From contig CH464491.1 in NCBI GenBank assembly GCA_000002445.1, positions 768,001 through 832,000 on the forward strand: a stretch of DNA of 64,000 bases, given 5' to 3'. The DNA comes from Trypanosoma brucei. Lineage: Eukaryota. The first letter of the stretch is position 1. Each line of letters opens with the position of its first letter. Shown here one piece after another: positions 1 through 64,000 of this stretch. The notes beneath the pieces were generated by a model. The model made no database searches. It was not told the DNA's origin and saw nothing but the letters and a program-made list of their open reading frames with translations. A program made the position numbers and the translations under genes.

Positions 1-2317
1 TATGATACTAATAAATATATTAATTATGATAATAATTATGATCATTATAAATAAGTAAGAAAACAAAACTGTTGTGATTCTGCGGTAAAAAAAAAAGACT
101 ATTATTTTACCCTTTCCCACTCAATCACTCCATCGGCTGGAAAAGATATATATATATATATATTTTCTTCTGTTTATATAATGGAAAAATAATAATGGTA
201 CCAAACAAAACAATATCAAAAACAAAAACAAAATGGAACGGGGAGGAAAGATAAAGTATTTTCAGGAGGTAAACCTCATTTACCTTCTATATACGGTCTC
301 TCACTCTGCATTTTGTTTTATTTTTCTTTAGGTGGGCGAACAGAACAAAAAAGAAACAAAACGACCAAATAGAAGTAAAAAAAAAATTATAGCCACGCCC
401 ACACTTCCTCACAACTTTGAAGAAGAACGTAGCCGTTTTCTTCTTTTTATCTATTTATTCTGCTCTTCTTTTTTTTAAAAAAAAACTAAAGAAAACTTAA
501 ATGTTTCTTTCTTCGCTCCTCTTTTTTTTTAAATTATTATTAAACATTATTTGAGCTATTTTCTCCTCTTTTTTTTATCCCCTCTTTTCACTTCCTCCGA
601 ACAAAACAACAAAACAAAAAAAGACGAGGAGCAATACTAAAAACAAAGCAGTGTATAAAAAAAAACAAATAAAATAGAAGTAAAATCAGGAGGAAATACA
701 AATAATAAATAATCTAAAGTATTTTAGCGTACCGAAAGAAATAGAGGAAGAAAAAGAAACGAAAGGCGAGGGAATGAAGGAGGATTATGGAGGGGGAAAT
801 AAATTAAAGAAAAAGCAGAAATAAGAACAAAATTCATTTCAAAAAAAAAAAAAAATGCGAGCGACAGCGAGTGATAGAAACGAATATACGAAAAAAAAAC
901 AAGCAAATAAAATAAACAAGTAGTGGCAATAGCAGTAATAAGAAAGACAACTCGCAAAACTTCAAATGGCAAGAAGAACATATATATATATATAATATAC
1001 ATGTACACTTCCACTAGTCATCATCATTATCATCATTTCCTTTACTTACAGCTGCACATTTTTCCTAATTTCATTCAAATTATTTATTTACACCGTCACT
1101 ACTGCCTTACACTATTTTCTTTAATTATTATTTTATGCTCGTTTTTTTTTTCCTTCTCACTTCCCTTCCCCATATGACGGAGATACGCCACGCTTACAAA
1201 CGCATAATACATAAATCATCAAACATATGTACATATGCATAAATGTATACACATGACGTTCGAAATATATGTGTGTCTTATCTTTCGTACCTTTTTTTCC
1301 TTTTTCTTCTCCCCGTACGTTTAAATCTTCATCTTATTTTGATCCATTTGAACACTTTTTTTCAATTGTTTTGACAGTTACCGTATGTATATATATAATA
1401 ATCATTATTGTTTTTATCCTTCGCATCTCCGCTGCCTTTTCTGTTTCCTCCTTCCTTTGTTTTTTTTTCTGTGTTTTGCTTTCTTCCTCCTTTTTTTTTT
1501 GCCTTTTCCTTTCTTTTTTTTTTTCATCGTTTCACTTTACACATACCGCATACGAAACAACTCACCGTCAAATCTTTGATCTCGTTTACACAAAGTTCAT
1601 TTATTGGTTTCGACATATTTCGCTGTGCCATCAAAGCTCCCTCCTTCCACTATCTTTTAATTTTGTCCCCTTTTTTCTTTTTTTGGTTTCTTAAAGTTGT
1701 TGTTTTTGTTGTTTGTAACATCCACTTCCATTTGGTTGACCTTTCACCCAACTTCCTTCTCCCATCACGAAAATTTGATCTTCTCATATTTTTTTTAAAA
1801 ATACCCCACCTCACCAACCTGCCACTTTTTCCCAGATTTAATTTATTTATTTAATCATGTTATATATTTTTTTCTTTGATGTGTGTGTTATTTCCGTTAT
1901 ATAAAGCCTAGCAGTTATGCTTCCTTTAGTAAAAGCATAACACACGCACACACAATATATATATTTATATATAACATTATATTATATTAGCGGAGCACAT
2001 GAGCTGAATGCATGTGGGAAGTCACCGATAGGAAGATGCTTATACCAAGAAATAAATAAAAAACGAACAAATAAATAAAAAAAACAAAAAGAAAAGAAAA
2101 GAAAAGAAAACCCAAACGGCATGGGGAAAAGTGGTAATCAAGTTGCAGGTGGTGCGGCATGAAGAGAAAAATAAGTGCGAATGAAAAAGAAACACAACCA
2201 AAACCGCATTAAAGGAAAAGGTAAATATAACACAAAAACGAAAGAGGACCAAAAAAGAAGGAAAAGTTTCCTTTTTTTTTCTTTTTGTACGAAGAGACCA
2301 GAAGGAGAAAGGGAGTG

Positions 2318-2349
2318 CACACACACACACACTATATATATATATATAT
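2318..2349. repeat. compound (CA)7(TA)9 microsatellite
   Basis: 'cacacacacacacactatatatatatatatatat' lies in the ORF-free region 3' of ASCT. Confidence 0.9.
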
Positions 2350-2710
2350 GTGATCGCGGGATTCCGTAGCGAAACCAAACGCGTGAAGAATTGATGGAAA
2401 AGGGGGAAAATACAAAACTAGGATGAAAGAGAGTAAAAACGTCAAGCAACGAAAATAACCGAGGCCTTCTCACAAAAAAGAAGAAACCTGAAAAAGAAAA
2501 AAAAGAAACAATGGAGGAAAAGGAGTTTAATGAAGGAAATAAAAAGGAGGAAGAAGCGCGAATCATACGACCCCACAAATAAAAAAAACAGAAAAAAAAC
2601 ACCCGTATGGGACAAAGCGATGACAGAAACAAGAATAAAAGTGACAAACATACATCACGTCACCGTGTACACTGCTGATTGTATATGAAAGGAGGCATCA
2701 CCCCTAAAAG

Positions 2711-4276
<1,566 letters not shown>

Positions 4277-5408
4277 TTATATGATCAAAGAAGTTCAACA
4301 CCAAGAATGAGAAGGAGAGGGGGGAAATTATACTTGCTAATACCAAGAAAGACATCCCGCTCGGCCAATGCACGAGTCGTTGAAAACGCTTTTAACCCAG
4401 TAGAATAATAAGAAAAAAAAACGAAAGATAACTCACTTAATTTTCTTACATTGGACTCCACGTATATTAACGAATATGTGGAAAGTGTTATTAATGACAC
4501 AAGCTGTCAGAAAGTTAAACCGCCACATTCCTATTTTCCTTCGTTGGGCATACGCGTGAGCTTCGCTTCCCAAAACGCTTCGATAAAAAAAGAAGAAAAA
4601 AAAAAGTAGCCCAACAGCAATTAAACACCTCGACATGATAGTTGAGGTAAGATGTGTCACAAATCCCAGTTCCCTTCATTATCCATATTCCGCAACATGA
4701 AGTGGTCTAAGCGTTAATGTCACCTTATATAAACTTGCACACACGCATATGAGTATGAAATAAGGTGAAACCGCCAACCGCTCAGAAGGGGGGGGGAAAA
4801 AAACTATATATCATGCGTTAAGGGGGTGCGAGTGAGTGAGTGAGTAAAAAAAAAAATGTGATCTAGTGTCTAAGAGATAACGGTAACATAAAGTCTCGTG
4901 CCGCCAGAACCGGCATCTAACGCAAGTAAAGCCATTTCTTTCGTCATATGTAACTTACGTATCTCATATTTCGGCCCGCTTGGATTTTCTTCCGTAGGTT
5001 CTTATTTGTTCTTTCTATTGTTGAACCAAACTTTACAGGCCCGCATTGTTCATTTAGGTGGAAATCGCCGCGACTGTCCTGGCGCTCTCGGTCGCAGCAT
5101 GGCGACCATGTGCGCAATATTCGCCGACGTTCCGTCATGCAAGTTTCAGAGTATAGGCGGTAGTGAACAAGCGAAAAAAAAAAAGAACAGTGCTGTTAGT
5201 GTGAACAGAAAACAAATAAAAATGAAAAGTAATAAAGCGACACGCTGAATAAGTCGCACACAAACATGCATTTACGCATACCATCTACTATATGTGCATA
5301 TTTGTGTGGTCATGTTGTGAAGGGTGAAAATATATCTAGCCCAGAAGTACGTAGCTCCAGAGTCACTTGGAGGTGCCTGTGTGTGTATGTATGTAGAATA
5401 CGGAATAA

Positions 5409-7451
5409 TTACTGTTGAATTATTGCAACACGGCATAGTGGGGTGCCAAACGAATCACGCTCGTGCAACACCAACCGCCTTTGTGGTGGCTCCGGCTGCC
5501 AATGGGGGCTCGCAACTGCCTGCTCGGGTTGTGGAGAAGTCATCAATGAGGGCAGCACCGCTGATGTTGTCGTGATTGTCTTTCCAGGTGTTGCATGGGG
5601 TTGCACCGCTGGGCTGGTGTCATTACGACCGCAGCGGTGAGTCTCATTGCGTGTGCAGAATGTTTCCCGCTCCACCGTTCCACATGGGGTTGAACCGTGG
5701 GCAGAAGGTGATGATGTGAGTCCACATGATGCGAGTGAACTCTGAGTGGAGTCCCACATATCCGTTAGTTTGTTCACAACAGCAGTCTCAAAACGGTCGA
5801 TGGCTTGCATGATAGAATGGGTGTTGGCTGCCGCTTGCTCCATATTATTCTCCAAGAGACGGCAAAAATTGTTCATAACCCGAGCAAGTTCCTCAAGAAG
5901 TGCAGTCGCAACCAATGATTCGGACCGCACTTCCGCGCGACGTGATGCAAGAGGCAACCGAAGTTTTTCACGTTGCTCGTTTGAGCGCGGTGCCCACCCA
6001 TTCTCAGGCACCCCGTGTATCGGCAAGGCAATGACTCCACAAGGTTCATTACTATTTAAGCAGGTCTTGTTGCTTGAGTCCACCACTGTATCCACTGAGC
6101 CGGCTACTCCAGAACAATTGTCGTCTCTGTGCCAGTCGTCTGGCCGCAGTCTCTCCACCTGTGCCTCAATCTTCAAAGCAACTGAACGCATGGACTGAAT
6201 AAACGGCTCGTTCAACGTGATGCCTCTGTGTACGCGCTGTCTGATATCACTCGCAGTTGTGCGAATGAAATCGCATACACCCTGCCGCGCATCCTCCAGA
6301 GAGTCAGCAGCACGGTTCAGCGATGACAAACTAGTAACCCTTGCTTCTGCTCTCACTACATCATCCTTGAGAGCTGCCACCTCTAGTTGTGACAGTCGTA
6401 ATTCCTGAAGAGTCCGCACGTGCTCTTGGCTCAGGCTCACTAACTTTTCGCGTAATCCCTCTAAGTTTTCTGTGGGGTCTTGAATTTGCCTCACACGATA
6501 CTTCAACATCGCAGATACTTCTCTATCACAACTCTCCACACGACGCTCGGCATTGCGGAGAGCAAGAAGTACAGTGGCATGCCTCGCCTCTATTTCCTCA
6601 ACGCACACGCATAGCACATCCTTCAGAGCCCGTTTTGTTAATTCATGTTTTCTAGCTTTCTCACGACGTCTCAACTCCAGGGCATTAGCCAGTCTCATCT
6701 GCAACGCAGAAGCCGTTAAGAGAGTGGCGTTCGACAAGTTAACGAAAGGTGCAGCCGCACCACCGCTCATCTTTTGTTCGTCGCTACTAATTGATTCCGT
6801 CTCCCCGCTGGCTCCGCTGCAATTAATTCCACGAATGCAGCCTTCCCCGTCGGCATTGCTGATTGTACCTCCAGCTGTGGCTGCACCGACGGATCTTAAG
6901 GCTTCGTGAAGCCCTTTTAACAGGTCTTCTTTTGTTATTAGTGGTGAGTCATCTTTAGTGCTAGTGGTGGATGTTTCCTCTCTGTCAGTGCGCAGTAGTT
7001 CAAGCAACCGCTCGAAGTACAAGTGGTACAACACATGGCCTTCCTCCGCTACAATTAAGCGCTGTCGCAAGACTTCCTCACGTTGCACAGAATTAGCAAG
7101 CCGACAACGTTCCACACGTAAAAGTTCCCGAAGTTCATCCGCCTCTTCCACAGCAAAGCGACCAAATATGGAGGAGGATACGCCCCTCTGAATTGGGGGA
7201 ACGCCACCGTGCGTATGATACGGCAACGTCTCAATTCCTCTAACGCCTACATCATTACATCCATCCGCCGCTGCCGTCGTCCCAACGTTGCATGTCATTT
7301 CTGCGAAACCGGCAACAACTGTAGAGGAGCAACTGATGACTGCTTCAGCAGCAGGACAAAAACTAGAAGACACACACAAGTATAAATGAAAGAAACTGAG
7401 TACCGTTAAACGGAACGACGTTGCCGGTAACTCCACAATGATTTCTTCCAC
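5409..7451 (-). CDS. conserved hypothetical protein, predicted coiled-coil (E/R/L-rich heptad-like segments)
   Basis: 680-aa uninterrupted minus-strand ORF in the same orientation as its neighbours. Its composition is non-repetitive and has long helical charged stretches (LEVAALKDDVVRAEARV...). I recognise no catalytic motif. Confidence 0.55.
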   Translation of the reverse strand: MEEIIVELPATSFRLTVLSFFHLYLCVSSSFCPAAEAVISCSSTVVAGFAEMTCNVGTTAAADGCNDVGVRGIETLPYHTHGGVPPIQRGVSSSIFGRFAVEEADELRELLRVERCRLANSVQREEVLRQRLIVAEEGHVLYHLYFERLLELLRTDREETSTTSTKDDSPLITKEDLLKGLHEALRSVGAATAGGTISNADGEGCIRGINCSGASGETESISSDEQKMSGGAAAPFVNLSNATLLTASALQMRLANALELRRREKARKHELTKRALKDVLCVCVEEIEARHATVLLALRNAERRVESCDREVSAMLKYRVRQIQDPTENLEGLREKLVSLSQEHVRTLQELRLSQLEVAALKDDVVRAEARVTSLSSLNRAADSLEDARQGVCDFIRTTASDIRQRVHRGITLNEPFIQSMRSVALKIEAQVERLRPDDWHRDDNCSGVAGSVDTVVDSSNKTCLNSNEPCGVIALPIHGVPENGWAPRSNEQREKLRLPLASRRAEVRSESLVATALLEELARVMNNFCRLLENNMEQAAANTHSIMQAIDRFETAVVNKLTDMWDSTQSSLASCGLTSSPSAHGSTPCGTVERETFCTRNETHRCGRNDTSPAVQPHATPGKTITTTSAVLPSLMTSPQPEQAVASPHWQPEPPQRRLVLHERDSFGTPLCRVAIIQQ

Positions 7452-8657
7452 TCTGTCCTCTAAGGACTCCAGAACAGTCTTTGTTGTTTTGTTTTGTTTT
7501 GCTCACGCTTCGTTTGATGCAGTACACGCGTGAGGTGTTCTCACCACAACTTTGTTTGTCTATTTATTCCCGAGTCGTCCTTTTCACTTTGCCTTCCCAC
7601 GTCGCAAAACTGTTAACACTGTTGCTGTGAGTTGCCAGAGGCACTACAATGGACGACCAGCGCCCACTGAATTTGAAGGTCAAAGCCCGGTGCTGTCAGG
7701 CAACCCCTCAAACAATAATAATAATTATTAGCAATTCACAAGAGGAGACGCAGGAAAATTTTAAGAGAGGCAACGAAAACACAAACAAAAAGCAAAAGAA
7801 CACAGGAGCGCGAAAGAACTTAAAGAAACGCACAGGAGTTTTTACAGCACAAACTTTATTAGGTACACAGGTTTCTCTCCTTTTTTCCAGCGCTCGACTG
7901 TACTCTCTCAGCCCTCTGACACGCGCTAATCAGCATGAAGTCGAAGGAATAGGTGAAGTATCAACAAAATAAAAAGAAGGGTGAAAGAAAAAATAATAAT
8001 AATAATAGGGTCAAAGGTGGTGGTCGAACAGTTGGAATGTGATGTGAAGGAAATATGTGAATCAAAGAAGGAATTAAAAGGCCGGTTGCGACCCGCCACT
8101 TAATTTCCCCAACTTTCATCCACCTCCTTTCGGACATTGTCATTCGCTGTAGAAGCGGCATACACGCGAATGCTCTTTTATTAAGTGGATCTCTATAAAA
8201 GACTAATGCCGCAGCATTTCGTCTCTAACAAACAGTTACCTCATAATCAATGCATGAGCCATCACAAAAGAGGAAGGTCAGGGGGGAAGAGAAGGAAAGA
8301 AGGAAGTGGACAATATCTCACGTCACACACAAAAAGCAAAAAAAAAAGGTGTCAATATTGTTCCGATCATTGCGTCGTTACAAACCACTTTCGTCACATT
8401 CCACTCTCCTATTCATTCGCTTCTCTTCCCCTCCACAATTTCATTTGTGTATTCATTCGTTTCGTTTTAATAATGTTACTTCATCACCTTCAATGTGGAA
8501 CTTTACTGTCTCTCTGTTCCAACAGTGTTTACCTCCACATTATACGATGAACAAAAAAAACTAAAAGTTATGTGTTGTGATCTACTCGTTACCCATTTGA
8601 ATATGAGCAAACAAATACATGTAAATGTATAAAAGTGTGTGCGTGAATCTATGTTTT

Positions 8658-10724
8658 TCAGCGCCCGCCAGCGAGGGAGTGAAGGTGCAACATCTCCGCT
8701 AAGTGTGCAGTAGATTCTCGCCCCTCCACAACAACTGCGTCCCGTCTAACGAAATCCCGGAGCGGGGGTACAAGAAATTCTTCTGTGTCAGTTACGCAGT
8801 CATTCCAACGAACAACGGGAATAAGTGGCGTAAGTCCAGCCGTGATGGGACCCTCGTGAGCGAACACCACAATAAAGGAATGTTCTGCTTGTTGTTGTTG
8901 CTGCTGATGTTGCTGCTGCTGTTGTTGTTGCTCTGGAGCAGCAGTAAACCGAGGAATGTAACATGACAGGAGTACAGGCCGCACATCACGTGTGTACTTC
9001 CCAAGCCCGCGCTCAACAGTCAAGGTGTAGAGCAGTCTCTCAACTAATACACCGAGACGAAATGGACAACCGAAAGTCTCCAATGCGGTTGATGTGTTCG
9101 TCGGGTCGGCAGGTTGTGTATAATGAATCCCTTTGGTGCTTTGCATCATTCCGGGTTGCATTAGTGCACTTGTAGCCGTTGCCACCGACTCATGTAGAGC
9201 CTGAGCCTCTTTTACAGCTGCTCCAAATGCTGGAGAATTGGGGTCAGCGTCTATTATGTCGTGGGCGCGCCAGAATTGTTCACGGCGGAACTCCCTCAAC
9301 TTTTCCTTCATGGTAGTTTCATCCTTCGACGTGGTGTATATGGTGCTTGGTGGCGCGGCCGATAGCAATGCTGTGAACAGTGTGCAGATATCAAACGTAG
9401 ATACTTCAACACTGTAACCTGTTGTGCGCGCCACGCATTGAATTTGTATCGGGTTTTTAATAAAACTACCCCGCGTGCGCAGCAGTTGCTTGAGTTCGTT
9501 ACGTACTAGTTGGCATGAGTCTTTTTTCACATCGTCTGGAAGCTCCCGCCATGGTTGTTGGGCAACCTTGGCTGACACACCGCAGCGAGCCAACAGCTGG
9601 CGGAGGGTTCCCAAACCCTCTTCCACGCGATGCAGGGAAAGTAGACCAGCAACAACGGGATGGAGCCACATGGCGTTCCACAATGAAAGGTGTCGCAGTA
9701 AGAAAAGTTGATCTTCTTCTAAACTAGAGAGCTGCATAGTGTTGCTAGATGAGACCTGTTTGTGGTACCGGTTGACTGTATCATTGGTTAGGTCGTCAAG
9801 AAGCCCGTGACGGATGCCTTTGCGCAGCTTCACTTCATTGTGGATTCGACGCATGTCTGTAATATACGTGCCATAATCCACCAGACGACGCTTAAATAAG
9901 TCACATACACCCAATGCAGCATGCCACAACACAGGTTCCTTAACACGATTCAACAGTATCGCCAAGTCGTACATCTCTAGCGCACAGCTCTTCCCAGCAC
10001 ACTCCGCAGCATAATACAGTCGTTCCAAATGTGCGGGAACATCTTCTCTCAACCAGTCGAGCCGCTCCTGACTTTGCGAGGGAGTCATCTCATCATCATC
10101 ACCATACTCGTCGTCATTCTCATCATCGTCGTCGTCGTCGCTACTGCTTGCCTCATCGCTAACTTCATCTTCCTCAACATCCCCTTCAGCATGCTGACGG
10201 ACTCTTCTACGGTGCATTTGGCGTCTACGGCGGCGTCGGCGACGTGCCTTCTCTTGCTCACGCTGAGTACGAAAGAAATCATCTACTTCCTCGTGAATTT
10301 TTTCTTGTCCCCATATCACCAATCGATCGCTGTCGCATGCACGTAAATTTTCCAATAGAAACGGTCGATATGAATCAAGAACCAAAACAATGTGCCGCTG
10401 CAAGTCGAAGAAAGAGAATAACGCCACTGAAGCACCAAGTCCAATGAGAAGAAATAATTCATCTACGGGTGCTGCATCGCCAACCTGCAGCTCTGCATCC
10501 TGAGCGAGGCTCGTGCGCTGAATAATATCCCGAGCCTCGGCATACTCGGCGATAGGATGGAGGTTGAAGGGAATGAAGCACGCCTTTAGCAGGGACGTGA
10601 GGGTGAGGGAGGCGGCAGCCGCATCAGCGTGATACGCGACGAAGAGATGGATAGGTTTACGGGTGATGTGGTAAAAACGATTGATACGATCCCACGGTGA
10701 AAGTGTATCAGCCATCAACCGCAC
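8658..10724 (-). CDS. CDC45: cell division cycle protein 45 (CDC45) homologue, replicative CMG helicase subunit
   Basis: 688-aa ORF. The N-terminal DHH-like region 'LLIGLGASVALFSFFDLQRHIVLVLDSYRPF' parallels human CDC45 'ILINCGANVDLLDIL...IFFVCDTHRPV'. A long acidic insert (SDEASSSDDDDDDENDDEYGDDDE) sits at the equivalent position of the CDC45 acidic loop. 'VLWHAALGVCD' is similar to 'MLWWAIVGLTD'. The protein also carries a C-terminal Q13/H tract. Confidence 0.7.
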   Translation of the reverse strand: MRLMADTLSPWDRINRFYHITRKPIHLFVAYHADAAAASLTLTSLLKACFIPFNLHPIAEYAEARDIIQRTSLAQDAELQVGDAAPVDELFLLIGLGASVALFSFFDLQRHIVLVLDSYRPFLLENLRACDSDRLVIWGQEKIHEEVDDFFRTQREQEKARRRRRRRRQMHRRRVRQHAEGDVEEDEVSDEASSSDDDDDDENDDEYGDDDEMTPSQSQERLDWLREDVPAHLERLYYAAECAGKSCALEMYDLAILLNRVKEPVLWHAALGVCDLFKRRLVDYGTYITDMRRIHNEVKLRKGIRHGLLDDLTNDTVNRYHKQVSSSNTMQLSSLEEDQLFLLRHLSLWNAMWLHPVVAGLLSLHRVEEGLGTLRQLLARCGVSAKVAQQPWRELPDDVKKDSCQLVRNELKQLLRTRGSFIKNPIQIQCVARTTGYSVEVSTFDICTLFTALLSAAPPSTIYTTSKDETTMKEKLREFRREQFWRAHDIIDADPNSPAFGAAVKEAQALHESVATATSALMQPGMMQSTKGIHYTQPADPTNTSTALETFGCPFRLGVLVERLLYTLTVERGLGKYTRDVRPVLLSCYIPRFTAAPEQQQQQQQHQQQQQQAEHSFIVVFAHEGPITAGLTPLIPVVRWNDCVTDTEEFLVPPLRDFVRRDAVVVEGRESTAHLAEMLHLHSLAGGR
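8889..8933 (-). repeat. CAG/CAA triplet repeat (reads TGC/TGT on + strand) encoding the polyQ/H tract of the CDC45 homologue
   Basis: 'gttgttgttgctgctgatgttgctgctgctgttgttgttgct' translates on the minus strand to QQQQQQQHQQQQQQ. Confidence 0.85.
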
Positions 10725-11213
10725 GTGCGTCTGGGTACTGTAAATAAGTACAGTCTAATTAACTATATATAAATATATATACCTTGAGGGTGGGGAGAAA
10801 GGGTGTATGTCACACCTTACTTCTACCCTCTTTTGAAATTGTGTATATATTTTTTGCTTCTATGCTCTCTAATGATAAGGTTTACACGACTTTCAGCTCC
10901 ACCTTACTTATACCTATTGTCAAGGGACACTGTGAAACACTCGATAACAGTAAAAGTGAATAAAATAGTCCGAGAAGACACAGTAGCAAGGAATGATGGC
11001 AGAAAAAAAAAGTTTTAGTAATCACTTATACTCCGCGTCCGCATACGCTAAATTGTGGTTGCTAAGAATGTTGGTGAAGAAGAAAGGGACTTCTCCATCC
11101 TTACACGTAAAGTCACCTTAGCACGTAATCACGAGGTCAACAAAAGCTAACCGCACCTCTTCCTCTCATGCAAATGTAACTGCCTCGATTAGACACGCTA
11201 ACCACCCCTCACT

Positions 11214-12500
11214 TCAACGGCAGTAGAGGTACCCCTGACATATTGTTTCCTGTACGAGCATAGGTGTCACCATTAGAACAACTTCGTCAAGTTTGGCCCG
11301 ACCCGAATCAAGAATCCCCCTCATAATGGGGTCGTCAAAAATGGAAGTATTGATTTCATGGGAGTCAATTCCCCTCCTTTGTTGCTCCTTCAGAACCGCG
11401 AGCACAATCTCGTGTCGTCGAAGATGCCACCGGCGCATCACCTGAAACATCGTAGCAGGTACAGTGTTCTTTAATAAGTAATCCCCATCTATACGTGCCA
11501 TACGAAAGGCTTCCTGCATAGAGGGATCTTCCATAACCAATGAATCACATGCAAGAGATCCGGATGAAAGAACGCATTGTGCCGCTTCCATCCTCCTTAT
11601 CCACAAAATGACCTCTTCCGTGTCCCAGTGTAATGGGTCCTCACGTGGCAGCTCGGAATCGCCGTGTGGTTCGCCCAACTGGCAGAATACGACCTGTGCG
11701 AGTGGCTCAGGAGGGTGCAATGTCCCGCGACGCTGGGGAACGTGCCCTTCATTTACAGTGTTGGCCGGAACGCCTCCCATTTGCTGCTGCTGCTGTTGAT
11801 CAGAGGAGTATATGTTAACCCCGGTGTCGTTTTCTTGTTCGCATCCACTCCTACGCATGAACTGCGGAAGTGGCACATTGTCTGCATCTTCATCAGCATC
11901 ATCATTGTCCTCAGCCTCTTCCCCGTCTGCCACTATTTCCGGATCTTCACTTTGGAGACCACAGGCGTTGTCGCAGTCATCTACCTCACTCAAACCTAGC
12001 TCCTTGGCTACATATTCATCGTAGCTGGAATAATTTCTCTCAAGCACCTTCCTTCGCTCCCGCAGCTCCCGCATATGAAGTTCCTCCGCGCCGAGGGGAT
12101 GTTGTGACGCCATTCCACAATCCTCAGAGCCGGAAGAGGCAGATGATCCGCTTTCATTCATTTTCTTTACGGACAGGCGACCAATCGTCGTAAAGCGAGA
12201 CCACTCGGGGCCAAAATGAGCCATTCGCACTTCCTCACTGGCTGCAGCGTTAGCGAACGCATCCACATTTATATTACTCCACGCTCCATAGAAACCATCA
12301 ACAGGATCATCAGATGCTGATTTCTCACCAAAGGGATCATCAGGTGATAAAGAACGGTGCTTCACAGCGCGTTGACTATGGCAAAGTGCGCAATCCCGTG
12401 AAGCAACGCTTTGGATATTATAAACGCCATTGCCCCTGTTGAGAGCCGTAAAATTGCGGTCACAACGGAACAGTCGCAAAGTCGCCCACATTCCCCTCAT
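11214..12500 (-). CDS. conserved hypothetical protein, acidic (D/E-rich) with short polyQ tract
   Basis: 428-aa minus-strand ORF. It has an acidic block 'EDPEIVADGEEAEDNDDADEDADN', a Q7 tract and non-repetitive flanks. I recognise no domain. Confidence 0.5.
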   Translation of the reverse strand: MRGMWATLRLFRCDRNFTALNRGNGVYNIQSVASRDCALCHSQRAVKHRSLSPDDPFGEKSASDDPVDGFYGAWSNINVDAFANAAASEEVRMAHFGPEWSRFTTIGRLSVKKMNESGSSASSGSEDCGMASQHPLGAEELHMRELRERRKVLERNYSSYDEYVAKELGLSEVDDCDNACGLQSEDPEIVADGEEAEDNDDADEDADNVPLPQFMRRSGCEQENDTGVNIYSSDQQQQQQMGGVPANTVNEGHVPQRRGTLHPPEPLAQVVFCQLGEPHGDSELPREDPLHWDTEEVILWIRRMEAAQCVLSSGSLACDSLVMEDPSMQEAFRMARIDGDYLLKNTVPATMFQVMRRWHLRRHEIVLAVLKEQQRRGIDSHEINTSIFDDPIMRGILDSGRAKLDEVVLMVTPMLVQETICQGYLYCR

Positions 12501-12698
12501 TAGTACCAGCTGAGTTTTTTCTTTTTTTTTTAAACCCCTTCTCTCTACTCACTGGCCCGGTGTTAGCCCTATACTCTTAATCGCCTTCACAAACACATGA
12601 ACGCGTCTCCTCTCAACGGTATATGGAGGTATTTTGTGTGGTGAGAAAAGGCTGTGCGTTGCAGACGAATTGCAAATAGTTTGAGTGGTTTGACAGCG

Positions 12699-12724
12699 CA
12701 CACACACACACACACACACACACA
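12699..12724. repeat. (CA)13 microsatellite
   Basis: A perfect dinucleotide run upstream (5') of the 428-aa gene. Confidence 0.95.
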
Positions 12725-14053
12725 TTAAGAAGGAGAGGGGGGAAAACAAAGAGAATAAAAGAAATAAGCAAGAAGGATACGTTAAAGAGAAACGAAAAAA
12801 AAAATGACACCCAATTTTTTACATCTATTTCCCACTAGAGTTTAGATGATGCTCAGTCTAATTCATCCACATCCCCTCGTATACAAAATAAAAACAAAGA
12901 AAGGCGTATAGTTGTCGCTCATTGGCACTACGTTGACATAATCTTTGTGACCCTACCCACAGACATTTGCACAAACTTCACTCCACTGCTCCTCTCCTCT
13001 CCCTGCTACACGAATGAAGGAGAAAAAAAGAAATAAGGAGCTGCGGACCGACGGAAGCGGTCAATGGGAGATTAAAAAAAAAAATTAACGTAGCACCAGA
13101 AACCGTCACTCGAACTTATTAACACCTGCATAAATACAAGTAACAACAACAAGGAGTTCTTTCGTATCCCGAAACAACTTGGAAGGAGACCACATAGAGC
13201 ATACCCATTTCCCTACCCTCTGGAAAAAAGGAACAGAAGATATCAGTAAAAAATTAAAATATGTAAACATACACAGCTAGGTAGAAATGTTACGGGTTAA
13301 AACATTGAGCGGCCGCATGTACCTTTACCCCTTTACCCCCCCCCCCCCCAATCAAAGCACGCGCACTCACGGATACCAAAACAGCAGTCTTTTTTTTTTT
13401 TAATTTCGTAGTATTGTTGTTTCAGAGCATTTCATAGATTATTCGGCGTCTGGTCTCTTTTGTTCAGTCCTCGGCCGGGAGGAGCTACGCGTGCCCATGA
13501 TTACCGATATTACGACCATTGCAACCGTCACAGCGGTGCTTCAAAAGAAAACTACAACAACAACAACCATAATATAGATGAAAAAAAAGCTTGAGAATTG
13601 GCAGACAAGCGAGAGTGAAGAATAATAAGGCGTAGAAGAAAGTGCATGAGCAAAACAAAAAAAAAAACGCAAACACCCAATGCCAGTTCGCATTTGGGCA
13701 GAGCAGCACAAACACGCCCCTACTCGACTCCACCTTTGACTCTGCCTTCGCTGTAAAAAAAAAAGGTGGTGAAAAAAGAAAAGGTACAAGTGCTTAAATA
13801 GCAGTCCATCGTCACGTTGGTTTAGTTAATAACTGAATAGGCGTAGCATATTTTCAGCACTCTTGCCAATTGCATACACGTGTGTTTGCTACGCATCTGG
13901 ACCCAGCTTTGCGCAGCCCCTTTCCACAAAATATAGCACGACCTATTACAATGCAACGTCATGTGTACTACATATTAGGTATTCGCATGCATATGTGCAT
14001 GTTTACGCATAAGTCGATGTGAAACTTACACTTGCGCGTACTGCCAGTTGAAG

Positions 14054-15241
14054 TTACAACTTAGTGGTCCTTCCCCCTGGCGTTCCATTTTCCTGCGATG
14101 CGTACCCATTAGGGTGAGTGCGCTGAAACTTCCAGGATGTTTCCATGATGGCCTCGAGAGTGTCGTATTTTGGTTTCCAGCCCAGCACCTCCCGTGCCTT
14201 ATCGCTGGCAGCCACAAGATACGCCGGGTCCCCCTCCCGACGGCCACACTCACGCACCGGAATCGGGTGCCCAGTAGTCTTGCGCGCCACTTCTATAACC
14301 TCACGCACGGAGTACCCCCGCGAAGTGCCAAGGTTAAACACAGAGAAGTACTTGGACTTGTCATTCGGTCCCAGTTTCTCCACGTAATCAAGAGCTAATA
14401 TGTGAGCCGACGCAAGATCACACACGTGAACGTAGTCCCGTACACACGTGCCGTCGGGTGTAGGATAGTCTGTACCAAATATGGGCATTCTCTTGTCAGT
14501 TGACGCATCCTCGTGAATTGTTAATCTTTGATCCGGTGCGATGTCGCTCATTACCCTACCCAAGATTATAGGGATTAGATGCGTGGAGCCTTGGTAGTGC
14601 TCACCGATATCTCCATCCTCGTGCGCTCCACAGGCATTGAAGTAACGGAGGCAAATGCCTTTAATCCCGTATGCTTCCGCGCAATCCCTTATCATCCTCT
14701 CCGCAATAAGTTTCGACTCGCCATATGGACTTTCTGGGCTCTTTTTGGCGTTAATATCGATGGGTTCTGCGTTTGTGGACACGGAGCCCTTTGTTGGGTT
14801 GCCAAAAATGGCGGCACTACTGGAGAAGATGATTTTGTCGCACTTGTGTAACAACATCGCTTGAAGCAACCTTAGAATACCAACCACATTGTTGTCATAA
14901 TACTTTAGTGGATCTCTCACACTCTCACCAACGGCAAGGAAAGCACACATGTGGACAACAGCATCGATAGGACCATGGCGAGTGAAAACGCCGTTAAGGA
15001 AGTCTTCGTTACGCACGTCTCCCACCTCCAGTGCGGCGTATCGATCCGCCCACGGCGGCTTCGGTCCATCACTTTGTTGCAACTTCCGCGCTACATTTTC
15101 CCTGGTTTCCACATGGTCGCTTTTCCCATGCGTCCCCACAAGCGAGTCAACGATGACAACACTGTGGTTCGTGTCGCGCAAAAGAGCCCGCACGAAGTGG
15201 CTTCCAATGTAACCTGCGCCTCCACAAACCAAAACGCGCAT
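14054..15241 (-). CDS. GALE: UDP-glucose 4'-epimerase (SDR superfamily), glycosomal (C-terminal PTS1 -TKL)
   Basis: 395-aa ORF beginning 'MRVLVCGGAGYIGSHFVRALL' (Rossmann GxxGxxG) with the catalytic YxxxK in 'SPYGESKLIAE'. The full length matches my recollection of the T. brucei GalE sequence (the crystallised enzyme). It ends in the peroxisomal/glycosomal targeting tripeptide TKL. Confidence 0.95.
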   Translation of the reverse strand: MRVLVCGGAGYIGSHFVRALLRDTNHSVVIVDSLVGTHGKSDHVETRENVARKLQQSDGPKPPWADRYAALEVGDVRNEDFLNGVFTRHGPIDAVVHMCAFLAVGESVRDPLKYYDNNVVGILRLLQAMLLHKCDKIIFSSSAAIFGNPTKGSVSTNAEPIDINAKKSPESPYGESKLIAERMIRDCAEAYGIKGICLRYFNACGAHEDGDIGEHYQGSTHLIPIILGRVMSDIAPDQRLTIHEDASTDKRMPIFGTDYPTPDGTCVRDYVHVCDLASAHILALDYVEKLGPNDKSKYFSVFNLGTSRGYSVREVIEVARKTTGHPIPVRECGRREGDPAYLVAASDKAREVLGWKPKYDTLEAIMETSWKFQRTHPNGYASQENGTPGGRTTKL

Positions 15242-15814
15242 GGTAAAGAGGTTCTTTCCCCGTTACTAAATCCTTCTCCCTATATATACTTCTTTATGAA
15301 GAAAGGGAGTGTAGGTACCAAACAAGTCAGTTGAACTAGTTGTTTCAATCCCTTCGCGACCACTGCGGTGGATTTACTAACTTTCGACTTCACCGAAAAT
15401 AGGGCTTTATGTATGTATATGTATATATTCCCTTTGTCTACTGCTATATCAAAGTCGAGGTATTAATAATGCTAGCAAAGTGAGCATTATAAACAGCAGG
15501 AAAACAGTAACCGAAAGTCCACTTCAACAGACATGTACATGTGCGTATGCATACTAATTCAAAAAATAAGGGACCAAGAAACAGTTCCAAACGGAACAAA
15601 GAAAAATTCTGTGAGAAAAGTGTCAACGAATCATGCTACGTACCACCAAATTGAATTGGCTCGCATGTATGCACTTGTCCGCGGTCACACACATTCACAT
15701 AGTTCCACCACTACAGAATGCAGCAGGAAAAAGGGTACTCGGCCTCATATGGCTTCTCGAGGAAGTTGGAAAAAAAACGTGGAAGTACATGCATACGCAC
15801 AAAAACTCTCGGTT

Positions 15815-18331
15815 TCACTTTTTCCCACCTACGGAAGGTATGACAAAGTAGTAACTGTTTGGGTGGCGTGCAACAGCCACTTCCCTCGCCGGTAAGGGCC
15901 CTGCAAACGCGCCAGAAGCACGAGGGTCAGCAGCATTACCACCCATGCCATCGATGTTTAGTTGTATCAGCGAACTGGGATCACCGTGACAACGCAACAC
16001 CGCGTTTTTTATATCTCTGTTTATCACACTACTATTTTTCACTCGGGTAAATACCGCATGGACACTGTTGTGCGCATTCACTAGGGTAGCTTCCGTGCAG
16101 AGAACGGGTATATGACCAACAAAACGGTCAGCAAGAATCTCCGCAACACCGCTGAAGTACGTCATACCATTCCCCGTTGACTTGCCAAAGTATGCTACTG
16201 CTGATGGGGTAATATCACTCTCATCTGTTGATCCCGAGGTAGTACGAACTCTAATCATAGTATCATTGGCAAATATATGATATTTCGTACTGCAGAAACG
16301 TAGAAGCACGGCAGAGTTTGCTACATCACCCGACGAATGCGTGTGCCATACATCGCCAAGGACGGTTGTTGGTGGCGTCCTCACAAAATTACCATCGTTT
16401 GTGACAGCGTACACCGCGTTGTGATCCTCTTCTGCGAAAGTATCAGAACATAGGAGGATCCTGAGTTGTTTCCATGGCCACTCAGAATGCGATGGTCCCC
16501 AATCAGAACGTGCTGCAGTAACACAGGGCGCAAACTCAGCAATAAATGGTTGTACATCACTGTCAGCGTCAACAACATGGATAATAGGGTTCACTTTCCG
16601 TTGAAGTGCCGAGGTGTTATCCGTCAAAAACTTGAACAACGTCATTACTGTCGAAGCGGTGGTGGTTTGGGGAAGTTTCACTCCCCTTTCCTTCAAATGC
16701 GGTAGCACACGCTGCTCGTAGTCCTCTCGCGCCCTCTGCCACAGTTCACACATCTCACGATGGCCGCTCTTCCAGCCATTCATTTGATGTTTCCTACAGC
16801 AGTACATTTCCACGCGGCATCTACCACAACGTAACAGTTTGTCACGGCGCCGTTGGCACCATGAACAAACCTCATTGTGTGTTGGTGGGGGCACAGGAGA
16901 CACATCTCGTGGTAGTGTGTAGTTGCCATCCTTGCATGATATGATGTTCCTCGAGAGGAACTGAAAGGCCGCTGCGGCAGCAGCCCAATCGTGCTCGTTA
17001 CGTGGTGAATATTCCAAAACCTCCACATGTGGGGAGGCAATTGGCGTGTCTTTCACTACAGACCCTGTTGGCGTCCGATAAACAACTTTTGGGAAAGAGT
17101 AGCTACTGCAGGATCCTTTGCATAGCGGCTCACATGGAAACGTCTCAACTGCTTGCTCCTGCATCGACAAAAAAAATAAGAAACGGTCAATATCGTCGAA
17201 GGCAATACCTTCAAGTGGCGTTAGTTGGGCGAAAACTTCACCATCTTCATGCATCATGTCGTCGTAAACGGTATCAAAAGATTTTTCATCACACAGCCGG
17301 TCTTGAAGGTAAAGCACTTCACCTCCATCTTGCATTAGGTGAAGCTCCGCTCCTATTGGTTGCGGGGCAAGTGGGCCGGGGTCTAAATTTTCCTCAGATA
17401 CCTCTTGTTTCTCCACAAAAGGCTTCTGAATGAGAAGGACGTGCCAACGGCCATCTCCTGTCACCGCAGAGGAAGTGTCAGATGATGAAATGGTTGGGAG
17501 GGTAAAGGAGGTTACGTGACCCACTCGCTTCTTCAAATTTTCTATCGCCATGCGACGTTCTACCTCTAGAGCAGGGAATGATCCGTCCGCACCGGTCCCG
17601 TCACTCGTCATTGCACCTGCTGCTGACACGATGGAGTCACTATTATCAGGTTCACGAAACGATGCTGTATACAGTAAAGGGTGTACTTGCTGAAATGACC
17701 TTAGTACCGCGTCGTTTCCCACCTGTGATGGTGCCGATACGTCTACCGCAGCAGGTTCATGTTGCACAGCCCATGCAACGACCTCACCTGCCATCCCAGG
17801 TAATCTCCTACCTGAAATGACCTCTGTTATGTGATGTCGCAAAACTGTAAAGGACTGCAGGGCAAGCGGTGCTAACACATGTTCGAGGCGTGTCTTGAAT
17901 AGAGAAAACGCACGGTCGGAAAAGAGTCCCAGTTTCTCATGAGTATCACCAACAGTCACACACCTCAAGTCAAACGACGCGGGATGAAGCGATGCAGGAA
18001 CGAAACGAAAGATATCCGCAACCAGTTCCGCACCCTTCGTTTCCCACAGTACCTCCTGGCAACTGTTTTTCATGTTGTAGAGTAACAAACGCCACTGAGA
18101 GCTCTCGGTAGAGTCAATGAAAATATCCAACTCTTCTTCATTATCTGAGGTTCCGAACAGCAGTTGGAAAACTGGTGCATACAACACATTTCGCCTCTTG
18201 TCCCTGCACCACTGCCGAGGCAATACACTCAGAAGAAACCACCGTCGGTAGCGCTCATTCAACACCTTTCCAAGTGCCTCGGCTTCAGTGCACGCTCTTC
18301 CGTCCCGCAGGAACTTCTCCACAACAGCCAT
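15815..18331 (-). CDS. MYND-type zinc-finger domain protein (large, otherwise hypothetical)
   Basis: 838-aa ORF containing 'CSWCQRRRDKLLRCGRCRVEMYCCRKHQMNGWKSGHREMC'. This is the C-x2-C...C-x2-C...C-x3-H-x...C spacing of zf-MYND. The rest is non-repetitive. Confidence 0.65.
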   Translation of the reverse strand: MAVVEKFLRDGRACTEAEALGKVLNERYRRWFLLSVLPRQWCRDKRRNVLYAPVFQLLFGTSDNEEELDIFIDSTESSQWRLLLYNMKNSCQEVLWETKGAELVADIFRFVPASLHPASFDLRCVTVGDTHEKLGLFSDRAFSLFKTRLEHVLAPLALQSFTVLRHHITEVISGRRLPGMAGEVVAWAVQHEPAAVDVSAPSQVGNDAVLRSFQQVHPLLYTASFREPDNSDSIVSAAGAMTSDGTGADGSFPALEVERRMAIENLKKRVGHVTSFTLPTISSSDTSSAVTGDGRWHVLLIQKPFVEKQEVSEENLDPGPLAPQPIGAELHLMQDGGEVLYLQDRLCDEKSFDTVYDDMMHEDGEVFAQLTPLEGIAFDDIDRFLFFLSMQEQAVETFPCEPLCKGSCSSYSFPKVVYRTPTGSVVKDTPIASPHVEVLEYSPRNEHDWAAAAAAFQFLSRNIISCKDGNYTLPRDVSPVPPPTHNEVCSWCQRRRDKLLRCGRCRVEMYCCRKHQMNGWKSGHREMCELWQRAREDYEQRVLPHLKERGVKLPQTTTASTVMTLFKFLTDNTSALQRKVNPIIHVVDADSDVQPFIAEFAPCVTAARSDWGPSHSEWPWKQLRILLCSDTFAEEDHNAVYAVTNDGNFVRTPPTTVLGDVWHTHSSGDVANSAVLLRFCSTKYHIFANDTMIRVRTTSGSTDESDITPSAVAYFGKSTGNGMTYFSGVAEILADRFVGHIPVLCTEATLVNAHNSVHAVFTRVKNSSVINRDIKNAVLRCHGDPSSLIQLNIDGMGGNAADPRASGAFAGPLPAREVAVARHPNSYYFVIPSVGGKK

Positions 18332-18966
18332 TCGATATCAGATCCAAGTTTCCTCGTTCCTTCAGAATGCAAAAAGAAATAAAAAGAACGTTAAGGTATT
18401 TTCTATCAGCTTCTCGCATGTGGTGTCACACCTATGCGAAGCGCTGCCAGTAAACAACAAAAAAGTAAAAAAAGCGAAGTGGTGGAAACGAAATTGAGAA
18501 CACTATATCAATTTGCGCTGTGCACCGCCGCTCCACCTGCCGAGCCCAAAACAAAACGACATTCGTGGATAATCATGTAATTATGATGGGGGTCACAAGA
18601 AAAAATTTAGAGGTCGAATCATTAAAAAAGAACTAAAAAAAGGTAAAGTTTTGTATGTAAATAAAAAAGGAACAGTGGTATCATTAGAGCTAAAAAGACA
18701 GGGATGATATTGCCAAAACAATTTACCTCCAAGATGTTACCATTGGGAGACTAATAATGATGTGTACAAACAATACACTCCTCTTTATGCTGCTTCACAG
18801 CACAAGAGCTTTTCTACGAAACTAAGTACAGTACAGCAAAATTAAAATTATACTTGGAAAAAAAGAACACCATACAGGTACTAACTATTCAAAAGGGAAA
18901 ACCGATAACAGAACACAAATGTAGTTACCACCATAAAGAGAAAAAGGAATTGAGTAAAACACGAAG

Positions 18967-20388
18967 TCACATTACAGTACATCGAGGGCACATACCATAC
19001 AGTCTGAACCTCCTGTTCGTTGCTTTACCTGGTTCCAAAAGTGGTGCTTCTGTGTCTCCAGGATCCGCTGAAGGAGATGATTCGTGCATCCTCCGTCGCT
19101 CAGTTTTCAAGGAGTTCAGAGCCTCATCTCTTTCTTTGAGTGCCCAAATATTCTGTCGACGAATTTCTTCCAATGACTCTACAGTCTCCTTCAAAGACGT
19201 TGAGAGTGTCACATTCTCATCTTCTGCAGCTTTCAGTGCGGCAAGTAATTTCTCCTTCTCACACTCGGATGCCGTAATAATTTTCTTATCATCTTCTGCC
19301 ACCTTCCTCAGTTCTTCCCTCTCATCTTCTGCAGCTTTCAATGCGGCAACCAATTTCTCCTTCTCACACTCGGATGCCGTAATAATTTTCTTATCATCTT
19401 CTGCCACCTTCCTCAGTTCTTCCCTCTCATCTTCTGCAGCTTTCAGTGCAGCAACCAATTTCTCCTTCTCACACTCGGACGCCGTAATAATTTTCTTATC
19501 ATCTTCTGCCACCTTCCTCAGTTCTTCTCTCTCATCTTCTGCAGCTTTCAGTGCAGCAACCAATTTCTCCTTCTCACACTCAGATGCCGTAATAATTTTC
19601 TTATCATCTTCTGCCACCTTCCTCAGTTCTTCCCTCTCATCTTCTGCAGCTTTCAGTGCGGCAACCAATTTCTCCTTCTCACACTCGGATGCCGTAATAA
19701 TTTTCTTATCATCTTCTGCCACCTTCCTCAGTTCTTCTCTCTCATCTTCTGCAGCTTTCAGTGCAGCAACCAATTTCTCCTTCTCACACTCAGATGCCGT
19801 AATAATTTTCTTATCATCTTCTGCCACCTTCCTCAGTTCTTCTCTCTCATCTTCTGCAGCTTTCAATGCGGCAAGTAGACTTTCTTTTTCGTCTGTGAAT
19901 TCGTTAACCAGTCGAGCAAGTTGTTCTTCGGCCACTTTTCCTGTGACCGGGTTATAATCAGCACTACGGGGATCATTATCGCCAGCACTAGCGATATTTT
20001 TTTTGTAAACCGAATGATCCCCGGTTTCTTGCGTCAGGTTGCCTTCTCCTTCCTTACCAGTTCCCTTCTGCAGCGCATTCAGGGTCTCCAGTGTGCTGGC
20101 AAGCTCATCCCTTGTTTTTTGCAAATCACACTGCAGTTGTCCTTGGTCAAAGTTTGATTTGCGTAAAAGCTCGTCATAAGCACCCTCCAGCTCTTTGATA
20201 CGTTCGTCACGCATCTCCAACTCAAGGCGAAGTTCGGCGACCAAGCGACTGCCCCCGCGGGCACTGGTTACAGTACTACAATCCGTGGAGTCGTTTGTAG
20301 TATGTGAACCGTCCCGGCTGCTATAGAAAGAAGTAACCTCTGTAGCGGGGCGTGAGGCACTGGGTGACCTTTCATCAAAGGGAAACAT
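18967..20388 (-). CDS. repetitive coiled-coil protein with about 7 tandem 35-aa charged repeats (EKLVAALKAAEDEREELRKVAEDDKKIITASECEK)
   Basis: 473-aa ORF. The central 735 bp is a near-perfect 105-bp tandem array kept in frame. The flanks are unique: an N-terminal S/T-rich region and C-terminal 'LEEIRRQNIWALKERDEALNSLKTERRRMHESS'. Confidence 0.65.
   Translation of the reverse strand: MFPFDERSPSASRPATEVTSFYSSRDGSHTTNDSTDCSTVTSARGGSRLVAELRLELEMRDERIKELEGAYDELLRKSNFDQGQLQCDLQKTRDELASTLETLNALQKGTGKEGEGNLTQETGDHSVYKKNIASAGDNDPRSADYNPVTGKVAEEQLARLVNEFTDEKESLLAALKAAEDEREELRKVAEDDKKIITASECEKEKLVAALKAAEDEREELRKVAEDDKKIITASECEKEKLVAALKAAEDEREELRKVAEDDKKIITASECEKEKLVAALKAAEDEREELRKVAEDDKKIITASECEKEKLVAALKAAEDEREELRKVAEDDKKIITASECEKEKLVAALKAAEDEREELRKVAEDDKKIITASECEKEKLLAALKAAEDENVTLSTSLKETVESLEEIRRQNIWALKERDEALNSLKTERRRMHESSPSADPGDTEAPLLEPGKATNRRFRLYGMCPRCTVM
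19160..19895 (-). repeat. 105-bp tandem repeat, about 7 copies, more than 95% identical, within the CDS
   Basis: 'acactc[ag]ga[tc]gccgtaataattttcttatcatcttctgccaccttcctcagttcttc' recurs at 19261, 19366, 19471, 19576, 19681 and 19786, a period of exactly 105. Copies differ only by a few substitutions. Confidence 0.9.
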
Positions 20389-20706
20389 ATTGGCTTGTAC
20401 AACTTAACGGTAATATCAACTATAAACATATAGCGATGATGTCCGCCCACGCGGACAGAGACAGGCGGTTAAATACCGGAGTGAAGAAGTAGACGATGCA
20501 ATCTTCCAGGCGTAATTGCTGCTGCACTGACTAAAAATAGAAACAGGGTCAACGCTATTTTTTTTTTTTGGGGGGGGGAGGACGGAAAATTGTGAGTGAA
20601 AATGCAGACTTGATCCAGAAATAAAACAACTTGTAAAGGGTCAGCGGAACTCCAAACCCACCTAAACATGCGCACGCACATATAGAAGGAAGGGACAAGA
20701 CGCACC

Positions 20707-21777
20707 TCACTTACTTAGGTTCCGCACAAACAAATTGCTCATCCGCCGGTTCTCCTTTGCCTCCGCTGTTAAGGGGTCAGGGATATCCAGTAATGAAAGT
20801 ATATGTGCCATGTTCGTGTTAAGTTCCCTCTCAAGTGCAGAAACCATGGCCGTTGTACGGTAAACTCGCGACTGCGTTCCGCTAATACTTGTCGCTCTGG
20901 AGCCGCCCCGACCATCACCAGAAGCGGACGAAAATTGGCTGAACACATGCGGTGCAGCGATTGAAGCGCCGCCTACACATGACTCACTCCGCTCTCTCTT
21001 GACAGCCGCTACTGCATTGGGGCGAAGTGAACCTTTTGATCCCTTCTCCCCGGGAACATCACCACACACTGCACATGTCGTTTCCTTCGTCAGCATGTTC
21101 TTCGCCAGATCCAGGCAAGAGGCACAAGCGTAGAAGCGGCAACACTCCAGCATCACTTCATCAAAGCTCTCCAGCTCACATAGCACACAAATCCCTTTCT
21201 TTGGTGTGGGCAATGTCAATCCTTCCACTGACGTGCGGTTGAGTAACCAAGGGAGCACCGGAAAGGCCTTGCCGGACACTGCGGTAACGCGCTTCAATTT
21301 GTGTGGATCCCGCACTTCCACGCGCTTGCCTGTACCAACGGGGCCGCTGGAACTCACAGTACCAGTCACAGTTGTTGCTTCATGTTCGTGCAACATCCCC
21401 TCTACGTGCTGAAGCCGTTCTTCGCGGGCTTTTTTTTCGTCTTGTGCTGCGTCCACTACGCCATCCAAGTAGTGACGCCGAGACACGTTAACGATAACCC
21501 TATCGTAAGAATGCAGTACATCATTCGATTGTAACGGCACGTAAACGTCTGCAACAGTGCTGGGTGTCTGCCCCTCCTGACTATCATTCCCTGCTGAAAT
21601 AACACGTTGAATCTCTAGTTTGTACTTGGTGAGATTTATCTGATGTTGCTTTACGATATCTTGAGTAAGAGCGGTTACAGTCACCACATCACCACTGAAC
21701 CCGAAACTGTGATACCTCCCCGAAGCAGCCGGATGCGAGCCGAGCAGTCGGTACTGAACGACCCCCTCCGTTTCCAT
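20707..21777 (-). CDS. DWNN-domain protein with C-terminal RING-like zinc finger (RBBP6/Mpe1-like; candidate mRNA 3'-end processing / E3-type factor)
   Basis: The N-terminus from Met at 21777, 'METEGVVQYRLLGSHPAASGRYHSFGFSGDVVTVTALTQDIVKQ...YVPLQSNDVLHSYDRVIVNVSR', fits the ubiquitin-like DWNN fold pattern (V-x-Y-K/R-F...G..I). The C-terminal 'CVLCELESFDEVMLECCRFYACASCL...CAVCG' is a Cys-rich RING-like module. I placed the start at the internal Met because DWNN domains begin at residue 1-2. The upstream 59 codons of the maximal ORF look like UTR. Confidence 0.55.
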   Translation of the reverse strand: METEGVVQYRLLGSHPAASGRYHSFGFSGDVVTVTALTQDIVKQHQINLTKYKLEIQRVISAGNDSQEGQTPSTVADVYVPLQSNDVLHSYDRVIVNVSRRHYLDGVVDAAQDEKKAREERLQHVEGMLHEHEATTVTGTVSSSGPVGTGKRVEVRDPHKLKRVTAVSGKAFPVLPWLLNRTSVEGLTLPTPKKGICVLCELESFDEVMLECCRFYACASCLDLAKNMLTKETTCAVCGDVPGEKGSKGSLRPNAVAAVKRERSESCVGGASIAAPHVFSQFSSASGDGRGGSRATSISGTQSRVYRTTAMVSALERELNTNMAHILSLLDIPDPLTAEAKENRRMSNLFVRNLSK

Positions 21778-22317
21778 GGGGAGGCAACCTTGACGTGCAG
21801 AGAGTGGCCAACCCCTTTCGTGCTCAGCGTATGAAAAGAAAAGGGGGGAAAAAAAAGAAAACACATAATGAGCCGGGAGAAGCAACACACACAGCATCTG
21901 TTTGAGAGGGAAAGCAAAGAAGTTCCCTCCCACGTATATTTTATTGTTGGACACAGTACGCGGGAGAACGGAGTTTCCTTAGACGAACATACACACGAGC
22001 CTCAGCCCACTTTTTTCTCTGTTGCTTCTCTGGCGCCTCTCTACGCAGATATCTAAGCAAAACATTCTGCAAACAAAAAATACATATATATATATATATA
22101 TAACGAGGTGATAGAAAGATCGTCCCAATGGTACAAAAACAACCAAACACATTGTACATTCAATATGGTGATCCTGCTCCTAAAAGAAATGAGGAGGGGG
22201 CAAAAGGTATTTGGTTTTGCTTTGATCACACGAAAGGACTTGCTGGAGGCAGCTTTATCCACACACAACCGCACAGACTTTCCTCTTGTGTTCTCTGTCC
22301 CAAATCTCACCCACTCA

Positions 22318-23139
22318 TCAGTCACCATAAAAAGTTGCTATAACTCTATTCTTTGATAGTGTTGCGGCTCGTCGGTTTTCTTTCCGACCCGCCACATATA
22401 CCGTACATCCGTCCTCCACGTAGTAACGCTCGGCCTCTTCGCTTTTCTGCTGTTTCTCCCGCAACTTCTCTATCTCCGTATCCAAATCGCCCGTGTAACC
22501 AAGTACTGCCAGCGGAGAAACACCGTCAAATTGATTCTTCGGCTTTTTCACAGGCAGGCTTGCTCGCGTTGAAGCAATTTTGTTACCAAACTTTTGGATA
22601 TCCACTCGTGGAAGATTTCGTTTGGACTCAGGGTTAAACCAGTCAATAGAACTGAGGAAGTGACTACGATCAATGCCCTCGTAGTCCCCTTGCTCAGGTG
22701 GCTGGAAGTCGGTTTTCATCACTGACTTGGGAATGAAATCCGTTTGCAACCCCGTAAATAATTCAGTAAAGGTATTCTTGTCGCGATGCGAGGCATCATG
22801 CATGATCCAGAGACGGGCTAGTTTCTTTCCGAGAACAGAAAACATGAAGCCGTAATGTCTAATCATTGAGTCTGCTTCGCAGATACAGTACTGAAGTGAA
22901 TATAGTGCACTCATCTTGGGGAGCCCCCGCTCAGGGTCCTGTTGCGAGATCTCTTTGCAGATGCGGCGAAAGTTTTCACGCTGATGCTGCGTTGCAAGTT
23001 TGTTGTACCAATACTCAATCCGTTCACTGGAGTCGGTCACGAATATGGGGTGGTACTCCTCGCGCATTAAGTGCCAAGTAAGCGACGGGCGTTCCGCCAC
23101 GACAGCGACCTTACGGCGCCGAGAAAACATGACCTTCAA
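22318..23139 (-). CDS. conserved hypothetical protein
   Basis: 273-aa minus-strand ORF with a non-repetitive, balanced composition. I recognise no motifs. Confidence 0.45.
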   Translation of the reverse strand: MKVMFSRRRKVAVVAERPSLTWHLMREEYHPIFVTDSSERIEYWYNKLATQHQRENFRRICKEISQQDPERGLPKMSALYSLQYCICEADSMIRHYGFMFSVLGKKLARLWIMHDASHRDKNTFTELFTGLQTDFIPKSVMKTDFQPPEQGDYEGIDRSHFLSSIDWFNPESKRNLPRVDIQKFGNKIASTRASLPVKKPKNQFDGVSPLAVLGYTGDLDTEIEKLREKQQKSEEAERYYVEDGCTVYVAGRKENRRAATLSKNRVIATFYGD

Positions 23140-23799
23140 CTAGTTTTCTTATACCTGTAACTCTCCAGAGTGGGCTTTTACTCAGCTATCCAAATTCTTT
23201 TTTACCTTTTCGGCGCTTCTTTTTAGTCCTTATACCACCTACCTTTCTCTGAGTTCGAGCGCTTAATTTGTAATGCACTTCTTCGCACGCTTGTTATAAC
23301 TTGTGTTTGTTTATCCACAACGTGCGACACCCCCAAAAAAAAAACAGAATAAAAACAGTGCGGACAACATAACAGCAGCAGGAACATGGCAGGGAAAAAG
23401 TGGTGTGGTAAATTTCAAATAAACCTAGCATAGTCATTTCCTAAAAAGGAAGTTAAGGATCAACTTTGTCACGAAAAGCTGTCGGAGAGGGTCAGAGAAA
23501 AGCAGTATGAGGGTAGCAGAAGCATCCATGGAGATACAAACAGACGCGAAAACATATTAGAATTAAATGGCAAAAAGGGGTGATACGCCCGTCGACGCCG
23601 CTGCTTTCACCCACCGTCATCCCTCACCGCAGTACTCAGCTGAGTCACAGGGAAATGGGGGAAGAATAGAGGGCAAATTAAGGGGAGCAGCTCCCGCTGT
23701 TCCCCCTCCGTTACCGTGTTATCTCACCTGCTAACTGAACAGTACGCCCCGCACGCGTTTCGAAACAAACGCACGTAACCACCGCGTTCCCAGTCCGGC

Positions 23800-25785
23800 C
23801 TATTTTACTCGATCACTCCTCTTCTTCGTGGAGAAATACGCATTAACCACGTTGTGACGCACACTCTCCACTGTGGCACCGTGCGCCTCAATCCGCTGGC
23901 GAAGCCCATCCATCATCACCTCAGCCATAACTTCCGCCGTTACAGATGCATCACTACAGCATCTGTTGCACTGACCGTACCAGTCCACCCACCACTGTGG
24001 CATATTAGGTGGATAGTAGTTGTCTGGGAGAAGACTAGGCATAAAGTCCTCTTCCACTCCGCGCACAATCCACGCACGTCGGCGGTTGCGCTCTTCCTCC
24101 ATCAACAGTTCTCTCTGTGATTCGGCTCCTGGCTCCTTTATGGAGCAATAGGAGGGCTCTGCTCCACGGGGAGCCACTCGCTGCTTGTAGCGCTCCTTCA
24201 CTTCATCATAAGCGCGTGCGATCCTATCCCCCAGAAAGTGCCGCCATGAGGAATATGAGTGGGGTGGGCTTCCGGTACGGCCGCCACTGCTGCTTCTTGA
24301 CGTTGAACCTGACCTTTCTGCGTCGTTGCATAAGTCATTTGCCTCGAAGCCAGGTGACGCCCCATCCTCCCGCCCCCTCTTAACAGCGATCCCACGCTGG
24401 AAAGAGTGGACCACAACTTGACTTCCTATCGGAGTCTCGCGTGAACGACTAAGAGTACGGTTTGGAGACACTGTACCACAGCTCTGAGTACTCTCTGTGC
24501 TTGAAGGGTCCGAAGAGTCTTCTTGTTGGGACGAAGAGGAACGACTCGCTTCCTTGTGATAATTTCTGTAGTCGTCAAGGAGATAACCCACGGTATGAGC
24601 AATGCCCATCAAATCATCCTTCTGTCCCATTGGCTTACCCAGGAAACCATTCAAGCTATGCCACCAACCGCCATATGGTCGCTCATAAAGGGTAGCTTCT
24701 GTAGAGTCGCTTGCGTCAATCGTCCCACGTCCAAAGTCAACCATCTTAAACATGAAAACAGGAGGACAACAGTGTGAAGGTGCTTTGTCTTTGTGATCAT
24801 TTGCATTAACAAGTCCGCTACAATCGTTGGCGACTTGAAGTTCAGTTTCATTCCAACAGAAATTCTCTGGCTTTACGCTGCGGTGTACTAATCCCCTTTT
24901 GTGAAGAGCACTAAGTGTTCTTAGCATCTCAATTCCCACTAAGCACAGTTCACCCTCATATAAAATGAAGTCACCCGTAAAGTCAAATAGGTCGAGTCCA
25001 AGAAGTTCCAGTCCAATAGCGACATGACCTTCTACTTGTTTAACAAAGAAGAGTTTCGGGCAAGGGGGTGGGGAAAGACACGTGTTAGACAACAACGGTG
25101 ATTCTCTGCATGTGGATGACTCGCACTTGGGGTCGCTGATGTCGCCCTCAACATCTGCGGCTACAAGATCACCCTTCCAACACTCACGGCACGAATGAAG
25201 GTACTCCAGACAGGACACTTCGCGCTGCACATGTTTTGAGAGTGAGTTCATTAATTTCACTGCGATGGGAATTGGTGCCACTGTTTCCCTGGCACCACCC
25301 AAATGCCCCTGAGGGACGCAGCAGTCGTTGGAGGAATCCTGTAATTGTTCTGCAGCATGAGAAGCCGTTCCACCCTCCTCACCATCATGTTCATGGCCGT
25401 TATTGGGCATCATATGTGCCAAGAACACTTGTCCATTGTTCCCGTGACCAAGTGACCGCACAATACGGGCGGGGATAGGTAAATTCTCCAATACACCCGA
25501 TTGTACCCGCGGTGTCGACATTGACGACGATGAGGTGCCAAATGTTGAGGAGTCGGTGCATGGGATTGTTGGAGATGGAGACCGCTCCCCACCTTGATTC
25601 GCACTGCTGAGGGAGCAGTTGACTGCCAACGCATCTCCATGCATCCGTGATATTGACCCCCAGTACTCCTCGACAGCACCTCCTGTCGTCTGATGGGCCC
25701 GCCTACCACCTGAAACGCAACGCGGCCGCCTGAGAGGCATCTCCCCGCTGCAAGATTGAGTTCCGCTAATCTTTCCTGCTAGCAT
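23800..25785 (-). CDS. protein kinase-like protein, CK1/TTBK-like, probable pseudokinase (HRD changed to HRS)
   Basis: 661-aa ORF. The kinase core elements are a Gly-loop 'LGHGNNGQVFLA', 'IAVKL' (VAIK), a catalytic loop 'LVHRSVKPENF' (HRDLKPEN with D changed to S), 'KMVDFGRG' (DFG), and a CK1-type 'QKDDLMGIAHTVGYLL' (compare CK1 'RRDDLESLGYVLMY'). There is a large insert between the Gly-loop and VAIK. The C-terminal tail is S/R-rich. Confidence 0.6.
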   Translation of the reverse strand: MLAGKISGTQSCSGEMPLRRPRCVSGGRRAHQTTGGAVEEYWGSISRMHGDALAVNCSLSSANQGGERSPSPTIPCTDSSTFGTSSSSMSTPRVQSGVLENLPIPARIVRSLGHGNNGQVFLAHMMPNNGHEHDGEEGGTASHAAEQLQDSSNDCCVPQGHLGGARETVAPIPIAVKLMNSLSKHVQREVSCLEYLHSCRECWKGDLVAADVEGDISDPKCESSTCRESPLLSNTCLSPPPCPKLFFVKQVEGHVAIGLELLGLDLFDFTGDFILYEGELCLVGIEMLRTLSALHKRGLVHRSVKPENFCWNETELQVANDCSGLVNANDHKDKAPSHCCPPVFMFKMVDFGRGTIDASDSTEATLYERPYGGWWHSLNGFLGKPMGQKDDLMGIAHTVGYLLDDYRNYHKEASRSSSSQQEDSSDPSSTESTQSCGTVSPNRTLSRSRETPIGSQVVVHSFQRGIAVKRGREDGASPGFEANDLCNDAERSGSTSRSSSGGRTGSPPHSYSSWRHFLGDRIARAYDEVKERYKQRVAPRGAEPSYCSIKEPGAESQRELLMEEERNRRRAWIVRGVEEDFMPSLLPDNYYPPNMPQWWVDWYGQCNRCCSDASVTAEVMAEVMMDGLRQRIEAHGATVESVRHNVVNAYFSTKKRSDRVK

Positions 25786-26504
25786 AGATGATGTTTAACT
25801 GGCTACCTAACACTACGTTTATGCACTTGAAAATTTTTTTTCAAAAAAGAATTTTTTAAAGGAAAAAAAAAAGCTCGATCCACTTGCGCACTCGCGTCTG
25901 CAATGGGAGATATACACTTAAGCGAACACAAACAGGTGCGTAAATTGAGAGAAAGCTTGAGCAGTAACAGGTTAGAGCATCCAGTGCCAAAAAAAAAAGA
26001 AATTGAACATTAAAGCATGTGCTTCCATCATGCTTTGTGACTGGAAATATGGGGAAAAGAAGGAGTGCCATGCGTTTCTCACGCGAACAGAAGTAGGGAG
26101 AAATTAGCCCAAAACGGTACAAATACATTCGCAGAAATGCATATCTAATTATTATGCAGTGAGTGCGCACACTTCACAGCGCTTATTGTTTCCCCTACCT
26201 GCATCCAAGTGATTGGTTGCTGCAGTATTCTCCAATGCGCAAGTAGTCCTTCCCTCGCCCCTCGCGTTGTCAGTTGATAACCACTACCTAATCGCTGCTT
26301 CTCCACTCTATAGGTTGCTAGAATCCCACTTTTTTCCATCTAATATATCTCCTTTTACATCATACATAACCAGTAAAAAAAAAACAACATACACACTTCC
26401 CCCAAACAAATGGAATGAGGCCACTGCTGCATTCCCCACCACTGGCAAGTCCCTCGCTTCACCTCACCAACGTATGTTCGACAAACATTTGTTTCTGATG
26501 CTGC

Positions 26505-28709
26505 TCACTCTTTCGTCTCTTTTTCATTTGGAGACCGTTGCCTAAAGCCAGCGGCCGCTGCCGCCGGGGCCTTTCGGTCTAGTTCTTCTGGCTTCATTCG
26601 CACCATATCGATGACAGCAGGCAACACAAAGTTGTCTAGAACATCGCACACGAGGTTCTCTGCCACTTCTGGATCGCTCAATATGTTGCTTGTTGGTGGG
26701 GGCAGTTGCTCTAAGCGCTGACACTCTGCTTCAATGGCTTCTTCCATCGCACACTCCTCAGCCACTGTGGCATAGAGGTCATGAGAGTAACACTCAACAA
26801 TATCTTCGATGGCACGAACATAAGCGGCGTACTGCACAGCCTCTTTGTCGTGTAGAATACGCTCCTGTGCACGCAACTCAGCCTCTCTGGCCTCACGCTC
26901 GGCACGGACAGCTTCTGCTTCGTGCCGCAACGCCTCCAATGCAAGAAGATCTTGCTGCCGTGTCATCTCATGGAACAGGTAGTCAAGTGTGTCGCATATG
27001 ATGTCACCCTGAGCCTCATTTCCTATACTGTCAGCTATAGCCTCACGCATCTTTTCTTCCGCTTCCGCCTGCTTCTCTTCAGCACTGCGTTCGGCGTATT
27101 TGGCATTCGACGCGGCTTGAAGCTCCTCAATAAGACCACGGCAGCGCTCCTTTCCATCGAAGAAGTCGTTCTGCACGGCACGACCCCGAAGAAGGCGTTG
27201 AAGAAGTGTGCAGCTTTCCTCCACAGCCTCATTGACGTCACCCTCCAATTCCAACGTTGGGGTATCAGGCCGCTGTGGTCGTGGAGTGGCACGGTACAGC
27301 TCAAGCACACGAATAGTCTCCGCAGGAGTATCACTTTTGTGAATTTTCGCATGAACATATTCCAGAGCCTCCACCACACGTGTGGCCTCCCGGCGCTGGT
27401 ACAACGACGGCAGTGAGTTTATAGCGTGGTTCTCTGGTGCAGCAAAAGCATTAGGGGCAATTTGCTGAATCTTAGGTATCTTATTTGCCTCTAATTCTGC
27501 GATACCGCCCTCATACTTCAGCATTGCGGGCTGAATATCATACTGCCTGTAATTTCTCAGTGGCTTCCGAGACCGGTCTCTCCGAGGTGACGCAGAAGCG
27601 GAACCACCGCCGTTGTTGGTGCATAATTGCGGTTCCACGGCACCGGTACCTCTTCTAGCATAGGTTTGGATCAGATCGGGTTTCCGCTTGAACGTTTCAA
27701 TGGGATCCACCGCGTACAAGCCGCGGCCAGCGGCAGCAGGCGCCTTTGAAGCCTGCTCAGCAAGCGCTTTACGTCCCATCCCAACGCGTTTTGACTCCAT
27801 TTGCTCAATGACCCGCTGTAAATTGGCCAAGCGCTGTTCTTTCACTTTCTCCAACCGTTGACGGTTTAACTCATCCCGCGCTCTTTCCCTCTCCTGAAGT
27901 GCTTCGTGAATTTGATCAAGACGCCGTTTCCTCAAATTTTCAAAATGTTGTTCTCGCTCTTCCCTCTCCTTGACCTCCAAGTCATACAACTTACAGAAGT
28001 TCTCCATCTTTGCTTCTTTACTCGTTTCGTCCAACAAAGACGCTTCCACTGCACGCCTGCGACGGAGCCGCTGGATGAGCTCTACCTCCTCCTTCCCCGC
28101 AGGTAGGCCTTCATTCCAGTGTAACTCCATGAGTCCAAGCACCTGAGGATTGGGGTCACCTCCTTCGGGAATGTAATAATTAGGGGTATATGGTAACGTC
28201 TGGGCTTCATTCTCCCGGAAGACCGTTTGCATGGCGGCGTCACACTTCCCATCGGTTCCAATGGTGCTAGCCAGTTTTTCTACACGTTTTGTACGTTGTG
28301 GTGGAAGCTTTACCGATTTAGCCTTCACAGGATGTGGTGGAGCCGCTCCGGCACGACGCGGAAGCGACGGCAGGTGATGAGGTGGGCCAACTAATCCCGC
28401 TGCCATCGAGGTGGGGCGGTCAAATCGAGTTTCCGCAAATGTACGAGGCAGATTCGGGGTAGTTGGTGCAGTTGCACTAAAGCGAACGGTATCTATACCC
28501 GAGTATCGCATTGGTACACCAGCGACCTCCACAGGTGGCCTAAAATACCGAACGCGGTCACGCCCTCCCACTTCCGCCGTGAAACCATTTGCACCCAACA
28601 CCGACGCTGGTTTCTGCTGCGTTCGGTAGTACATGTAAGAGGTAGCGACTTTATGGTACGCAGGAGTAAGTGAAAAATAAAGTACGTTGAAGGGGCAACA
28701 CGCCTGCAC
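26505..28709 (-). CDS. conserved hypothetical protein, E/R-rich coiled-coil (axonemal/cytoskeletal-type composition)
   Basis: 734-aa ORF with long 'EREEREQHFENLRKRRLDQIHEALQERERARDELNRQRLEKVKEQRLANLQR' helical charged segments. The N-terminal region is P-rich. The true start may be an internal Met (MYYRTQQKP...). Confidence 0.55.
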   Translation of the reverse strand: MQACCPFNVLYFSLTPAYHKVATSYMYYRTQQKPASVLGANGFTAEVGGRDRVRYFRPPVEVAGVPMRYSGIDTVRFSATAPTTPNLPRTFAETRFDRPTSMAAGLVGPPHHLPSLPRRAGAAPPHPVKAKSVKLPPQRTKRVEKLASTIGTDGKCDAAMQTVFRENEAQTLPYTPNYYIPEGGDPNPQVLGLMELHWNEGLPAGKEEVELIQRLRRRRAVEASLLDETSKEAKMENFCKLYDLEVKEREEREQHFENLRKRRLDQIHEALQERERARDELNRQRLEKVKEQRLANLQRVIEQMESKRVGMGRKALAEQASKAPAAAGRGLYAVDPIETFKRKPDLIQTYARRGTGAVEPQLCTNNGGGSASASPRRDRSRKPLRNYRQYDIQPAMLKYEGGIAELEANKIPKIQQIAPNAFAAPENHAINSLPSLYQRREATRVVEALEYVHAKIHKSDTPAETIRVLELYRATPRPQRPDTPTLELEGDVNEAVEESCTLLQRLLRGRAVQNDFFDGKERCRGLIEELQAASNAKYAERSAEEKQAEAEEKMREAIADSIGNEAQGDIICDTLDYLFHEMTRQQDLLALEALRHEAEAVRAEREAREAELRAQERILHDKEAVQYAAYVRAIEDIVECYSHDLYATVAEECAMEEAIEAECQRLEQLPPPTSNILSDPEVAENLVCDVLDNFVLPAVIDMVRMKPEELDRKAPAAAAAGFRQRSPNEKETKE

Positions 28710-29169
28710 ACGCTATATTTCTTATAGCGCAACCTCTTGTGGGCCCCACCGACGCGTTTTCTCACCCCACCGTGGATGAGAAAGTGATGAACCACAGAAA
28801 AAGAAAAAGAAGTTTCTAACAACTTTCCTACAGCGAAAAAAAAAACAGGAAAACAAAGAAAAAAAGGGCAAGGGGGAATAGTTTCGTTTGCGCAATAAAA
28901 GGTTAACCGAGTACAAAACTGCAGCACATAGCGGAATACAAAAATGAAGCAACCTCCTCTGGTGGGGCCGCACCAAGCACTAAGGGAGGGGACACAAAGG
29001 GAAACGGTAACAATTCTCAAAAGAAAATACAGGTTGAACACGAACAAGGATCAATTGTTGAGCTCAAAAATATATATAATTAAAACGCGGCGAACAAGAA
29101 TCAAACAATATCCAAAGAACCAACATCAATTGCATCGTGTCTTCTGCAATCACACTCTTGCGATAGAAA

Positions 29170-29700
29170 TCACGACTCCGCAGCATTCCAGCGGAAGATC
29201 GACGGCTTCACACGTCTATTTACCCGTGTTAGGTAAGGTCTAAACGTGTAGAAGGTGTATATCATAAACGGTAAACGAATGAATTCAAGCATTTCATTGA
29301 TAACGAAGGCAAACCCAAAGTTTATGTAAGTTCCCCATGCTTCTACGCGGCTGTAGAACCACTCCTTTTCAACATAACCACCAAGGAAGAAGTACATATA
29401 TTCGTAAGCAGCCTCTTTCTTGAAGAATCCTGTCGCAAATCCAATATACAATCCAAACAAACAACCCAAGTATGCACTGACGTAAAACAGGGTGAAGGCA
29501 ATACCTTGACGTTTAAAGAAATCAATCCCTTTCCTCCACCGCCGCGCGTCATCATACCGAAAGCGGTCCATTTCGGTATCAAAAATGCGGTCGGTTTCTT
29601 CCGCAACTTGTGTGAATCGGTCTCGTCGTGCCTTCGATTCCCTCTGTAGTTTATCCTTCACTGGATTTACTGAAGCGACGTGGTCATTCACTTCACTCAT
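29170..29700 (-). CDS. small predicted membrane protein (2-3 TM helices, glycine-zipper 'GCLFGLYIGFATGFF'), hypothetical
   Basis: The maximal ORF (to 30294) runs through a (CA)n microsatellite and a low-complexity stretch, so I placed the start at the Met of 'MSEVNDHVASVNPVKDK...' ('cat' at 29698-29700). The remaining 176 aa are a compact hydrophobic protein. The start choice is uncertain. Confidence 0.4.
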   Translation of the reverse strand: MSEVNDHVASVNPVKDKLQRESKARRDRFTQVAEETDRIFDTEMDRFRYDDARRWRKGIDFFKRQGIAFTLFYVSAYLGCLFGLYIGFATGFFKKEAAYEYMYFFLGGYVEKEWFYSRVEAWGTYINFGFAFVINEMLEFIRLPFMIYTFYTFRPYLTRVNRRVKPSIFRWNAAES

Positions 29701-30895
29701 GTAGTCTTTCGTGCTCTTAGTTATCCATGGTGCAGCTGTAGCCCGCTTGCGTGTATTGATACCACGCAGTGTGGCAGATGTTTGCTCAAACTGCACAAAA
29801 CGCACAGCCACAAAAAGGGCGCCAGAAAAGGAGCAGGAGGCGGACGAAATATTTGACAGGGTGTTGGAACCATCCGAAAGTCCCCTTCCTCCCAGTTTCA
29901 CACGCGAAAGAGGTAAGCGAAATGTTGCGCTAGAAGCGCATCGCAGTGGACACTTGCGATGCCAGAAAGCTTTAACGGGGCTCATTCCCAAAAACACACA
30001 CACACACACACACCAGAGTTTCTCCCAGCTACAGAGGCACCAAGCACCTGCTCTCAAAGGATGGAGCCAAAAGCGCACACGCTTTTTAAAGTTACCTGAG
30101 GTTCTGTGGGCTTTTTGCTCTTCCTGCAGTGATCTCGGCTGTTCACACGGCGCTAACAATACGGACAATACCTGAATTTTCTTCCCTGTTGTTGTTGTTG
30201 TTATTTCAAACACTGGCTGCCACCGCAAACGAAAGGGCTCCAACTGACTTATTGATTCAAAAAATCTTTCTGGGGCCCGATCACCAACTTTCACGCTTCA
30301 ACTCTTCTCTTCGGCGCCGCCAGTCTGCCAATTGCGGGAGCGGCAACAACTCACAAGGAAGGTAGGTAAACAGTTACCCAGTTAATGAGCATAGAGCGAC
30401 AACAAAAAAAGAAAAAGAAAAAAAAGAGAGCAATGAAGAAAGTGGTGGCGAAAGTTAATCACGGAGACCGACATTATGTTTTATATACCGAATATACAGC
30501 ACTGCAAAACACATACAAGAAGAAGAAACAAAAGGAACACACTGTACGTAGCATCCAGAGAAAAACAAAAGCAGAAGCACGGGCAGACGTATTGCGAGTG
30601 ATGGTAGGTAAAAATACATGATGCTCCCACAAAATGCAAGTTCGCGCAAATTTGCACTGGAGAGGGTGTCGCATGGTGCCCCAGCGTCCACCTCCATCAT
30701 GTGTGCCGATCCTGTAATTACACTACCCGAATTCACAAGAAAATAACAATACACACAAACCGCTATAACACATTTTCTTTTTTTTTTTGGAAAAGCAACC
30801 GAACGAACGCATATGTGAATGATATATATATATGTGTGTGTGTGTGTGGCTGTTATTCACAGGCACAACAAGACTCGAAACCCCTTCTTTTGTCT

Positions 30896-31696
30896 TTACC
30901 GTGAAGGGTAATGTTGCAACCTTTGAGGCGAGGGCATCGCATCACCAACAGTCTCCAACTCAACACCCTCCGCCGCTGCGTCATCAAAAACTGGCGGAAC
31001 TCCTCCCACTTTCCCGTTAGCCTTTCGCGTCGCTGAAGATGTGCCAAAAAAAAGGGCTGGAGAAGCGGAGTCACGCGCAGCGCGGGGAAGTTCATCCAGA
31101 AGTCCCGTATCCTCATCTACATCGTCAGCAGATATACCCGAGGCATCTTCGTAATCATCATCGCCAGAGGTTTCATTGTCATATTCAACTTCCCTCTTGC
31201 TATCATAATCAATATCAACACCACCAACATCTTCCTCATCCCTTCCGACGTCGCTAAACCCGTCACCAGATGCAGCAAAGATACTTACGAGACTAACCTC
31301 ACCACCGCCGCTTTGACTGCTGCAACCAATTAAAGTGCCGCTCATAACATCCGTGGGTTCCGATTCCATCACAGTTCCGCTACTGTTCTCATCAGAAGAG
31401 GTAAAACCGCTGTCAACCTTAATATCAACACTATCATAACGGTAATGATTCATATTATTTTTGTGCTCATCAGTACTGTGCCAAGCGGGCCACCCCGAGC
31501 CCACATCCACAAACATATCCTCAACGCTTACTAAAGGACGTGTGGCGGTATTTGTCGTCACATCACCCCACAAAGTGGCTGCCGCACGTGAATCCTCTGT
31601 TTTATGTTTTGACAAAATAACTAAACTGTCAGATATCATTCGTCGGTGCCCATAGCGGAAGGAAGAAACAGTAAGAGCAGCACAGCGGAGCACCAT
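30896..31696 (-). CDS. hypothetical acidic S/D/G-rich protein
   Basis: 266-aa ORF in the cluster orientation. The sequence is D/E/S-rich (DEEDVGGVDIDYDSKREVEYDNETSGDDDYEDASGISADDVDEDTG) and probably disordered. Confidence 0.45.
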   Translation of the reverse strand: MVLRCAALTVSSFRYGHRRMISDSLVILSKHKTEDSRAAATLWGDVTTNTATRPLVSVEDMFVDVGSGWPAWHSTDEHKNNMNHYRYDSVDIKVDSGFTSSDENSSGTVMESEPTDVMSGTLIGCSSQSGGGEVSLVSIFAASGDGFSDVGRDEEDVGGVDIDYDSKREVEYDNETSGDDDYEDASGISADDVDEDTGLLDELPRAARDSASPALFFGTSSATRKANGKVGGVPPVFDDAAAEGVELETVGDAMPSPQRLQHYPSR

Positions 31697-33214
31697 TAAT
31701 AAAATATATCACAAAGCGGCACCAGGCGTTACGCGGCGTTACAGTTCCTGACCTTGTGTCTTCCAGGTAGGGGCGACTAACCTCCGCGATGTTCCTTCTT
31801 TTCTTTCTTTTCTTTTTCTTTTTTTTTTTACTTACCCCCTTTTCTCTTGCTTCGTATTCGTTTAAAGATGTGGCCGTATGGAGGAAGTTAGAGTTACCGC
31901 AGTGCCGCACGGTTTCGCCTCCCCACCTCCCTCCCTTCAGACACGCACACACACTTCCGTTGCTTTCACCTCTCGTATCCGCAGTAAAGGGGAAAAAGCA
32001 ACAAAGAAGTTACTGTACTACCTTACAAAAATAAATAAATAATGTGTTATAAGTAGTAGTGTGGAAATAAAACAAAACAAATATTGACAGAGAATTTACT
32101 GCAATCAGCGGTAGGGAACACTGGATAAGCATAAACCCATAGGCACCAGTAAACAGAGGATGAGATAAGGAAGGGAAAAGCGCACAATTACAAAATACAC
32201 AAGAAGACATCGTGTGTAATCATCACGCGTGTCAACATGTCGTGCAGCCAAGGGGAGTTCCCCTGTTTTTTTTCTTAAAAAAACAATTTGAAAAGTGGGT
32301 GATTAAATAGTTTGACTTTTTTTTTCCTTGCTAATTTCTCATAGTGTTGGCCTGCTCTCAAATATAATGTTTCTTTCATGTAAAAGATGGGAAGGGAAGA
32401 GAGTAAACGAAGGTATTTTTTTTAAAAAAAAAAGTACTGAGGTAAAGTAAGAGGGTAAAAATAAAGAAACGGTGAGCGAAGGGGGAAAAAAGGGAAAAAG
32501 AATTTATGGCAAGTGCGGTAGTCAGTACAATAAATAATAATAATAATAAATAAACTACTGCACTACATCAAAGAAGTTGAGAGTCTACATACCGAACAAG
32601 TAAAAAAAAAAAAGACAACAACACCAAACGCGCATTTTTATGAAATTCTTCTTTTTTTTTTTACCATTCGTATTATTACAATATTTCAAATAAAAATAAA
32701 AATAATAGTAATAATATGAGTGGTAAAAGTGATAAGGGTACTAATGATAATTTTAAAAAACGGGAAGAGAAAAAGTAAGAAGAATAATAATAAACAAAAC
32801 ATGTGGACTGCGGTAAAGGAAAATACATAACAACACACAAATACCTTCGAATACATAGGTAGAAAGTGTAGAAATAGAAGCAAAAAGAAATAAATAAAAT
32901 GTGGGGGGGGAAAGAGAGAAAAAAAAAAGAAGAAAAGAAAGAAAAAAAACGGAGAGCACAATCAAATGAAGGCAGTTAATACTCAAACACCGTTTTCAGA
33001 TTATGTGTTTGTGTTCACTCCCGAAGCTCTTCCTTCAAATTCCCCCCCTCCCCCCCCCGCATTTACTCTATAATTTTCTTTTTCTTTTCTTATTCCTTCT
33101 TTACCGTCACTATTCCTCAGACTTCTACCGTTTTTTTTTCTCATCTGTTTTTTTTTTTAAAATAATTCTGATTTGCACTTTTCATTTTCTTCCTCAACCA
33201 ATAGACACACAGAA

Positions 33215-33260
<46 letters not shown>

Positions 33261-35613
33261 TAATTTATATTAATTTATATTTATATAGACAGACAGACAA
33301 ATATATGTATAAATACATATATTGTATTTCTTCATCTAATATAAATCCTCACAGGGTCGGGTATTGCATTGAAACACAAAGAAACCAAACCTGAACTTCG
33401 TCATAAAGGAGTAAAGCAAAACAATAAACAATAAGAATAATAATCTGAAGAAGAAGGAGGAGGAGAAGGGGGACAGAATGCGCATAAATAAGCATGCGGA
33501 CGCGTATTTGAACATTAATAAATGAAAAAGAAAAAGAGAAAAAACAAGAAACACAAATAACAGTTCATTGTGTTAAAGAGCGATTGACAACGTTCAAACA
33601 AACAAAAAAAACAAGAAGCTGAAAAGAAAGAAAACGAATATTCTGATAATGAAACAGTATCGTTTATCGATTCGTTTATTCATTTATTCCCGATGTTTCC
33701 ATCTTAAATACCCAAATACAAACACATTCTGCCCTGTTGTATTGCCTTGCTTGCTCTAATCACATATTTTCCTCTTTTTTTTTTTTCAAAAAAAAAAAAA
33801 GAAATTCTTTTCGTTACTTTCGTAACACTTCCCTAAAGTAAAGGTACCAAAACATAATCACTTTTATACTCATTAAATGAGTGGAGAGTCGTTTATTTCT
33901 CATTCCCTTCACTTCTTTCTGTTTTATTTCTTTCACACACACTTTGTTGATTGTTTAATTTATTGATTTTTTTTCATTAGCTAGTTTGGTACTCAAAGAG
34001 AAAACAAAAACAAAAACAAAAAAGAGAGTTGTCCAACATATTTTGGACAAAAAGATTTTTTTTTCTTTCGAATTAACCAAACTTAATGAAATATTTAAAA
34101 CACAAAATGAAAAGGAAAAGAATTCATCAAAACAAAAAAAAGTACAAAAAAACAAAAAAAGAAAAAAAGAAAAACACCACATCAGCAGTGCCAGCCAAAC
34201 ACGCGCATGAAATGTTGTGGAAAAAGGCAATGAGCATTGGTGAATATGAGGTGATCGGAAAAATAAAATAAAACAACGGTTACAAAAAAAAAAAGGGGGG
34301 GTGGAAAAAAAAAAAAAAAGAAAACATGTCACAACTAACTTATCACCACTTATTCATAAGGTTTACTTATACAAATACTATTTAACGGGGGGAAAGTAAA
34401 AAAAAACTCTATGTCATTTATTCATTCTTTAACTCACCTATTTACTTCATTTACTTTTTCTTCATACTTTACTTCACCGGTCACAGCCGTAACAAAAAAA
34501 AAAAAGAACAAACAAACAAACAAACAAATGGCAAGAACCACTTAAATAAACGCTCCTTCTCAAGCAAACACATACGCAGAAGCTGCCCGCATTCCTCTGC
34601 AATTCAACACGGAGCCTTCACAATAATAATAATAATAATAATAACAGAACGAGGAAAAACAAAAAAAAAAGCAACGAAAAGAAGAAAAGAAGAATAGAAA
34701 AAAAAAAAAGAGCATCGCTCACTGACTCTATGATAATAATAACAATAATGAAAATAAAGTAGAGAAGAAATTTGCCACATGGAATGGATGAAGCAGCGGA
34801 TCTTCATAACGCTGCCACTATTTATTTACTTCTCCCAACTCGGGCATTATTTTTCTTTTTTTTTGTCGTTGTTCTGTTTGTCCACCGCTGCGGTGAGTTG
34901 TAAGGGTAAAAATAAGGAAAGACTGGATGGGCGAGGGATTAAATAAAAATGGAAAGAAAAAAAAGTTAAAAGGCCGCACACAAATAATAAAAGCCTGAAG
35001 AGAGAACGAACTAAAAAAAAAGAGAGAGAAATGCAAACACACACACCTACATTTCTATTCGGTAAGCATCAACACTCTTGAAGTTACTCGCACGAGTTTT
35101 TGAATACATGTTATTTTTCCCTTCCCCCCTTTTCTCCGTCCCAACTATTTTACTGCACCAAAACACCGCGGTAAGGAGCTGCGGCACATCGCATAAGCAC
35201 CTGGAAGCGGCAGAGGTGTAACAATAAAGTAATAATCATAATAATAATAATAACAGTGGTGATAATTATTTTCATCCGCTTCCCACTTCACCTGTCACCT
35301 CTATTTCACTGGTGACGGTACAGTCGGCGGCTTAGAAATAAAACTGTCATCTCGTTCAGTTCACGCAATGCAACACAAACAAGCTTTCTTTATTTTTTTA
35401 AATTCATTTCACCCACTCCCTCCCCCATGCGTATGTACAAATATATATATATATATATATAAGAAGAAAGAGATACCCAAAGGCGATGATGAAAAAAAGG
35501 CGACAAACATGTGCGCGTATGCACCAATCGTGAGAGAAATGTACCATGAAACAAATACTCACATTGGTACATCAGACTCATTGAGGGGTGAAGGCGGCAC
35601 AATATGTGGTCAC
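31697..35613 (-). other. 3.9-kb ORF-free, low-complexity region (probable long 3'UTR of the WD40 gene plus intergenic spacer)
   Basis: Neither strand has an ORF with non-degenerate composition. The region is rich in A/T runs, (CA)n, (AT)n, (ATA)n and homopolymer tracts. Confidence 0.6.
33216..33260. repeat. compound (CA)12(AT)10 microsatellite
   Basis: 'cacacacacacacacacacacacac' is followed by 'atatatatatatatatatat' within the 3.9-kb ORF-free region. Confidence 0.95.
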
Positions 35614-38277
35614 TCAGCGAAACTGGCACGGGTCCACATGAGACGGCGCTTTGGTTTGAAAGGCACGCCACATTCGTATCATTGATTCAGGTCCTGCCGT
35701 TGCCAACTGGGTGTTATCGGGGGAAAGCGCCAAATAAATAGGACCATCTCGCAGGCCACCATAACCACTCAGCCGTTCCAGCACTTCACCGTCTTCTTTT
35801 AATTGATACATTTGGAGCAATTCCGCGACCTTCACGGGGGCACGGGATTGCCCGACAGTTGGAAGAGGTGGGAAACCATCAACTCGACTGGTAACGGTAT
35901 TGGGAGTGACACTAGCAGTGGTGTTGCTTGCGCTGTAGTTGCTTCCACTAGTGGCAGTGGTATTATTGGTTGTACCGCCGTTAGCACCAACGCCACCAAA
36001 CGGGTGATGACGATCAACATATGTCACATACCGCGTATCTTCCTCATCACTGGAGTTGTCAGGCGTATCCCACACACCACTAGCAACAAAACCTGAGCCA
36101 TCACCATCATTCTCTGCCGTGCCAAGATGCCCACCATTCGCTGGTGATTGTCGTAGAGCCACGACTGTGTTTTGACCGGAACCTGCAGGGGCAAGAGATA
36201 TTAATATCTCATCGGACGTTTCACTGCTGACAATGCCAAGGATTGGAGCGGCGAGGGGGTGCGCTGCCTTCTCCGATCGGCTGCCCACCGAATAAACAGA
36301 CAGAACAGATCCGTCTGCGCCACCGCCGTAGAGAAGGACAGATTGAAAAAAACTTCCGTGCTTGCCGCGATGCCCATCTGATGCCACGCTGCTGAAATCG
36401 CTGAATGGAAAACCCCACCAGCAGAATGCTCGCACTGGATGAGGGGCGTTCGCCCAAATCGTTCGTCGCTTTGAGCGGTCATCAGGCCCCATACGGCTCG
36501 TTTGGTACAGAAGAAGACTGTTATTTGTCCCAACAGCAATGTGCTCTTCATCTGGAGTAACTTCTAACCTGTAAATTGGCGCTCCTACATTCACAACACA
36601 CTGAGGTTTCCACGAACCACTCCCAGGGGGAAGATGCAGGGCAGTGTACCACTCCACCGACCAATCGCAAAGGTTATGAAGGGTTAGCGTGCCGGCCATG
36701 GACCCCGCGTACAGTGTATGCCCAACAACTTGCAACGTGCTCACGTGATTTGTGTGATCCCTGATAACTACTTGCACTGCCCGAGCAAACATTACATCCC
36801 CTCGCCTGCCCGGTCCCTCCCCACTTCCACAACGCGGAAGTGGCGCGACATCCCCCCAAACAGGGCAGCGGCTCACCACTATCCAACCATTTTCCATTCC
36901 GTATGCTATGTACACGTCCCCACTGTCGGTCGCCTGTCGTGACGAGGCAACCGCACTCACCACACCGCACGTCTGTGGAGCCTCAAAAATTAGTTGTGTC
37001 CTATCAGGTCCATGCCAGACGTAAACCCTGTTCTGCAGCGCAATTACGGCGCCCGCATATCCCCAACACAGTGGACTAAAGTTGGAATGTCCTTGCGAAT
37101 CACACGACGGAAGGCCATGAGCATCAAGGACTTTCTCATATGTTTCCACCTGCCGCCGTGGGGTCGGATGCTGCGAGTACAATGCGCCTCGTCGGAGTAG
37201 CGGACTGCCTTTCACCGACGCCCCGAAACCACTCATCTGCGCACTGAAGGCGGGTGTGCAGGCGAGGTCACTTTCATGTACAACGGGCGTACGGAGTACC
37301 GGCGGATCCGCGACTGACTGCCGGGGACCGAGAACAGGAGTGCGCAGAGTCGTGACGGGAGTCATCCGATGCGCATCACCGCACAATGAGGAAGCTCGTG
37401 GGGTGGCGCTCCGGCTCTCGCGGTGCACAATAGGAGAATGAGGTCCCTCCATGGGTGGCACCGAGATTGTACTTCCAACAGAAAACGTAGAACAATGGGT
37501 TGTTGAATGCAAATAACCCATCCCGCGTACGGGAACAGTTGCAGGTGTCACAGCGCTTTCCCGCGGAGGGCGAACAGGTGTATGACATCCTTCTCGGTGA
37601 TCAGCGGGCAACACACCCATCAGCGGGGCCGGTGCAAATCCCGCATTGGAACTCATCACTCCACCCAACCTCCTCGTTGGAGTGCTGGAAGGTGAACCCA
37701 TCAACGACGAGTGGCGGGTGAGAGACATTCTTGAGGTTTCCGACCGTTGACGCATACCCTCTGAATCCACGAAACATCGTTCACGCTCCTGCAAAATGGG
37801 AGGATGCCTTCCTCGACTTGGCGGTGACGATGGTGCCGAAATTAGCGCAGACGTCAGAGAAAACGGCTGTGACGATAGGGTAAGAGTTGAGTCTACAATA
37901 CCATGCGCTGGGGAAAAAGAACCATCGGGATCACCTTCACGAGAACGCGTTAACCGAAAGTAGTCCCCACCGTGAGAAAGCATGTGGCCAGTCCCCGTTA
38001 GCCCCATACAGGATTCCAGCGTCCGCCGATAGCGCGCCTCCGTAAGATCTTTGGAATTGTGCTGCAGCACGGCGAGCGGATCACGCAGGAATTCCTTGTA
38101 GTCGGCTACGCCAATAAACCGATCCTCTGCTGTCCGTGGGCTCACATCAGTGGACGACCCAACGGTGCATCCCTCTGTGGTGAAGGAACAGGGTGACGGA
38201 GCCGGTTGACTGCCGTGTCCGTGACGTGGCTGCCACATTTCGCCGCAAAGCGTCGGGTACCAGCGGAAAACAAACAA
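35614..38277 (-). CDS. WD40-repeat protein, large, with S/T/P-rich N-terminal region
   Basis: 887-aa ORF. WD-like units include 'VGHTLYAGSMAGTLTLHNLCDWS', 'LATAGPESMIRMWRA' and 'IAYGMENGWIVVSRCPVWGD'. The N-terminal third is low-complexity S/T/N-rich. Confidence 0.55.
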   Translation of the reverse strand: MFVFRWYPTLCGEMWQPRHGHGSQPAPSPCSFTTEGCTVGSSTDVSPRTAEDRFIGVADYKEFLRDPLAVLQHNSKDLTEARYRRTLESCMGLTGTGHMLSHGGDYFRLTRSREGDPDGSFSPAHGIVDSTLTLSSQPFSLTSALISAPSSPPSRGRHPPILQERERCFVDSEGMRQRSETSRMSLTRHSSLMGSPSSTPTRRLGGVMSSNAGFAPAPLMGVLPADHREGCHTPVRPPRESAVTPATVPVRGMGYLHSTTHCSTFSVGSTISVPPMEGPHSPIVHRESRSATPRASSLCGDAHRMTPVTTLRTPVLGPRQSVADPPVLRTPVVHESDLACTPAFSAQMSGFGASVKGSPLLRRGALYSQHPTPRRQVETYEKVLDAHGLPSCDSQGHSNFSPLCWGYAGAVIALQNRVYVWHGPDRTQLIFEAPQTCGVVSAVASSRQATDSGDVYIAYGMENGWIVVSRCPVWGDVAPLPRCGSGEGPGRRGDVMFARAVQVVIRDHTNHVSTLQVVGHTLYAGSMAGTLTLHNLCDWSVEWYTALHLPPGSGSWKPQCVVNVGAPIYRLEVTPDEEHIAVGTNNSLLLYQTSRMGPDDRSKRRTIWANAPHPVRAFCWWGFPFSDFSSVASDGHRGKHGSFFQSVLLYGGGADGSVLSVYSVGSRSEKAAHPLAAPILGIVSSETSDEILISLAPAGSGQNTVVALRQSPANGGHLGTAENDGDGSGFVASGVWDTPDNSSDEEDTRYVTYVDRHHPFGGVGANGGTTNNTTATSGSNYSASNTTASVTPNTVTSRVDGFPPLPTVGQSRAPVKVAELLQMYQLKEDGEVLERLSGYGGLRDGPIYLALSPDNTQLATAGPESMIRMWRAFQTKAPSHVDPCQFR

Positions 38278-39798
38278 ACAAACAAAGGGCGCTTAGTCAA
38301 GACTTTCGCGATAATAACGAGCGAAGTTACAGTATCGCCCCTCCCCTCAGCAATGCGCGTACACGCACAAAAAAGCAACTTGTGCGCTGTTTTGCTGATT
38401 TTGCCGCAGATACACCCTTTAATAATGGAAAAAAGACGAATGTTTCGCTTTATGGGTAAACAAGCACCACCAAAAATCAACGGGGGCACAAACAAACCCA
38501 ACCACCCCGTCGATTTCGAAAAAGTAAAAAAAAAAACGAAAACTCAACAAAAAAAAATATTCTTTCGATTGAAGGCTGAAAAGCCCCTGGTTTCCTTCCC
38601 TCCTGAAATTCAAATTTTTATCTCCCTCAAAATCAACGAGAGGAAAACGAACCGGCAGATAGTTGAAGAAGGGAAGTGAATATATGGGGAAGTGTATTCA
38701 AATATCTTATCCACCTTCCTTACCCTTACCCCCCTTTTTTTTCCACCGGCAGCTAACAAACAACAAAATCTGTGTAATGTGGCTGATGACACGCCCCTCT
38801 GGGTAGATTATCGTTGCTGTTGCTTTTGCCTTGATAAAGGTGAAGCGATGGAAGCAAAAAAAAAAAAACTGTATGAAATATATGTTCAAACTGTTATATG
38901 TTGAACTTACTCTATGGCAATGGTCCCTATGGTGGTCCGGAAGGGAGGAAGAGAGACAGAGAAATGACTTTCACTCGTATCCTCTACCGCTACGAATGTC
39001 GCAACCGAATTTAGTCACTGAAATGTACCAAATGCTATGCGTTTAAATAAATAAATATATATATATATATCCTTATATGACCTTAGCAGAAGAACGACGA
39101 GGATTGGCACAAGTGCTTTCCCTCTTTCCTCACCTTCCCCTTTTGTAACCACTATTAAATATTCCCTTTTATTAAAATATTTGTATCTTTTTTCCTCCTA
39201 CTGTGTTTCCTTCCCTTTCGGGTTTGCTCTCAAGTAAGTGCAGTCCTTTTTTTTTCTTTTTGCTTTTGGAAACAGGTGTATTTCTGTTGTTGTGGCTGTT
39301 GTTGACACAATAAGATAAAATATAAAATAATCTCGTTTTTCCCCCTTTAACCCAAAGAGAAGTCTCACGCTATACAGCAACAACACAAAAAAACGGTGAG
39401 AAAGTATACACAGAGTTGTCTTCCAATACAAAAAGAAAAAAGAAAAATGAAAACCGAAGGAGGGAAAAGAAACCACCTTTCAGTTGGGTTTCGTCGTGTT
39501 GAAATGTTGAGGTTGAGATAAAGGAGGGGGGAAAGAAAGAGAAAGAAGAGAAGAAATGGATTTAAATAAGAAAGCTGCAGATCGTATTAAAACAGGAAAG
39601 CATCGAGTAGCAGAGTTTCTGACATTGACATAATAAAGAAGGGTAATGCTTTACTTATGACAACAGTAACAGCAGTAGTACAAGCAAAACTCGCAACAAC
39701 AACAACAACAATCAAAAAATTAAATAGGCATGTTAAGGGCAGCACAGCAAAACGCACGCGCGCCCAAAAGCCGGAGTATCTGTTTATTCACTGCAATA

Positions 39799-40116
39799 TC
39801 ATTCATCTACCAATTCTGTAAAGAAACCGGGACGCCATTCGCCTTTTTGTGAAGGTGGAAGAGCGAAGAGGGGACTCGTCACAGGCAACACAATAAGCGC
39901 CACAACATACCAAAGCAACACCACAAGTCCACCCACGACAGACAGTCGCAGCGAAGTGTTGGTGTACCAACGTATTGCCGCGCTGTGCTGGGCGTGGTGG
40001 CGAAAGAAAAGCCACGTCGTGAACCACAACAATGGCAACCCCGCAAAACCACTGTAGAAATATATTCTACAGAGGCGCTCCGCTCGAGGAATATTCAACG
40101 GTCCAGTCGTAAGCAT
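39799..40116 (-). CDS. PEN2: gamma-secretase subunit PEN-2 (presenilin enhancer 2) homologue
   Basis: The 105-aa ORF 'MLTTGPLNIPRAERLCRIYFYSGFAGLPLLWFTTWLFFRHH...' aligns with human PEN-2 '[41 protein letters not shown]...'. It has the same length class, two hydrophobic segments and the conserved C-R-x-Y(Y/F)xxGF(A)xLP(L/F)LW core. Confidence 0.65.
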   Translation of the reverse strand: MLTTGPLNIPRAERLCRIYFYSGFAGLPLLWFTTWLFFRHHAQHSAAIRWYTNTSLRLSVVGGLVVLLWYVVALIVLPVTSPLFALPPSQKGEWRPGFFTELVDE

Positions 40117-40522
40117 TTGTCCCCTTCGCTACCTCCTTCCGCGTGAAAAGGTTATAGTAAATGAACTCGCCGATACTAGAAATAGTCGTTCGACCGACTA
40201 ACAACTCCTTTTGATTTATTGAGCTTTTGGCCTTTATTTACCTTCAAACAACACTAGCAATAAGCAATTGCGCTCCTCCCCCGTTCCTTTTAATTGTGAT
40301 TGGGCAACACGCCTTCTCACCTATTTGAGAAAGAGCTGAATGAAAACAAAAAAAAAGAGCATTAGAATAATGGAGTGAGCGATCATGGTGCGAAGAGGGG
40401 TGTAAGTGAACAAATAACACGGGTCATAACAACGGTGCAGGCGGTTCTACAAGTCCTCAAACTGAAGTCGGCCACAAGAAACAGTGAACACTGAAAACGA
40501 ATGCACAAAGCAAGACAAAAAG

Positions 40523-40523
<1 letters not shown>

Positions 40524-40557
<34 letters not shown>
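40524..40557. repeat. (CA)17 microsatellite
   Basis: A perfect run 'cacaca...' lies in the ORF-free region between the 1036-aa gene and PEN-2. Confidence 0.95.
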
Positions 40558-40558
<1 letters not shown>

Positions 40559-41053
40559 GGAGCAAAATAAAGAAGGAAATAGCAGTTCAACCCACCGCAA
40601 CAACTACAACAAACATCTCTTTCCCCAACACATACATTTTTGGCTCACTTTGACCTAACGATACAAGAAAGGTCCCGCAGCAGTTACAGTCACCAAACCC
40701 GTACCGGGGTATGAAAGTACACATCTACTTTTTGTCGCAAAAAGAAAATAAATGTGGCGGTGAAATAAAGCTACATCTGCGGCAATTACAGCGTGGAGTA
40801 AATTGAAAAAACAAAAACGCCTCCCCACTATTGCACCAACAGGGGATCATATTTCACAAAAAGGTGATAGTAAAGGGAATTTGCGTCACCGTTGCACTAC
40901 CGTTGATGCTTAACCACCTGGACAAACACCCCAAGAATACCTATAACGTTGGTGCACCAACGGGTGAATAAAAAAAAAAAAATAGGAAAACAAAGAGGAA
41001 GACAAGAATCTATACATATGTTTTTTTTTTTACGCGCGCACCCCTCCGCCTCT

Positions 41054-41067
41054 CCCCCCCCCCCCCC
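41054..41067 (-). repeat. homopolymer C14 on + strand (G14 on the mRNA-sense strand), 5 nt downstream of the stop codon of the 1036-aa gene
   Basis: 'tctcccccccccccccact' sits directly 3' of the TGA at 41072-41074 (minus strand). Similar C-runs occur at 13336-13349 (C14) and 54833-54844 (C12). Confidence 0.9.
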
Positions 41068-41071
41068 ACTG

Positions 41072-44000
41072 TCATTTACCTGAAGAAACTTCTGACTGAG
41101 TGAGGCATGGAAGACGGTACCTCAAGAAGTTTTCAGAAGGAATCTTTGCAGAGCATTGTGTAATAGAGCTCCCGGAGGTTTTAGCGTGCCCCTTTAACTT
41201 CGACGACAAATCCCGCACACGCGCACAGCGTTCCTCACCTGAAATTACAGATAATATTCGTGATTTCGGTTTAAGCATTTTCTCATCATCAAATATGCCT
41301 CTACGCTCGTGCTTTAAGGTAAGTGACTCCACAGCAAACAGCTCCTTTGTTTCCGCGGTAGGTTGATGTACTTCGGGATAAAATAGTCGAGCTTTTGGTG
41401 GCGAATTGATGCCGGTCTTTGGGAGGAGATCACGTTCCGGTGGTGGTCGAAATTTCATATTCCTCACTTTTATGTCTTGCACGACTCGCGGCGGGTGCAC
41501 CTCTTGCGTTATCGACTCCTCCTCAACCAACTCATTACCACTTCGGTTAGGGTGGTGTACAAGTGGAAGTGGCCTGTACGCTTCTGCTGGTGGTTGGTAC
41601 AGTTGTGGTATTGTAAGAGTTGAGTAATGAACACTTTTCTTACTCTCAGGGGTTGGTACACGGGTACACGTGTAAGGAACTTGAGTATTCTCCAAATCCC
41701 AACAAACGTTACGGGGTTCATCGGTGCCAACAAGTGGTCGACCAAGCTGCACACTGCGTGTGTAGTCCACCACAGAACCAGTGAAAAGGAACCGGGGACG
41801 CAGGGGTCGACGGCTGTTTCCATTAAATGTGGTGTAATCACTGCCTGTCAGCAGCGGCTGAGCAATTGGTATAACTTCTTCATTGAATACAATGTAACCC
41901 GTGCAGTTGTTCATGAGTGAATCATACACAGACCGCGCATGCTGTGCACTCACCGGCACTTGGACAAACACCAATTCCTGACCATCGCCGCCAATACAAC
42001 CAGCGGGGTTCACCAAGTATGGTGAAAAGAGAAGGTCCTTCTTGAAGTAGGCCATTTCACCATCCGATTCATCGTTGGTTACGCCAATAAGAGCCAAGAT
42101 CTTATTTATAGTACTTGTTGTACTTCTCACTTCGTCTTCGCGGTACCGTGCCTCGTCGAGTATATCCTGAAGCGCGTCTACCTCCCCGCCCTCGCGGCTG
42201 CAAGACGAAAGCCGTTTCATGCAATTCGAGAGGCGGGCCCGTAGTGCCACACGCCGCAGTCTTCGCTGCACTAACAACTTCAACAATTCCTCTCGCGTCA
42301 GAGATGCTAAGAACTCGTCTTCTTCGTCAGCCGACGGTGAAGCGCCTAATTCACTATCATACTGTTTGGTACCATTCATGTAGCCGACTCCTTCCTCACC
42401 CCCTTCACCAAAACATAAACCTCGCATACCTCGACGGCCAACACCCTGACCCAAGTACATTTTTCCACCTTTGAAAAGCCGCTTTACCGCACTGTACGAT
42501 GCAGCTTGCAACCTAGCAAAAGCATCCTTCGCCCCCAACACTACTTCGTTTTTCGCCCAGTAGTTGAACTCGCGTCGCCGCCCTGAGCGGCTGTTGACAC
42601 TAAATACATCCACTTTGTCGTCTGAAACTACACCACCGCCTTCCGCAGCGGTGGATGGATCCCCTTTATCGGAATCAATAAAATAGCTAGCAACCACGCG
42701 GCGACTACGTGGGTCCATCACATGTCCCTTTTCTCCATGCTTGCCTTTGAGATGCTTGACCGGGTCCTCCATAAAGTCAGTGATGAGTCGAACCTCAGCC
42801 GCATAAGTTTCTAGGAACCCGAGAAGGCTATTCACACGCCCCTGGATAATTTCAAATGCCTTCCGTAGGGCGTTCATATCGTCGTTGTATTGGCAACGCA
42901 GCATCTGTACACTGTGTCGAAGCTCGTCCAAACGCTCCCTCAGAAGCACCTGTGCATGACTCACTATGGTGGGGATCTGAGCCGTTATGACTGATGCACT
43001 GCATTGATCTAGCATAGACAACAATCCAGTGCGGCAACCGTCTCCCTTGTCAAGTATTCCTCCTAAAGCTCGACGAGCCAAAAATTCAGCTAGCGCTTTT
43101 CTTGCTGCCTCATCTGATAAACCAGGAGAGCTGATAGTGTCCGCTAGTTTCTTCCCCTCATCGCCAAGCAATCCCTCCATCGTCAGGGCTCGTACATACT
43201 GCTCGTAATCAAATATTGCATTAACTGGATCACCCCACACAGACTCTGCAGTTTGTGTGGCCACAGATACGGTACGGCGTGTCAACAGTTTTATCCCTTC
43301 CCTGTCGCCTCCGAAACGTGCACTTCGCGCCGAAAGTGAAACAGGGGTTGCTGGCGCTGTATCACCTGCCTTGCCTCCCGTTGATCTCCGGAACTGCGTG
43401 AAACGGGCTGAAACAACAGAAGCTCGCCGCTCTAAACCTTCACCATCCGCGTGCGAAGCCTCCTGCCGTGGACTGCTGCCACTCCAAATTGAACCAGGGC
43501 CCGGATGTGTATCCTCCATTCCCAGCGGCCCGGAAGTGCCACTTTCCTCACCCGAGAATGACGATGACCCTGATGGTAAAACTTCACCGCATTCCTCCAT
43601 TTTAGATTTGGAAGGGGCTTCAACGGTACGAACTACACCTGACACCGGCCGCGATGCACCACGCGCCGCCATGTTTAGCAACTCTGCCGGAACGCATTGA
43701 AGTGTGATCATCCGCCCCCAGCGTGTTCGTTGCATCACAGTCACGCAATCGTGCAACTGATGCCTCAGAATGAGCACTTCACGGAAGTAACTGTGCAGCA
43801 TTTCATCATGTACCGTGCGGAACCGTCCAAGCATCTCCTCCGCCTCGCTCCGTTCTTGTTCCCTGCGCTTGAGTTCAGCCTCTAATTCCTTTATACGTTC
43901 TTCTAATAAGACCCTTCGCCTCCCTTCTGTACTGAGTTCTACTAACGGAATGGCGCTGTTGATAACATTTTGCACTATCTCACGCACAAACACACCGCAA

Positions 44001-44182
44001 ATCTCTTCGGGGGCTTCGTCATACGCCGGTCGTTGTGTGTCGAGATGCTCCTGCACTTGATAAATGAGGGTGGCCAGTCGTCGCATAACATCTGCTCGTA
44101 CCTGTGGATGAACGTTGTGTATTGTTAGGATGTTATTCACATCGCGCACCTTACTCTGTACACAAAGGAGAATCTTTCCCAT
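41072..44182 (-). CDS. conserved hypothetical protein (1036 aa), with N-terminal coiled-coil segment
   Basis: Long uninterrupted minus-strand ORF of non-repetitive sequence. 'LLEERIKELEAELKRREQERSEAEEMLGRF' is a coiled-coil segment. I recognise no catalytic motif. Confidence 0.55.
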   Translation of the reverse strand: MGKILLCVQSKVRDVNNILTIHNVHPQVRADVMRRLATLIYQVQEHLDTQRPAYDEAPEEICGVFVREIVQNVINSAIPLVELSTEGRRRVLLEERIKELEAELKRREQERSEAEEMLGRFRTVHDEMLHSYFREVLILRHQLHDCVTVMQRTRWGRMITLQCVPAELLNMAARGASRPVSGVVRTVEAPSKSKMEECGEVLPSGSSSFSGEESGTSGPLGMEDTHPGPGSIWSGSSPRQEASHADGEGLERRASVVSARFTQFRRSTGGKAGDTAPATPVSLSARSARFGGDREGIKLLTRRTVSVATQTAESVWGDPVNAIFDYEQYVRALTMEGLLGDEGKKLADTISSPGLSDEAARKALAEFLARRALGGILDKGDGCRTGLLSMLDQCSASVITAQIPTIVSHAQVLLRERLDELRHSVQMLRCQYNDDMNALRKAFEIIQGRVNSLLGFLETYAAEVRLITDFMEDPVKHLKGKHGEKGHVMDPRSRRVVASYFIDSDKGDPSTAAEGGGVVSDDKVDVFSVNSRSGRRREFNYWAKNEVVLGAKDAFARLQAASYSAVKRLFKGGKMYLGQGVGRRGMRGLCFGEGGEEGVGYMNGTKQYDSELGASPSADEEDEFLASLTREELLKLLVQRRLRRVALRARLSNCMKRLSSCSREGGEVDALQDILDEARYREDEVRSTTSTINKILALIGVTNDESDGEMAYFKKDLLFSPYLVNPAGCIGGDGQELVFVQVPVSAQHARSVYDSLMNNCTGYIVFNEEVIPIAQPLLTGSDYTTFNGNSRRPLRPRFLFTGSVVDYTRSVQLGRPLVGTDEPRNVCWDLENTQVPYTCTRVPTPESKKSVHYSTLTIPQLYQPPAEAYRPLPLVHHPNRSGNELVEEESITQEVHPPRVVQDIKVRNMKFRPPPERDLLPKTGINSPPKARLFYPEVHQPTAETKELFAVESLTLKHERRGIFDDEKMLKPKSRILSVISGEERCARVRDLSSKLKGHAKTSGSSITQCSAKIPSENFLRYRLPCLTQSEVSSGK

Positions 44183-45198
44183 CTTTTCTGCTTATTCGCA
44201 CTTTGCCGTATTTCTCTCCTTATTTTCTTTTTTTTTCTTTTCTGATCTTTATCAACTAAAACCAACCACACCCACCCCTGACCCTTTTTTCAGTTGTGTT
44301 CGGTGCCGAATCTGACTCTCTTATTTAAGCTTATGTACAAATGAATGGTTGCTGAAGCAGGATTTCTCGACAATGATATGTACTATGAACTCCCAGGCCA
44401 AGTTGTAGGGTAAAGCGGACACAACACCGCACTACCCTTCTCTCAAACTTAACTACTTGGCAAACCACACTTCAAACACACACACTTACACTCAATGAAT
44501 CCAACGAAAATAAAAATATTAAAAAAAAAAAGAAACAGCATAGAAGAAATAAAATAAAAGGGATGGGATGGGATATGAATGGAAAAGAGGGAGTTCGCAA
44601 AACAGAAAAGTCCGAACAGACTTCTGGTTACTACATATGATTCTTCTTTTCTTCTTAGTCTGTTTTAACCGGATATCATGTATAAGACGCTACTCCTAGA
44701 GCACATGGATGCGATTCCTTATGCCCGTACGTGACAAAACCCACACACGCATTGTTTGGTAGAAATAACGTTACACACACACATACACACACACACACAC
44801 AATTTTTACCTCACCGATGCGAATCCCTCTTATTCACCGACGGTCTTAACCCATATGTGAATGCAAAAGTGAAAAAAAACAGAAAGAAAATTTTAACATT
44901 AAAAAAAAAAAGACAAACCGTATTGAAGGATCTGCTTCAGTCCTTTACCGACCCATATGATCGCAGGACAAAAAACCTTTAGGTGGTAACACCTGAAGAC
45001 AGGCCGCGCGAACACGAAAGAAATGGAGATTATATATATATATATATATGCATATATATATATATATATGCATATAATTTCGTGTATGCCTATGAGGAAA
45101 TGAGACGAAACAAGACGAAAGACACTACAAAACAGACATGTGAACATTTCCCCTGGGCTTCAAACCCTCTTCATCCGCACCTTGCAATTCAGTATACT

Positions 45199-45783
45199 TT
45201 ACAAAGCGCGTTTTTTTTCCTTATCTCTCCACTCTTTAAGCCCTCGCTCAAAGACTCCACCCACCATTCCATTCGGGCAGTAAATGCTCGTAACGCCGAT
45301 GCTCGAGACGTGACCGATGTTGTCCTGCTGATTATCAAAGAAAATAAAGTCAGAAAAATCACCCCTTACAGTCGGATCGTGCTCTTTCACTTTCTTAAGA
45401 ATAGTACGGTGCTGATTTTTCTTGTTTGCCTTATATATTTCCACTAAATCACCGAACAGAGAAAGCATTGGCACATCATTTCCTCTCTTGTCTCTGAACC
45501 GAAACAATTGCAGCAGTTCCATCGCCCATCGCGGCTCATCACAAGTAGAAGATATCGCCAAATGGGTGTTCCGCCATTCCTCAGTTGTGCTCAGCATTTG
45601 CAGCAACTCCCGCGTTTGACCAATAAGACGCACTTCCGTCCCTTTTTTATCAATAGCAATGCTTGAGTTATCTTTCGACAGCATAAAGGGAGCGCCACCA
45701 CCCCAAAGTTCATACATCTCAGGCCTCCACAATGTGCCATCAAGATCAAAAACAATAACACGAGGGGTTGGCTCAGTACTCAT
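45199..45783 (-). CDS. magnesium-dependent phosphatase-1 (MDP-1)-like HAD-superfamily phosphatase
   Basis: From the Met at 45783 the protein begins 'MSTEPTPRVIVFDLDGTLWRPEMYELWGG', the HAD motif I 'DxDGTLW' as seen in MDP-1. It is about 194 aa, the typical MDP-1 size. The upstream 48 codons of the maximal ORF are Y/I/N-rich junk and were excluded. Confidence 0.65.
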   Translation of the reverse strand: MSTEPTPRVIVFDLDGTLWRPEMYELWGGGAPFMLSKDNSSIAIDKKGTEVRLIGQTRELLQMLSTTEEWRNTHLAISSTCDEPRWAMELLQLFRFRDKRGNDVPMLSLFGDLVEIYKANKKNQHRTILKKVKEHDPTVRGDFSDFIFFDNQQDNIGHVSSIGVTSIYCPNGMVGGVFERGLKEWRDKEKKRAL

Positions 45784-47264
45784 TATGTCAGTGAGATCTC
45801 TCAAATGCAAGTAATTATAATATACAATACAATATATAATTATATAATTATATATTGTACAGTTATATTTATAGCGTATGCGCGTTTCCTTTCGTGTAAG
45901 GAGGAGATATATAGAAAGAGATGACAAAAGATAAAAATAAAGAAAGATAGAGAGCTAGGAGAATTTGGAGCGGAAGACCATACACAAATAGAACTGCGTT
46001 GAGAAAATACATAGAACAATCATTTGAAGGAAAAAAGAAAGAGGAAAAGAAGTAATTTTGAAGTGGTACGAAACCGTCAGCCACGTGGGTGACGCAGAAA
46101 GAAGAAGAAGATACGAAAAAAAAACTGAAAGTGACCAAGTAGGTGAGAAACGACAACAACAAAAAAAAATGTCTAACACATAATAATAAAATGGTGATAG
46201 TAGTGATTGCAAGGGTGGTAAAAATGATAACAGTAATGATAATAGTGATGGTAATAATAATAATAAGGTAAGGGGGGAGAAACCACTAATTCAGGGATAT
46301 AAAAAGTAGCAACTATTCTTTCAGTTGTTATTTTTCTTTTCTTCATTGGTTGTAGCATTCATTTTTCTTGTGTTCCCATATATATATTTTTCATGTTCTT
46401 GTTTTCTTTTCTTTTTTTTAAAAAAAACTGTACTGATCGCCTTTGTCTTGGCTTATTAGTGTTGTCGTTTCTTCCTTTTTTTTTTCCAAACCCTCTTCCC
46501 TTCCTTTTATTTGCTTTGTTTCACCCACTTTCGTATACAATCCCATCATACTTTGCCCAATATTTTATTTTTGTTTATTTTAATTCTTCTTTGTAAGTTG
46601 TTTTCTCGCCAGAAAGTGCGCAGTTTTGCAGCTGACTTGACTGACGATGGCACCGGAGCGATCAACAGCCCCTGGATATCTAAACATGATTGTAATTGGT
46701 TAATATCAATTTTAAAAAAAAAAAACATTTTGAATATTTACAACAGTGTTAAACATCACCAATATTAATATTAATAATAATAACAAGAAAGAAAAGAAAA
46801 GATGTAATAAGACCACTTACCCCCCTCCCCTCCCCTCCCTTACCAGTCATTAGTCTGATTTTGTAATTTCTTCCCTCCCCCCCTTTTTTTTTTATTTGCA
46901 CACGTGTGTGGAAAAGGGCGGGAAAAAGGAAACACAACACAACACAACAAAATAAAATAGAATAGAAGGAAAGAAAAGGAAAGGAGAAAATACTGATCAA
47001 AACCCGAATACAAAAAGAAAACGTCTTGAAGGCGGATGGAAGAGGCCAGACTCCGCAGGTAAAGTAAAGAAAAAGTATTTTTTTTTTTTGTGCAGGGAAA
47101 AAATAAAGGAAAATTTACCCACACACAAACACACAAACACACACACACACACAAAGACAACGAAACAGATCGAAAAATAGATAGAAAGACCACAGGAAAA
47201 AAAAACATACAGACAGACAGACACAATTTTTTTTTTTTTAAAGCTGTACATGTAAGCATAAGAA

Positions 47265-47296
<32 letters not shown>

Positions 47297-47447
47297 CGCA
47301 TTTACACACAGTGAACGTGCTCATGAAACACTCACATAAACAAACACCAAAAATAACAGTTTAGTTTTCTTCCCTTTTAGTTGCTGTTACTGTTGCATGT
47401 TAATCTAATTATTCTTTCTTTTTTCTTTCTTCTTGTCGAGGCACGAT

Positions 47448-47476
47448 CACAAACACAAACACAAACACAAACACCC
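47448..47476. repeat. (CAAACA)5 hexanucleotide repeat, with adjacent CA-rich tract at 47120-47153
   Basis: 'acaaacacaaacacaaacacaaacac' is seen directly. Confidence 0.85.
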
Positions 47477-49804
47477 AAATAATTAAAAAAAAAAAGAAAA
47501 CAAGCACAAGTAAATACAAAAGTGGAATTGAAAGATAGAAAAAAAAACAGATAAACAAATAAGCGAATGAGAGCACAATGCGGGTTTGACATATCACGAT
47601 AAAAAAAAAATTCACATCATATATTCACTTGGGAGAGTGTACTGCGGTAAACACCACAACAACAGAAGAAGAGAAAGAGAAAAAGGAGTGCTTTAAAAAT
47701 AATGAATAAATTAATCATTTAATTATCAATTTATTTATTCATTAAAATTAAAAAATTAAAAAAACAAAACGAAGCAAAATAGTTCAGAAACATAACAATA
47801 GCTACTTTTTTTTCTTATTTATTTATTTTTGATATCACCCATTGTTACTTTCGACCTTCTTTACACCATTATTATTATTATTATTATTTATGCATTAAGG
47901 ACGTCCCATTCCTTACGGGGCGACCCCTTTGATATCAAAGTGCTGTGGTTACCTTTCTTTATATTATATGATTTAATGTATATTATTTATCCTCCTTTTA
48001 TCTCTTTTTTTTTTTTTTAAGACCGTAATATTTTGTCTCATATCTCATTTATTACCGCATCTTTTCCTCCTCCTCCTTCTCCTTGTCCTTTTCGCGATAC
48101 ATACGCCCAATGACAAAAGAAAAAAAAAAAGGAAACAAATAAATAAATAAATATAAAAACACCCGTACAGTTACCGCCATTTACTGAAGAAAGGAGATTT
48201 GTTTGAGAAGGTATAAAAAGGGGGGAAAAAAGAAGAAAGATGTTACAGATAGGTGGTAAAAAGATCTGGGGAAAATAAATAAATATTTTATACGTATATG
48301 TCTACATACTTTTGAAACATATATGTACATCTACAAATTAAATAAAATTTTTTTAAAATGCCATGAGCAACCCTTTAAGAACTTAAATGGAGAGGGTTCC
48401 CCCTAATCAAAACAAAAATAACACAAAAACAATAATAATAATAATAATAATAACTCACTTCAACTGACGTACCGGCGGTTGCTTTGAACTTTTTTTAACC
48501 AAAAAAAAAAGGAAAATAAGCGCGTCGCCCCTCCAAACCCTCATACTTGTACTTTATCAATTTGTAATTCCTGATCTTCTGTCTTTACAGAAAAAAAAAA
48601 AGAATTATCATTATTTGTTTCTTCCTTCTATCTTCCTTTTTTTTTTACTGTTTGATCTCACCGTTTTAATTTTATTTCTTCTTTTCTTCCTGCTTTTGAC
48701 GGAAAGGCTGAATTCTACAAAATTTGCCTCTATACATGTGTCCACTAGAGGTATCATTTACGTGACTTTATTTACACGCCTTCCTTCCTTCCTTCCGTCA
48801 CACACTCTCTCTCTCTTTTTTTCTCCTTTTCTCCTCTTTTATATTTAAAAACAAAATAACATGTTGGCGCCGTTTTGTTTCGTTTTATTTCACCTCTTTC
48901 TTTTATATGATCCACACCTTTATTGTATGGGGGGGGGAAATAACTGGAAACAGACAAACAAAAAAAAAAAGAACCACCTATTTTGTATAAGTGTGCGGAT
49001 ATGCGCGTGTCCTGTGAGTATTTATTTCCCTCTCCTCAACGTTTCCCACTACTTTATTTATTCTTTTCCTCAAAAACAAAATCAAAAACCAAAAGCAATA
49101 CACACATATATAACATGTAAATATATATATATATATGTATGTATATAATGTCGCGACACATCGTTAATTATACCCATCGCTCAATCATCTCCCCGTTCAT
49201 GAAGTTAATTTCTCCACCACCTCTCCAGAGACAAGCATATCCATTCATATATAAATAAATATATAAATATATAATAAATTTAATATATATATATATTTAT
49301 ATGTGCGTGTGTGTGTGTGTGTGCATGGATGCATATATAAATGTAAACATACACGTCAACGTATTCGCTTTCTCCACAGAAACACAGACACACATCACCA
49401 CACTATCATACAGCAGCAAAATAGTTTTTAAAGTATTTAAAAGGAAAGTTTATATACACAGCCACACTTCACACAATTGAAGTATCACATCACTTTTGTT
49501 TTAATTTATTTAAATAACGACTCCTTTACACTTTTTCACTCATTTACTCATCCACTTGTTCACTCGTTTCTTTGTTGTTGTTGTTGTTGTTGTTTTTTGA
49601 TTTCTTTATTTTTTTCCCCCCGTTTCTTTTACTCTTTTTCTTCGTTCCTTATATCACTCCGGAATTCTCCCTTTTCCCTTTTCCCTCCATTCACTACTTA
49701 AAAGTGTGACGATTGGAGAGAAAAATACTTTTTTTTAAAAAAAAAAAGGAACGGGGAATCCGTGGGAGAGACTAAAAGCGATTGAACTAATAAAAATGAT
49801 GATG

Positions 49805-49856
<52 letters not shown>
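49805..49856. repeat. (ATA)17 trinucleotide microsatellite (preceded by (GAT)3)
   Basis: A perfect 'ataataata...' run within the 5.8-kb ORF-free region. Nearby is a (TGT)8 run at 49572-49594. Confidence 0.95.
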
Positions 49857-49857
<1 letters not shown>

Positions 49858-51754
49858 TGTAATTATAATAATTATTACAACTATTATAATTATAATAATA
49901 ATAATAAAGTGGTGTATAAATAAATATATAAATATATATATAAATATATATAGATATAGATATAAGTAAAACAGAAAAAAAAAGACATAAAAGTGAGCTA
50001 CTCGGTAATGGAGAAAAGAAGCGGAATATACGTCGCGCTCATTTCACACATCACATCCGCGACATAATCGAAAATAAAAGAAAAACAAAACAAAACGAAA
50101 GAAAATCATGAAAACGGAAAAAGGGAAAAAATGAGAAAAGGGTAAGTGATGTGCACAAAAAAAAAAAAATCGTGACAGCAAAAAAAAAAACAAAAGAAAA
50201 CAAAAGCGCACTCTTTGACTTCCTTCTGCGCATACATCATTAAGGTAAAAAAAAAAAGAGGGATAGAAGAGAAACAGTTAAAATAAAAAAAAGAAGGTAA
50301 AAATAACGAAAGAAAAACAACATCAATAACAATAAAAGTAATAATAATAATAAAGAAAAAAAAGAGTTTTCAAAGAGGTCACACAAATTTGGTCACACAC
50401 GTCCCTCTTCCACACCACTTGCCGCTTTTTTTTCTTTTACTTTTTCTCGTCCCATCACTTCTCTTCTTTTTCTTTGTTTTCCTCCAAACAAAACAAAACA
50501 AAAAAAAACCTCGCCCGCACCCAATCAAACATTTAGTTTTCTTTTACCTCATGCACCTTCCCTCACACCCATCCGGAAAAAAAAAAGCGTACACACGCAA
50601 CCAAAAACGCCAAAAAAAAAAATGAGTAAGTAAATAAATATAAATGAATGTAGATATAAATATAAATATTCATATAATAAACGTGATACTTTGATTTATT
50701 CATCTACTCCCTTCAACCGCTCATTGACACACGTAACATAAAACAAAAATAAAAAAAACACCAACACACTACTGAATACCCATCGATCCCAATTCCTCAC
50801 GTTAAGTTCCCCTCCTTCAATCATTATAATCTTAACAGTCACAGCGCAGGGAAATTTTAAAAAAAAAATAAATCAACTGCAAAAAAAAAACCGTTTCTTG
50901 TTGATACTGGCGTTGTTGTTGTTACAGTTTTCTTTTTTCTTCCAAGGTATTGTTACTGTTGTTGCTGCTCTTTCTTTTTGATTTGGCTCCGTTTTATTCT
51001 TTTCTCATTCATCTCCTTCATTTATCTCGCATCACACATTTTTCTCCGCTTATACGTCCTTCCTCTCTCTCTCCCTCTCTTCTTCACCTCTTGTTACCAT
51101 TGCAGGCATCTGTTGACGATGAATTAAAATGTGAGAAACGCAAAAAGATGAAAAAGTTGAATAACAAAAGACAAAAGCATAAAGCAAAAGCAAAAACAAC
51201 AAAAAACAAAAAAAACAACAAAGGAAAAAAAGATGGTGAAACAATAGGTAGGACGTAGAAGCCAAATTTAGTGAAGAAAATTTGAGTGGGGAAGCACAAC
51301 CTTGCATGCAAGTTAAGAGCGACAGGGTTAGATGGGGAAGGAGTAAAAAAAAAAACGAAAAGAACCCAGTTGAATTACATGCTTTGGAAAGTGGAAAGAG
51401 CTAGAGCAAAAAGAAAAAAAAGGAACAGATGCGTAAGAAAACAAGGAAACCGGTGAGGGAAATGATAAAAAAAAACAAAAGATAAAAGCGAGCGAAGAGA
51501 GAGAGAGAACCGGATGGGAAGAAGAGGGAAGGGAATGGGTGAAAACAGGGGCGAAAAAGCGAAGTGGGCAAATGGTGTGGGCCGAATGTGACACTGCCTC
51601 CGTCCACGACAATGACCGAGTTATTAATGAACATACCACACAAAAGGGAAGGGGGGGGGAAAAGCAAAGATGGAAAACAGGGAGAGAAAAAAGAAAACGA
51701 AGACAAAAAAAGTTATAAAGAAAAAAAAACAATGGGAGGGCGCATTGCCCTGCG

Positions 51755-54136
51755 CTACACGAAAGTCCACACCCGCGCAACGCCGTCCTGTGAAGCCGTT
51801 ATAATCCGCCGCTCCACAGAATCCACGCGAATGCCACGCGAAAGTCCCTTCCACGCTTGCACATGGCCACCCAACACTTCGCCCAGCTTCCTCACATCCC
51901 AGAGATATAAATTCTCGCCCACACTACCGGCCATGTACATATCGTTTACATGCAAACCAGTTACGTATCCTCTAAGCTTCAATGTATGTGTTATATCCGC
52001 AGTGGACGTGCTGTTCGGTGCAATACCAGCAACTGGTTTTGGTGTGCGGTAATCCCAGGACAGGATAGTACTATCAAACGAACCGGTGAAAAAGTTATTG
52101 CTGTTCCGCACCGTCAGGGCTGGAAGCTTGCGTGTGTGCGCGGCAAACTGTACGACAGACAAACCCACATCCACATTAACAGCCATCACCGTCCCATCAC
52201 TACCTCCTACGAGTGCAACGGGTTCATTCCCAAAAGCATCCACAACTTGTGCATTAGCGGGGATGGAAATCCGCATGGAAGTATTCCCACCGCCGCGGAG
52301 AAGAAGCAACTCATGTCGCAGCCCCCCGAGTAGTAAAAATGGATATTGCGAACCGAGGCTTTTTACGTACGACAGACAGTAGGCATCATTACCAAGTGAA
52401 GCCGTGTAAGATGGTGTTAGCACGACGTCCTCTCCGCAGTCCAAATCGAAGGCCCACTCAACACACGTGCCGTCTTCACACGCAGTGGCGAAATGAAACT
52501 TGTCGTGGGAACTGAGATCCCAAATGGAACTGTCATGGACGTGGGTTTGCAACAGAGACTTACCAAATCGGTCCACAAAGTACACATTTCCCATGGAGGA
52601 GCCCACGGCAAAACGCCCGTCCTCACCAGCCACGTCTACGCATAGAAACCTATCACCCGGTACACCCGAGAAAGTGGCGCAGAGGGCCAAACGGCCATCC
52701 GATAAATGTTCCTCCCTCACCAGTTGTGTCTCGATCACTTCACGAGGGGCGATCTCCACTACATCCACTGCAGCATTAATTCGCACACGCCGTTTGCCCC
52801 TGCCTTGGCGTCCCGGATCATCTCGGTTCTCAGAGGTTTCACCAATGGTACAAAAGGAGCCCCCAGTAACGACACGATCCCGCGTCATGGAAGCTGTCAT
52901 GGTGTGTGAAAGCACTGTTAACGATGTGGAGAGGGACGACCGGACCTTCACCACCCGAGCGTGGTTTATGAGAAACCGTGGGAAGTGTGGGTGTGGTTCT
53001 AAGCATATAATGACCCTCGCCTTCGGGTTAAACCCCTCAAAGTTGCGCGCCCTTGCTTCCCTCATCAGATCCTCAAGTACGCCACAAGTGGATATGGACT
53101 TGTGAGCGTTCACCATGACGAACCATTTACCCTCCGTCATGGCGGATACGAACTGCTCTCCAAACTCCTCCGGTCTTGTTCTCCGGCGAAGCTTCGCGCC
53201 GAGATCAACTGTCAGAACGCTAGCTCCCATCTTTGCTGCAGTGAACTCCAGCTCAGCAATTGGATTCACATCTTGGTAAACACAAATAATGCACGAACCT
53301 ATTTCAACGCCATCAAGAGCAGCGGCTAAACTTCGTCGAATGGTACGTGAAGAAGATGCGGGACGGTGGCTCGACGAAGTCACCCCATTCGCGGAGTTCA
53401 TGTCGGATCCCCTTCCCAAAACTTTTAGTTGCTCAAACTCCAAAAGTGATGGCGTCAGGCCCTCGGTAATCGACCCGGCTTCCTTTCCAGGAATTTGGTT
53501 GACTTTACCGCTTAGCTCTGGTAGAGAAAAATTACTGAATGAGAAAGCCAACTGGGAGCCGCCTTCGTCATGCCCCACTTCAACTTCGTCACTGCATCTC
53601 TTCGCCACACTCGGAAATGAGATGGCGGCAGAAACGGATTCCGCCGGTGAGGACGACGCAGAAGACACCAAACTTGATGGCTTCTCCACATCGCTCTGTC
53701 GCTTGCCATTGGCGACTCGATTCCGCTGTGTCTCAGTTGGATTCTGTGGAGCAACGCTACTGGACACACCATTACACTCCACACTACCCCTCAATTCAAC
53801 CCTCTCACCGTAGCAGTCAACCCTCTCGAATGCAATCAGTACTGTATTCCCCCTCCGTGAATGCAGAAGCTCCCGCAATTCACCGCTATCCGTTACCATA
53901 TGACCATCCACGCCCACTATGCGTGTGCCGAAGCAAAGTTTTGACTTAACATCCTTATCCCCATCGGAGGCATGACATTCGATACGACAGTCAGCCGAGA
54001 TACCTACAGTTGCCACTAGACGTTCTACAGTTGTTACCACAATGTCCTCCGTTCCGGGTTCCATAGTTTCCCCAAGGCAGCAAAAACCTACGTGCAGTAC
54101 GATGTTAATAAGCGAACCAGCAAGTGGGAATCGCAA
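51755..54136 (-). CDS. hypothetical protein with N-terminal PDZ-like segment and C-terminal WD40 repeats
   Basis: 793-aa ORF. 'GTRIVGVDGHMVTDSGELRELLHSRRGNTVLIAFER' is PDZ-like. The C-terminal WD units include 'ILSWDYRTPKP', 'LYLWDVRKLGE' and 'ASQDGVARVWTF'. The start could instead be the Met at 54064 (METEPGTEDIVV...). Confidence 0.55.
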   Translation of the reverse strand: MRFPLAGSLINIVLHVGFCCLGETMEPGTEDIVVTTVERLVATVGISADCRIECHASDGDKDVKSKLCFGTRIVGVDGHMVTDSGELRELLHSRRGNTVLIAFERVDCYGERVELRGSVECNGVSSSVAPQNPTETQRNRVANGKRQSDVEKPSSLVSSASSSPAESVSAAISFPSVAKRCSDEVEVGHDEGGSQLAFSFSNFSLPELSGKVNQIPGKEAGSITEGLTPSLLEFEQLKVLGRGSDMNSANGVTSSSHRPASSSRTIRRSLAAALDGVEIGSCIICVYQDVNPIAELEFTAAKMGASVLTVDLGAKLRRRTRPEEFGEQFVSAMTEGKWFVMVNAHKSISTCGVLEDLMREARARNFEGFNPKARVIICLEPHPHFPRFLINHARVVKVRSSLSTSLTVLSHTMTASMTRDRVVTGGSFCTIGETSENRDDPGRQGRGKRRVRINAAVDVVEIAPREVIETQLVREEHLSDGRLALCATFSGVPGDRFLCVDVAGEDGRFAVGSSMGNVYFVDRFGKSLLQTHVHDSSIWDLSSHDKFHFATACEDGTCVEWAFDLDCGEDVVLTPSYTASLGNDAYCLSYVKSLGSQYPFLLLGGLRHELLLLRGGGNTSMRISIPANAQVVDAFGNEPVALVGGSDGTVMAVNVDVGLSVVQFAAHTRKLPALTVRNSNNFFTGSFDSTILSWDYRTPKPVAGIAPNSTSTADITHTLKLRGYVTGLHVNDMYMAGSVGENLYLWDVRKLGEVLGGHVQAWKGLSRGIRVDSVERRIITASQDGVARVWTFV

Positions 54137-55528
54137 CGATGGTAATTAGAAGGGAGTGCTAATTTACTCTTCCCGTTTAATAATCCCCTTCCCCCAACGG
54201 CACACGCACAAATCGGCACAAATTTAGCTGCTTACGACAGCAGCACACCTCAAGGAACACAAGTCCCACAGTCCTTTCCTCACGGGAACCACCCACGGCG
54301 GCACTCTGTCGCTCCCGCTAATAACTATTGTTGTTGTTGTTTTTGTTTTATTTTCTCTCTGCTCTTCTGTTAGCCGCCTCTTTCGTTTTTCAGCCTGCTC
54401 GCCCGCGTGGTGGTAGCCAGACTGACGGGTACTTGGTGATTGGTATGACTTACTGTTTTGATATATATAACAAAGAAAAGGGAAGGAACGATGGTCAAGT
54501 TGGGAAGAAAATGGGTGAAAAGGCCCTAAAATGGGATGAACTAAAGGAAACACACCAAGTGCCACGGCGGGGTGGGGAGAAAGACGGCTGCGGTAGTGGC
54601 AAAGGCAGTGAAAAAGAAACAACAATTTGGGAAAAGGGAGAGGAAGCGGCTTATTGGATTGCAGCAAGGTACCCTCTGCCGCTCCTACCATACTCGTTCC
54701 CACCATTTCAGCCAAACAGTGGGAAAGTAAAAAAAAAAAAGAGAACTCCTCATCGCCTTTTTTGTCGCCCTTCACCACATTTGCCTTTTTTCATCTGCTG
54801 TTTCTTCTCTACAACTTTTTTTTCACCTTGTCTCCCCCCCCCCCGTTTCGGGTTGCCATTTCGATCGCACAAATGTGTCCGCACGATAACGAAAGGTATT
54901 TTGAAACCTCCCACCGCCACAACATCATATTAGTTTCTTTATTTCTTCCCTCTTTCCATCCTTCATAACACGCCTCTAAAACGAAACAAAAAGAACAGCA
55001 GGGGTCGACTCAAGACATATACAGAGATAAAAAGAACAACAATTGCGTAGCAGGTGGGGGGAAAAAGAATAATGAGGTGGTGGGTAAAGAAAAGTGAAGT
55101 AAGGGGGGGGATGTGAAAAATAATTGAAGTAAGATGGCACACGTACAGATCTAGTCTACTTGATTTTCCATACAAATGAAGAAACAAAGAAAGTATGCAC
55201 GTAACAAAAGTTCAATGAACACTAAAGTCACGCTGAAAGGACGAAGGACAAACCCCATCCACAAGCGGCGTGTCCTTATAATGAGTGACTTGTACTTTCC
55301 CGCTTCACGGAGAACATAACCAAACAGGAGAAAAAAGATAAGAAAAAAGTGTTTAATGTTGCGCAGGTGGAGATATTCGCACGAAACGCAAAAATGTCAT
55401 AACAACACCATCATCATCAACACTCGAATAGTCGAAACGCTCATCATTCCCATCATTATGATCACAACCGCCCTCTCTGCTTTGTTTTCTGTCACCTTTT
55501 ACCTTAACACGTCTAAGGAAGTTAATGA

Positions 55529-55560
<32 letters not shown>

Positions 55561-55769
55561 CTTATATATACTAAAGATACACGGTAGTTGCACCAGTACA
55601 ACTGCGCTAACACGCAATAGTACTGTAAAGAGACGCGCAGTATCCCCTCCTACAAATACACGCACATACAAAAAAAAAAAAGAAAACAAGCAGGTGTCGG
55701 GGCGATAAATACTGCAGAAAGGAAAACAACAATGCAAAACCTTCACATGACTTCACAACGTGAACGAAA

Positions 55770-58358
55770 TCAACGACGGCGGGAGCGGCTACGCCCACTC
55801 TTCCCGGCGCGTTCACTACTAGGAGAAAGTGACAACCGCCACAACGCACGCTCGACGTTAGGTCGTGTGGGTGCACCCTCCAACCGTCTGCGTGCGGCAA
55901 TACCAATAACCGGTTCCTGTATCTTCGCGTTATTACGTTGCTTGCACACATCCGAAAAAGGCATGGCCTCATCATCACCGTTATTTTCTTCAATATTGAT
56001 TGGAGGAGAAGAATTCGTGCGGCGCCCACTTAATGAACCCGACCGCACATATTGAGGCAGTGGGGACGACGTCCTTAGAGCAGCCCTCGCACTCCCACGA
56101 GAAACACTCGGAACATTACGTCCCAAAGCGGGACGCAACAGTTTGCTCCTCACATCGCGCAACACACCCAACGCCCGGCGCATGCCGTCGGCCAAATTCT
56201 CGGTGCGCGGTGAGGCGCTACGTTTGGGACCCACCGGCACATTCACATCATCGCATAACTCCTCGTCGGCGGTAGGAAATACCGTACGGGCAGTACGTGG
56301 CGTGGGACTACGTTGGTGGGCCTGACTCCCATGGCACCTCGAACGATGCGCAATGTCTAATGGGGAGGAGTCAAGTACTTCCAACAGTTGCCCTCGCATG
56401 TCCCCGGCATCCTTATCCTGACGGGATGGCGTTGCGCTATGCAACCGCACAACCGAACGGCTGGTGCGAGGAGTCTCCCTTCGCGGGCTCGCTAAAGACT
56501 CCCGAACGCGGCGGGCGCTCTCACAGCGAGCCACGTGAATGGCTTGCGACATCAACAGCTTCTCCTCCCTTTCCAACTGGTGAATCCGTTCCTCAATCTG
56601 TGCATCCGACATGTGAGCACCTATAGGAATTGCATCTTCACTCATTTGTGGCCGTGGGGAAAGTGAGGTAGGAGTTAAAGTACCTCCTCCTGCACCCTCT
56701 GCCGCCGCTTGTACATTCGGCAGATCATCCTTGATCATATCATGTGCTACAGTGAGATCTTGCAGCTCCTCCCGCGCTTGCTCCAAGCGCTGACGCAACC
56801 GCTGGAGAGCCACCTTCTTGTCAGCAACTGGAGGGGTGGCGGGTCCTAAAGACTTGATCATGGGCACCCAGCGAGCGGCTATGCGCTCTATGCAGATGAC
56901 GTGTTTATACTGTAACTGGCACCGCGCTGCTTTCTCTGAAGACAAAAGCAGTTCTAGTTGGGTTACTCGTCTTTGCCGCGCCTCATAGAGTTGATACTCC
57001 CAATTCGCCAATTCAGTGTCTCCTTCAGCATCGCGCTCCTTCACACGTGCCTCCAGACGAGCAACCTTGTTGCGGCGGCACTCAATCTCATCCTCAATTT
57101 GACGTTGCCTCTTGCCCTCCCGTTCCTCAATATCGCGGTCCTGTCGCTGCTGCTGTGTCAACTCCTCTAGTCGACTGTAAAGCGGACCGATTTGATCAAT
57201 AGCCACAGAATGATCGTGCGCAATAAGAAGTCGCTGAGCATCCGCCATCGCCCGTATGGGTTCAGAGACCTGTCCCTTAAAGCTACCCACGATAGACGAG
57301 ACAGTTTTGTCGACGTACAAATAAGCATCACGCAGTCCACGTTGATAATAGGCATCACTTAACTCATCTATCCCTCGGACAATCTCTTCCGCACCTATGC
57401 TGTATTCGTGCGCGAAAAGCGGTGGCATGTTGAGTACCATAACCGGATCGTTTTTGATTTTCATGGCTCGCTGCGTAAAGCGCAGACTAGATACCGTTTG
57501 CTCAAAATTTTCCGTAGATGGGTTAATGCAACATAGAATGAAGGTCATACCGGACCCGCCCAGACAGTTCCGTAAAATACGGGTAAGTTTGGCATCACGG
57601 TAGGGTACATAAGTACGCTTGTCTACGATCGCATCCACCACATTACCAAGCGTTAGCAAGCTTTTGTTGATAAAGCCTCCTTCACGCAGCAGCATACCTT
57701 CTGTGTTTGCACGAGATGCGGATTCAGAGCCGGCAAGATCCACTAAGTTGATTGTACTCACTTGCCGGCTCGACCTGTGAATCTCAAATGTGAGAATCAT
57801 GTGCGAGCGACTACTGTGGTCATTGAGGTTCGTTACACCGTACTTGCGGTTGCGCTCCGCGGCGCCCTGCAGTTTCGTAAAACCCTCCAGAGAATCCAAT
57901 AAAACAGACTTTTTGTCGAAGTAAACCCCTCCGTCCGGCGCGTCATGAAGCGCAAGGTCACCCCGTTGAGGGTCTAACAGGTCCTTCACGGACTCATTAT
58001 ATATCTCCGTGAAGTAAACAAAAATTTCTGTTCCAGGGGAATTTTTCTTTAACTCAAAAAGCAACAATGCAGTTCGTGGCACAATGCCTGGGTCCGCGGC
58101 AGTTCCATTCATACTGTGCGTCTTCCCACTGCCCGTTTGACCATAGGCCATGACGGTGACATTCTTGCCGCCAAAACCGGCGTGTACTAGAGCCTCCAGA
58201 CCTTGAAAGATGGTGTGGTTGCTTGTGCCACCATGGTGTACTTTGTTGTACACGTAACGCACGTCAGGGTTATTTGTACTATACAACACCGTTTCTGCGC
58301 TGGACCACACGCTAGTGGGGGCGTTTGGTCGAATGCGTACATGAACCTCAATACTCAT
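55770..58358 (-). CDS. kinesin (N-terminal motor domain, central coiled coil, basic S/R-rich tail)
   Basis: The 862-aa ORF has a P-loop 'GQTGSGKTHSM', switch I 'NDHSSRSHMIL' and switch II 'LVDLAGSES'. The motor begins at residue 1 (MSIEVHVRIRPN). Coiled-coil follows, then an R/S/P-rich C-terminus. Confidence 0.85.
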   Translation of the reverse strand: MSIEVHVRIRPNAPTSVWSSAETVLYSTNNPDVRYVYNKVHHGGTSNHTIFQGLEALVHAGFGGKNVTVMAYGQTGSGKTHSMNGTAADPGIVPRTALLLFELKKNSPGTEIFVYFTEIYNESVKDLLDPQRGDLALHDAPDGGVYFDKKSVLLDSLEGFTKLQGAAERNRKYGVTNLNDHSSRSHMILTFEIHRSSRQVSTINLVDLAGSESASRANTEGMLLREGGFINKSLLTLGNVVDAIVDKRTYVPYRDAKLTRILRNCLGGSGMTFILCCINPSTENFEQTVSSLRFTQRAMKIKNDPVMVLNMPPLFAHEYSIGAEEIVRGIDELSDAYYQRGLRDAYLYVDKTVSSIVGSFKGQVSEPIRAMADAQRLLIAHDHSVAIDQIGPLYSRLEELTQQQRQDRDIEEREGKRQRQIEDEIECRRNKVARLEARVKERDAEGDTELANWEYQLYEARQRRVTQLELLLSSEKAARCQLQYKHVICIERIAARWVPMIKSLGPATPPVADKKVALQRLRQRLEQAREELQDLTVAHDMIKDDLPNVQAAAEGAGGGTLTPTSLSPRPQMSEDAIPIGAHMSDAQIEERIHQLEREEKLLMSQAIHVARCESARRVRESLASPRRETPRTSRSVVRLHSATPSRQDKDAGDMRGQLLEVLDSSPLDIAHRSRCHGSQAHQRSPTPRTARTVFPTADEELCDDVNVPVGPKRSASPRTENLADGMRRALGVLRDVRSKLLRPALGRNVPSVSRGSARAALRTSSPLPQYVRSGSLSGRRTNSSPPINIEENNGDDEAMPFSDVCKQRNNAKIQEPVIGIAARRRLEGAPTRPNVERALWRLSLSPSSERAGKSGRSRSRRR

Positions 58359-60090
58359 CCCCTATGCTTCTCGACTGCTCTTTGCTTCTGCTTCCGGTGC
58401 TTGACTATCCGCGAACCAAAGGAGAAAAGACTGTTGCTTCGCGCGCGTAAATGTTAATGACTCTTACCAATTTCTGTGGAATACAACCTCGCACCTCCTT
58501 ACCACCAACAACAGTTCTACTTTTTATTTAGTCCCCTTATCTTGTCGCTCCAGTGGGTGCCTGTCCGTTCCGATGCTTACACGTTGGGAAAGTAGAAAGT
58601 ACAGTTTGTGTATAAAACACCTGTTTCCTTTTACAACCACGCTTAGTGGGAAGCGGGGTCAATTTCGAGTGCGTAACGCCTCCTCAGAGCAAACTGGAGC
58701 TCCTTTGTTCGCTCCGCCTCTGTTTTGCTTTTTCACCCCTTGATCTTTCTTACTTGTTTTTCTGGCTTCTGCACGTTTATCCCTTCCTCTCAATCAAACA
58801 CAAAACAAACAGACGTACGCCCCCGACAGAACTCCCTTGGAACTACCCCAAAAAAGAATATAAGGGTAAATTGCGTGAAACAGAAAGAGGGAAAGAATGA
58901 GTAATAACAGCTGAATTAGTAAGCAAGAACATGACACGGCGAAATACAAACATAAATAAAAGTACGGCATAACTCTGCGAGTTGTACTAGAGGAGAAAAA
59001 CAAAATGAAGAATTTTACCAAAACGAATAAGGTCAACGACATGCGTGTGATGGTAATGGTGGTACACGTCTACCCCACTTAGCTTCTCTGTGCACTCAGC
59101 ATTGAAATAGTAAAAAACAAAAAGGAAAATACGGCAGAGACACCAAGTTGGGAGGTCAAAATACAAAGAGATAAAAGAGCAGCGGCTATTAAATAAGGGA
59201 TTATGGAGTCGTTTGCAAGCCACTCAATAGATGGTAAGAGGAGCGGAGTGATGAATGCCTTTAGCCAACTAAACTATTTGACGTGCGCATTCCCATCCCT
59301 GCACACTCACCCAACAGCGTAACAACAAACTCACAGGCAGTTGTACATACAAAATTTTGTGCATATTTAGCTTTGATTCATTTCCGTGTCTACCACACAC
59401 TTCCCTCTTGTGAATTTATATCCCCATCCCTATCCCCCTTTTTTTCCTTCCGGAATGGCTAGGTGTAGGTACTACCACCACCATCACCCATCAATCAGTT
59501 GAATAAAAACGCGAAGTAATCAAAAACAGAACAAAAAAAGGGAGCTAGAAGGTGAGGTAAAGCATCCTAACCAAAGATAAAACATACGTAAACAGCTTAC
59601 TTTTATGCCGTAATCACCACCACTACAGCCATCATTACCTCTACTTAGACTGCTTTTGCACAGCGCTCATGCAATGTCTGGCGCAGCAGTGTTTACTGGA
59701 CTTTCGAATACTTCAGAAGAAAAGGGGGAAAAAAGAATATACCTTCTGTTACTCCTCTCCCATTCGGTCAGCATTTGCGGTGGGGCTATACACGAAAAAA
59801 AAACTATTTTTTTTTATTTTTCTTCCACCGCAAATATACACACATTCACACTGCCACACAGCGCCGTGAAGGTGGCAATAAAGGATTTTACAAAAAAAAG
59901 TAACAGCGAGAACGACAACAACAATGCATATGAAAAATGTATGGGCACCTATTATTGCCTCCAAATACCCTTTAGCACTTATTTCCTTTTTGTTTTTCAG
60001 CTGGTGTCTTTAAAAGGTAAAAAAAAAAAGGATTGTCTGTCTTTTTTTTCCTTTTCAATTTTATTTTTCAAAGCAGGCACGTTCCCACAC

Positions 60091-62022
60091 TCACTGCAGT
60101 GGCGGAGGTGGGGGCGGCACAGCTTGGAACATCGGCTGAATAGGCGTCGGTACCATTCCTGGTGCTGTGATCACAGGTACCAACTGTAGTTGTATGCTTG
60201 CTCCAGCTGGCACCTGGTAATGCTGATGTCCAATGATCACGTTCGGCATGTAAGGTGGTGGAGGTGGCCGGCTGCTCAAATTTGCCTCCCGCAATGGCAG
60301 CAATGAGGGTCCGGGTGCTGCCGACTGAGAGCCATCCCACGCCACAGGGAGAGGCGCTGGAGGCAGCGGACCGCCTGGTGCTGCAGGGGCGCCAAGTGGA
60401 AGTGGGCCAGGAATGGGGATGGGGGCGGGGGCGGGGGCATCAACTGGGGCAACTCCAGTCGCAGGAACCAGTAAGGTGGAGGGACTAGTTGTAGTGGCGG
60501 AACCACATGGCACGCCTCGTCCCGCATCCAGGCGCTTTATGAAGAGTGGCCGCGAGGGAGGAGACGCCTTGTCACGGGTTGCCTGCAGGTTCAAAAGCGC
60601 ACGATGGGAATCGGCAAGGCACACACCTCCAGAGCTGCACAACACACGTTTAGACCAGCTGGTTGCCTTCAATACATCCGCCTCCTCAAGTCGCACAGAG
60701 GCGCAGCCACATTTCTCAGTAAAGTGTGAATCAACGCCCAGTGATACGTTTTTCGGATGAACAGGTACATTAATAAGGGAGAAAAACCAGGCGACGAACA
60801 CTGCGGTCACTTCGACAGGAAGACCTCCAAGAAACACGCCAGACGGGCAATTCAAACCTTCAGAAACGTGCTGTAAAAGCCGATTCGCCTCCCCATCGCC
60901 CGGGTACTGGACGTATCGGGGGTCCCCCCCACCTTGTTGTGAGGTCTGGTTAGATACTGACAAATCGGCGCCGCACGCCCCACTTACCGGAGCAGAAGGC
61001 AGAGACACGACGCTACTGAGAGACGAGGCAGTGCTACTAAACGTCGTCATTGATGGATCAAACGGCGACTGCGATTCCTTCGATACTACACCTGGTGTCA
61101 ATAGAGGTCGGGGCACAGGAACTCCACGAGAAGAGGCAGAGGCAGCGGAGGCAGCTCTGCTGTCGCGTGCAGACGGATGCCCAGCAGCACCGTACGCTCG
61201 CTCAATTACTATTGGGTGTGACGGACCCCGTTTGCGCCCGTCTGCGATATCCGTGATTGCTTCTTTCTCGAAGAGTCGTGCCATTTCCTCCGTGGAAGCC
61301 GCCACGTAAATCCCCCTGGTACCACAATAGATCCGCTGGTTCATGGAGAGCAGTGACTCCACGTCTTCCTCGTTTACCACGAATATCGAAGCACAACCAG
61401 TTGGGGAGCCGCAGCGTCCACCCTTTGCCTTACGGTGCACCAAGATGGAAGTGACCGGCACCTGAACACCACACGCGACCTCGAAAACCCAGCTTATCAA
61501 CCGCCTACCCGTCTGCACGACCTCAAAACGAAGACCACCAATAAACATTTTCGTGCCATGATGACCAGACGCAATTCCACCACCGCCGGTGCCGCACTCC
61601 TGCGCGCGGCTCTGTGGCGGCGGATTCGCCTTGAAGTAATCTGACGGTGGATACGCATGGAACGTCGCACTACTGTCCCCCCGCCCATCAATGGCCCCCA
61701 TGAGTGACCTCCATTCCTCATATTCACCACAGTCGAGGCAAGATATTTGAGTTCCACCACTAAACGCCTCATCGAAAACGCTGACGCCGACGCAGTCCTC
61801 ATTCGCCGTAGGAAACCCTAATGAACCGCACTCATTTGCGTCAGACCTCCAAATTCCAATACTGCTACCGGCTTCTGAGTCATCCAGACTAAGAAGGCGC
61901 ATTCTGTCCTCAAACTGTCGCGTTGCGTATGACTGACAGCTTGCCATACTCTCTTCACTGGATGAAAATCCATCCTGGTCCGCTAGGGAATTAGTCTCAC
62001 TTGCCGTTTCACGAAAAAGCAT
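60091..62022 (-). CDS. putative RNA-binding protein with two RRM-like domains and Pro-rich C-terminus
   Basis: The 643-aa ORF has an RNP2-like 'KMFIGGL' with an RNP1-like 'GCASIFVVNEEDVESLL', and a second pair 'GVFLGGLPVEV' with 'GCASVRLEEADVLKA'. The C-terminal about 150 aa is P/A/G-rich (PAPAPIPIPGPLPLGAPAAPGGPLPPAPLP). Confidence 0.5.
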   Translation of the reverse strand: MLFRETASETNSLADQDGFSSSEESMASCQSYATRQFEDRMRLLSLDDSEAGSSIGIWRSDANECGSLGFPTANEDCVGVSVFDEAFSGGTQISCLDCGEYEEWRSLMGAIDGRGDSSATFHAYPPSDYFKANPPPQSRAQECGTGGGGIASGHHGTKMFIGGLRFEVVQTGRRLISWVFEVACGVQVPVTSILVHRKAKGGRCGSPTGCASIFVVNEEDVESLLSMNQRIYCGTRGIYVAASTEEMARLFEKEAITDIADGRKRGPSHPIVIERAYGAAGHPSARDSRAASAASASSRGVPVPRPLLTPGVVSKESQSPFDPSMTTFSSTASSLSSVVSLPSAPVSGACGADLSVSNQTSQQGGGDPRYVQYPGDGEANRLLQHVSEGLNCPSGVFLGGLPVEVTAVFVAWFFSLINVPVHPKNVSLGVDSHFTEKCGCASVRLEEADVLKATSWSKRVLCSSGGVCLADSHRALLNLQATRDKASPPSRPLFIKRLDAGRGVPCGSATTTSPSTLLVPATGVAPVDAPAPAPIPIPGPLPLGAPAAPGGPLPPAPLPVAWDGSQSAAPGPSLLPLREANLSSRPPPPPYMPNVIIGHQHYQVPAGASIQLQLVPVITAPGMVPTPIQPMFQAVPPPPPPLQ

Positions 62023-62433
62023 TTGAAGCTTGAATCACTCTACCCCACTAGCGTGTATGGTCTGCTACTAACAAGGAGTAAGAAAGAAACTTTGCACTCA
62101 CTAGTTGTTCAAACCTTCTTCGAAAGCACAATAAAACAAGAGTAAATAAGGTGAAAAGTGGATGATAGAAATTTAAAGCAAGAGACAGGAATAACGACGA
62201 GGCAGCCAAAGGAAAAAGTACGGACACACGGGTGTACGTGGGCTGAAAAACACACCCTTAAACATAATTGTATAGTTGCGTTACCGTAGTGCGGAGAAGT
62301 AAACACGCCACGAATGGAATGCACCCCAACGAGGTTTAAAGGGGCGAAAGAAAATAGGGGCGGAGAAGCACCTCACATGCCCACGCGTAGGAAAAAGCGC
62401 ACACCGCCCATCCCCACCCCTCCCCAACTCAGG

Positions 62434-63018
62434 TCAGGAGTTAAAGTTTACATCAACCCTACCCAAAACCTCAAGTACATTTTCGCAGAACCCCTTGAAT
62501 TCCGGGACGTTGGCTAGCGCTGCCTCTAGTGCGTCAACACGCGAGCGACTGATGTTGACGATACGTAAGAGACGCTGCAGCTCCGCACTTCGAAGTTGGT
62601 TACGAAGCTTAGCGTCGCGTGCCAATGCTGCCAGATGTGCCTCTCCAAGAACAACAAGTGAGCCATCTTCGTCCCGCCTTCCATATACGGAATAATCGTC
62701 ACTCCTCCGAGCACCAGCGGAACAGTCAAGCTCCTTCTGCTCTTCCATAGTGGATGAATTGCCGGTGGTAGGTTCGGTGCAAACAGTAATATAGCCGTCA
62801 CGTGACGAATCGAGCTTCGGTTTCTTAGCAACCACATCCTCCCCACCGCCATCTTTAGGTTCCTTTAGTTGCTGTTGCTCATAAGAACAACTGCCAACAC
62901 CGCTGCCGTCGCGATGCTCTTTGAAACAATTCAAGGAACAATACATGCTACGACACTGGCGGCAGCGGTAGTGAGCTGAGTTTCCAGCACATATAATGCA
63001 ACGGAGCATCCCTGTCAT
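62434..63018 (-). CDS. zf-HIT (HIT-type zinc finger) domain protein, ZNHIT-like
   Basis: The N-terminal 'CIICAGNSAHYRCRQCRSMYCSLNCFKEH' matches the zf-HIT C-x2-C...Y-x-C-x2-C...YCS-x2-C-x3-H pattern. The C-terminal region is helical with 'LQRLLRIVNISRS'. Confidence 0.65.
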   Translation of the reverse strand: MTGMLRCIICAGNSAHYRCRQCRSMYCSLNCFKEHRDGSGVGSCSYEQQQLKEPKDGGGEDVVAKKPKLDSSRDGYITVCTEPTTGNSSTMEEQKELDCSAGARRSDDYSVYGRRDEDGSLVVLGEAHLAALARDAKLRNQLRSAELQRLLRIVNISRSRVDALEAALANVPEFKGFCENVLEVLGRVDVNFNS

Positions 63019-63566
63019 TAAGTCTACCCCACCCTGCCAACAAGCGTCAACAAACCTTAAAAACTATGAAACGTAAATGGGAGTAATGCTGAGGAGGCCA
63101 CCAGCAACGAAAGCGTCTATTCAGGCTCCCTTCTTTACTGAGGATAAAAAAAGGCAACATAAATTCGGCAGCACCAGACAAAGCAAGTATAATATGATGC
63201 AAAAAGATTTTTAAAAAAGAAAAAGAAACGGGGGGAATTGAGGAGGAAAATGGAGAAGTGAAGAAGAAATGCGACATGGTTTCATCGGCTGCTCGTGCAG
63301 CTCTCATGGAAGGCTACCCTGTGTCTGGAACGAAACAAAAAATGAAGGACGGGTTAACGAAGTTGTTAATGGTGCGAACTTCACTAGAAGTGGCTCCACG
63401 TCTACGACGAATAAACTATAGAAGAAACATAACTTGGACCCGGGCAACAGTAATGCACTTTCTCACCGTTCCGCGGCCAACTTCCCAAGCGAACACAGAA
63501 CTGCGTAAGCGGATTAAATATCTACCCAGAGACGCATTGAATTTAAAGAGCTAAACGTCCAACCAA

Positions 63567-63902
63567 TTATATGTATGTGCGCTGTCGGCCCTTAATTTCC
63601 TTTAAAACACACATACATTTATCCACAGGGAGAACACACGGGTCAAGGGATATTACAACAGTGCCACCGGTACCAAAACTGCCAAACCTGTAAAAAATAA
63701 CAACAGCAACAGTAATAACAATAAGTGCTAGAGCGGCGTAGGTAAAAATGAGGAGGAAAACTTGGGGATCTGTATACGTGGCTGGTCTTACATTTACCAA
63801 GTCGCTGTGGTCAGTGGCATAAAAGTATATCTCCCTGTACACTTCTGGCCATGGAAAACAAAAGTAAAGTAGAAGAACGTACCCATGTGCCAGGGAAGTC
63901 AA
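63567..63902 (-). CDS. possible small membrane protein (one TM helix) or spurious ORF
   Basis: The 111-aa ORF is in the cluster orientation with a hydrophobic segment 'VFLLIFTYAALALIVITVAVVIFY'. There is no other support. Confidence 0.2.
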   Translation of the reverse strand: MTSLAHGYVLLLYFCFPWPEVYREIYFYATDHSDLVNVRPATYTDPQVFLLIFTYAALALIVITVAVVIFYRFGSFGTGGTVVISLDPCVLPVDKCMCVLKEIKGRQRTYI

Positions 63903-64000
63903 AATCCCCTACTTCCCTTTTCTCACTGGACCCTTCTAGTCCCTTTCGTTCCTCCCCATTAGCATCACCATTACGGGTGATTTCACCTTCACCTCCCCAA

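What the first reader, a model, noticed from the sequence alone, without database searches (positions are those of the whole stretch)
18967..20388. Near-perfect 105-bp x about 7 in-frame tandem repeat encoding a 35-aa charged helical unit
Period-105 copies at 19261, 19366, 19471, 19576, 19681 and 19786 differ by only a handful of mostly synonymous substitutions. That indicates recent expansion or concerted evolution. The unit EKLVAALKAAEDEREELRKVAEDDKKIITASECEK is predicted to be alpha-helical. Its single Cys per repeat could give regularly spaced disulfide or palmitoylation sites. Trypanosome proteins of this architecture are typically cytoskeleton- or flagellum-associated and are immunodominant repeat antigens. 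Copy number is likely collapsed or variable in short-read assemblies.
Basis: seen in the sequence. Interest (0 to 1): 0.55.

Follow-up and report, generated by a model that had tools for sequence, protein, structure and literature searches.

The report
Repeat-lengthened, probably farnesyl-anchored trypanosome rod protein

Summary
A period-105 array (19216-19884, minus strand) encodes six full 35-aa units plus a 13-aa partial unit inside a 473-aa ORF. Units 2-6 are identical in protein, and their five variable DNA sites are all synonymous.

The protein is identical to T. b. brucei TREU927 XP_828358.1. By gene order it is Tb927.11.2750 (POMP12), which several published proteomes detect. T. equiperdum has the same copy number but a different mix of variants, so the array is not an assembly artefact and is being homogenised by gene conversion.

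New here:
- **Lipid anchor signal.** The protein ends in CPRCTVM, a CaaX box with X = Met. The CaaX cysteine is invariant in all eight full-length kinetoplastid homologues.
- **Orthology.** The 273-aa T. vivax orthologue, syntenic on both sides, has no repeats. At the same position T. rangeli and T. conorhini carry the 14-aa CRA (R27-2) repeats.

So the 35-aa array is a brucei-lineage expansion in a conserved family. Published fractionation places the protein in ER or mitochondrial outer membrane, not in flagellum or cytoskeleton.

My best reading is a farnesyl-anchored helical rod lengthened by the repeats. Farnesylation and function remain untested. This is an ordinary, already annotated gene with a modest new angle.

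The parts
18967..20388 (-). Complete ORF of 473 aa plus stop. Identical to T. b. brucei TREU927 XP_828358.1/Q386N5, and assigned to Tb927.11.2750 (POMP12). Predicted 53 kDa, pI 4.8.
   Evidence: The gene identity follows from the order GalE (Tb927.11.2730), MYND gene, this gene; from PMC11867338; and from the T. equiperdum name 'Proteasome maturation protein 12'.
20260..20388 (-). N-terminal Ser/Thr-rich segment (aa 1-43), predicted disordered, with an invariant Ser8-Pro9. Probably a phosphorylation region.
   Evidence: pLDDT is about 40 and there is no secondary structure. S8 and P9 are invariant in the alignments. PMC12222847 lists POMP12 among potential CK1.2 substrates.
20059..20259 (-). 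Conserved family helix (aa 44-110) carrying the signature LxLExExRDERIxELExxYEELxRKSxFxxGQL. This is the only part conserved across kinetoplastids apart from the CaaX box.
   Evidence: The exhaustive HMMER search matches aa 5-134. Alignments A1 and A2 give invariant L53, E56, D61, R63, E66, L67, E68, R76 and G83. pLDDT is 85-91.
19885..20058 (-). Disordered linker (aa 111-146) followed by the start of the long helix (aa 147-168) that leads into the array.
   Evidence: AlphaFold2 secondary structure and pLDDT.
19216..19884 (-). The 105-bp tandem array: six full 35-aa units (five heptads each) plus a 13-aa partial seventh unit. Predicted all-helical. One Cys per unit.
19078..19215 (-). Unique helical segment after the array (aa 392-437), continuing the same long helix.
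   Evidence: Helix 307-437 with pLDDT up to 93.
18991..19077 (-). Flexible, proline-containing C-terminal tail (aa 438-466) with basic residues (NRRFRLY) next to the anchor.
   Evidence: pLDDT below 50. Sequence.
18970..18990 (-). CPRCTVM: the CaaX box C470-T-V-M, a predicted farnesylation site, plus Cys467 three residues upstream as a candidate palmitoylation 'second signal'.
   Evidence: Translation. C470 is invariant in 8 of 8 full-length homologues. T. brucei farnesyltransferase prefers X = Met or Gln (PMC3206815).
15815..18331 (-). Downstream neighbour, an 838-aa MYND zinc-finger protein (inferred Tb927.11.2740). Used here as a synteny marker, not as part of the feature.
   Evidence: Pfam zf-MYND, E = 5e-8. 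The same neighbour follows the homologue in T. vivax and in a metagenomic kinetoplastid.
20707..21954 (-). Upstream neighbour of 415 aa (inferred Tb927.11.2760). Used here as a synteny marker.
   Evidence: tblastn finds 44% identity to the gene just upstream of T. rangeli R27-2.

Best explanation
The array is the central part of Tb927.11.2750 (POMP12). This gene is the T. brucei member of a kinetoplastid-wide family of small, acidic helical proteins.

Family members share three parts:
- a Ser/Thr-rich N-terminus that is probably phosphorylated;
- one conserved helix motif;
- a C-terminal CaaX box.

Proposed mechanism (inferred, not shown):
1. The T. brucei farnesyltransferase farnesylates Cys470 of CTVM.
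2. The standard CaaX steps of proteolysis and methylation follow at the ER.
3. Cys467 may add a palmitate.
4. The protein is then held on the cytosolic face of ER or mitochondrial outer membranes, with a long helical rod projecting away from the membrane.

The 35-aa unit is exactly five heptads. Adding or removing units therefore lengthens or shortens the rod by about 5 nm per unit, about 31 nm for the six units, without breaking helical register. The conserved N-terminal motif is thereby placed further from the membrane.

The array arose in the brucei lineage. Unequal exchange or gene conversion keeps its units nearly identical, and purifying selection acts on the peptide. In the T. cruzi clade the same gene expanded a different unit of two heptads, the 14-aa CRA repeat.

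Shown here: the repeat anatomy, gene identity, synteny, conservation of the CaaX cysteine, predicted helicity and the signature of gene conversion.

Inferred: farnesylation, membrane orientation, the dimeric coiled-coil state and the spacer role.
For: - **Repeat anatomy and selection:**
- **Identity:** the protein is identical to TREU927 XP_828358.1. The ORF at 14054-15241 is TbGalE (PDB 1GY8, 917 bits), which is Tb927.11.2730 (PMC7909634). That puts the repeat gene at Tb927.11.2750, which PMC11867338 calls POMP12.
- **It is translated:** it is quantified in proteomes in PMC11867338, PMC8255026 and PMC10361982, and in a phosphoproteome cited by PMC12222847.
- **Membrane fraction:** hyperLOPIT in bloodstream forms gives ER with localisation probability 0.999924.
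- **No transmembrane segment:** the maximum 19-residue hydropathy is 0.5, so a lipid anchor is the only visible membrane determinant.
- **CaaX box:** the protein ends in CPRCTVM. PMC3206815 reports that TbPFT readily farnesylates CaaX boxes with X = Met or Gln, and that T. brucei appears to lack geranylgeranyltransferase I. The same CTVM ends a T. brucei VAMP in that paper's CaaX list.
- **Conservation of the anchor:** all eight full-length homologues end in C-a-a-M or C-a-a-A with an aliphatic a2, and the cysteine is invariant. The African trypanosome sequences have a second Cys at -3. Four of the other five have a Lys-rich or Lys/Arg stretch just before the cysteine, and P0007 has two scattered Arg instead. 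These parallel the Ras-type second signals.
- **Orthology:** synteny is two-sided in T. vivax, upstream in T. rangeli and T. conorhini, and a MYND gene lies downstream in a metagenomic kinetoplastid.
- **Link to CRA:** the T. rangeli orthologue passes the Pfam CRA_rpt threshold (24.8 bits against a cut-off of 21.4). The end of the T. conorhini contig reads AEKQRAAEAVSAME repeats.
- **Helical rod:** AlphaFold2 predicts helices at 44-110 and 147-437.
- **Gene conversion:** T. equiperdum has the same copy number and a different variant mosaic, with E-to-V in adjacent units 5 and 6. Divergence is 14/669 in the repeats against 7/753 outside them. The edge units keep Leu at unit position 4, where all internal units have Val.
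Against: - Farnesylation has not been demonstrated. A Thr at a1 and a Pro-Arg just before the cysteine have not been tested as TbPFT substrates.
- The two published localisations disagree. The protein is listed in a mitochondrial outer-membrane proteome, yet hyperLOPIT classed it as ER even though that dataset has a separate mitochondrial outer-membrane class.
- T. cruzi CRA is described as cytoplasmic (PMC3890492).
- I could not see the C-terminus of any T. cruzi-clade orthologue, because the contigs end inside the arrays. The CaaX box is therefore unverified there.
- Heptad periodicity within the unit is only modest. The 3.5-residue harmonic has a shuffle p of 0.059, and only 4 of 10 core positions are strongly hydrophobic. 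The rod could be a single charged helix rather than a dimeric coiled coil.
- The AlphaFold2 model is a single-sequence prediction with pTM 0.24.
- No phenotype or binding partner is known, so the spacer role is a structural inference only.
Confidence: 0.6

Rival explanations
1. One reading: a cytoskeleton- or flagellum-associated repetitive protein, like the trypanosome antigens FRA/GM6, MARP or I2. The repeats would bind microtubules, and the regularly spaced cysteines would form disulfides or palmitoylation sites.
For: Many trypanosomatid tandem-repeat proteins are cytoskeletal (general knowledge). Pfam GAS, a 'growth-arrest specific microtubule binding' model, gives a near-threshold match of 32.0 bits against a cut-off of 32.3.
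Against: - hyperLOPIT assigns the protein to ER at 0.9999, although flagellum and microtubule classes exist in the same dataset.
- The GAS match is below threshold and is generic coiled-coil similarity.
- The repeats are absent from the T. vivax orthologue and from other homologues, so they cannot carry the family's core function.
- The cytosol is reducing, and the repeat cysteine is specific to the brucei lineage.
Confidence: 0.07
2. A genuine mitochondrial outer-membrane protein that acts in protein import or mitochondrial morphology, as the POMP name and PMC11867338 imply. The repeats would be a cytosolic domain of that machinery.
For: The gene is listed as POMP12 (the name comes from Niemann et al. 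2013, which I cite from memory and could not read). Levels are reported to rise under conditions interpreted as mitochondrial reprogramming.
Against: - POMP means only 'present in the outer mitochondrial membrane proteome'.
- In the papers I could read, no functional experiment on POMP12 is reported.
- hyperLOPIT has a dedicated mitochondrial outer-membrane class, yet it put this protein in the ER.
- There is no transmembrane segment, beta-barrel or tail anchor.

This view is compatible with the lipid-anchor explanation if the farnesylated protein partitions between ER and the outer membrane.
Confidence: 0.15
3. A soluble cytosolic repeat protein. The array would have no structural role and would be a neutral, slippage-driven expansion, or would act only as a B-cell decoy epitope as proposed for T. 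cruzi repeat antigens. The terminal CTVM would not be used.
For: CRA in T. cruzi is described as cytoplasmic and highly antigenic. The repeats are lineage-specific and are dispensable in T. vivax.
Against: - The CaaX cysteine is invariant in 8 of 8 full-length homologues spanning African trypanosomes and unidentified, more divergent kinetoplastid sequences. That is not expected for an unused motif.
- All within-array differences are synonymous (P = 0.0004 to 0.006), so the peptide is under selection.
- The protein fractionates with membranes.
Confidence: 0.12
4. An assembly artefact: the array is collapsed or expanded in the assembly and the true copy number differs.
For: Near-identical 105-bp units are hard for short reads. 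The orthologous T. rangeli and T. conorhini contigs do break inside their arrays.
Against: Two independent assemblies, TREU927 (the window) and T. equiperdum GCA_003543875.1, give the same 473-aa length with distinct internal variants. The array is only 669 bp and carries unit-specific variants.
Confidence: 0.03

Closest known systems
T. cruzi cytoplasmic repetitive antigen (CRA = Ag30 = JL8 = TCR27 = 'R27-2 protein', TcCLB.506811.160; Pfam CRA_rpt PF07046)
   Same: The T. rangeli gene annotated R27-2, which passes the CRA_rpt threshold, and its T. conorhini counterpart occupy the same chromosomal position as the window gene. Both share its N-terminal domain; for T. rangeli this is 47.5% identity over 101 aa, E = 1e-17. 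Both have a central, charged, Ala/Glu/Lys-rich helical array whose unit is a multiple of seven residues.
   Different: The repeat unit is unrelated in length (35 aa against 14 aa), and the T. brucei protein does not match CRA_rpt. CRA is reported as about 225 kDa against 53 kDa here. CRA is an established diagnostic antigen, and I found no serology for the T. brucei protein. T. cruzi itself and the C-terminus of any CRA-clade protein were not examined here.
T. brucei farnesylated CaaX proteins, such as KinesinCaaX (Tb927.10.12440, CVIM) and the CTVM-ending VAMP Tb09.211.4610
   Same: A C-terminal CaaX box with X = Met, the preferred TbPFT substrate class. [quoted passage not shown] There is a coiled-coil region upstream.
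   Different: There is no motor or SNARE domain. Farnesylation is shown for KinesinCaaX and not for this protein. The published CaaX list contains no proteins annotated as hypothetical, so this gene is not in it.
Trypanosomatid tandem-repeat antigens of the cytoskeleton or flagellum (FRA/GM6, MARP, T. cruzi MAP)
   Same: Near-identical in-frame tandem units homogenised by concerted evolution. Hydrophilic and charged.
   Different: Those proteins associate with microtubules or the flagellum. This one fractionates with ER and outer-membrane fractions and carries a lipid-anchor signal.
Farnesylated coiled-coil proteins of other eukaryotes (B-type lamins, Spindly, CENP-E/F); a functional analogy only
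   Same: The architecture: a long helical rod with a C-terminal CaaX box that tethers it to a membrane or a partner (general knowledge).
   Different: No sequence relationship was detected. The N-terminal profile finds nothing among PDB sequences and no Pfam family passes threshold. The compartment also differs.

Membership tests
Kinetoplastid CRA/R27-2/POMP12 orthologue group | Conserved chromosomal position, between the orthologue of Tb927.11.2760 and the MYND zinc-finger gene | tested here: met
   T. vivax is syntenic on both sides. T. rangeli and T. conorhini are syntenic on the upstream side. A MYND gene lies downstream in a metagenomic kinetoplastid.
Kinetoplastid CRA/R27-2/POMP12 orthologue group | N-terminal Ser/Thr-rich region followed by the helix motif LxLExExRDERIxELExxYEEL | tested here: met
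   Exhaustive HMMER hits to aa 5-134, down to E = 5.6e-22. Invariant columns in alignments A1 and A2.
Kinetoplastid CRA/R27-2/POMP12 orthologue group | 14-aa CRA repeat (Pfam PF07046) | tested here: not met
   The window protein has no CRA_rpt match at E <= 0.1. The T. rangeli orthologue scores 24.8 bits against a cut-off of 21.4. The repeat type defines only the T. cruzi-clade subgroup, not the orthologue group.
CaaX-farnesylated proteins (T. brucei PFT substrates) | C-terminal Cys-aliphatic-aliphatic-X with X = Met or Gln | tested here: met
   The protein ends in CTVM. The specificity comes from PMC3206815. The a1 residue is Thr, which is not strictly aliphatic, but the same CTVM ends a T. 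brucei VAMP in that paper's CaaX list.
CaaX-farnesylated proteins (T. brucei PFT substrates) | Conservation of the CaaX cysteine, plus a second membrane signal, in orthologues | tested here: met
   C470 is invariant in 8 of 8 full-length homologues. There is an upstream Cys at -3 in T. brucei and T. vivax, and four of the other five have Lys/Arg residues just before the cysteine.
CaaX-farnesylated proteins (T. brucei PFT substrates) | Covalent farnesyl group on the protein | not testable with these tools
   This needs metabolic labelling or mass spectrometry of the C-terminal peptide.
Two-stranded coiled coil | Heptad periodicity with hydrophobic a and d positions, and a long uninterrupted helix | tested here: inconclusive
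   A helix is predicted over aa 147-437, and the unit is exactly 5 x 7 residues. However, the 3.5-residue harmonic has a shuffle p of 0.059, and only 4 of 10 core positions are Leu, Ile or Val. A single charged alpha-helix is not excluded.
Pfam GAS (PF13851, growth-arrest-specific microtubule binding) | Score at or above the gathering threshold | tested here: not met
   32.0 bits against a cut-off of 32.3, spread over 5 repeat-driven stretches.
Mitochondrial outer-membrane proteome (POMP) | Co-fractionation with the mitochondrial outer membrane | tested here: inconclusive
   The gene is named POMP12 in the literature. hyperLOPIT in bloodstream forms assigns it to ER, although that dataset has a mitochondrial outer-membrane class. 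The procyclic-form sheet was not available in the stored file.
Cytoskeletal or flagellar repeat antigens | Association with flagellum or microtubule fractions | tested here: not met
   The hyperLOPIT allocation is ER, not 'flagellum' or 'microtubule structures'. This is literature data, not my own experiment.

The most novel reading that the evidence does not exclude
The CRA/POMP12 family would be a kinetoplastid-wide family of farnesyl-anchored rod proteins on ER and mitochondrial outer membranes. Rod length would have been extended independently, in heptad multiples, in different lineages: 35 aa in T. brucei and 14 aa in the T. cruzi clade. If so, the classic 'cytoplasmic' Chagas diagnostic antigen CRA is really a lipid-anchored membrane tether or spacer, and the repeats would set a physical distance, for example at organelle contacts or for a partner bound by the conserved N-terminal motif. 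The literature I could search does not make this link: no paper combines CRA with farnesylation.
Probability: 0.35. Interest if true: 0.5.

Novelty: already known. Interest (0 to 1): 0.3.

Why it matters
The repeat itself is an ordinary feature of an annotated reference-genome gene. Three things add some value.

- **A testable handle on an uncharacterised protein.** A conserved CaaX anchor predicts that farnesyltransferase inhibitors, already pursued as anti-trypanosomal drugs, should displace the protein from membranes.
- **A link to a widely used Chagas antigen.** The gene sits where relatives of T. cruzi carry CRA. That suggests CRA's cell biology may have been misdescribed as simply cytoplasmic. 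It also shows the same rod region expanding different heptad-multiple units in separate lineages.
- **A practical warning.** C-terminal tagging would destroy the anchor signal, so localisation studies of this family need N-terminal tags.

Tried and rejected
- **Word-index homology searches.** Searches with the whole protein, with a version collapsed to one repeat, and with the N-terminal alignment returned only the T. brucei cluster or a single Neobodo sequence. Only the exhaustive HMMER search found the family.
- **Exact-sequence contig look-up** for the window protein found nothing on record. The T. equiperdum copy was used instead.
- **Pfam.** No family passes threshold for the T. brucei protein. 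The GAS, DUF7234 and other matches are coiled-coil noise. PF27605 is precomputed for the Neobodo homologue but did not appear when that homologue was scanned against the local Pfam copy.
- **PDB profile search** with the N-terminal alignment gave nothing meaningful.
- **Fold search** was not run. The model is essentially one long helix with pTM 0.24, so any matches would be uninformative.
- **TrypTag supplements** hold no entry for Tb927.11.2750.
- **The published T. brucei CaaX list** contains no proteins annotated as hypothetical, so the gene's absence from it says nothing.
- **Niemann et al. 2013** (the POMP paper) is not held. The POMP12 assignment therefore rests on PMC11867338, on gene order and on the T. 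equiperdum product name.
- **Serology.** A literature search for T. brucei tandem-repeat serology of this gene was unproductive.
- **The plus-strand ORF 18854..19957** (367 aa) was rejected as the mirror image of the repeat. Every long ORF in the window other than short ones overlapping minus-strand genes is on the minus strand.
- **P0004, P0005, P0006, P0012 and P0016** hit only the repeat region. They have unrelated termini and were treated as generic coiled-coil matches.
Full report
**1. The observation**

Tandem Repeats Finder reports a single strong array at 19215-19874: period 105, 6.3 copies, 96% matches, no indels, score 1229. It is the only long-period tandem repeat in the 64-kb window. 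It lies inside the minus-strand ORF 18967..20388, which encodes 473 aa.

In the reading frame there are six complete 35-aa units (aa 169-378) and a 13-aa partial seventh (aa 379-391). Together they span window 19216-19884. Units 2-6 are identical in protein (EKLVAALKAAEDEREELRKVAEDDKKIITASECEK). They differ at five DNA sites, all synonymous transitions. The probability of this is 0.0004 by Nei-Gojobori site counts, or 0.006 if only transitions are considered.

Both edge copies carry Leu at unit position 4, where all internal copies have Val. This fits the common pattern in which edge copies of a tandem array are homogenised less than internal ones. The plus-strand ORF 18854..19957 is the mirror image of the repeat. 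Every long ORF in the window, other than short ones overlapping minus-strand genes, is on the minus strand.

**2. Identity of the gene**

The protein is identical to T. b. brucei TREU927 XP_828358.1/EAN79246.1/Q386N5. It is 99% identical to T. b. equiperdum RHW68084.1.

The ORF at 14054-15241 is T. brucei UDP-galactose 4-epimerase (PDB 1GY8, 917 bits). PMC7909634 lists that enzyme as Tb927.11.2730. The gene order is GalE, then a MYND zinc-finger gene (15815-18331), then the repeat gene. That places the repeat gene at Tb927.11.2750.

PMC11867338 calls Tb927.11.2750 POMP12. The T. equiperdum product name 'Proteasome maturation protein 12' is evidently a wrong expansion of POMP12, where POMP stands for 'present in the outer mitochondrial membrane proteome'. 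That reading of the name is my inference.

The protein is expressed. It is quantified in three proteomic studies, and PMC12222847 lists it among potential CK1.2 substrates.

**3. Not an artefact, and evolving in concert**

T. equiperdum was assembled independently. It has the same length and copy number but a different mosaic of the same synonymous variants. It also carries an E-to-V replacement in the adjacent units 5 and 6. Divergence between the two strains is 14/669 in the array against 7/753 in the rest of the ORF. This is the signature of unequal exchange or gene conversion within a stable-sized array.

**4.

The protein ends in CPRCTVM. That is a CaaX box with X = Met and a second Cys three residues upstream.

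PMC3206815 reports that T. brucei farnesyltransferase readily modifies CaaX boxes with X = Met or Gln. It also reports that T. brucei appears to lack geranylgeranyltransferase I. It notes the same 'Cys three residues upstream' arrangement in the farnesylated KinesinCaaX, where palmitoylation was suspected. The same CTVM terminates a T. brucei VAMP in that paper's CaaX list.

The protein has no hydrophobic segment (maximum 19-residue hydropathy 0.5) and no signal-peptide-like N-terminus. Even so, hyperLOPIT in bloodstream forms assigns it to the endoplasmic reticulum with localisation probability 0.999924, in a dataset that also has mitochondrial outer-membrane, flagellum and microtubule classes. 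A lipid anchor is the simplest way to reconcile these facts. It is general knowledge that the enzymes for the later CaaX processing steps reside in the ER.

**5. The family**

Word-index searches found only T. brucei. The exhaustive HMMER search found homologues of aa 5-134. They are:
- T. vivax (273 aa);
- T. rangeli, annotated 'R27-2 protein, partial';
- T. conorhini;
- Neobodo designis;
- several unnamed sequences from sequencing-run assemblies (Logan) and metagenomes.

All seven complete homologues end in a CaaX box: CAVM, CLVM, CVIM, CSIM, CSIM, CVIM and CLIA. In the eight-sequence full-length alignment the CaaX cysteine is invariant, alongside M1, S8, P9 and the core of the helix motif LxLExExRDERIxELExxYEEL. 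T. brucei and T. vivax have a Cys at -3. Four of the other five have Lys/Arg residues immediately before the cysteine, and P0007 has two scattered Arg instead. This mirrors the two kinds of 'second signal' known from Ras proteins (general knowledge).

No Pfam family passes threshold for the T. brucei protein or for its N-terminal domain, and no PDB sequence matches that domain.

**6. Orthology with CRA**

In T. vivax the 273-aa gene is flanked exactly as in the window. Upstream lie genes of 270 and 655 aa. Downstream lie the MYND gene, GalE and, further on, CDC45 (window ORFs).

In T. rangeli, orthologues of window ORFs 26505 (CFAP91), 23800, 22318 and 20707 lie in the same order upstream of the R27-2 gene. 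The N-terminus of that gene is 47.5% identical to the window protein over 101 aa, E = 1e-17. T. conorhini shows the same arrangement. A metagenomic kinetoplastid homologue is followed directly by a MYND gene.

The T. rangeli protein passes the Pfam CRA_rpt threshold (24.8 bits against 21.4). The end of the T. conorhini contig, after a frameshift, reads AEKQRAAEAVSAME repeats. R27-2 is the genome annotation of the T. cruzi antigen known as Ag30, TCR27, CRA or JL8. It is described as a 225-kDa 'cytoplasmic' protein built of 14-aa repeats, and it is used in Chagas serology.

So the T. brucei gene is the positional orthologue of the CRA-repeat gene of the T. cruzi clade. T. vivax has no array, T. 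brucei has 35-aa units, and the T. cruzi clade has 14-aa units. The T. brucei protein does not match CRA_rpt. The arrays are therefore independent expansions in the same central helical region, and both units are multiples of seven residues.

[quoted passage not shown] The family found here is wider than that.

**7. Structure**

Single-sequence AlphaFold2 (mean pLDDT 66.6, pTM 0.24) gives the following:
- a disordered region at aa 1-43;
- a confident helix at aa 44-110;
- a disordered linker at aa 111-146;
- one long helix at aa 147-437, with a low-confidence break at aa 295-306 (inside the fourth repeat unit, whose sequence is identical to its neighbours) that I take to be a modelling fold-back;
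- a disordered tail at aa 438-473.

The unit is exactly five heptads. The 3.5-residue harmonic is the second strongest, but it is only marginally above shuffles (p = 0.059). The strongest harmonic is 11.67 residues, which reflects an internal sub-repeat (KAAEDEREELR / KVAEDDKKIIT). The core positions are only partly hydrophobic. A helical rod is therefore well supported, and a dimeric coiled coil is plausible but unproven. At about 0.148 nm per residue (a textbook value), the six units add about 31 nm.

**8. Interpretation and verdict**

My best explanation, at confidence 0.6, is a farnesyl-anchored and possibly also palmitoylated helical rod on ER or mitochondrial outer membranes. The conserved, probably phosphorylated N-terminal module would be held away from the membrane. 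The brucei-specific array would act as a register-preserving length extension, homogenised by gene conversion and held under purifying selection.

The cytoskeletal or flagellar reading is not supported. The disulfide idea is unlikely for a protein facing the cytosol, and the repeat cysteines are lineage-specific.

The feature is real but belongs to an already annotated and named gene. The modest novelty lies in the conserved CaaX anchor and the link to CRA, neither of which I found in the searchable literature.

Three limits remain. Farnesylation has not been tested. The C-termini of the T. cruzi-clade orthologues were not seen. T. cruzi itself was not examined directly.

Noticed in passing
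window 18970-18990 (-): The ORF ends in CPRCTVM, a CaaX farnesylation box with a second Cys at -3. The CaaX cysteine is invariant in all 8 full-length homologues.
   Followed up: yes
window 18854-19957 (+): A 367-aa Ser/Phe-rich ORF lies antisense to the repeat. It is the mirror image of the array on the non-coding strand of a minus-strand gene cluster, so it is very probably not a gene.
   Followed up: partly
L001 (T. b. equiperdum CM010682.1), gene 10001-11422: The product name 'Proteasome maturation protein 12' appears to be a wrong expansion of the T. brucei name POMP12 ('present in the outer mitochondrial membrane proteome'). This annotation error could spread to other records.
   Followed up: partly
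P0027 (T. vivax Y486 CCC52798.1, 471 aa) versus P0003 / L005 10001-10822: The Y486 gene model carries a 198-aa Cys/Pro-rich N-terminal extension that is absent from the 273-aa model of another T. vivax assembly and from all homologues. It is probably a mis-called start codon, and it makes the protein look the same size as the T. brucei one.
   Followed up: partly
L002 10001-10841 (T. rangeli) and L003 10001-10673 (T. conorhini): Both contigs end inside the CRA-like 14-aa array. The 137-aa T. conorhini gene model is cut short by a frameshift, after which another frame reads AEKQRAAEAVSAME repeats. These short-read assemblies break at this gene, and its C-terminus is missing.
   Followed up: partly
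L002 3665-5092, L003 4500-5945 and L003 8772-9131: Compared with the window, the T. rangeli and T. conorhini syntenic blocks contain an extra PH_31-domain gene. T. conorhini also has a small zf-CDGSH gene just upstream of the CRA-like gene. No counterpart was seen between 20389 and 23800 in the window.
   Followed up: no
window 19216-19884 (-), within each 35-aa unit: Each unit contains an internal sub-repeat of about 11 residues (KAAEDEREELR / KVAEDDKKIIT). The strongest hydropathy harmonic is 11.67 residues, not 3.5. The unit may have been built from a shorter ancestral motif.
   Followed up: partly
window 20560-20581 (+): A T12 G10 homopolymer pair lies in the intergenic region about 170-190 nt upstream of the ATG. 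On the coding strand it reads as a C-rich polypyrimidine tract followed by A12, which could be a trans-splicing signal.
   Followed up: no
window 1-2000, 32001-36000 and 46001-50000: These are AT-rich stretches (GC about 0.30-0.38, against about 0.47 elsewhere), including a (TAA)40 microsatellite at 49788-49907. They have no long ORFs. They may be long intergenic or degenerate-element regions.
   Followed up: no
P0012 (2317 aa) and P0016 (1742 aa), hits: Two long proteins of unknown origin match the repeat region only. They also end in a CaaX-like CLVM, and P0016 has an NTPase-like N-terminus. They are probably unrelated coiled-coil proteins, but the shared CaaX ending is curious.
   Followed up: no
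Literature: PMC11867338 versus PMC10361982: [quoted passage not shown] In the papers I could read, no functional experiment on POMP12 is reported. hyperLOPIT classifies the protein as ER in bloodstream forms, although that dataset has a separate mitochondrial outer-membrane class.
   Followed up: partly

What the first reader, a model, noticed from the sequence alone, without database searches (positions are those of the whole stretch)
45928..51754. 5.8 kb ORF-free stretch inside a unidirectional gene array: candidate very long regulatory 3'UTR, internal transcription start region, or unannotated ncRNA locus
This is the longest gap in the window and separates the MDP-1-like gene from the PDZ/WD40 gene, both on the minus strand. 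It contains no non-degenerate ORF on either strand but many microsatellites: (ATA)17, (TGT)8, (CAAACA)5, CA-rich blocks at 47120-47153, and alternating kb-scale purine-rich and pyrimidine-rich domains. In T. brucei, internal (non-strand-switch) transcription start regions within head-to-tail gene arrays are marked by H2A.Z and GT-rich sense-strand sequence. The CA-rich plus-strand blocks here are GT-rich on the sense strand. A 5.8-kb 3'UTR is also possible and would itself be exceptional.
Basis: partly seen in the sequence, partly recalled or inferred. Interest (0 to 1): 0.55.

Follow-up and report, generated by a model that had tools for sequence, protein, structure and literature searches.

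The report
Long non-coding spacer at lost-gene site
This 6-kb gene-free stretch of Trypanosoma brucei chromosome 11 is repeat-rich non-coding DNA transcribed within a long gene array, at the spot where an ancestral gene was lost; it is not a transcription start region, and part of it gives an RNA that is more abundant in the parasite's transmission ("stumpy") stage.

Summary
Window 45784-51754 (5,971 nt, minus-strand sense) is T. brucei TREU927 chr11 813,784-819,754, between Tb11.02.0380 (PDZ/WD40) and an MDP-1 phosphatase gene. It is the longest gap in the window: GC 0.32, 25% tandem repeats, and only low-complexity ORFs that shift frame between subspecies.

Interpretation, part by part:
- Internal TSS: not supported. 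Kolev 2010 places the window inside one unbroken transcription unit. Sense-strand GT content (0.56) equals other spacers (0.51-0.61).
- Known ncRNA: none. No Rfam, tRNA or C/D-box hit.
- One constitutive 5-kb 3'UTR: does not fit. A sense array probe in the gap (46998-47067) is 3.6-fold stumpy-enriched, while the WD40 CDS probe is flat or opposite (Kabani 2009).

New point: other trypanosomes and a distant metagenomic kinetoplastid carry a conserved 340-410-aa gene "X" exactly here. T. cruzi and probably L. major keep C-terminal relics; T. brucei and T. vivax keep nothing.

Best reading: a decayed, repeat-expanded, co-transcribed spacer giving the WD40 3'UTR plus at least one separately regulated non-coding RNA or alternative-processing product. 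This is a known kind of locus, so interest is low to moderate.

The parts
51755..54064 (-). Upstream gene: PDZ/WD40 protein, 769 aa (Tb11.02.0380, UniProt Q386M5). Its stop codon opens the gap.
   Evidence: Translation and Pfam WD40-type hits. Kabani 2009 supplement gives Tb927_11_01_v4 complement(819755..822064), which is window coordinate + 768000. The CDS array probe maps to 51894-51963.
45784..51754 (-). The ORF-free, AT-rich, repeat-rich non-coding stretch: 5,971 nt, GC 0.32, 25% tandem repeats.
   Evidence: No Rfam or tRNA hit. No protein relic of gene X by six-frame hmmsearch.
51386..51740 (-). Two very long polypyrimidine tracts (99 and 179 nt) starting 15 nt after the WD40 stop codon, followed by AG dinucleotides and a purine-rich block (51154-50955). 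Candidate internal trans-splice and polyadenylation module 1; inferred only.
   Evidence: PolyY/AG scan and 200-nt composition profile. The function is inferred from Kolev 2010 rules: polypyrimidine tract median 18 nt, poly(A)-site-to-splice-site distance median 142 nt.
50070..50366 (-). Second pyrimidine-rich block (125 and 137 nt tracts) with AGs at about 50227 and 50039. Candidate processing module 2; inferred only.
49788..49964 (.). Largest microsatellite cluster: (TAA/ATA)n about 40 copies including a perfect (ATA)17, followed by (TATA)n. Length-polymorphic between Trypanozoon genomes.
   Evidence: Indel columns are concentrated here in the four-genome alignment.
47433..47688 (-). Polypyrimidine tracts (a perfect 25-nt tract at 47688-47664, and 47573-47485) with the next AGs at 47643 and 47433. 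Candidate splice-acceptor region for the RNA that carries the array probe; inferred only.
   Evidence: and the sequence.
46771..47259 (-). Spurious annotated ORF Tb11.02.0370 ('hypothetical protein, conserved'; 162 aa in v4, 139 aa in this window).
   Evidence: Coordinates from Kolev Table S2 and Kabani supplements. Listed among ORFs with no transcript of their own in procyclic forms. Reads 139, 98, 88 and 9 aa in four Trypanozoon genomes.
46998..47067 (-). 70-nt sense-strand microarray probe that reports a stumpy-enriched RNA from the distal gap.
   Evidence: Exact single match. log2 versus stumpy: 1 h -0.73, 6 h -1.14, 18 h -1.47, 48 h -1.35, slender -1.85 (adj P 0.095). It is one of 65 'stumpy-enriched' transcripts.
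46355..46554 (-). Purine/A-rich block (74% purine) just upstream of the MDP-1 polypyrimidine region. Predicted polyadenylation zone of whatever RNA ends the gap; inferred only.
   Evidence: and the sequence. Kolev spacing rule.
45890..46330 (-). Pyrimidine-rich region with AGs at 45995 and 45890. Predicted trans-splice signal and roughly 100-200-nt 5'UTR of the MDP-1 gene; inferred only.
45199..45783 (-). Downstream gene: magnesium-dependent phosphatase-1 / HAD IIIC, 194 aa (Q386M6, XP_828367).

Best explanation
The stretch is non-coding spacer that RNA polymerase II reads through as part of one long polycistronic unit starting about 70 kb upstream. It has no promoter of its own.

It lies where an ancestral kinetoplastid gene ('X', a 340-410-aa coiled-coil protein with a conserved C-terminal motif) sat between the PDZ/WD40 gene and the downstream genes. 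In the salivarian lineage X decayed beyond recognition. The remnant drifted to low GC and expanded through microsatellites and homopolymers.

The primary transcript is cut by the usual coupled trans-splicing and polyadenylation at some of its 15 polypyrimidine/AG signals. This would give the 3'UTR of the WD40 mRNA, the short 5'UTR of the MDP-1 mRNA, and at least one additional non-coding RNA or alternative-processing product. That product includes 46998-47067 and accumulates in stumpy forms independently of the WD40 coding region.

Shown: the stretch is non-coding, no TSS is recorded, synteny and loss of X, and a discordantly regulated sense RNA exists.

Inferred: where the RNA ends lie, that the distal RNA is a separate molecule, and any function.
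For: Identity and mapping.
- The window is 98% identical to T. equiperdum.
- The MDP-1 protein equals TREU927 XP_828367.
- Five independent anchors give v4 coordinate = window + 768000.

Non-coding.
- Only low-complexity ORFs.
- The one annotated ORF shifts frame between subspecies.
- GC is 0.32 and 25% is tandem repeat, resembling the 3.9-kb gap that is a documented 2-3.5-kb 3'UTR.
- Substitution density across four Trypanozoon genomes is 27/kb, like other spacers (24-30/kb) and unlike CDS (3.5-6.8/kb).

No promoter.
- Kolev Table S14 shows a single unit, Tb11.02.0730 to Tb11.22.0001.
- GT content is not above background.
- No tRNA gene nearby.

Gene loss.
- X lies between the WD40 and MDP-1 orthologues in T. 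theileri and T. grayi.
- X is also found in T. rangeli and T. conorhini.
- X lies directly after the PDZ/WD40 gene in a distant metagenomic kinetoplastid with the same kinesin-WD40-X-930aa-PEN2-WD40 order.
- Relics remain in T. cruzi (E 2e-12) and probably L. major (E 0.1, same strand, same terminal '...FS[FY]N-stop').
- No relic in T. brucei or T. vivax, and no salivarian homologue among the hits of a profile search of 5.8 billion proteins.

RNA.
- The gap probe is stumpy-enriched, whereas the WD40 CDS probe reads slender +0.42, 18 h +1.21 and 48 h +0.77 relative to stumpy. That is a 2.1-2.7 log2 discordance.
- 15 polypyrimidine tracts (2.5/kb) offer internal processing signals.
- Kolev reports 394 genes whose 3'UTR is alternatively processed into a shorter mRNA plus a putative non-coding transcript.
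- Guegan 2022 reports 1,428 intergenic, low-GC, SL-spliced and polyadenylated lncRNAs.
Against: - No transcript ends are mapped here. Kolev's procyclic data call no novel SL-spliced and polyadenylated transcript in the gap, and no poly(A) site is listed for Tb11.02.0380.
- The nanopore novel-lncRNA table has no entry starting at chr11 814-819 kb. That table lists only lncRNAs new to that study, and I assumed v5.1 coordinates equal v4.
- The RNA evidence rests on a single 70-mer per feature, in one microarray study of another strain (AnTat1.1), with adj P 0.095 for slender versus stumpy. Cross-hybridisation or global-normalisation effects in quiescent stumpy cells cannot be excluded. The authors themselves suggested 'noise' as one explanation for such probes.
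- The discordance is equally explained by stage-specific alternative polyadenylation of one gene.
- The gene-loss history does not by itself explain why the T. brucei gap (6 kb) is larger than whole orthologous intervals that still contain X (2.7-3.6 kb).
Confidence: 0.55

Rival explanations
1. The whole stretch, down to about 46400, is one constitutive 5.3-5.5-kb 3'UTR of the PDZ/WD40 mRNA. It would be a long regulatory UTR like that of RBP10.
For: - T. brucei 3'UTRs reach about 6 kb and 7.3 kb for RBP10; 'some have 5 kb or more'.
- ORF Tb11.02.0370 has no transcript of its own, and such ORFs are 'often part of the UTR of a neighbour'.
- No novel transcript was called in the gap in procyclic forms.
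- The neighbouring 3.9-kb gap with the same composition is a proven long 3'UTR.
Against: - The distal probe and the CDS probe differ by 2.1-2.7 log2 units across stages.
- Two polypyrimidine tracts of 99 and 179 nt begin 15 nt after the stop codon and would be expected to trigger processing.
- No poly(A) site is mapped for this gene.
- The longest UTRs are said to belong mostly to RNA-binding proteins and kinases, which this gene is not.
Confidence: 0.2
2. An internal (non-divergent) Pol II transcription start region lies in the gap, marked by GT-rich sense-strand sequence and H2A.Z.
For: - 57 non-divergent start regions exist in T. brucei, and GT-rich coding-strand elements can drive transcription.
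- The gap contains (TG)n and (GTTTGT)n blocks on the sense strand.
Against: - Kolev Table S14 lists no unit boundary here, and that table includes all histone-marked sites.
- G+T on the sense strand is 0.56, within the 0.51-0.61 of all other spacers.
- GT skew is a general property of the coding strand.
- No tRNA gene is adjacent.
Confidence: 0.03
3. The stumpy-enriched RNA is a 5'-extended isoform of the MDP-1 mRNA, trans-spliced about 1.3-1.9 kb upstream of its ATG.
For: - 5'UTRs up to about 2.5 kb occur.
- The probe lies only 1.2 kb upstream of the MDP-1 ATG.
- PPT/AG candidates lie at 47643 and 47433.
Against: - A 430-nt pyrimidine-rich region with AGs lies immediately upstream of the ATG and is the expected dominant acceptor.
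- An A/purine-rich block at 46355-46554 looks like a poly(A) zone between the probe and MDP-1.
- No expression data for Tb11.02.0360 could be retrieved.
Confidence: 0.1
4. The gap hides a real gene: a small protein (for example Tb11.02.0370, with a predicted GPI signal), or a snoRNA or other structured-RNA cluster.
For: - The longest ORF exceeds global shuffles.
- The ORF was annotated 'conserved' with a GPI-anchor prediction.
- T. b. gambiense also has an ORF called here.
Against: - The ORF is frameshifted in every close relative and is a low-complexity pyrimidine-tract artefact.
- No Rfam hit at gathering threshold. E-value hits are AT/TG repeats far below threshold.
- No C/D-box candidates: 0 observed against 0.24 expected.
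- Eight higher-complexity or otherwise selected segments (six from the complexity screen, plus the probe region and one GC-richer stretch) fold no better than shuffles, z -1.3 to +1.1.
- No conservation with T. vivax, T. theileri, T. grayi, T. cruzi or L. major.
Confidence: 0.04

Closest known systems
T. brucei intergenic lncRNAs and 'novel transcripts' (Kolev 2010, PMC2936537; Guegan 2022, PMC9200285)
   Same: Located between genes inside a polycistronic unit, sense strand, low GC, no coding potential, normal polypyrimidine/AG signals available, and stage-dependent abundance.
   Different: No SL or poly(A) ends are mapped for this locus. It is absent from Kolev's procyclic list. I could not check whether it is among Guegan's 1,428 because no supplement is held.
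Very long trypanosome 3'UTRs, e.g. RBP10 at 7.3 kb (PMC8982893), and alternative 3'UTR processing (394 genes in Kolev 2010)
   Same: Multi-kb AT-rich sequence downstream of a stop codon. Internal processing can yield a short mRNA plus a downstream non-coding RNA.
   Different: The upstream gene is not an RNA-binding protein or a kinase. The CDS and distal probes are not co-regulated.
Non-divergent (internal) Pol II transcription start regions (Siegel 2009; Kolev 2010; Wedel 2017, PMC5579346)
   Same: Lies within a head-to-tail gene array and contains some GT repeats.
   Different: Not in the published list of units. GT content is at background. No tRNA gene.
Unitary gene loss leaving a transcribed relic (pseudogene-derived non-coding RNA)
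   Same: Conserved synteny pinpoints a lost gene. Graded decay across lineages: intact in T. theileri, T. grayi, T. rangeli and T. conorhini; C-terminal relic in T. cruzi and L. major; nothing in T. brucei and T. vivax. The stumpy-enriched RNA lies where X's mRNA would have been.
   Different: No residual sequence similarity in T. brucei, so descent of the RNA from X rests on position only.

Membership tests
T. brucei lncRNA (criteria of Guegan 2022) | No coding potential and no conserved ORF | tested here: met
   Only low-complexity ORFs. The annotated ORF shifts frame among four Trypanozoon genomes. No homologue or relic.
T. brucei lncRNA (criteria of Guegan 2022) | A discrete transcript longer than 200 nt carrying a spliced leader and a poly(A) tail | tested here: inconclusive
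   Signals are present. No such transcript was called in procyclic forms, and none among nanopore-novel lncRNAs. Guegan's tables are not held.
T. brucei lncRNA (criteria of Guegan 2022) | Detectable, often stage-regulated sense RNA | tested here: met
   Published array probe at 46998-47067: stumpy 3.6-fold over slender, one of 65 stumpy-enriched transcripts. Single probe, single study.
Single long 3'UTR of the upstream gene | The distal sequence is co-regulated with the coding region, being on the same molecule | tested here: not met
   The CDS probe and the gap probe differ by 2.1-2.7 log2 units in slender, 18 h and 48 h samples relative to stumpy.
Single long 3'UTR of the upstream gene | Mapped poly(A) site at the distal end and no used internal splice or poly(A) sites | not testable with these tools
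   No poly(A) entry for Tb11.02.0380 in the held part of Kolev Table S13. Read-level data are not available here.
Internal Pol II transcription start region | Histone-variant and acetylation mark, and 5'-triphosphate RNA starts | tested here: not met
   Tested only through published lists. Kolev Table S14 has one unit spanning Tb11.02.0730 to Tb11.22.0001, and the authors state all histone-marked sites are included.
Internal Pol II transcription start region | GT-rich coding strand above local background | tested here: not met
   G+T is 0.56 against 0.51-0.61 in the 19 other spacers of the window.
snoRNA cluster or other Rfam family | Covariance-model match, or C/D boxes, or unusually stable fold | tested here: not met
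   No gathering-level hit in the whole window. Only repeat-driven sub-threshold hits. 0 C/D candidates. Fold z-scores -1.3 to +1.1.
Protein-coding gene (Tb11.02.0370) | Reading frame conserved in close relatives | tested here: not met
   139, 98, 88 and 9 aa from the same ATG in four genomes. 162 aa in the v4 annotation.
Site of loss of gene X | An orthologous gene present at the syntenic position in outgroups and absent here | tested here: met
   for presence. for absence. Relics in T. cruzi and L. major. T. congolense DNA could not be obtained.

The most novel reading that the evidence does not exclude
The distal 1-1.3 kb of the gap (about 47640 to 46400) is a discrete spliced and polyadenylated lncRNA that descends from the transcription unit of the lost gene X. 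After the coding sequence decayed, the unit would have been retained or co-opted as a stumpy-stage-enriched regulatory RNA. That would be an example of a gene-to-lncRNA transition in an organism where transcription is constitutive and only the processing signals need to survive.
Probability: 0.2. Interest if true: 0.5.

Novelty: new member of a known kind. Interest (0 to 1): 0.3.

Why it matters
For genome annotation, the finding removes a tempting but wrong call (an internal promoter) and a spurious 'conserved hypothetical, GPI-anchored' ORF. It flags a locus where the UTR and lncRNA boundaries still need mapping.

For biology, there are two modest points.
- Exceptionally long trypanosome spacers can be scars of gene loss expanded by microsatellites, rather than purpose-built regulatory UTRs. 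Here the decay series is visible across lineages.
- The scar still gives a stage-regulated RNA. This fits the observation that many stumpy-enriched signals come from non-coding intergenic sequence. It offers a tractable case for asking whether such RNAs are functional or are by-products of constitutive polycistronic transcription.

Tried and rejected
- Hidden gene. Six-frame tblastn and hmmsearch with gene X (2- and 5-sequence profiles) against the T. brucei, T. equiperdum and T. vivax gaps and the whole window gave only low-complexity noise.
- Conserved non-coding blocks. Sensitive blastn of the gap against the orthologous gaps of T. vivax, T. theileri, T. grayi, T. cruzi and L. major, and against the rest of the window, gave only non-colinear low-complexity matches.
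- Constraint within Trypanozoon. A first two-genome comparison suggested faster evolution in the gap. With four genomes the substitution density equals other spacers and only indels are in excess, so I make no claim of special constraint or relaxation.
- Rfam at E<=1. Hits were mir-297-type matches to AT/TG repeats and were rejected.
- tRNA: none.
- C/D-box scan: none.
- Folding of higher-complexity segments: unremarkable.
- Retroposon or dispersed-repeat explanation. There is no similarity between the gap and other parts of the window. A genome-wide repeat search was not possible.
- Literature by identifier. Nothing was found for Q386M6, XP_828367, TCIL3000_11_2570 or the X locus tags. Among Tb927.11.2840-2890, only the KIN-A identifier appears.
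- Supplements. None is held for Guegan 2022, Siegel 2010 or the polysome paper. The Nilsson 2010 supplements do not contain these genes.
- T. congolense locus: not on record.

Full report
**What the window is.** All large ORFs lie on the minus strand. The window is 98% identical to T. equiperdum OVI. The MDP-1-like protein is identical to T. brucei TREU927 XP_828367/Q386M6.

Recognisable genes are a CoA-transferase (ASCT), CDC45, a UDP-Glc-4'-epimerase-like protein, CFAP91, PEN-2 and an 862-aa N-terminal-motor kinesin. KIN-A is Tb927.11.2880; equating it with this kinesin rests on my own recollection that KIN-A is 862 aa.

Published tables fix the coordinates.
- Kolev 2010 gives for Tb11.02.0290 (the CoA transferase) poly(A) positions and UTR lengths that place its stop at v4 770,711, which is window 2711.
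- Tb11.02.0357 stops at 803,614, which is window 35614.
- Tb11.02.0390 is window 54224-54706.
- Tb11.02.0380 is complement(819755..822064), which is window 51755-54064.
- Both Kabani microarray probes match at exactly v4 minus 768,000.

The finding is therefore Tb927_11_01_v4 813,784-819,754. It lies between Tb11.02.0380 (PDZ/WD40) and the MDP-1 gene, which is probably Tb11.02.0360. By order these are probably Tb927.11.2850-2870; that numbering is my inference.

**The observation.** On the sense (minus) strand the WD40 gene ends at 51755 and MDP-1 begins at 45783. The non-coding interval is therefore 45784-51754, 5,971 nt. It is the longest gap in the window, ahead of 3,917 nt at 31697-35613.

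- Every ORF of 50 aa or more is a low-complexity string.
- GC is 0.32 against 0.51 for CDS.
- Tandem repeats cover 25% of the gap, against 4.4% of ordinary spacers and 16% of the 3.9-kb gap.
- Pyrimidine-rich and purine-rich blocks alternate, each 0.2-0.6 kb long.

**Is anything encoded?**
- No Rfam family reaches threshold anywhere in the window.
- At E<=1 only AT/TG-repeat artefacts appear.
- There are no tRNAs and no C/D-box candidates.
- None of eight selected segments, six of them from a sequence-complexity screen, folds better than shuffles.
- The only annotated ORF inside the gap is Tb11.02.0370 (46771-47259). From the same ATG it reads 139, 98, 88 and 9 codons in TREU927, T. equiperdum, T. 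b. gambiense and a fourth Trypanozoon assembly, because microsatellites and homopolymers shift the frame.
- Across those four genomes the gap has 27 substituted columns per kb, like other spacers (24-30) and unlike CDS (3.5-6.8). Only indels are in excess.

**Synteny: a lost gene.** The order kinesin - PDZ/WD40 - MDP-1 - 1036-aa protein - PEN-2 - WD40 is conserved in several species. The WD40-to-MDP-1 distance in each is listed below.

| Species | WD40-to-MDP-1 distance |
|---|---|
| T. vivax | 4.2 kb |
| T. cruzi | about 2.0 kb |
| T. theileri | 3.6 kb |
| T. grayi | 2.7 kb |
| L. major (the stretch held shows WD40 - MDP-1 - a 1476-aa protein) | 4.6 kb |

In T. theileri (TM35_000051510, 413 aa) and T. 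grayi (DQ04_02281050, 367 aa) a gene lies in this interval. The two proteins are 47% identical. A profile search found further members only in T. rangeli and T. conorhini, plus two environmental sequences. No T. brucei, T. congolense, T. vivax or Leishmania protein was found.

One environmental homologue (338 aa) lies on a compact kinetoplastid-like contig with the order ZNHIT3 - 457 aa - kinesin - PDZ/WD40 - X - 930 aa - PEN-2 - WD40. X directly downstream of the PDZ/WD40 gene is therefore ancestral.

- T. cruzi keeps only about 47 C-terminal codons (E 2e-12).
- L. major keeps a weak match (E 0.1) on the right strand and in the right place. It ends '...GPAEELLAALELERDTYSCFSFN-stop', against '...GAEEELMAALEVHYGAFGFFSYN-stop' in T. 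grayi.
- T. brucei and T. vivax keep nothing detectable.

The gap is thus the scar of a gene lost in Salivaria and later inflated by low-complexity DNA. It is now longer than intervals that still hold X.

**Transcription start?** Kolev 2010 mapped 5'-triphosphate RNA. The authors state that the signal was seen at all sites previously suspected from histone marks, including internal ones.

Their Table S14 lists one minus-strand unit, Tb11.02.0730 to Tb11.22.0001, that contains the whole window. The internal starts on chr11 lie elsewhere.

Sense-strand G+T is 0.56 in the gap and 0.51-0.61 in the 19 other spacers. Wedel 2017 notes that G-over-C and T-over-A skew is general to the coding strand. 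The TSS reading is therefore not supported.

**3'UTR or separate RNA?** Long UTRs are known.
- The median is 388 nt, the range extends to about 6 kb, and RBP10 has 7.3 kb.
- The window's own 3.9-kb gap is the 2-3.5-kb 3'UTR of Tb11.02.0357.
- In procyclic forms, Kolev called no novel SL-spliced and polyadenylated transcript in the gap. The nearest are Tb11.NT.31 and NT.32 at window 38382-40335.
- Kolev listed Tb11.02.0370 among ORFs without a transcript of their own. Such ORFs are 'often part of the UTR of a neighbour'.

This favours a UTR-like status in procyclic forms.

Kabani 2009, however, lists Tb11.02.0370 among 65 stumpy-enriched transcripts. Its sense 70-mer maps to 46998-47067, which is 4.7 kb past the WD40 stop and 1.2 kb before the MDP-1 ATG. 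The table gives log2 ratios relative to stumpy forms.

| Probe | 1 h | 6 h | 18 h | 48 h | slender |
|---|---|---|---|---|---|
| Gap probe (46998-47067) | -0.73 | -1.14 | -1.47 | -1.35 | -1.85 |
| WD40 CDS probe (51894-51963) | +0.95 | +0.12 | +1.21 | +0.77 | +0.42 |

I verified the column order of the WD40 row from the separate T6-T1 table. The two probes therefore differ by 2.1-2.7 log2 units in the slender, 18 h and 48 h samples. One invariant mRNA cannot produce that.

The gap contains 15 strong polypyrimidine tracts (2.5/kb, the usual spacer density). Tracts of 99 and 179 nt start 15 nt after the stop codon, and a perfect 25-nt tract with an AG lies at 47688-47643, upstream of the probe. 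Internal processing is therefore plausible. It matches two known phenomena: alternative 3'UTR processing in 394 genes and intergenic lncRNAs.

**Best explanation and limits.** The stretch is co-transcribed, promoter-less, non-coding spacer at a gene-loss site. It is processed into the WD40 3'UTR, the MDP-1 5'UTR and at least one separately regulated non-coding RNA or isoform that is enriched in stumpy forms.

- The RNA ends, the separateness of the molecule and any function are inferred.
- The expression evidence is one probe per feature from one array study, with adj P 0.095 for slender versus stumpy.
- Read-level RNA and ChIP data could not be examined here.

**Verdict.** The TSS reading is rejected, a plain 3'UTR is insufficient, and a regulated non-coding RNA is supported by indirect published data. 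The kind of locus is already known in T. brucei. The gene-loss origin is a small new point. Interest is 0.3.

Noticed in passing
L006 8347-9588; L007 7780-8883; L011 8001-9017; L003 about 9743-9886; L004 about 9305-9394: An uncharacterised coiled-coil gene family ('X') has a strongly conserved C-terminal motif, RLExFYxIYNxEKIxxVxxIIxEYxGAEEELxAALEVHYxAFGFFS. It has no Pfam match and sits directly downstream of the PDZ/WD40 gene. It is intact in T. theileri, T. grayi, T. rangeli, T. conorhini and an environmental kinetoplastid. It is reduced to C-terminal relics in T. cruzi and probably L. major, and absent from Salivaria.
   Followed up: partly
window 31697-35613: The second-longest gap (3.9 kb, GC 0.34, 16% tandem repeats) is the documented long 3'UTR of Tb11.02.0357, the 887-aa WD40 protein. 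Poly(A) sites give 1,985-3,188 nt, and the transcript end is at window 32127.
   Followed up: yes
window 38382-39491 and 39619-40335: Kolev 2010 novel transcripts Tb11.NT.31 (1.1 kb; lies between PEN-2 and the next CDS, coding status not examined) and Tb11.NT.32 lie here. NT.32 covers the 105-aa PEN-2 ORF and is listed among transcripts not arising from a previously annotated ORF.
   Followed up: partly
window 54224-54706: The annotated ORF Tb11.02.0390, between KIN-A and the PDZ/WD40 gene, is listed as having no transcript of its own. It is probably part of the WD40 5'UTR or the KIN-A 3'UTR.
   Followed up: no
window 30896-31696: A 266-aa trypanosome protein matches Pfam PF12608 'Type IVb secretion, IcmS' over the full model at E 4e-43. 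This is an unexpected family name for a eukaryotic protein.
   Followed up: no
window 46820-46842: An (AGGGG)n run on the sense strand, just downstream of the array probe, is a potential G-quadruplex. Its length varies between Trypanozoon genomes.
   Followed up: no
L011 1-15921: A metagenomic kinetoplastid-like contig keeps the trypanosome gene order but has intergenic spacers of only 23-145 nt. That contrasts sharply with the 6-kb T. brucei spacer.
   Followed up: no
window 46771-47259: The v4 annotation gives a 162-aa ORF ending at 46771. In this window the same frame stops at 46840 (139 aa), although flanking anchors keep an identical coordinate offset. The assemblies must differ by compensating homopolymer changes.
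   Followed up: partly
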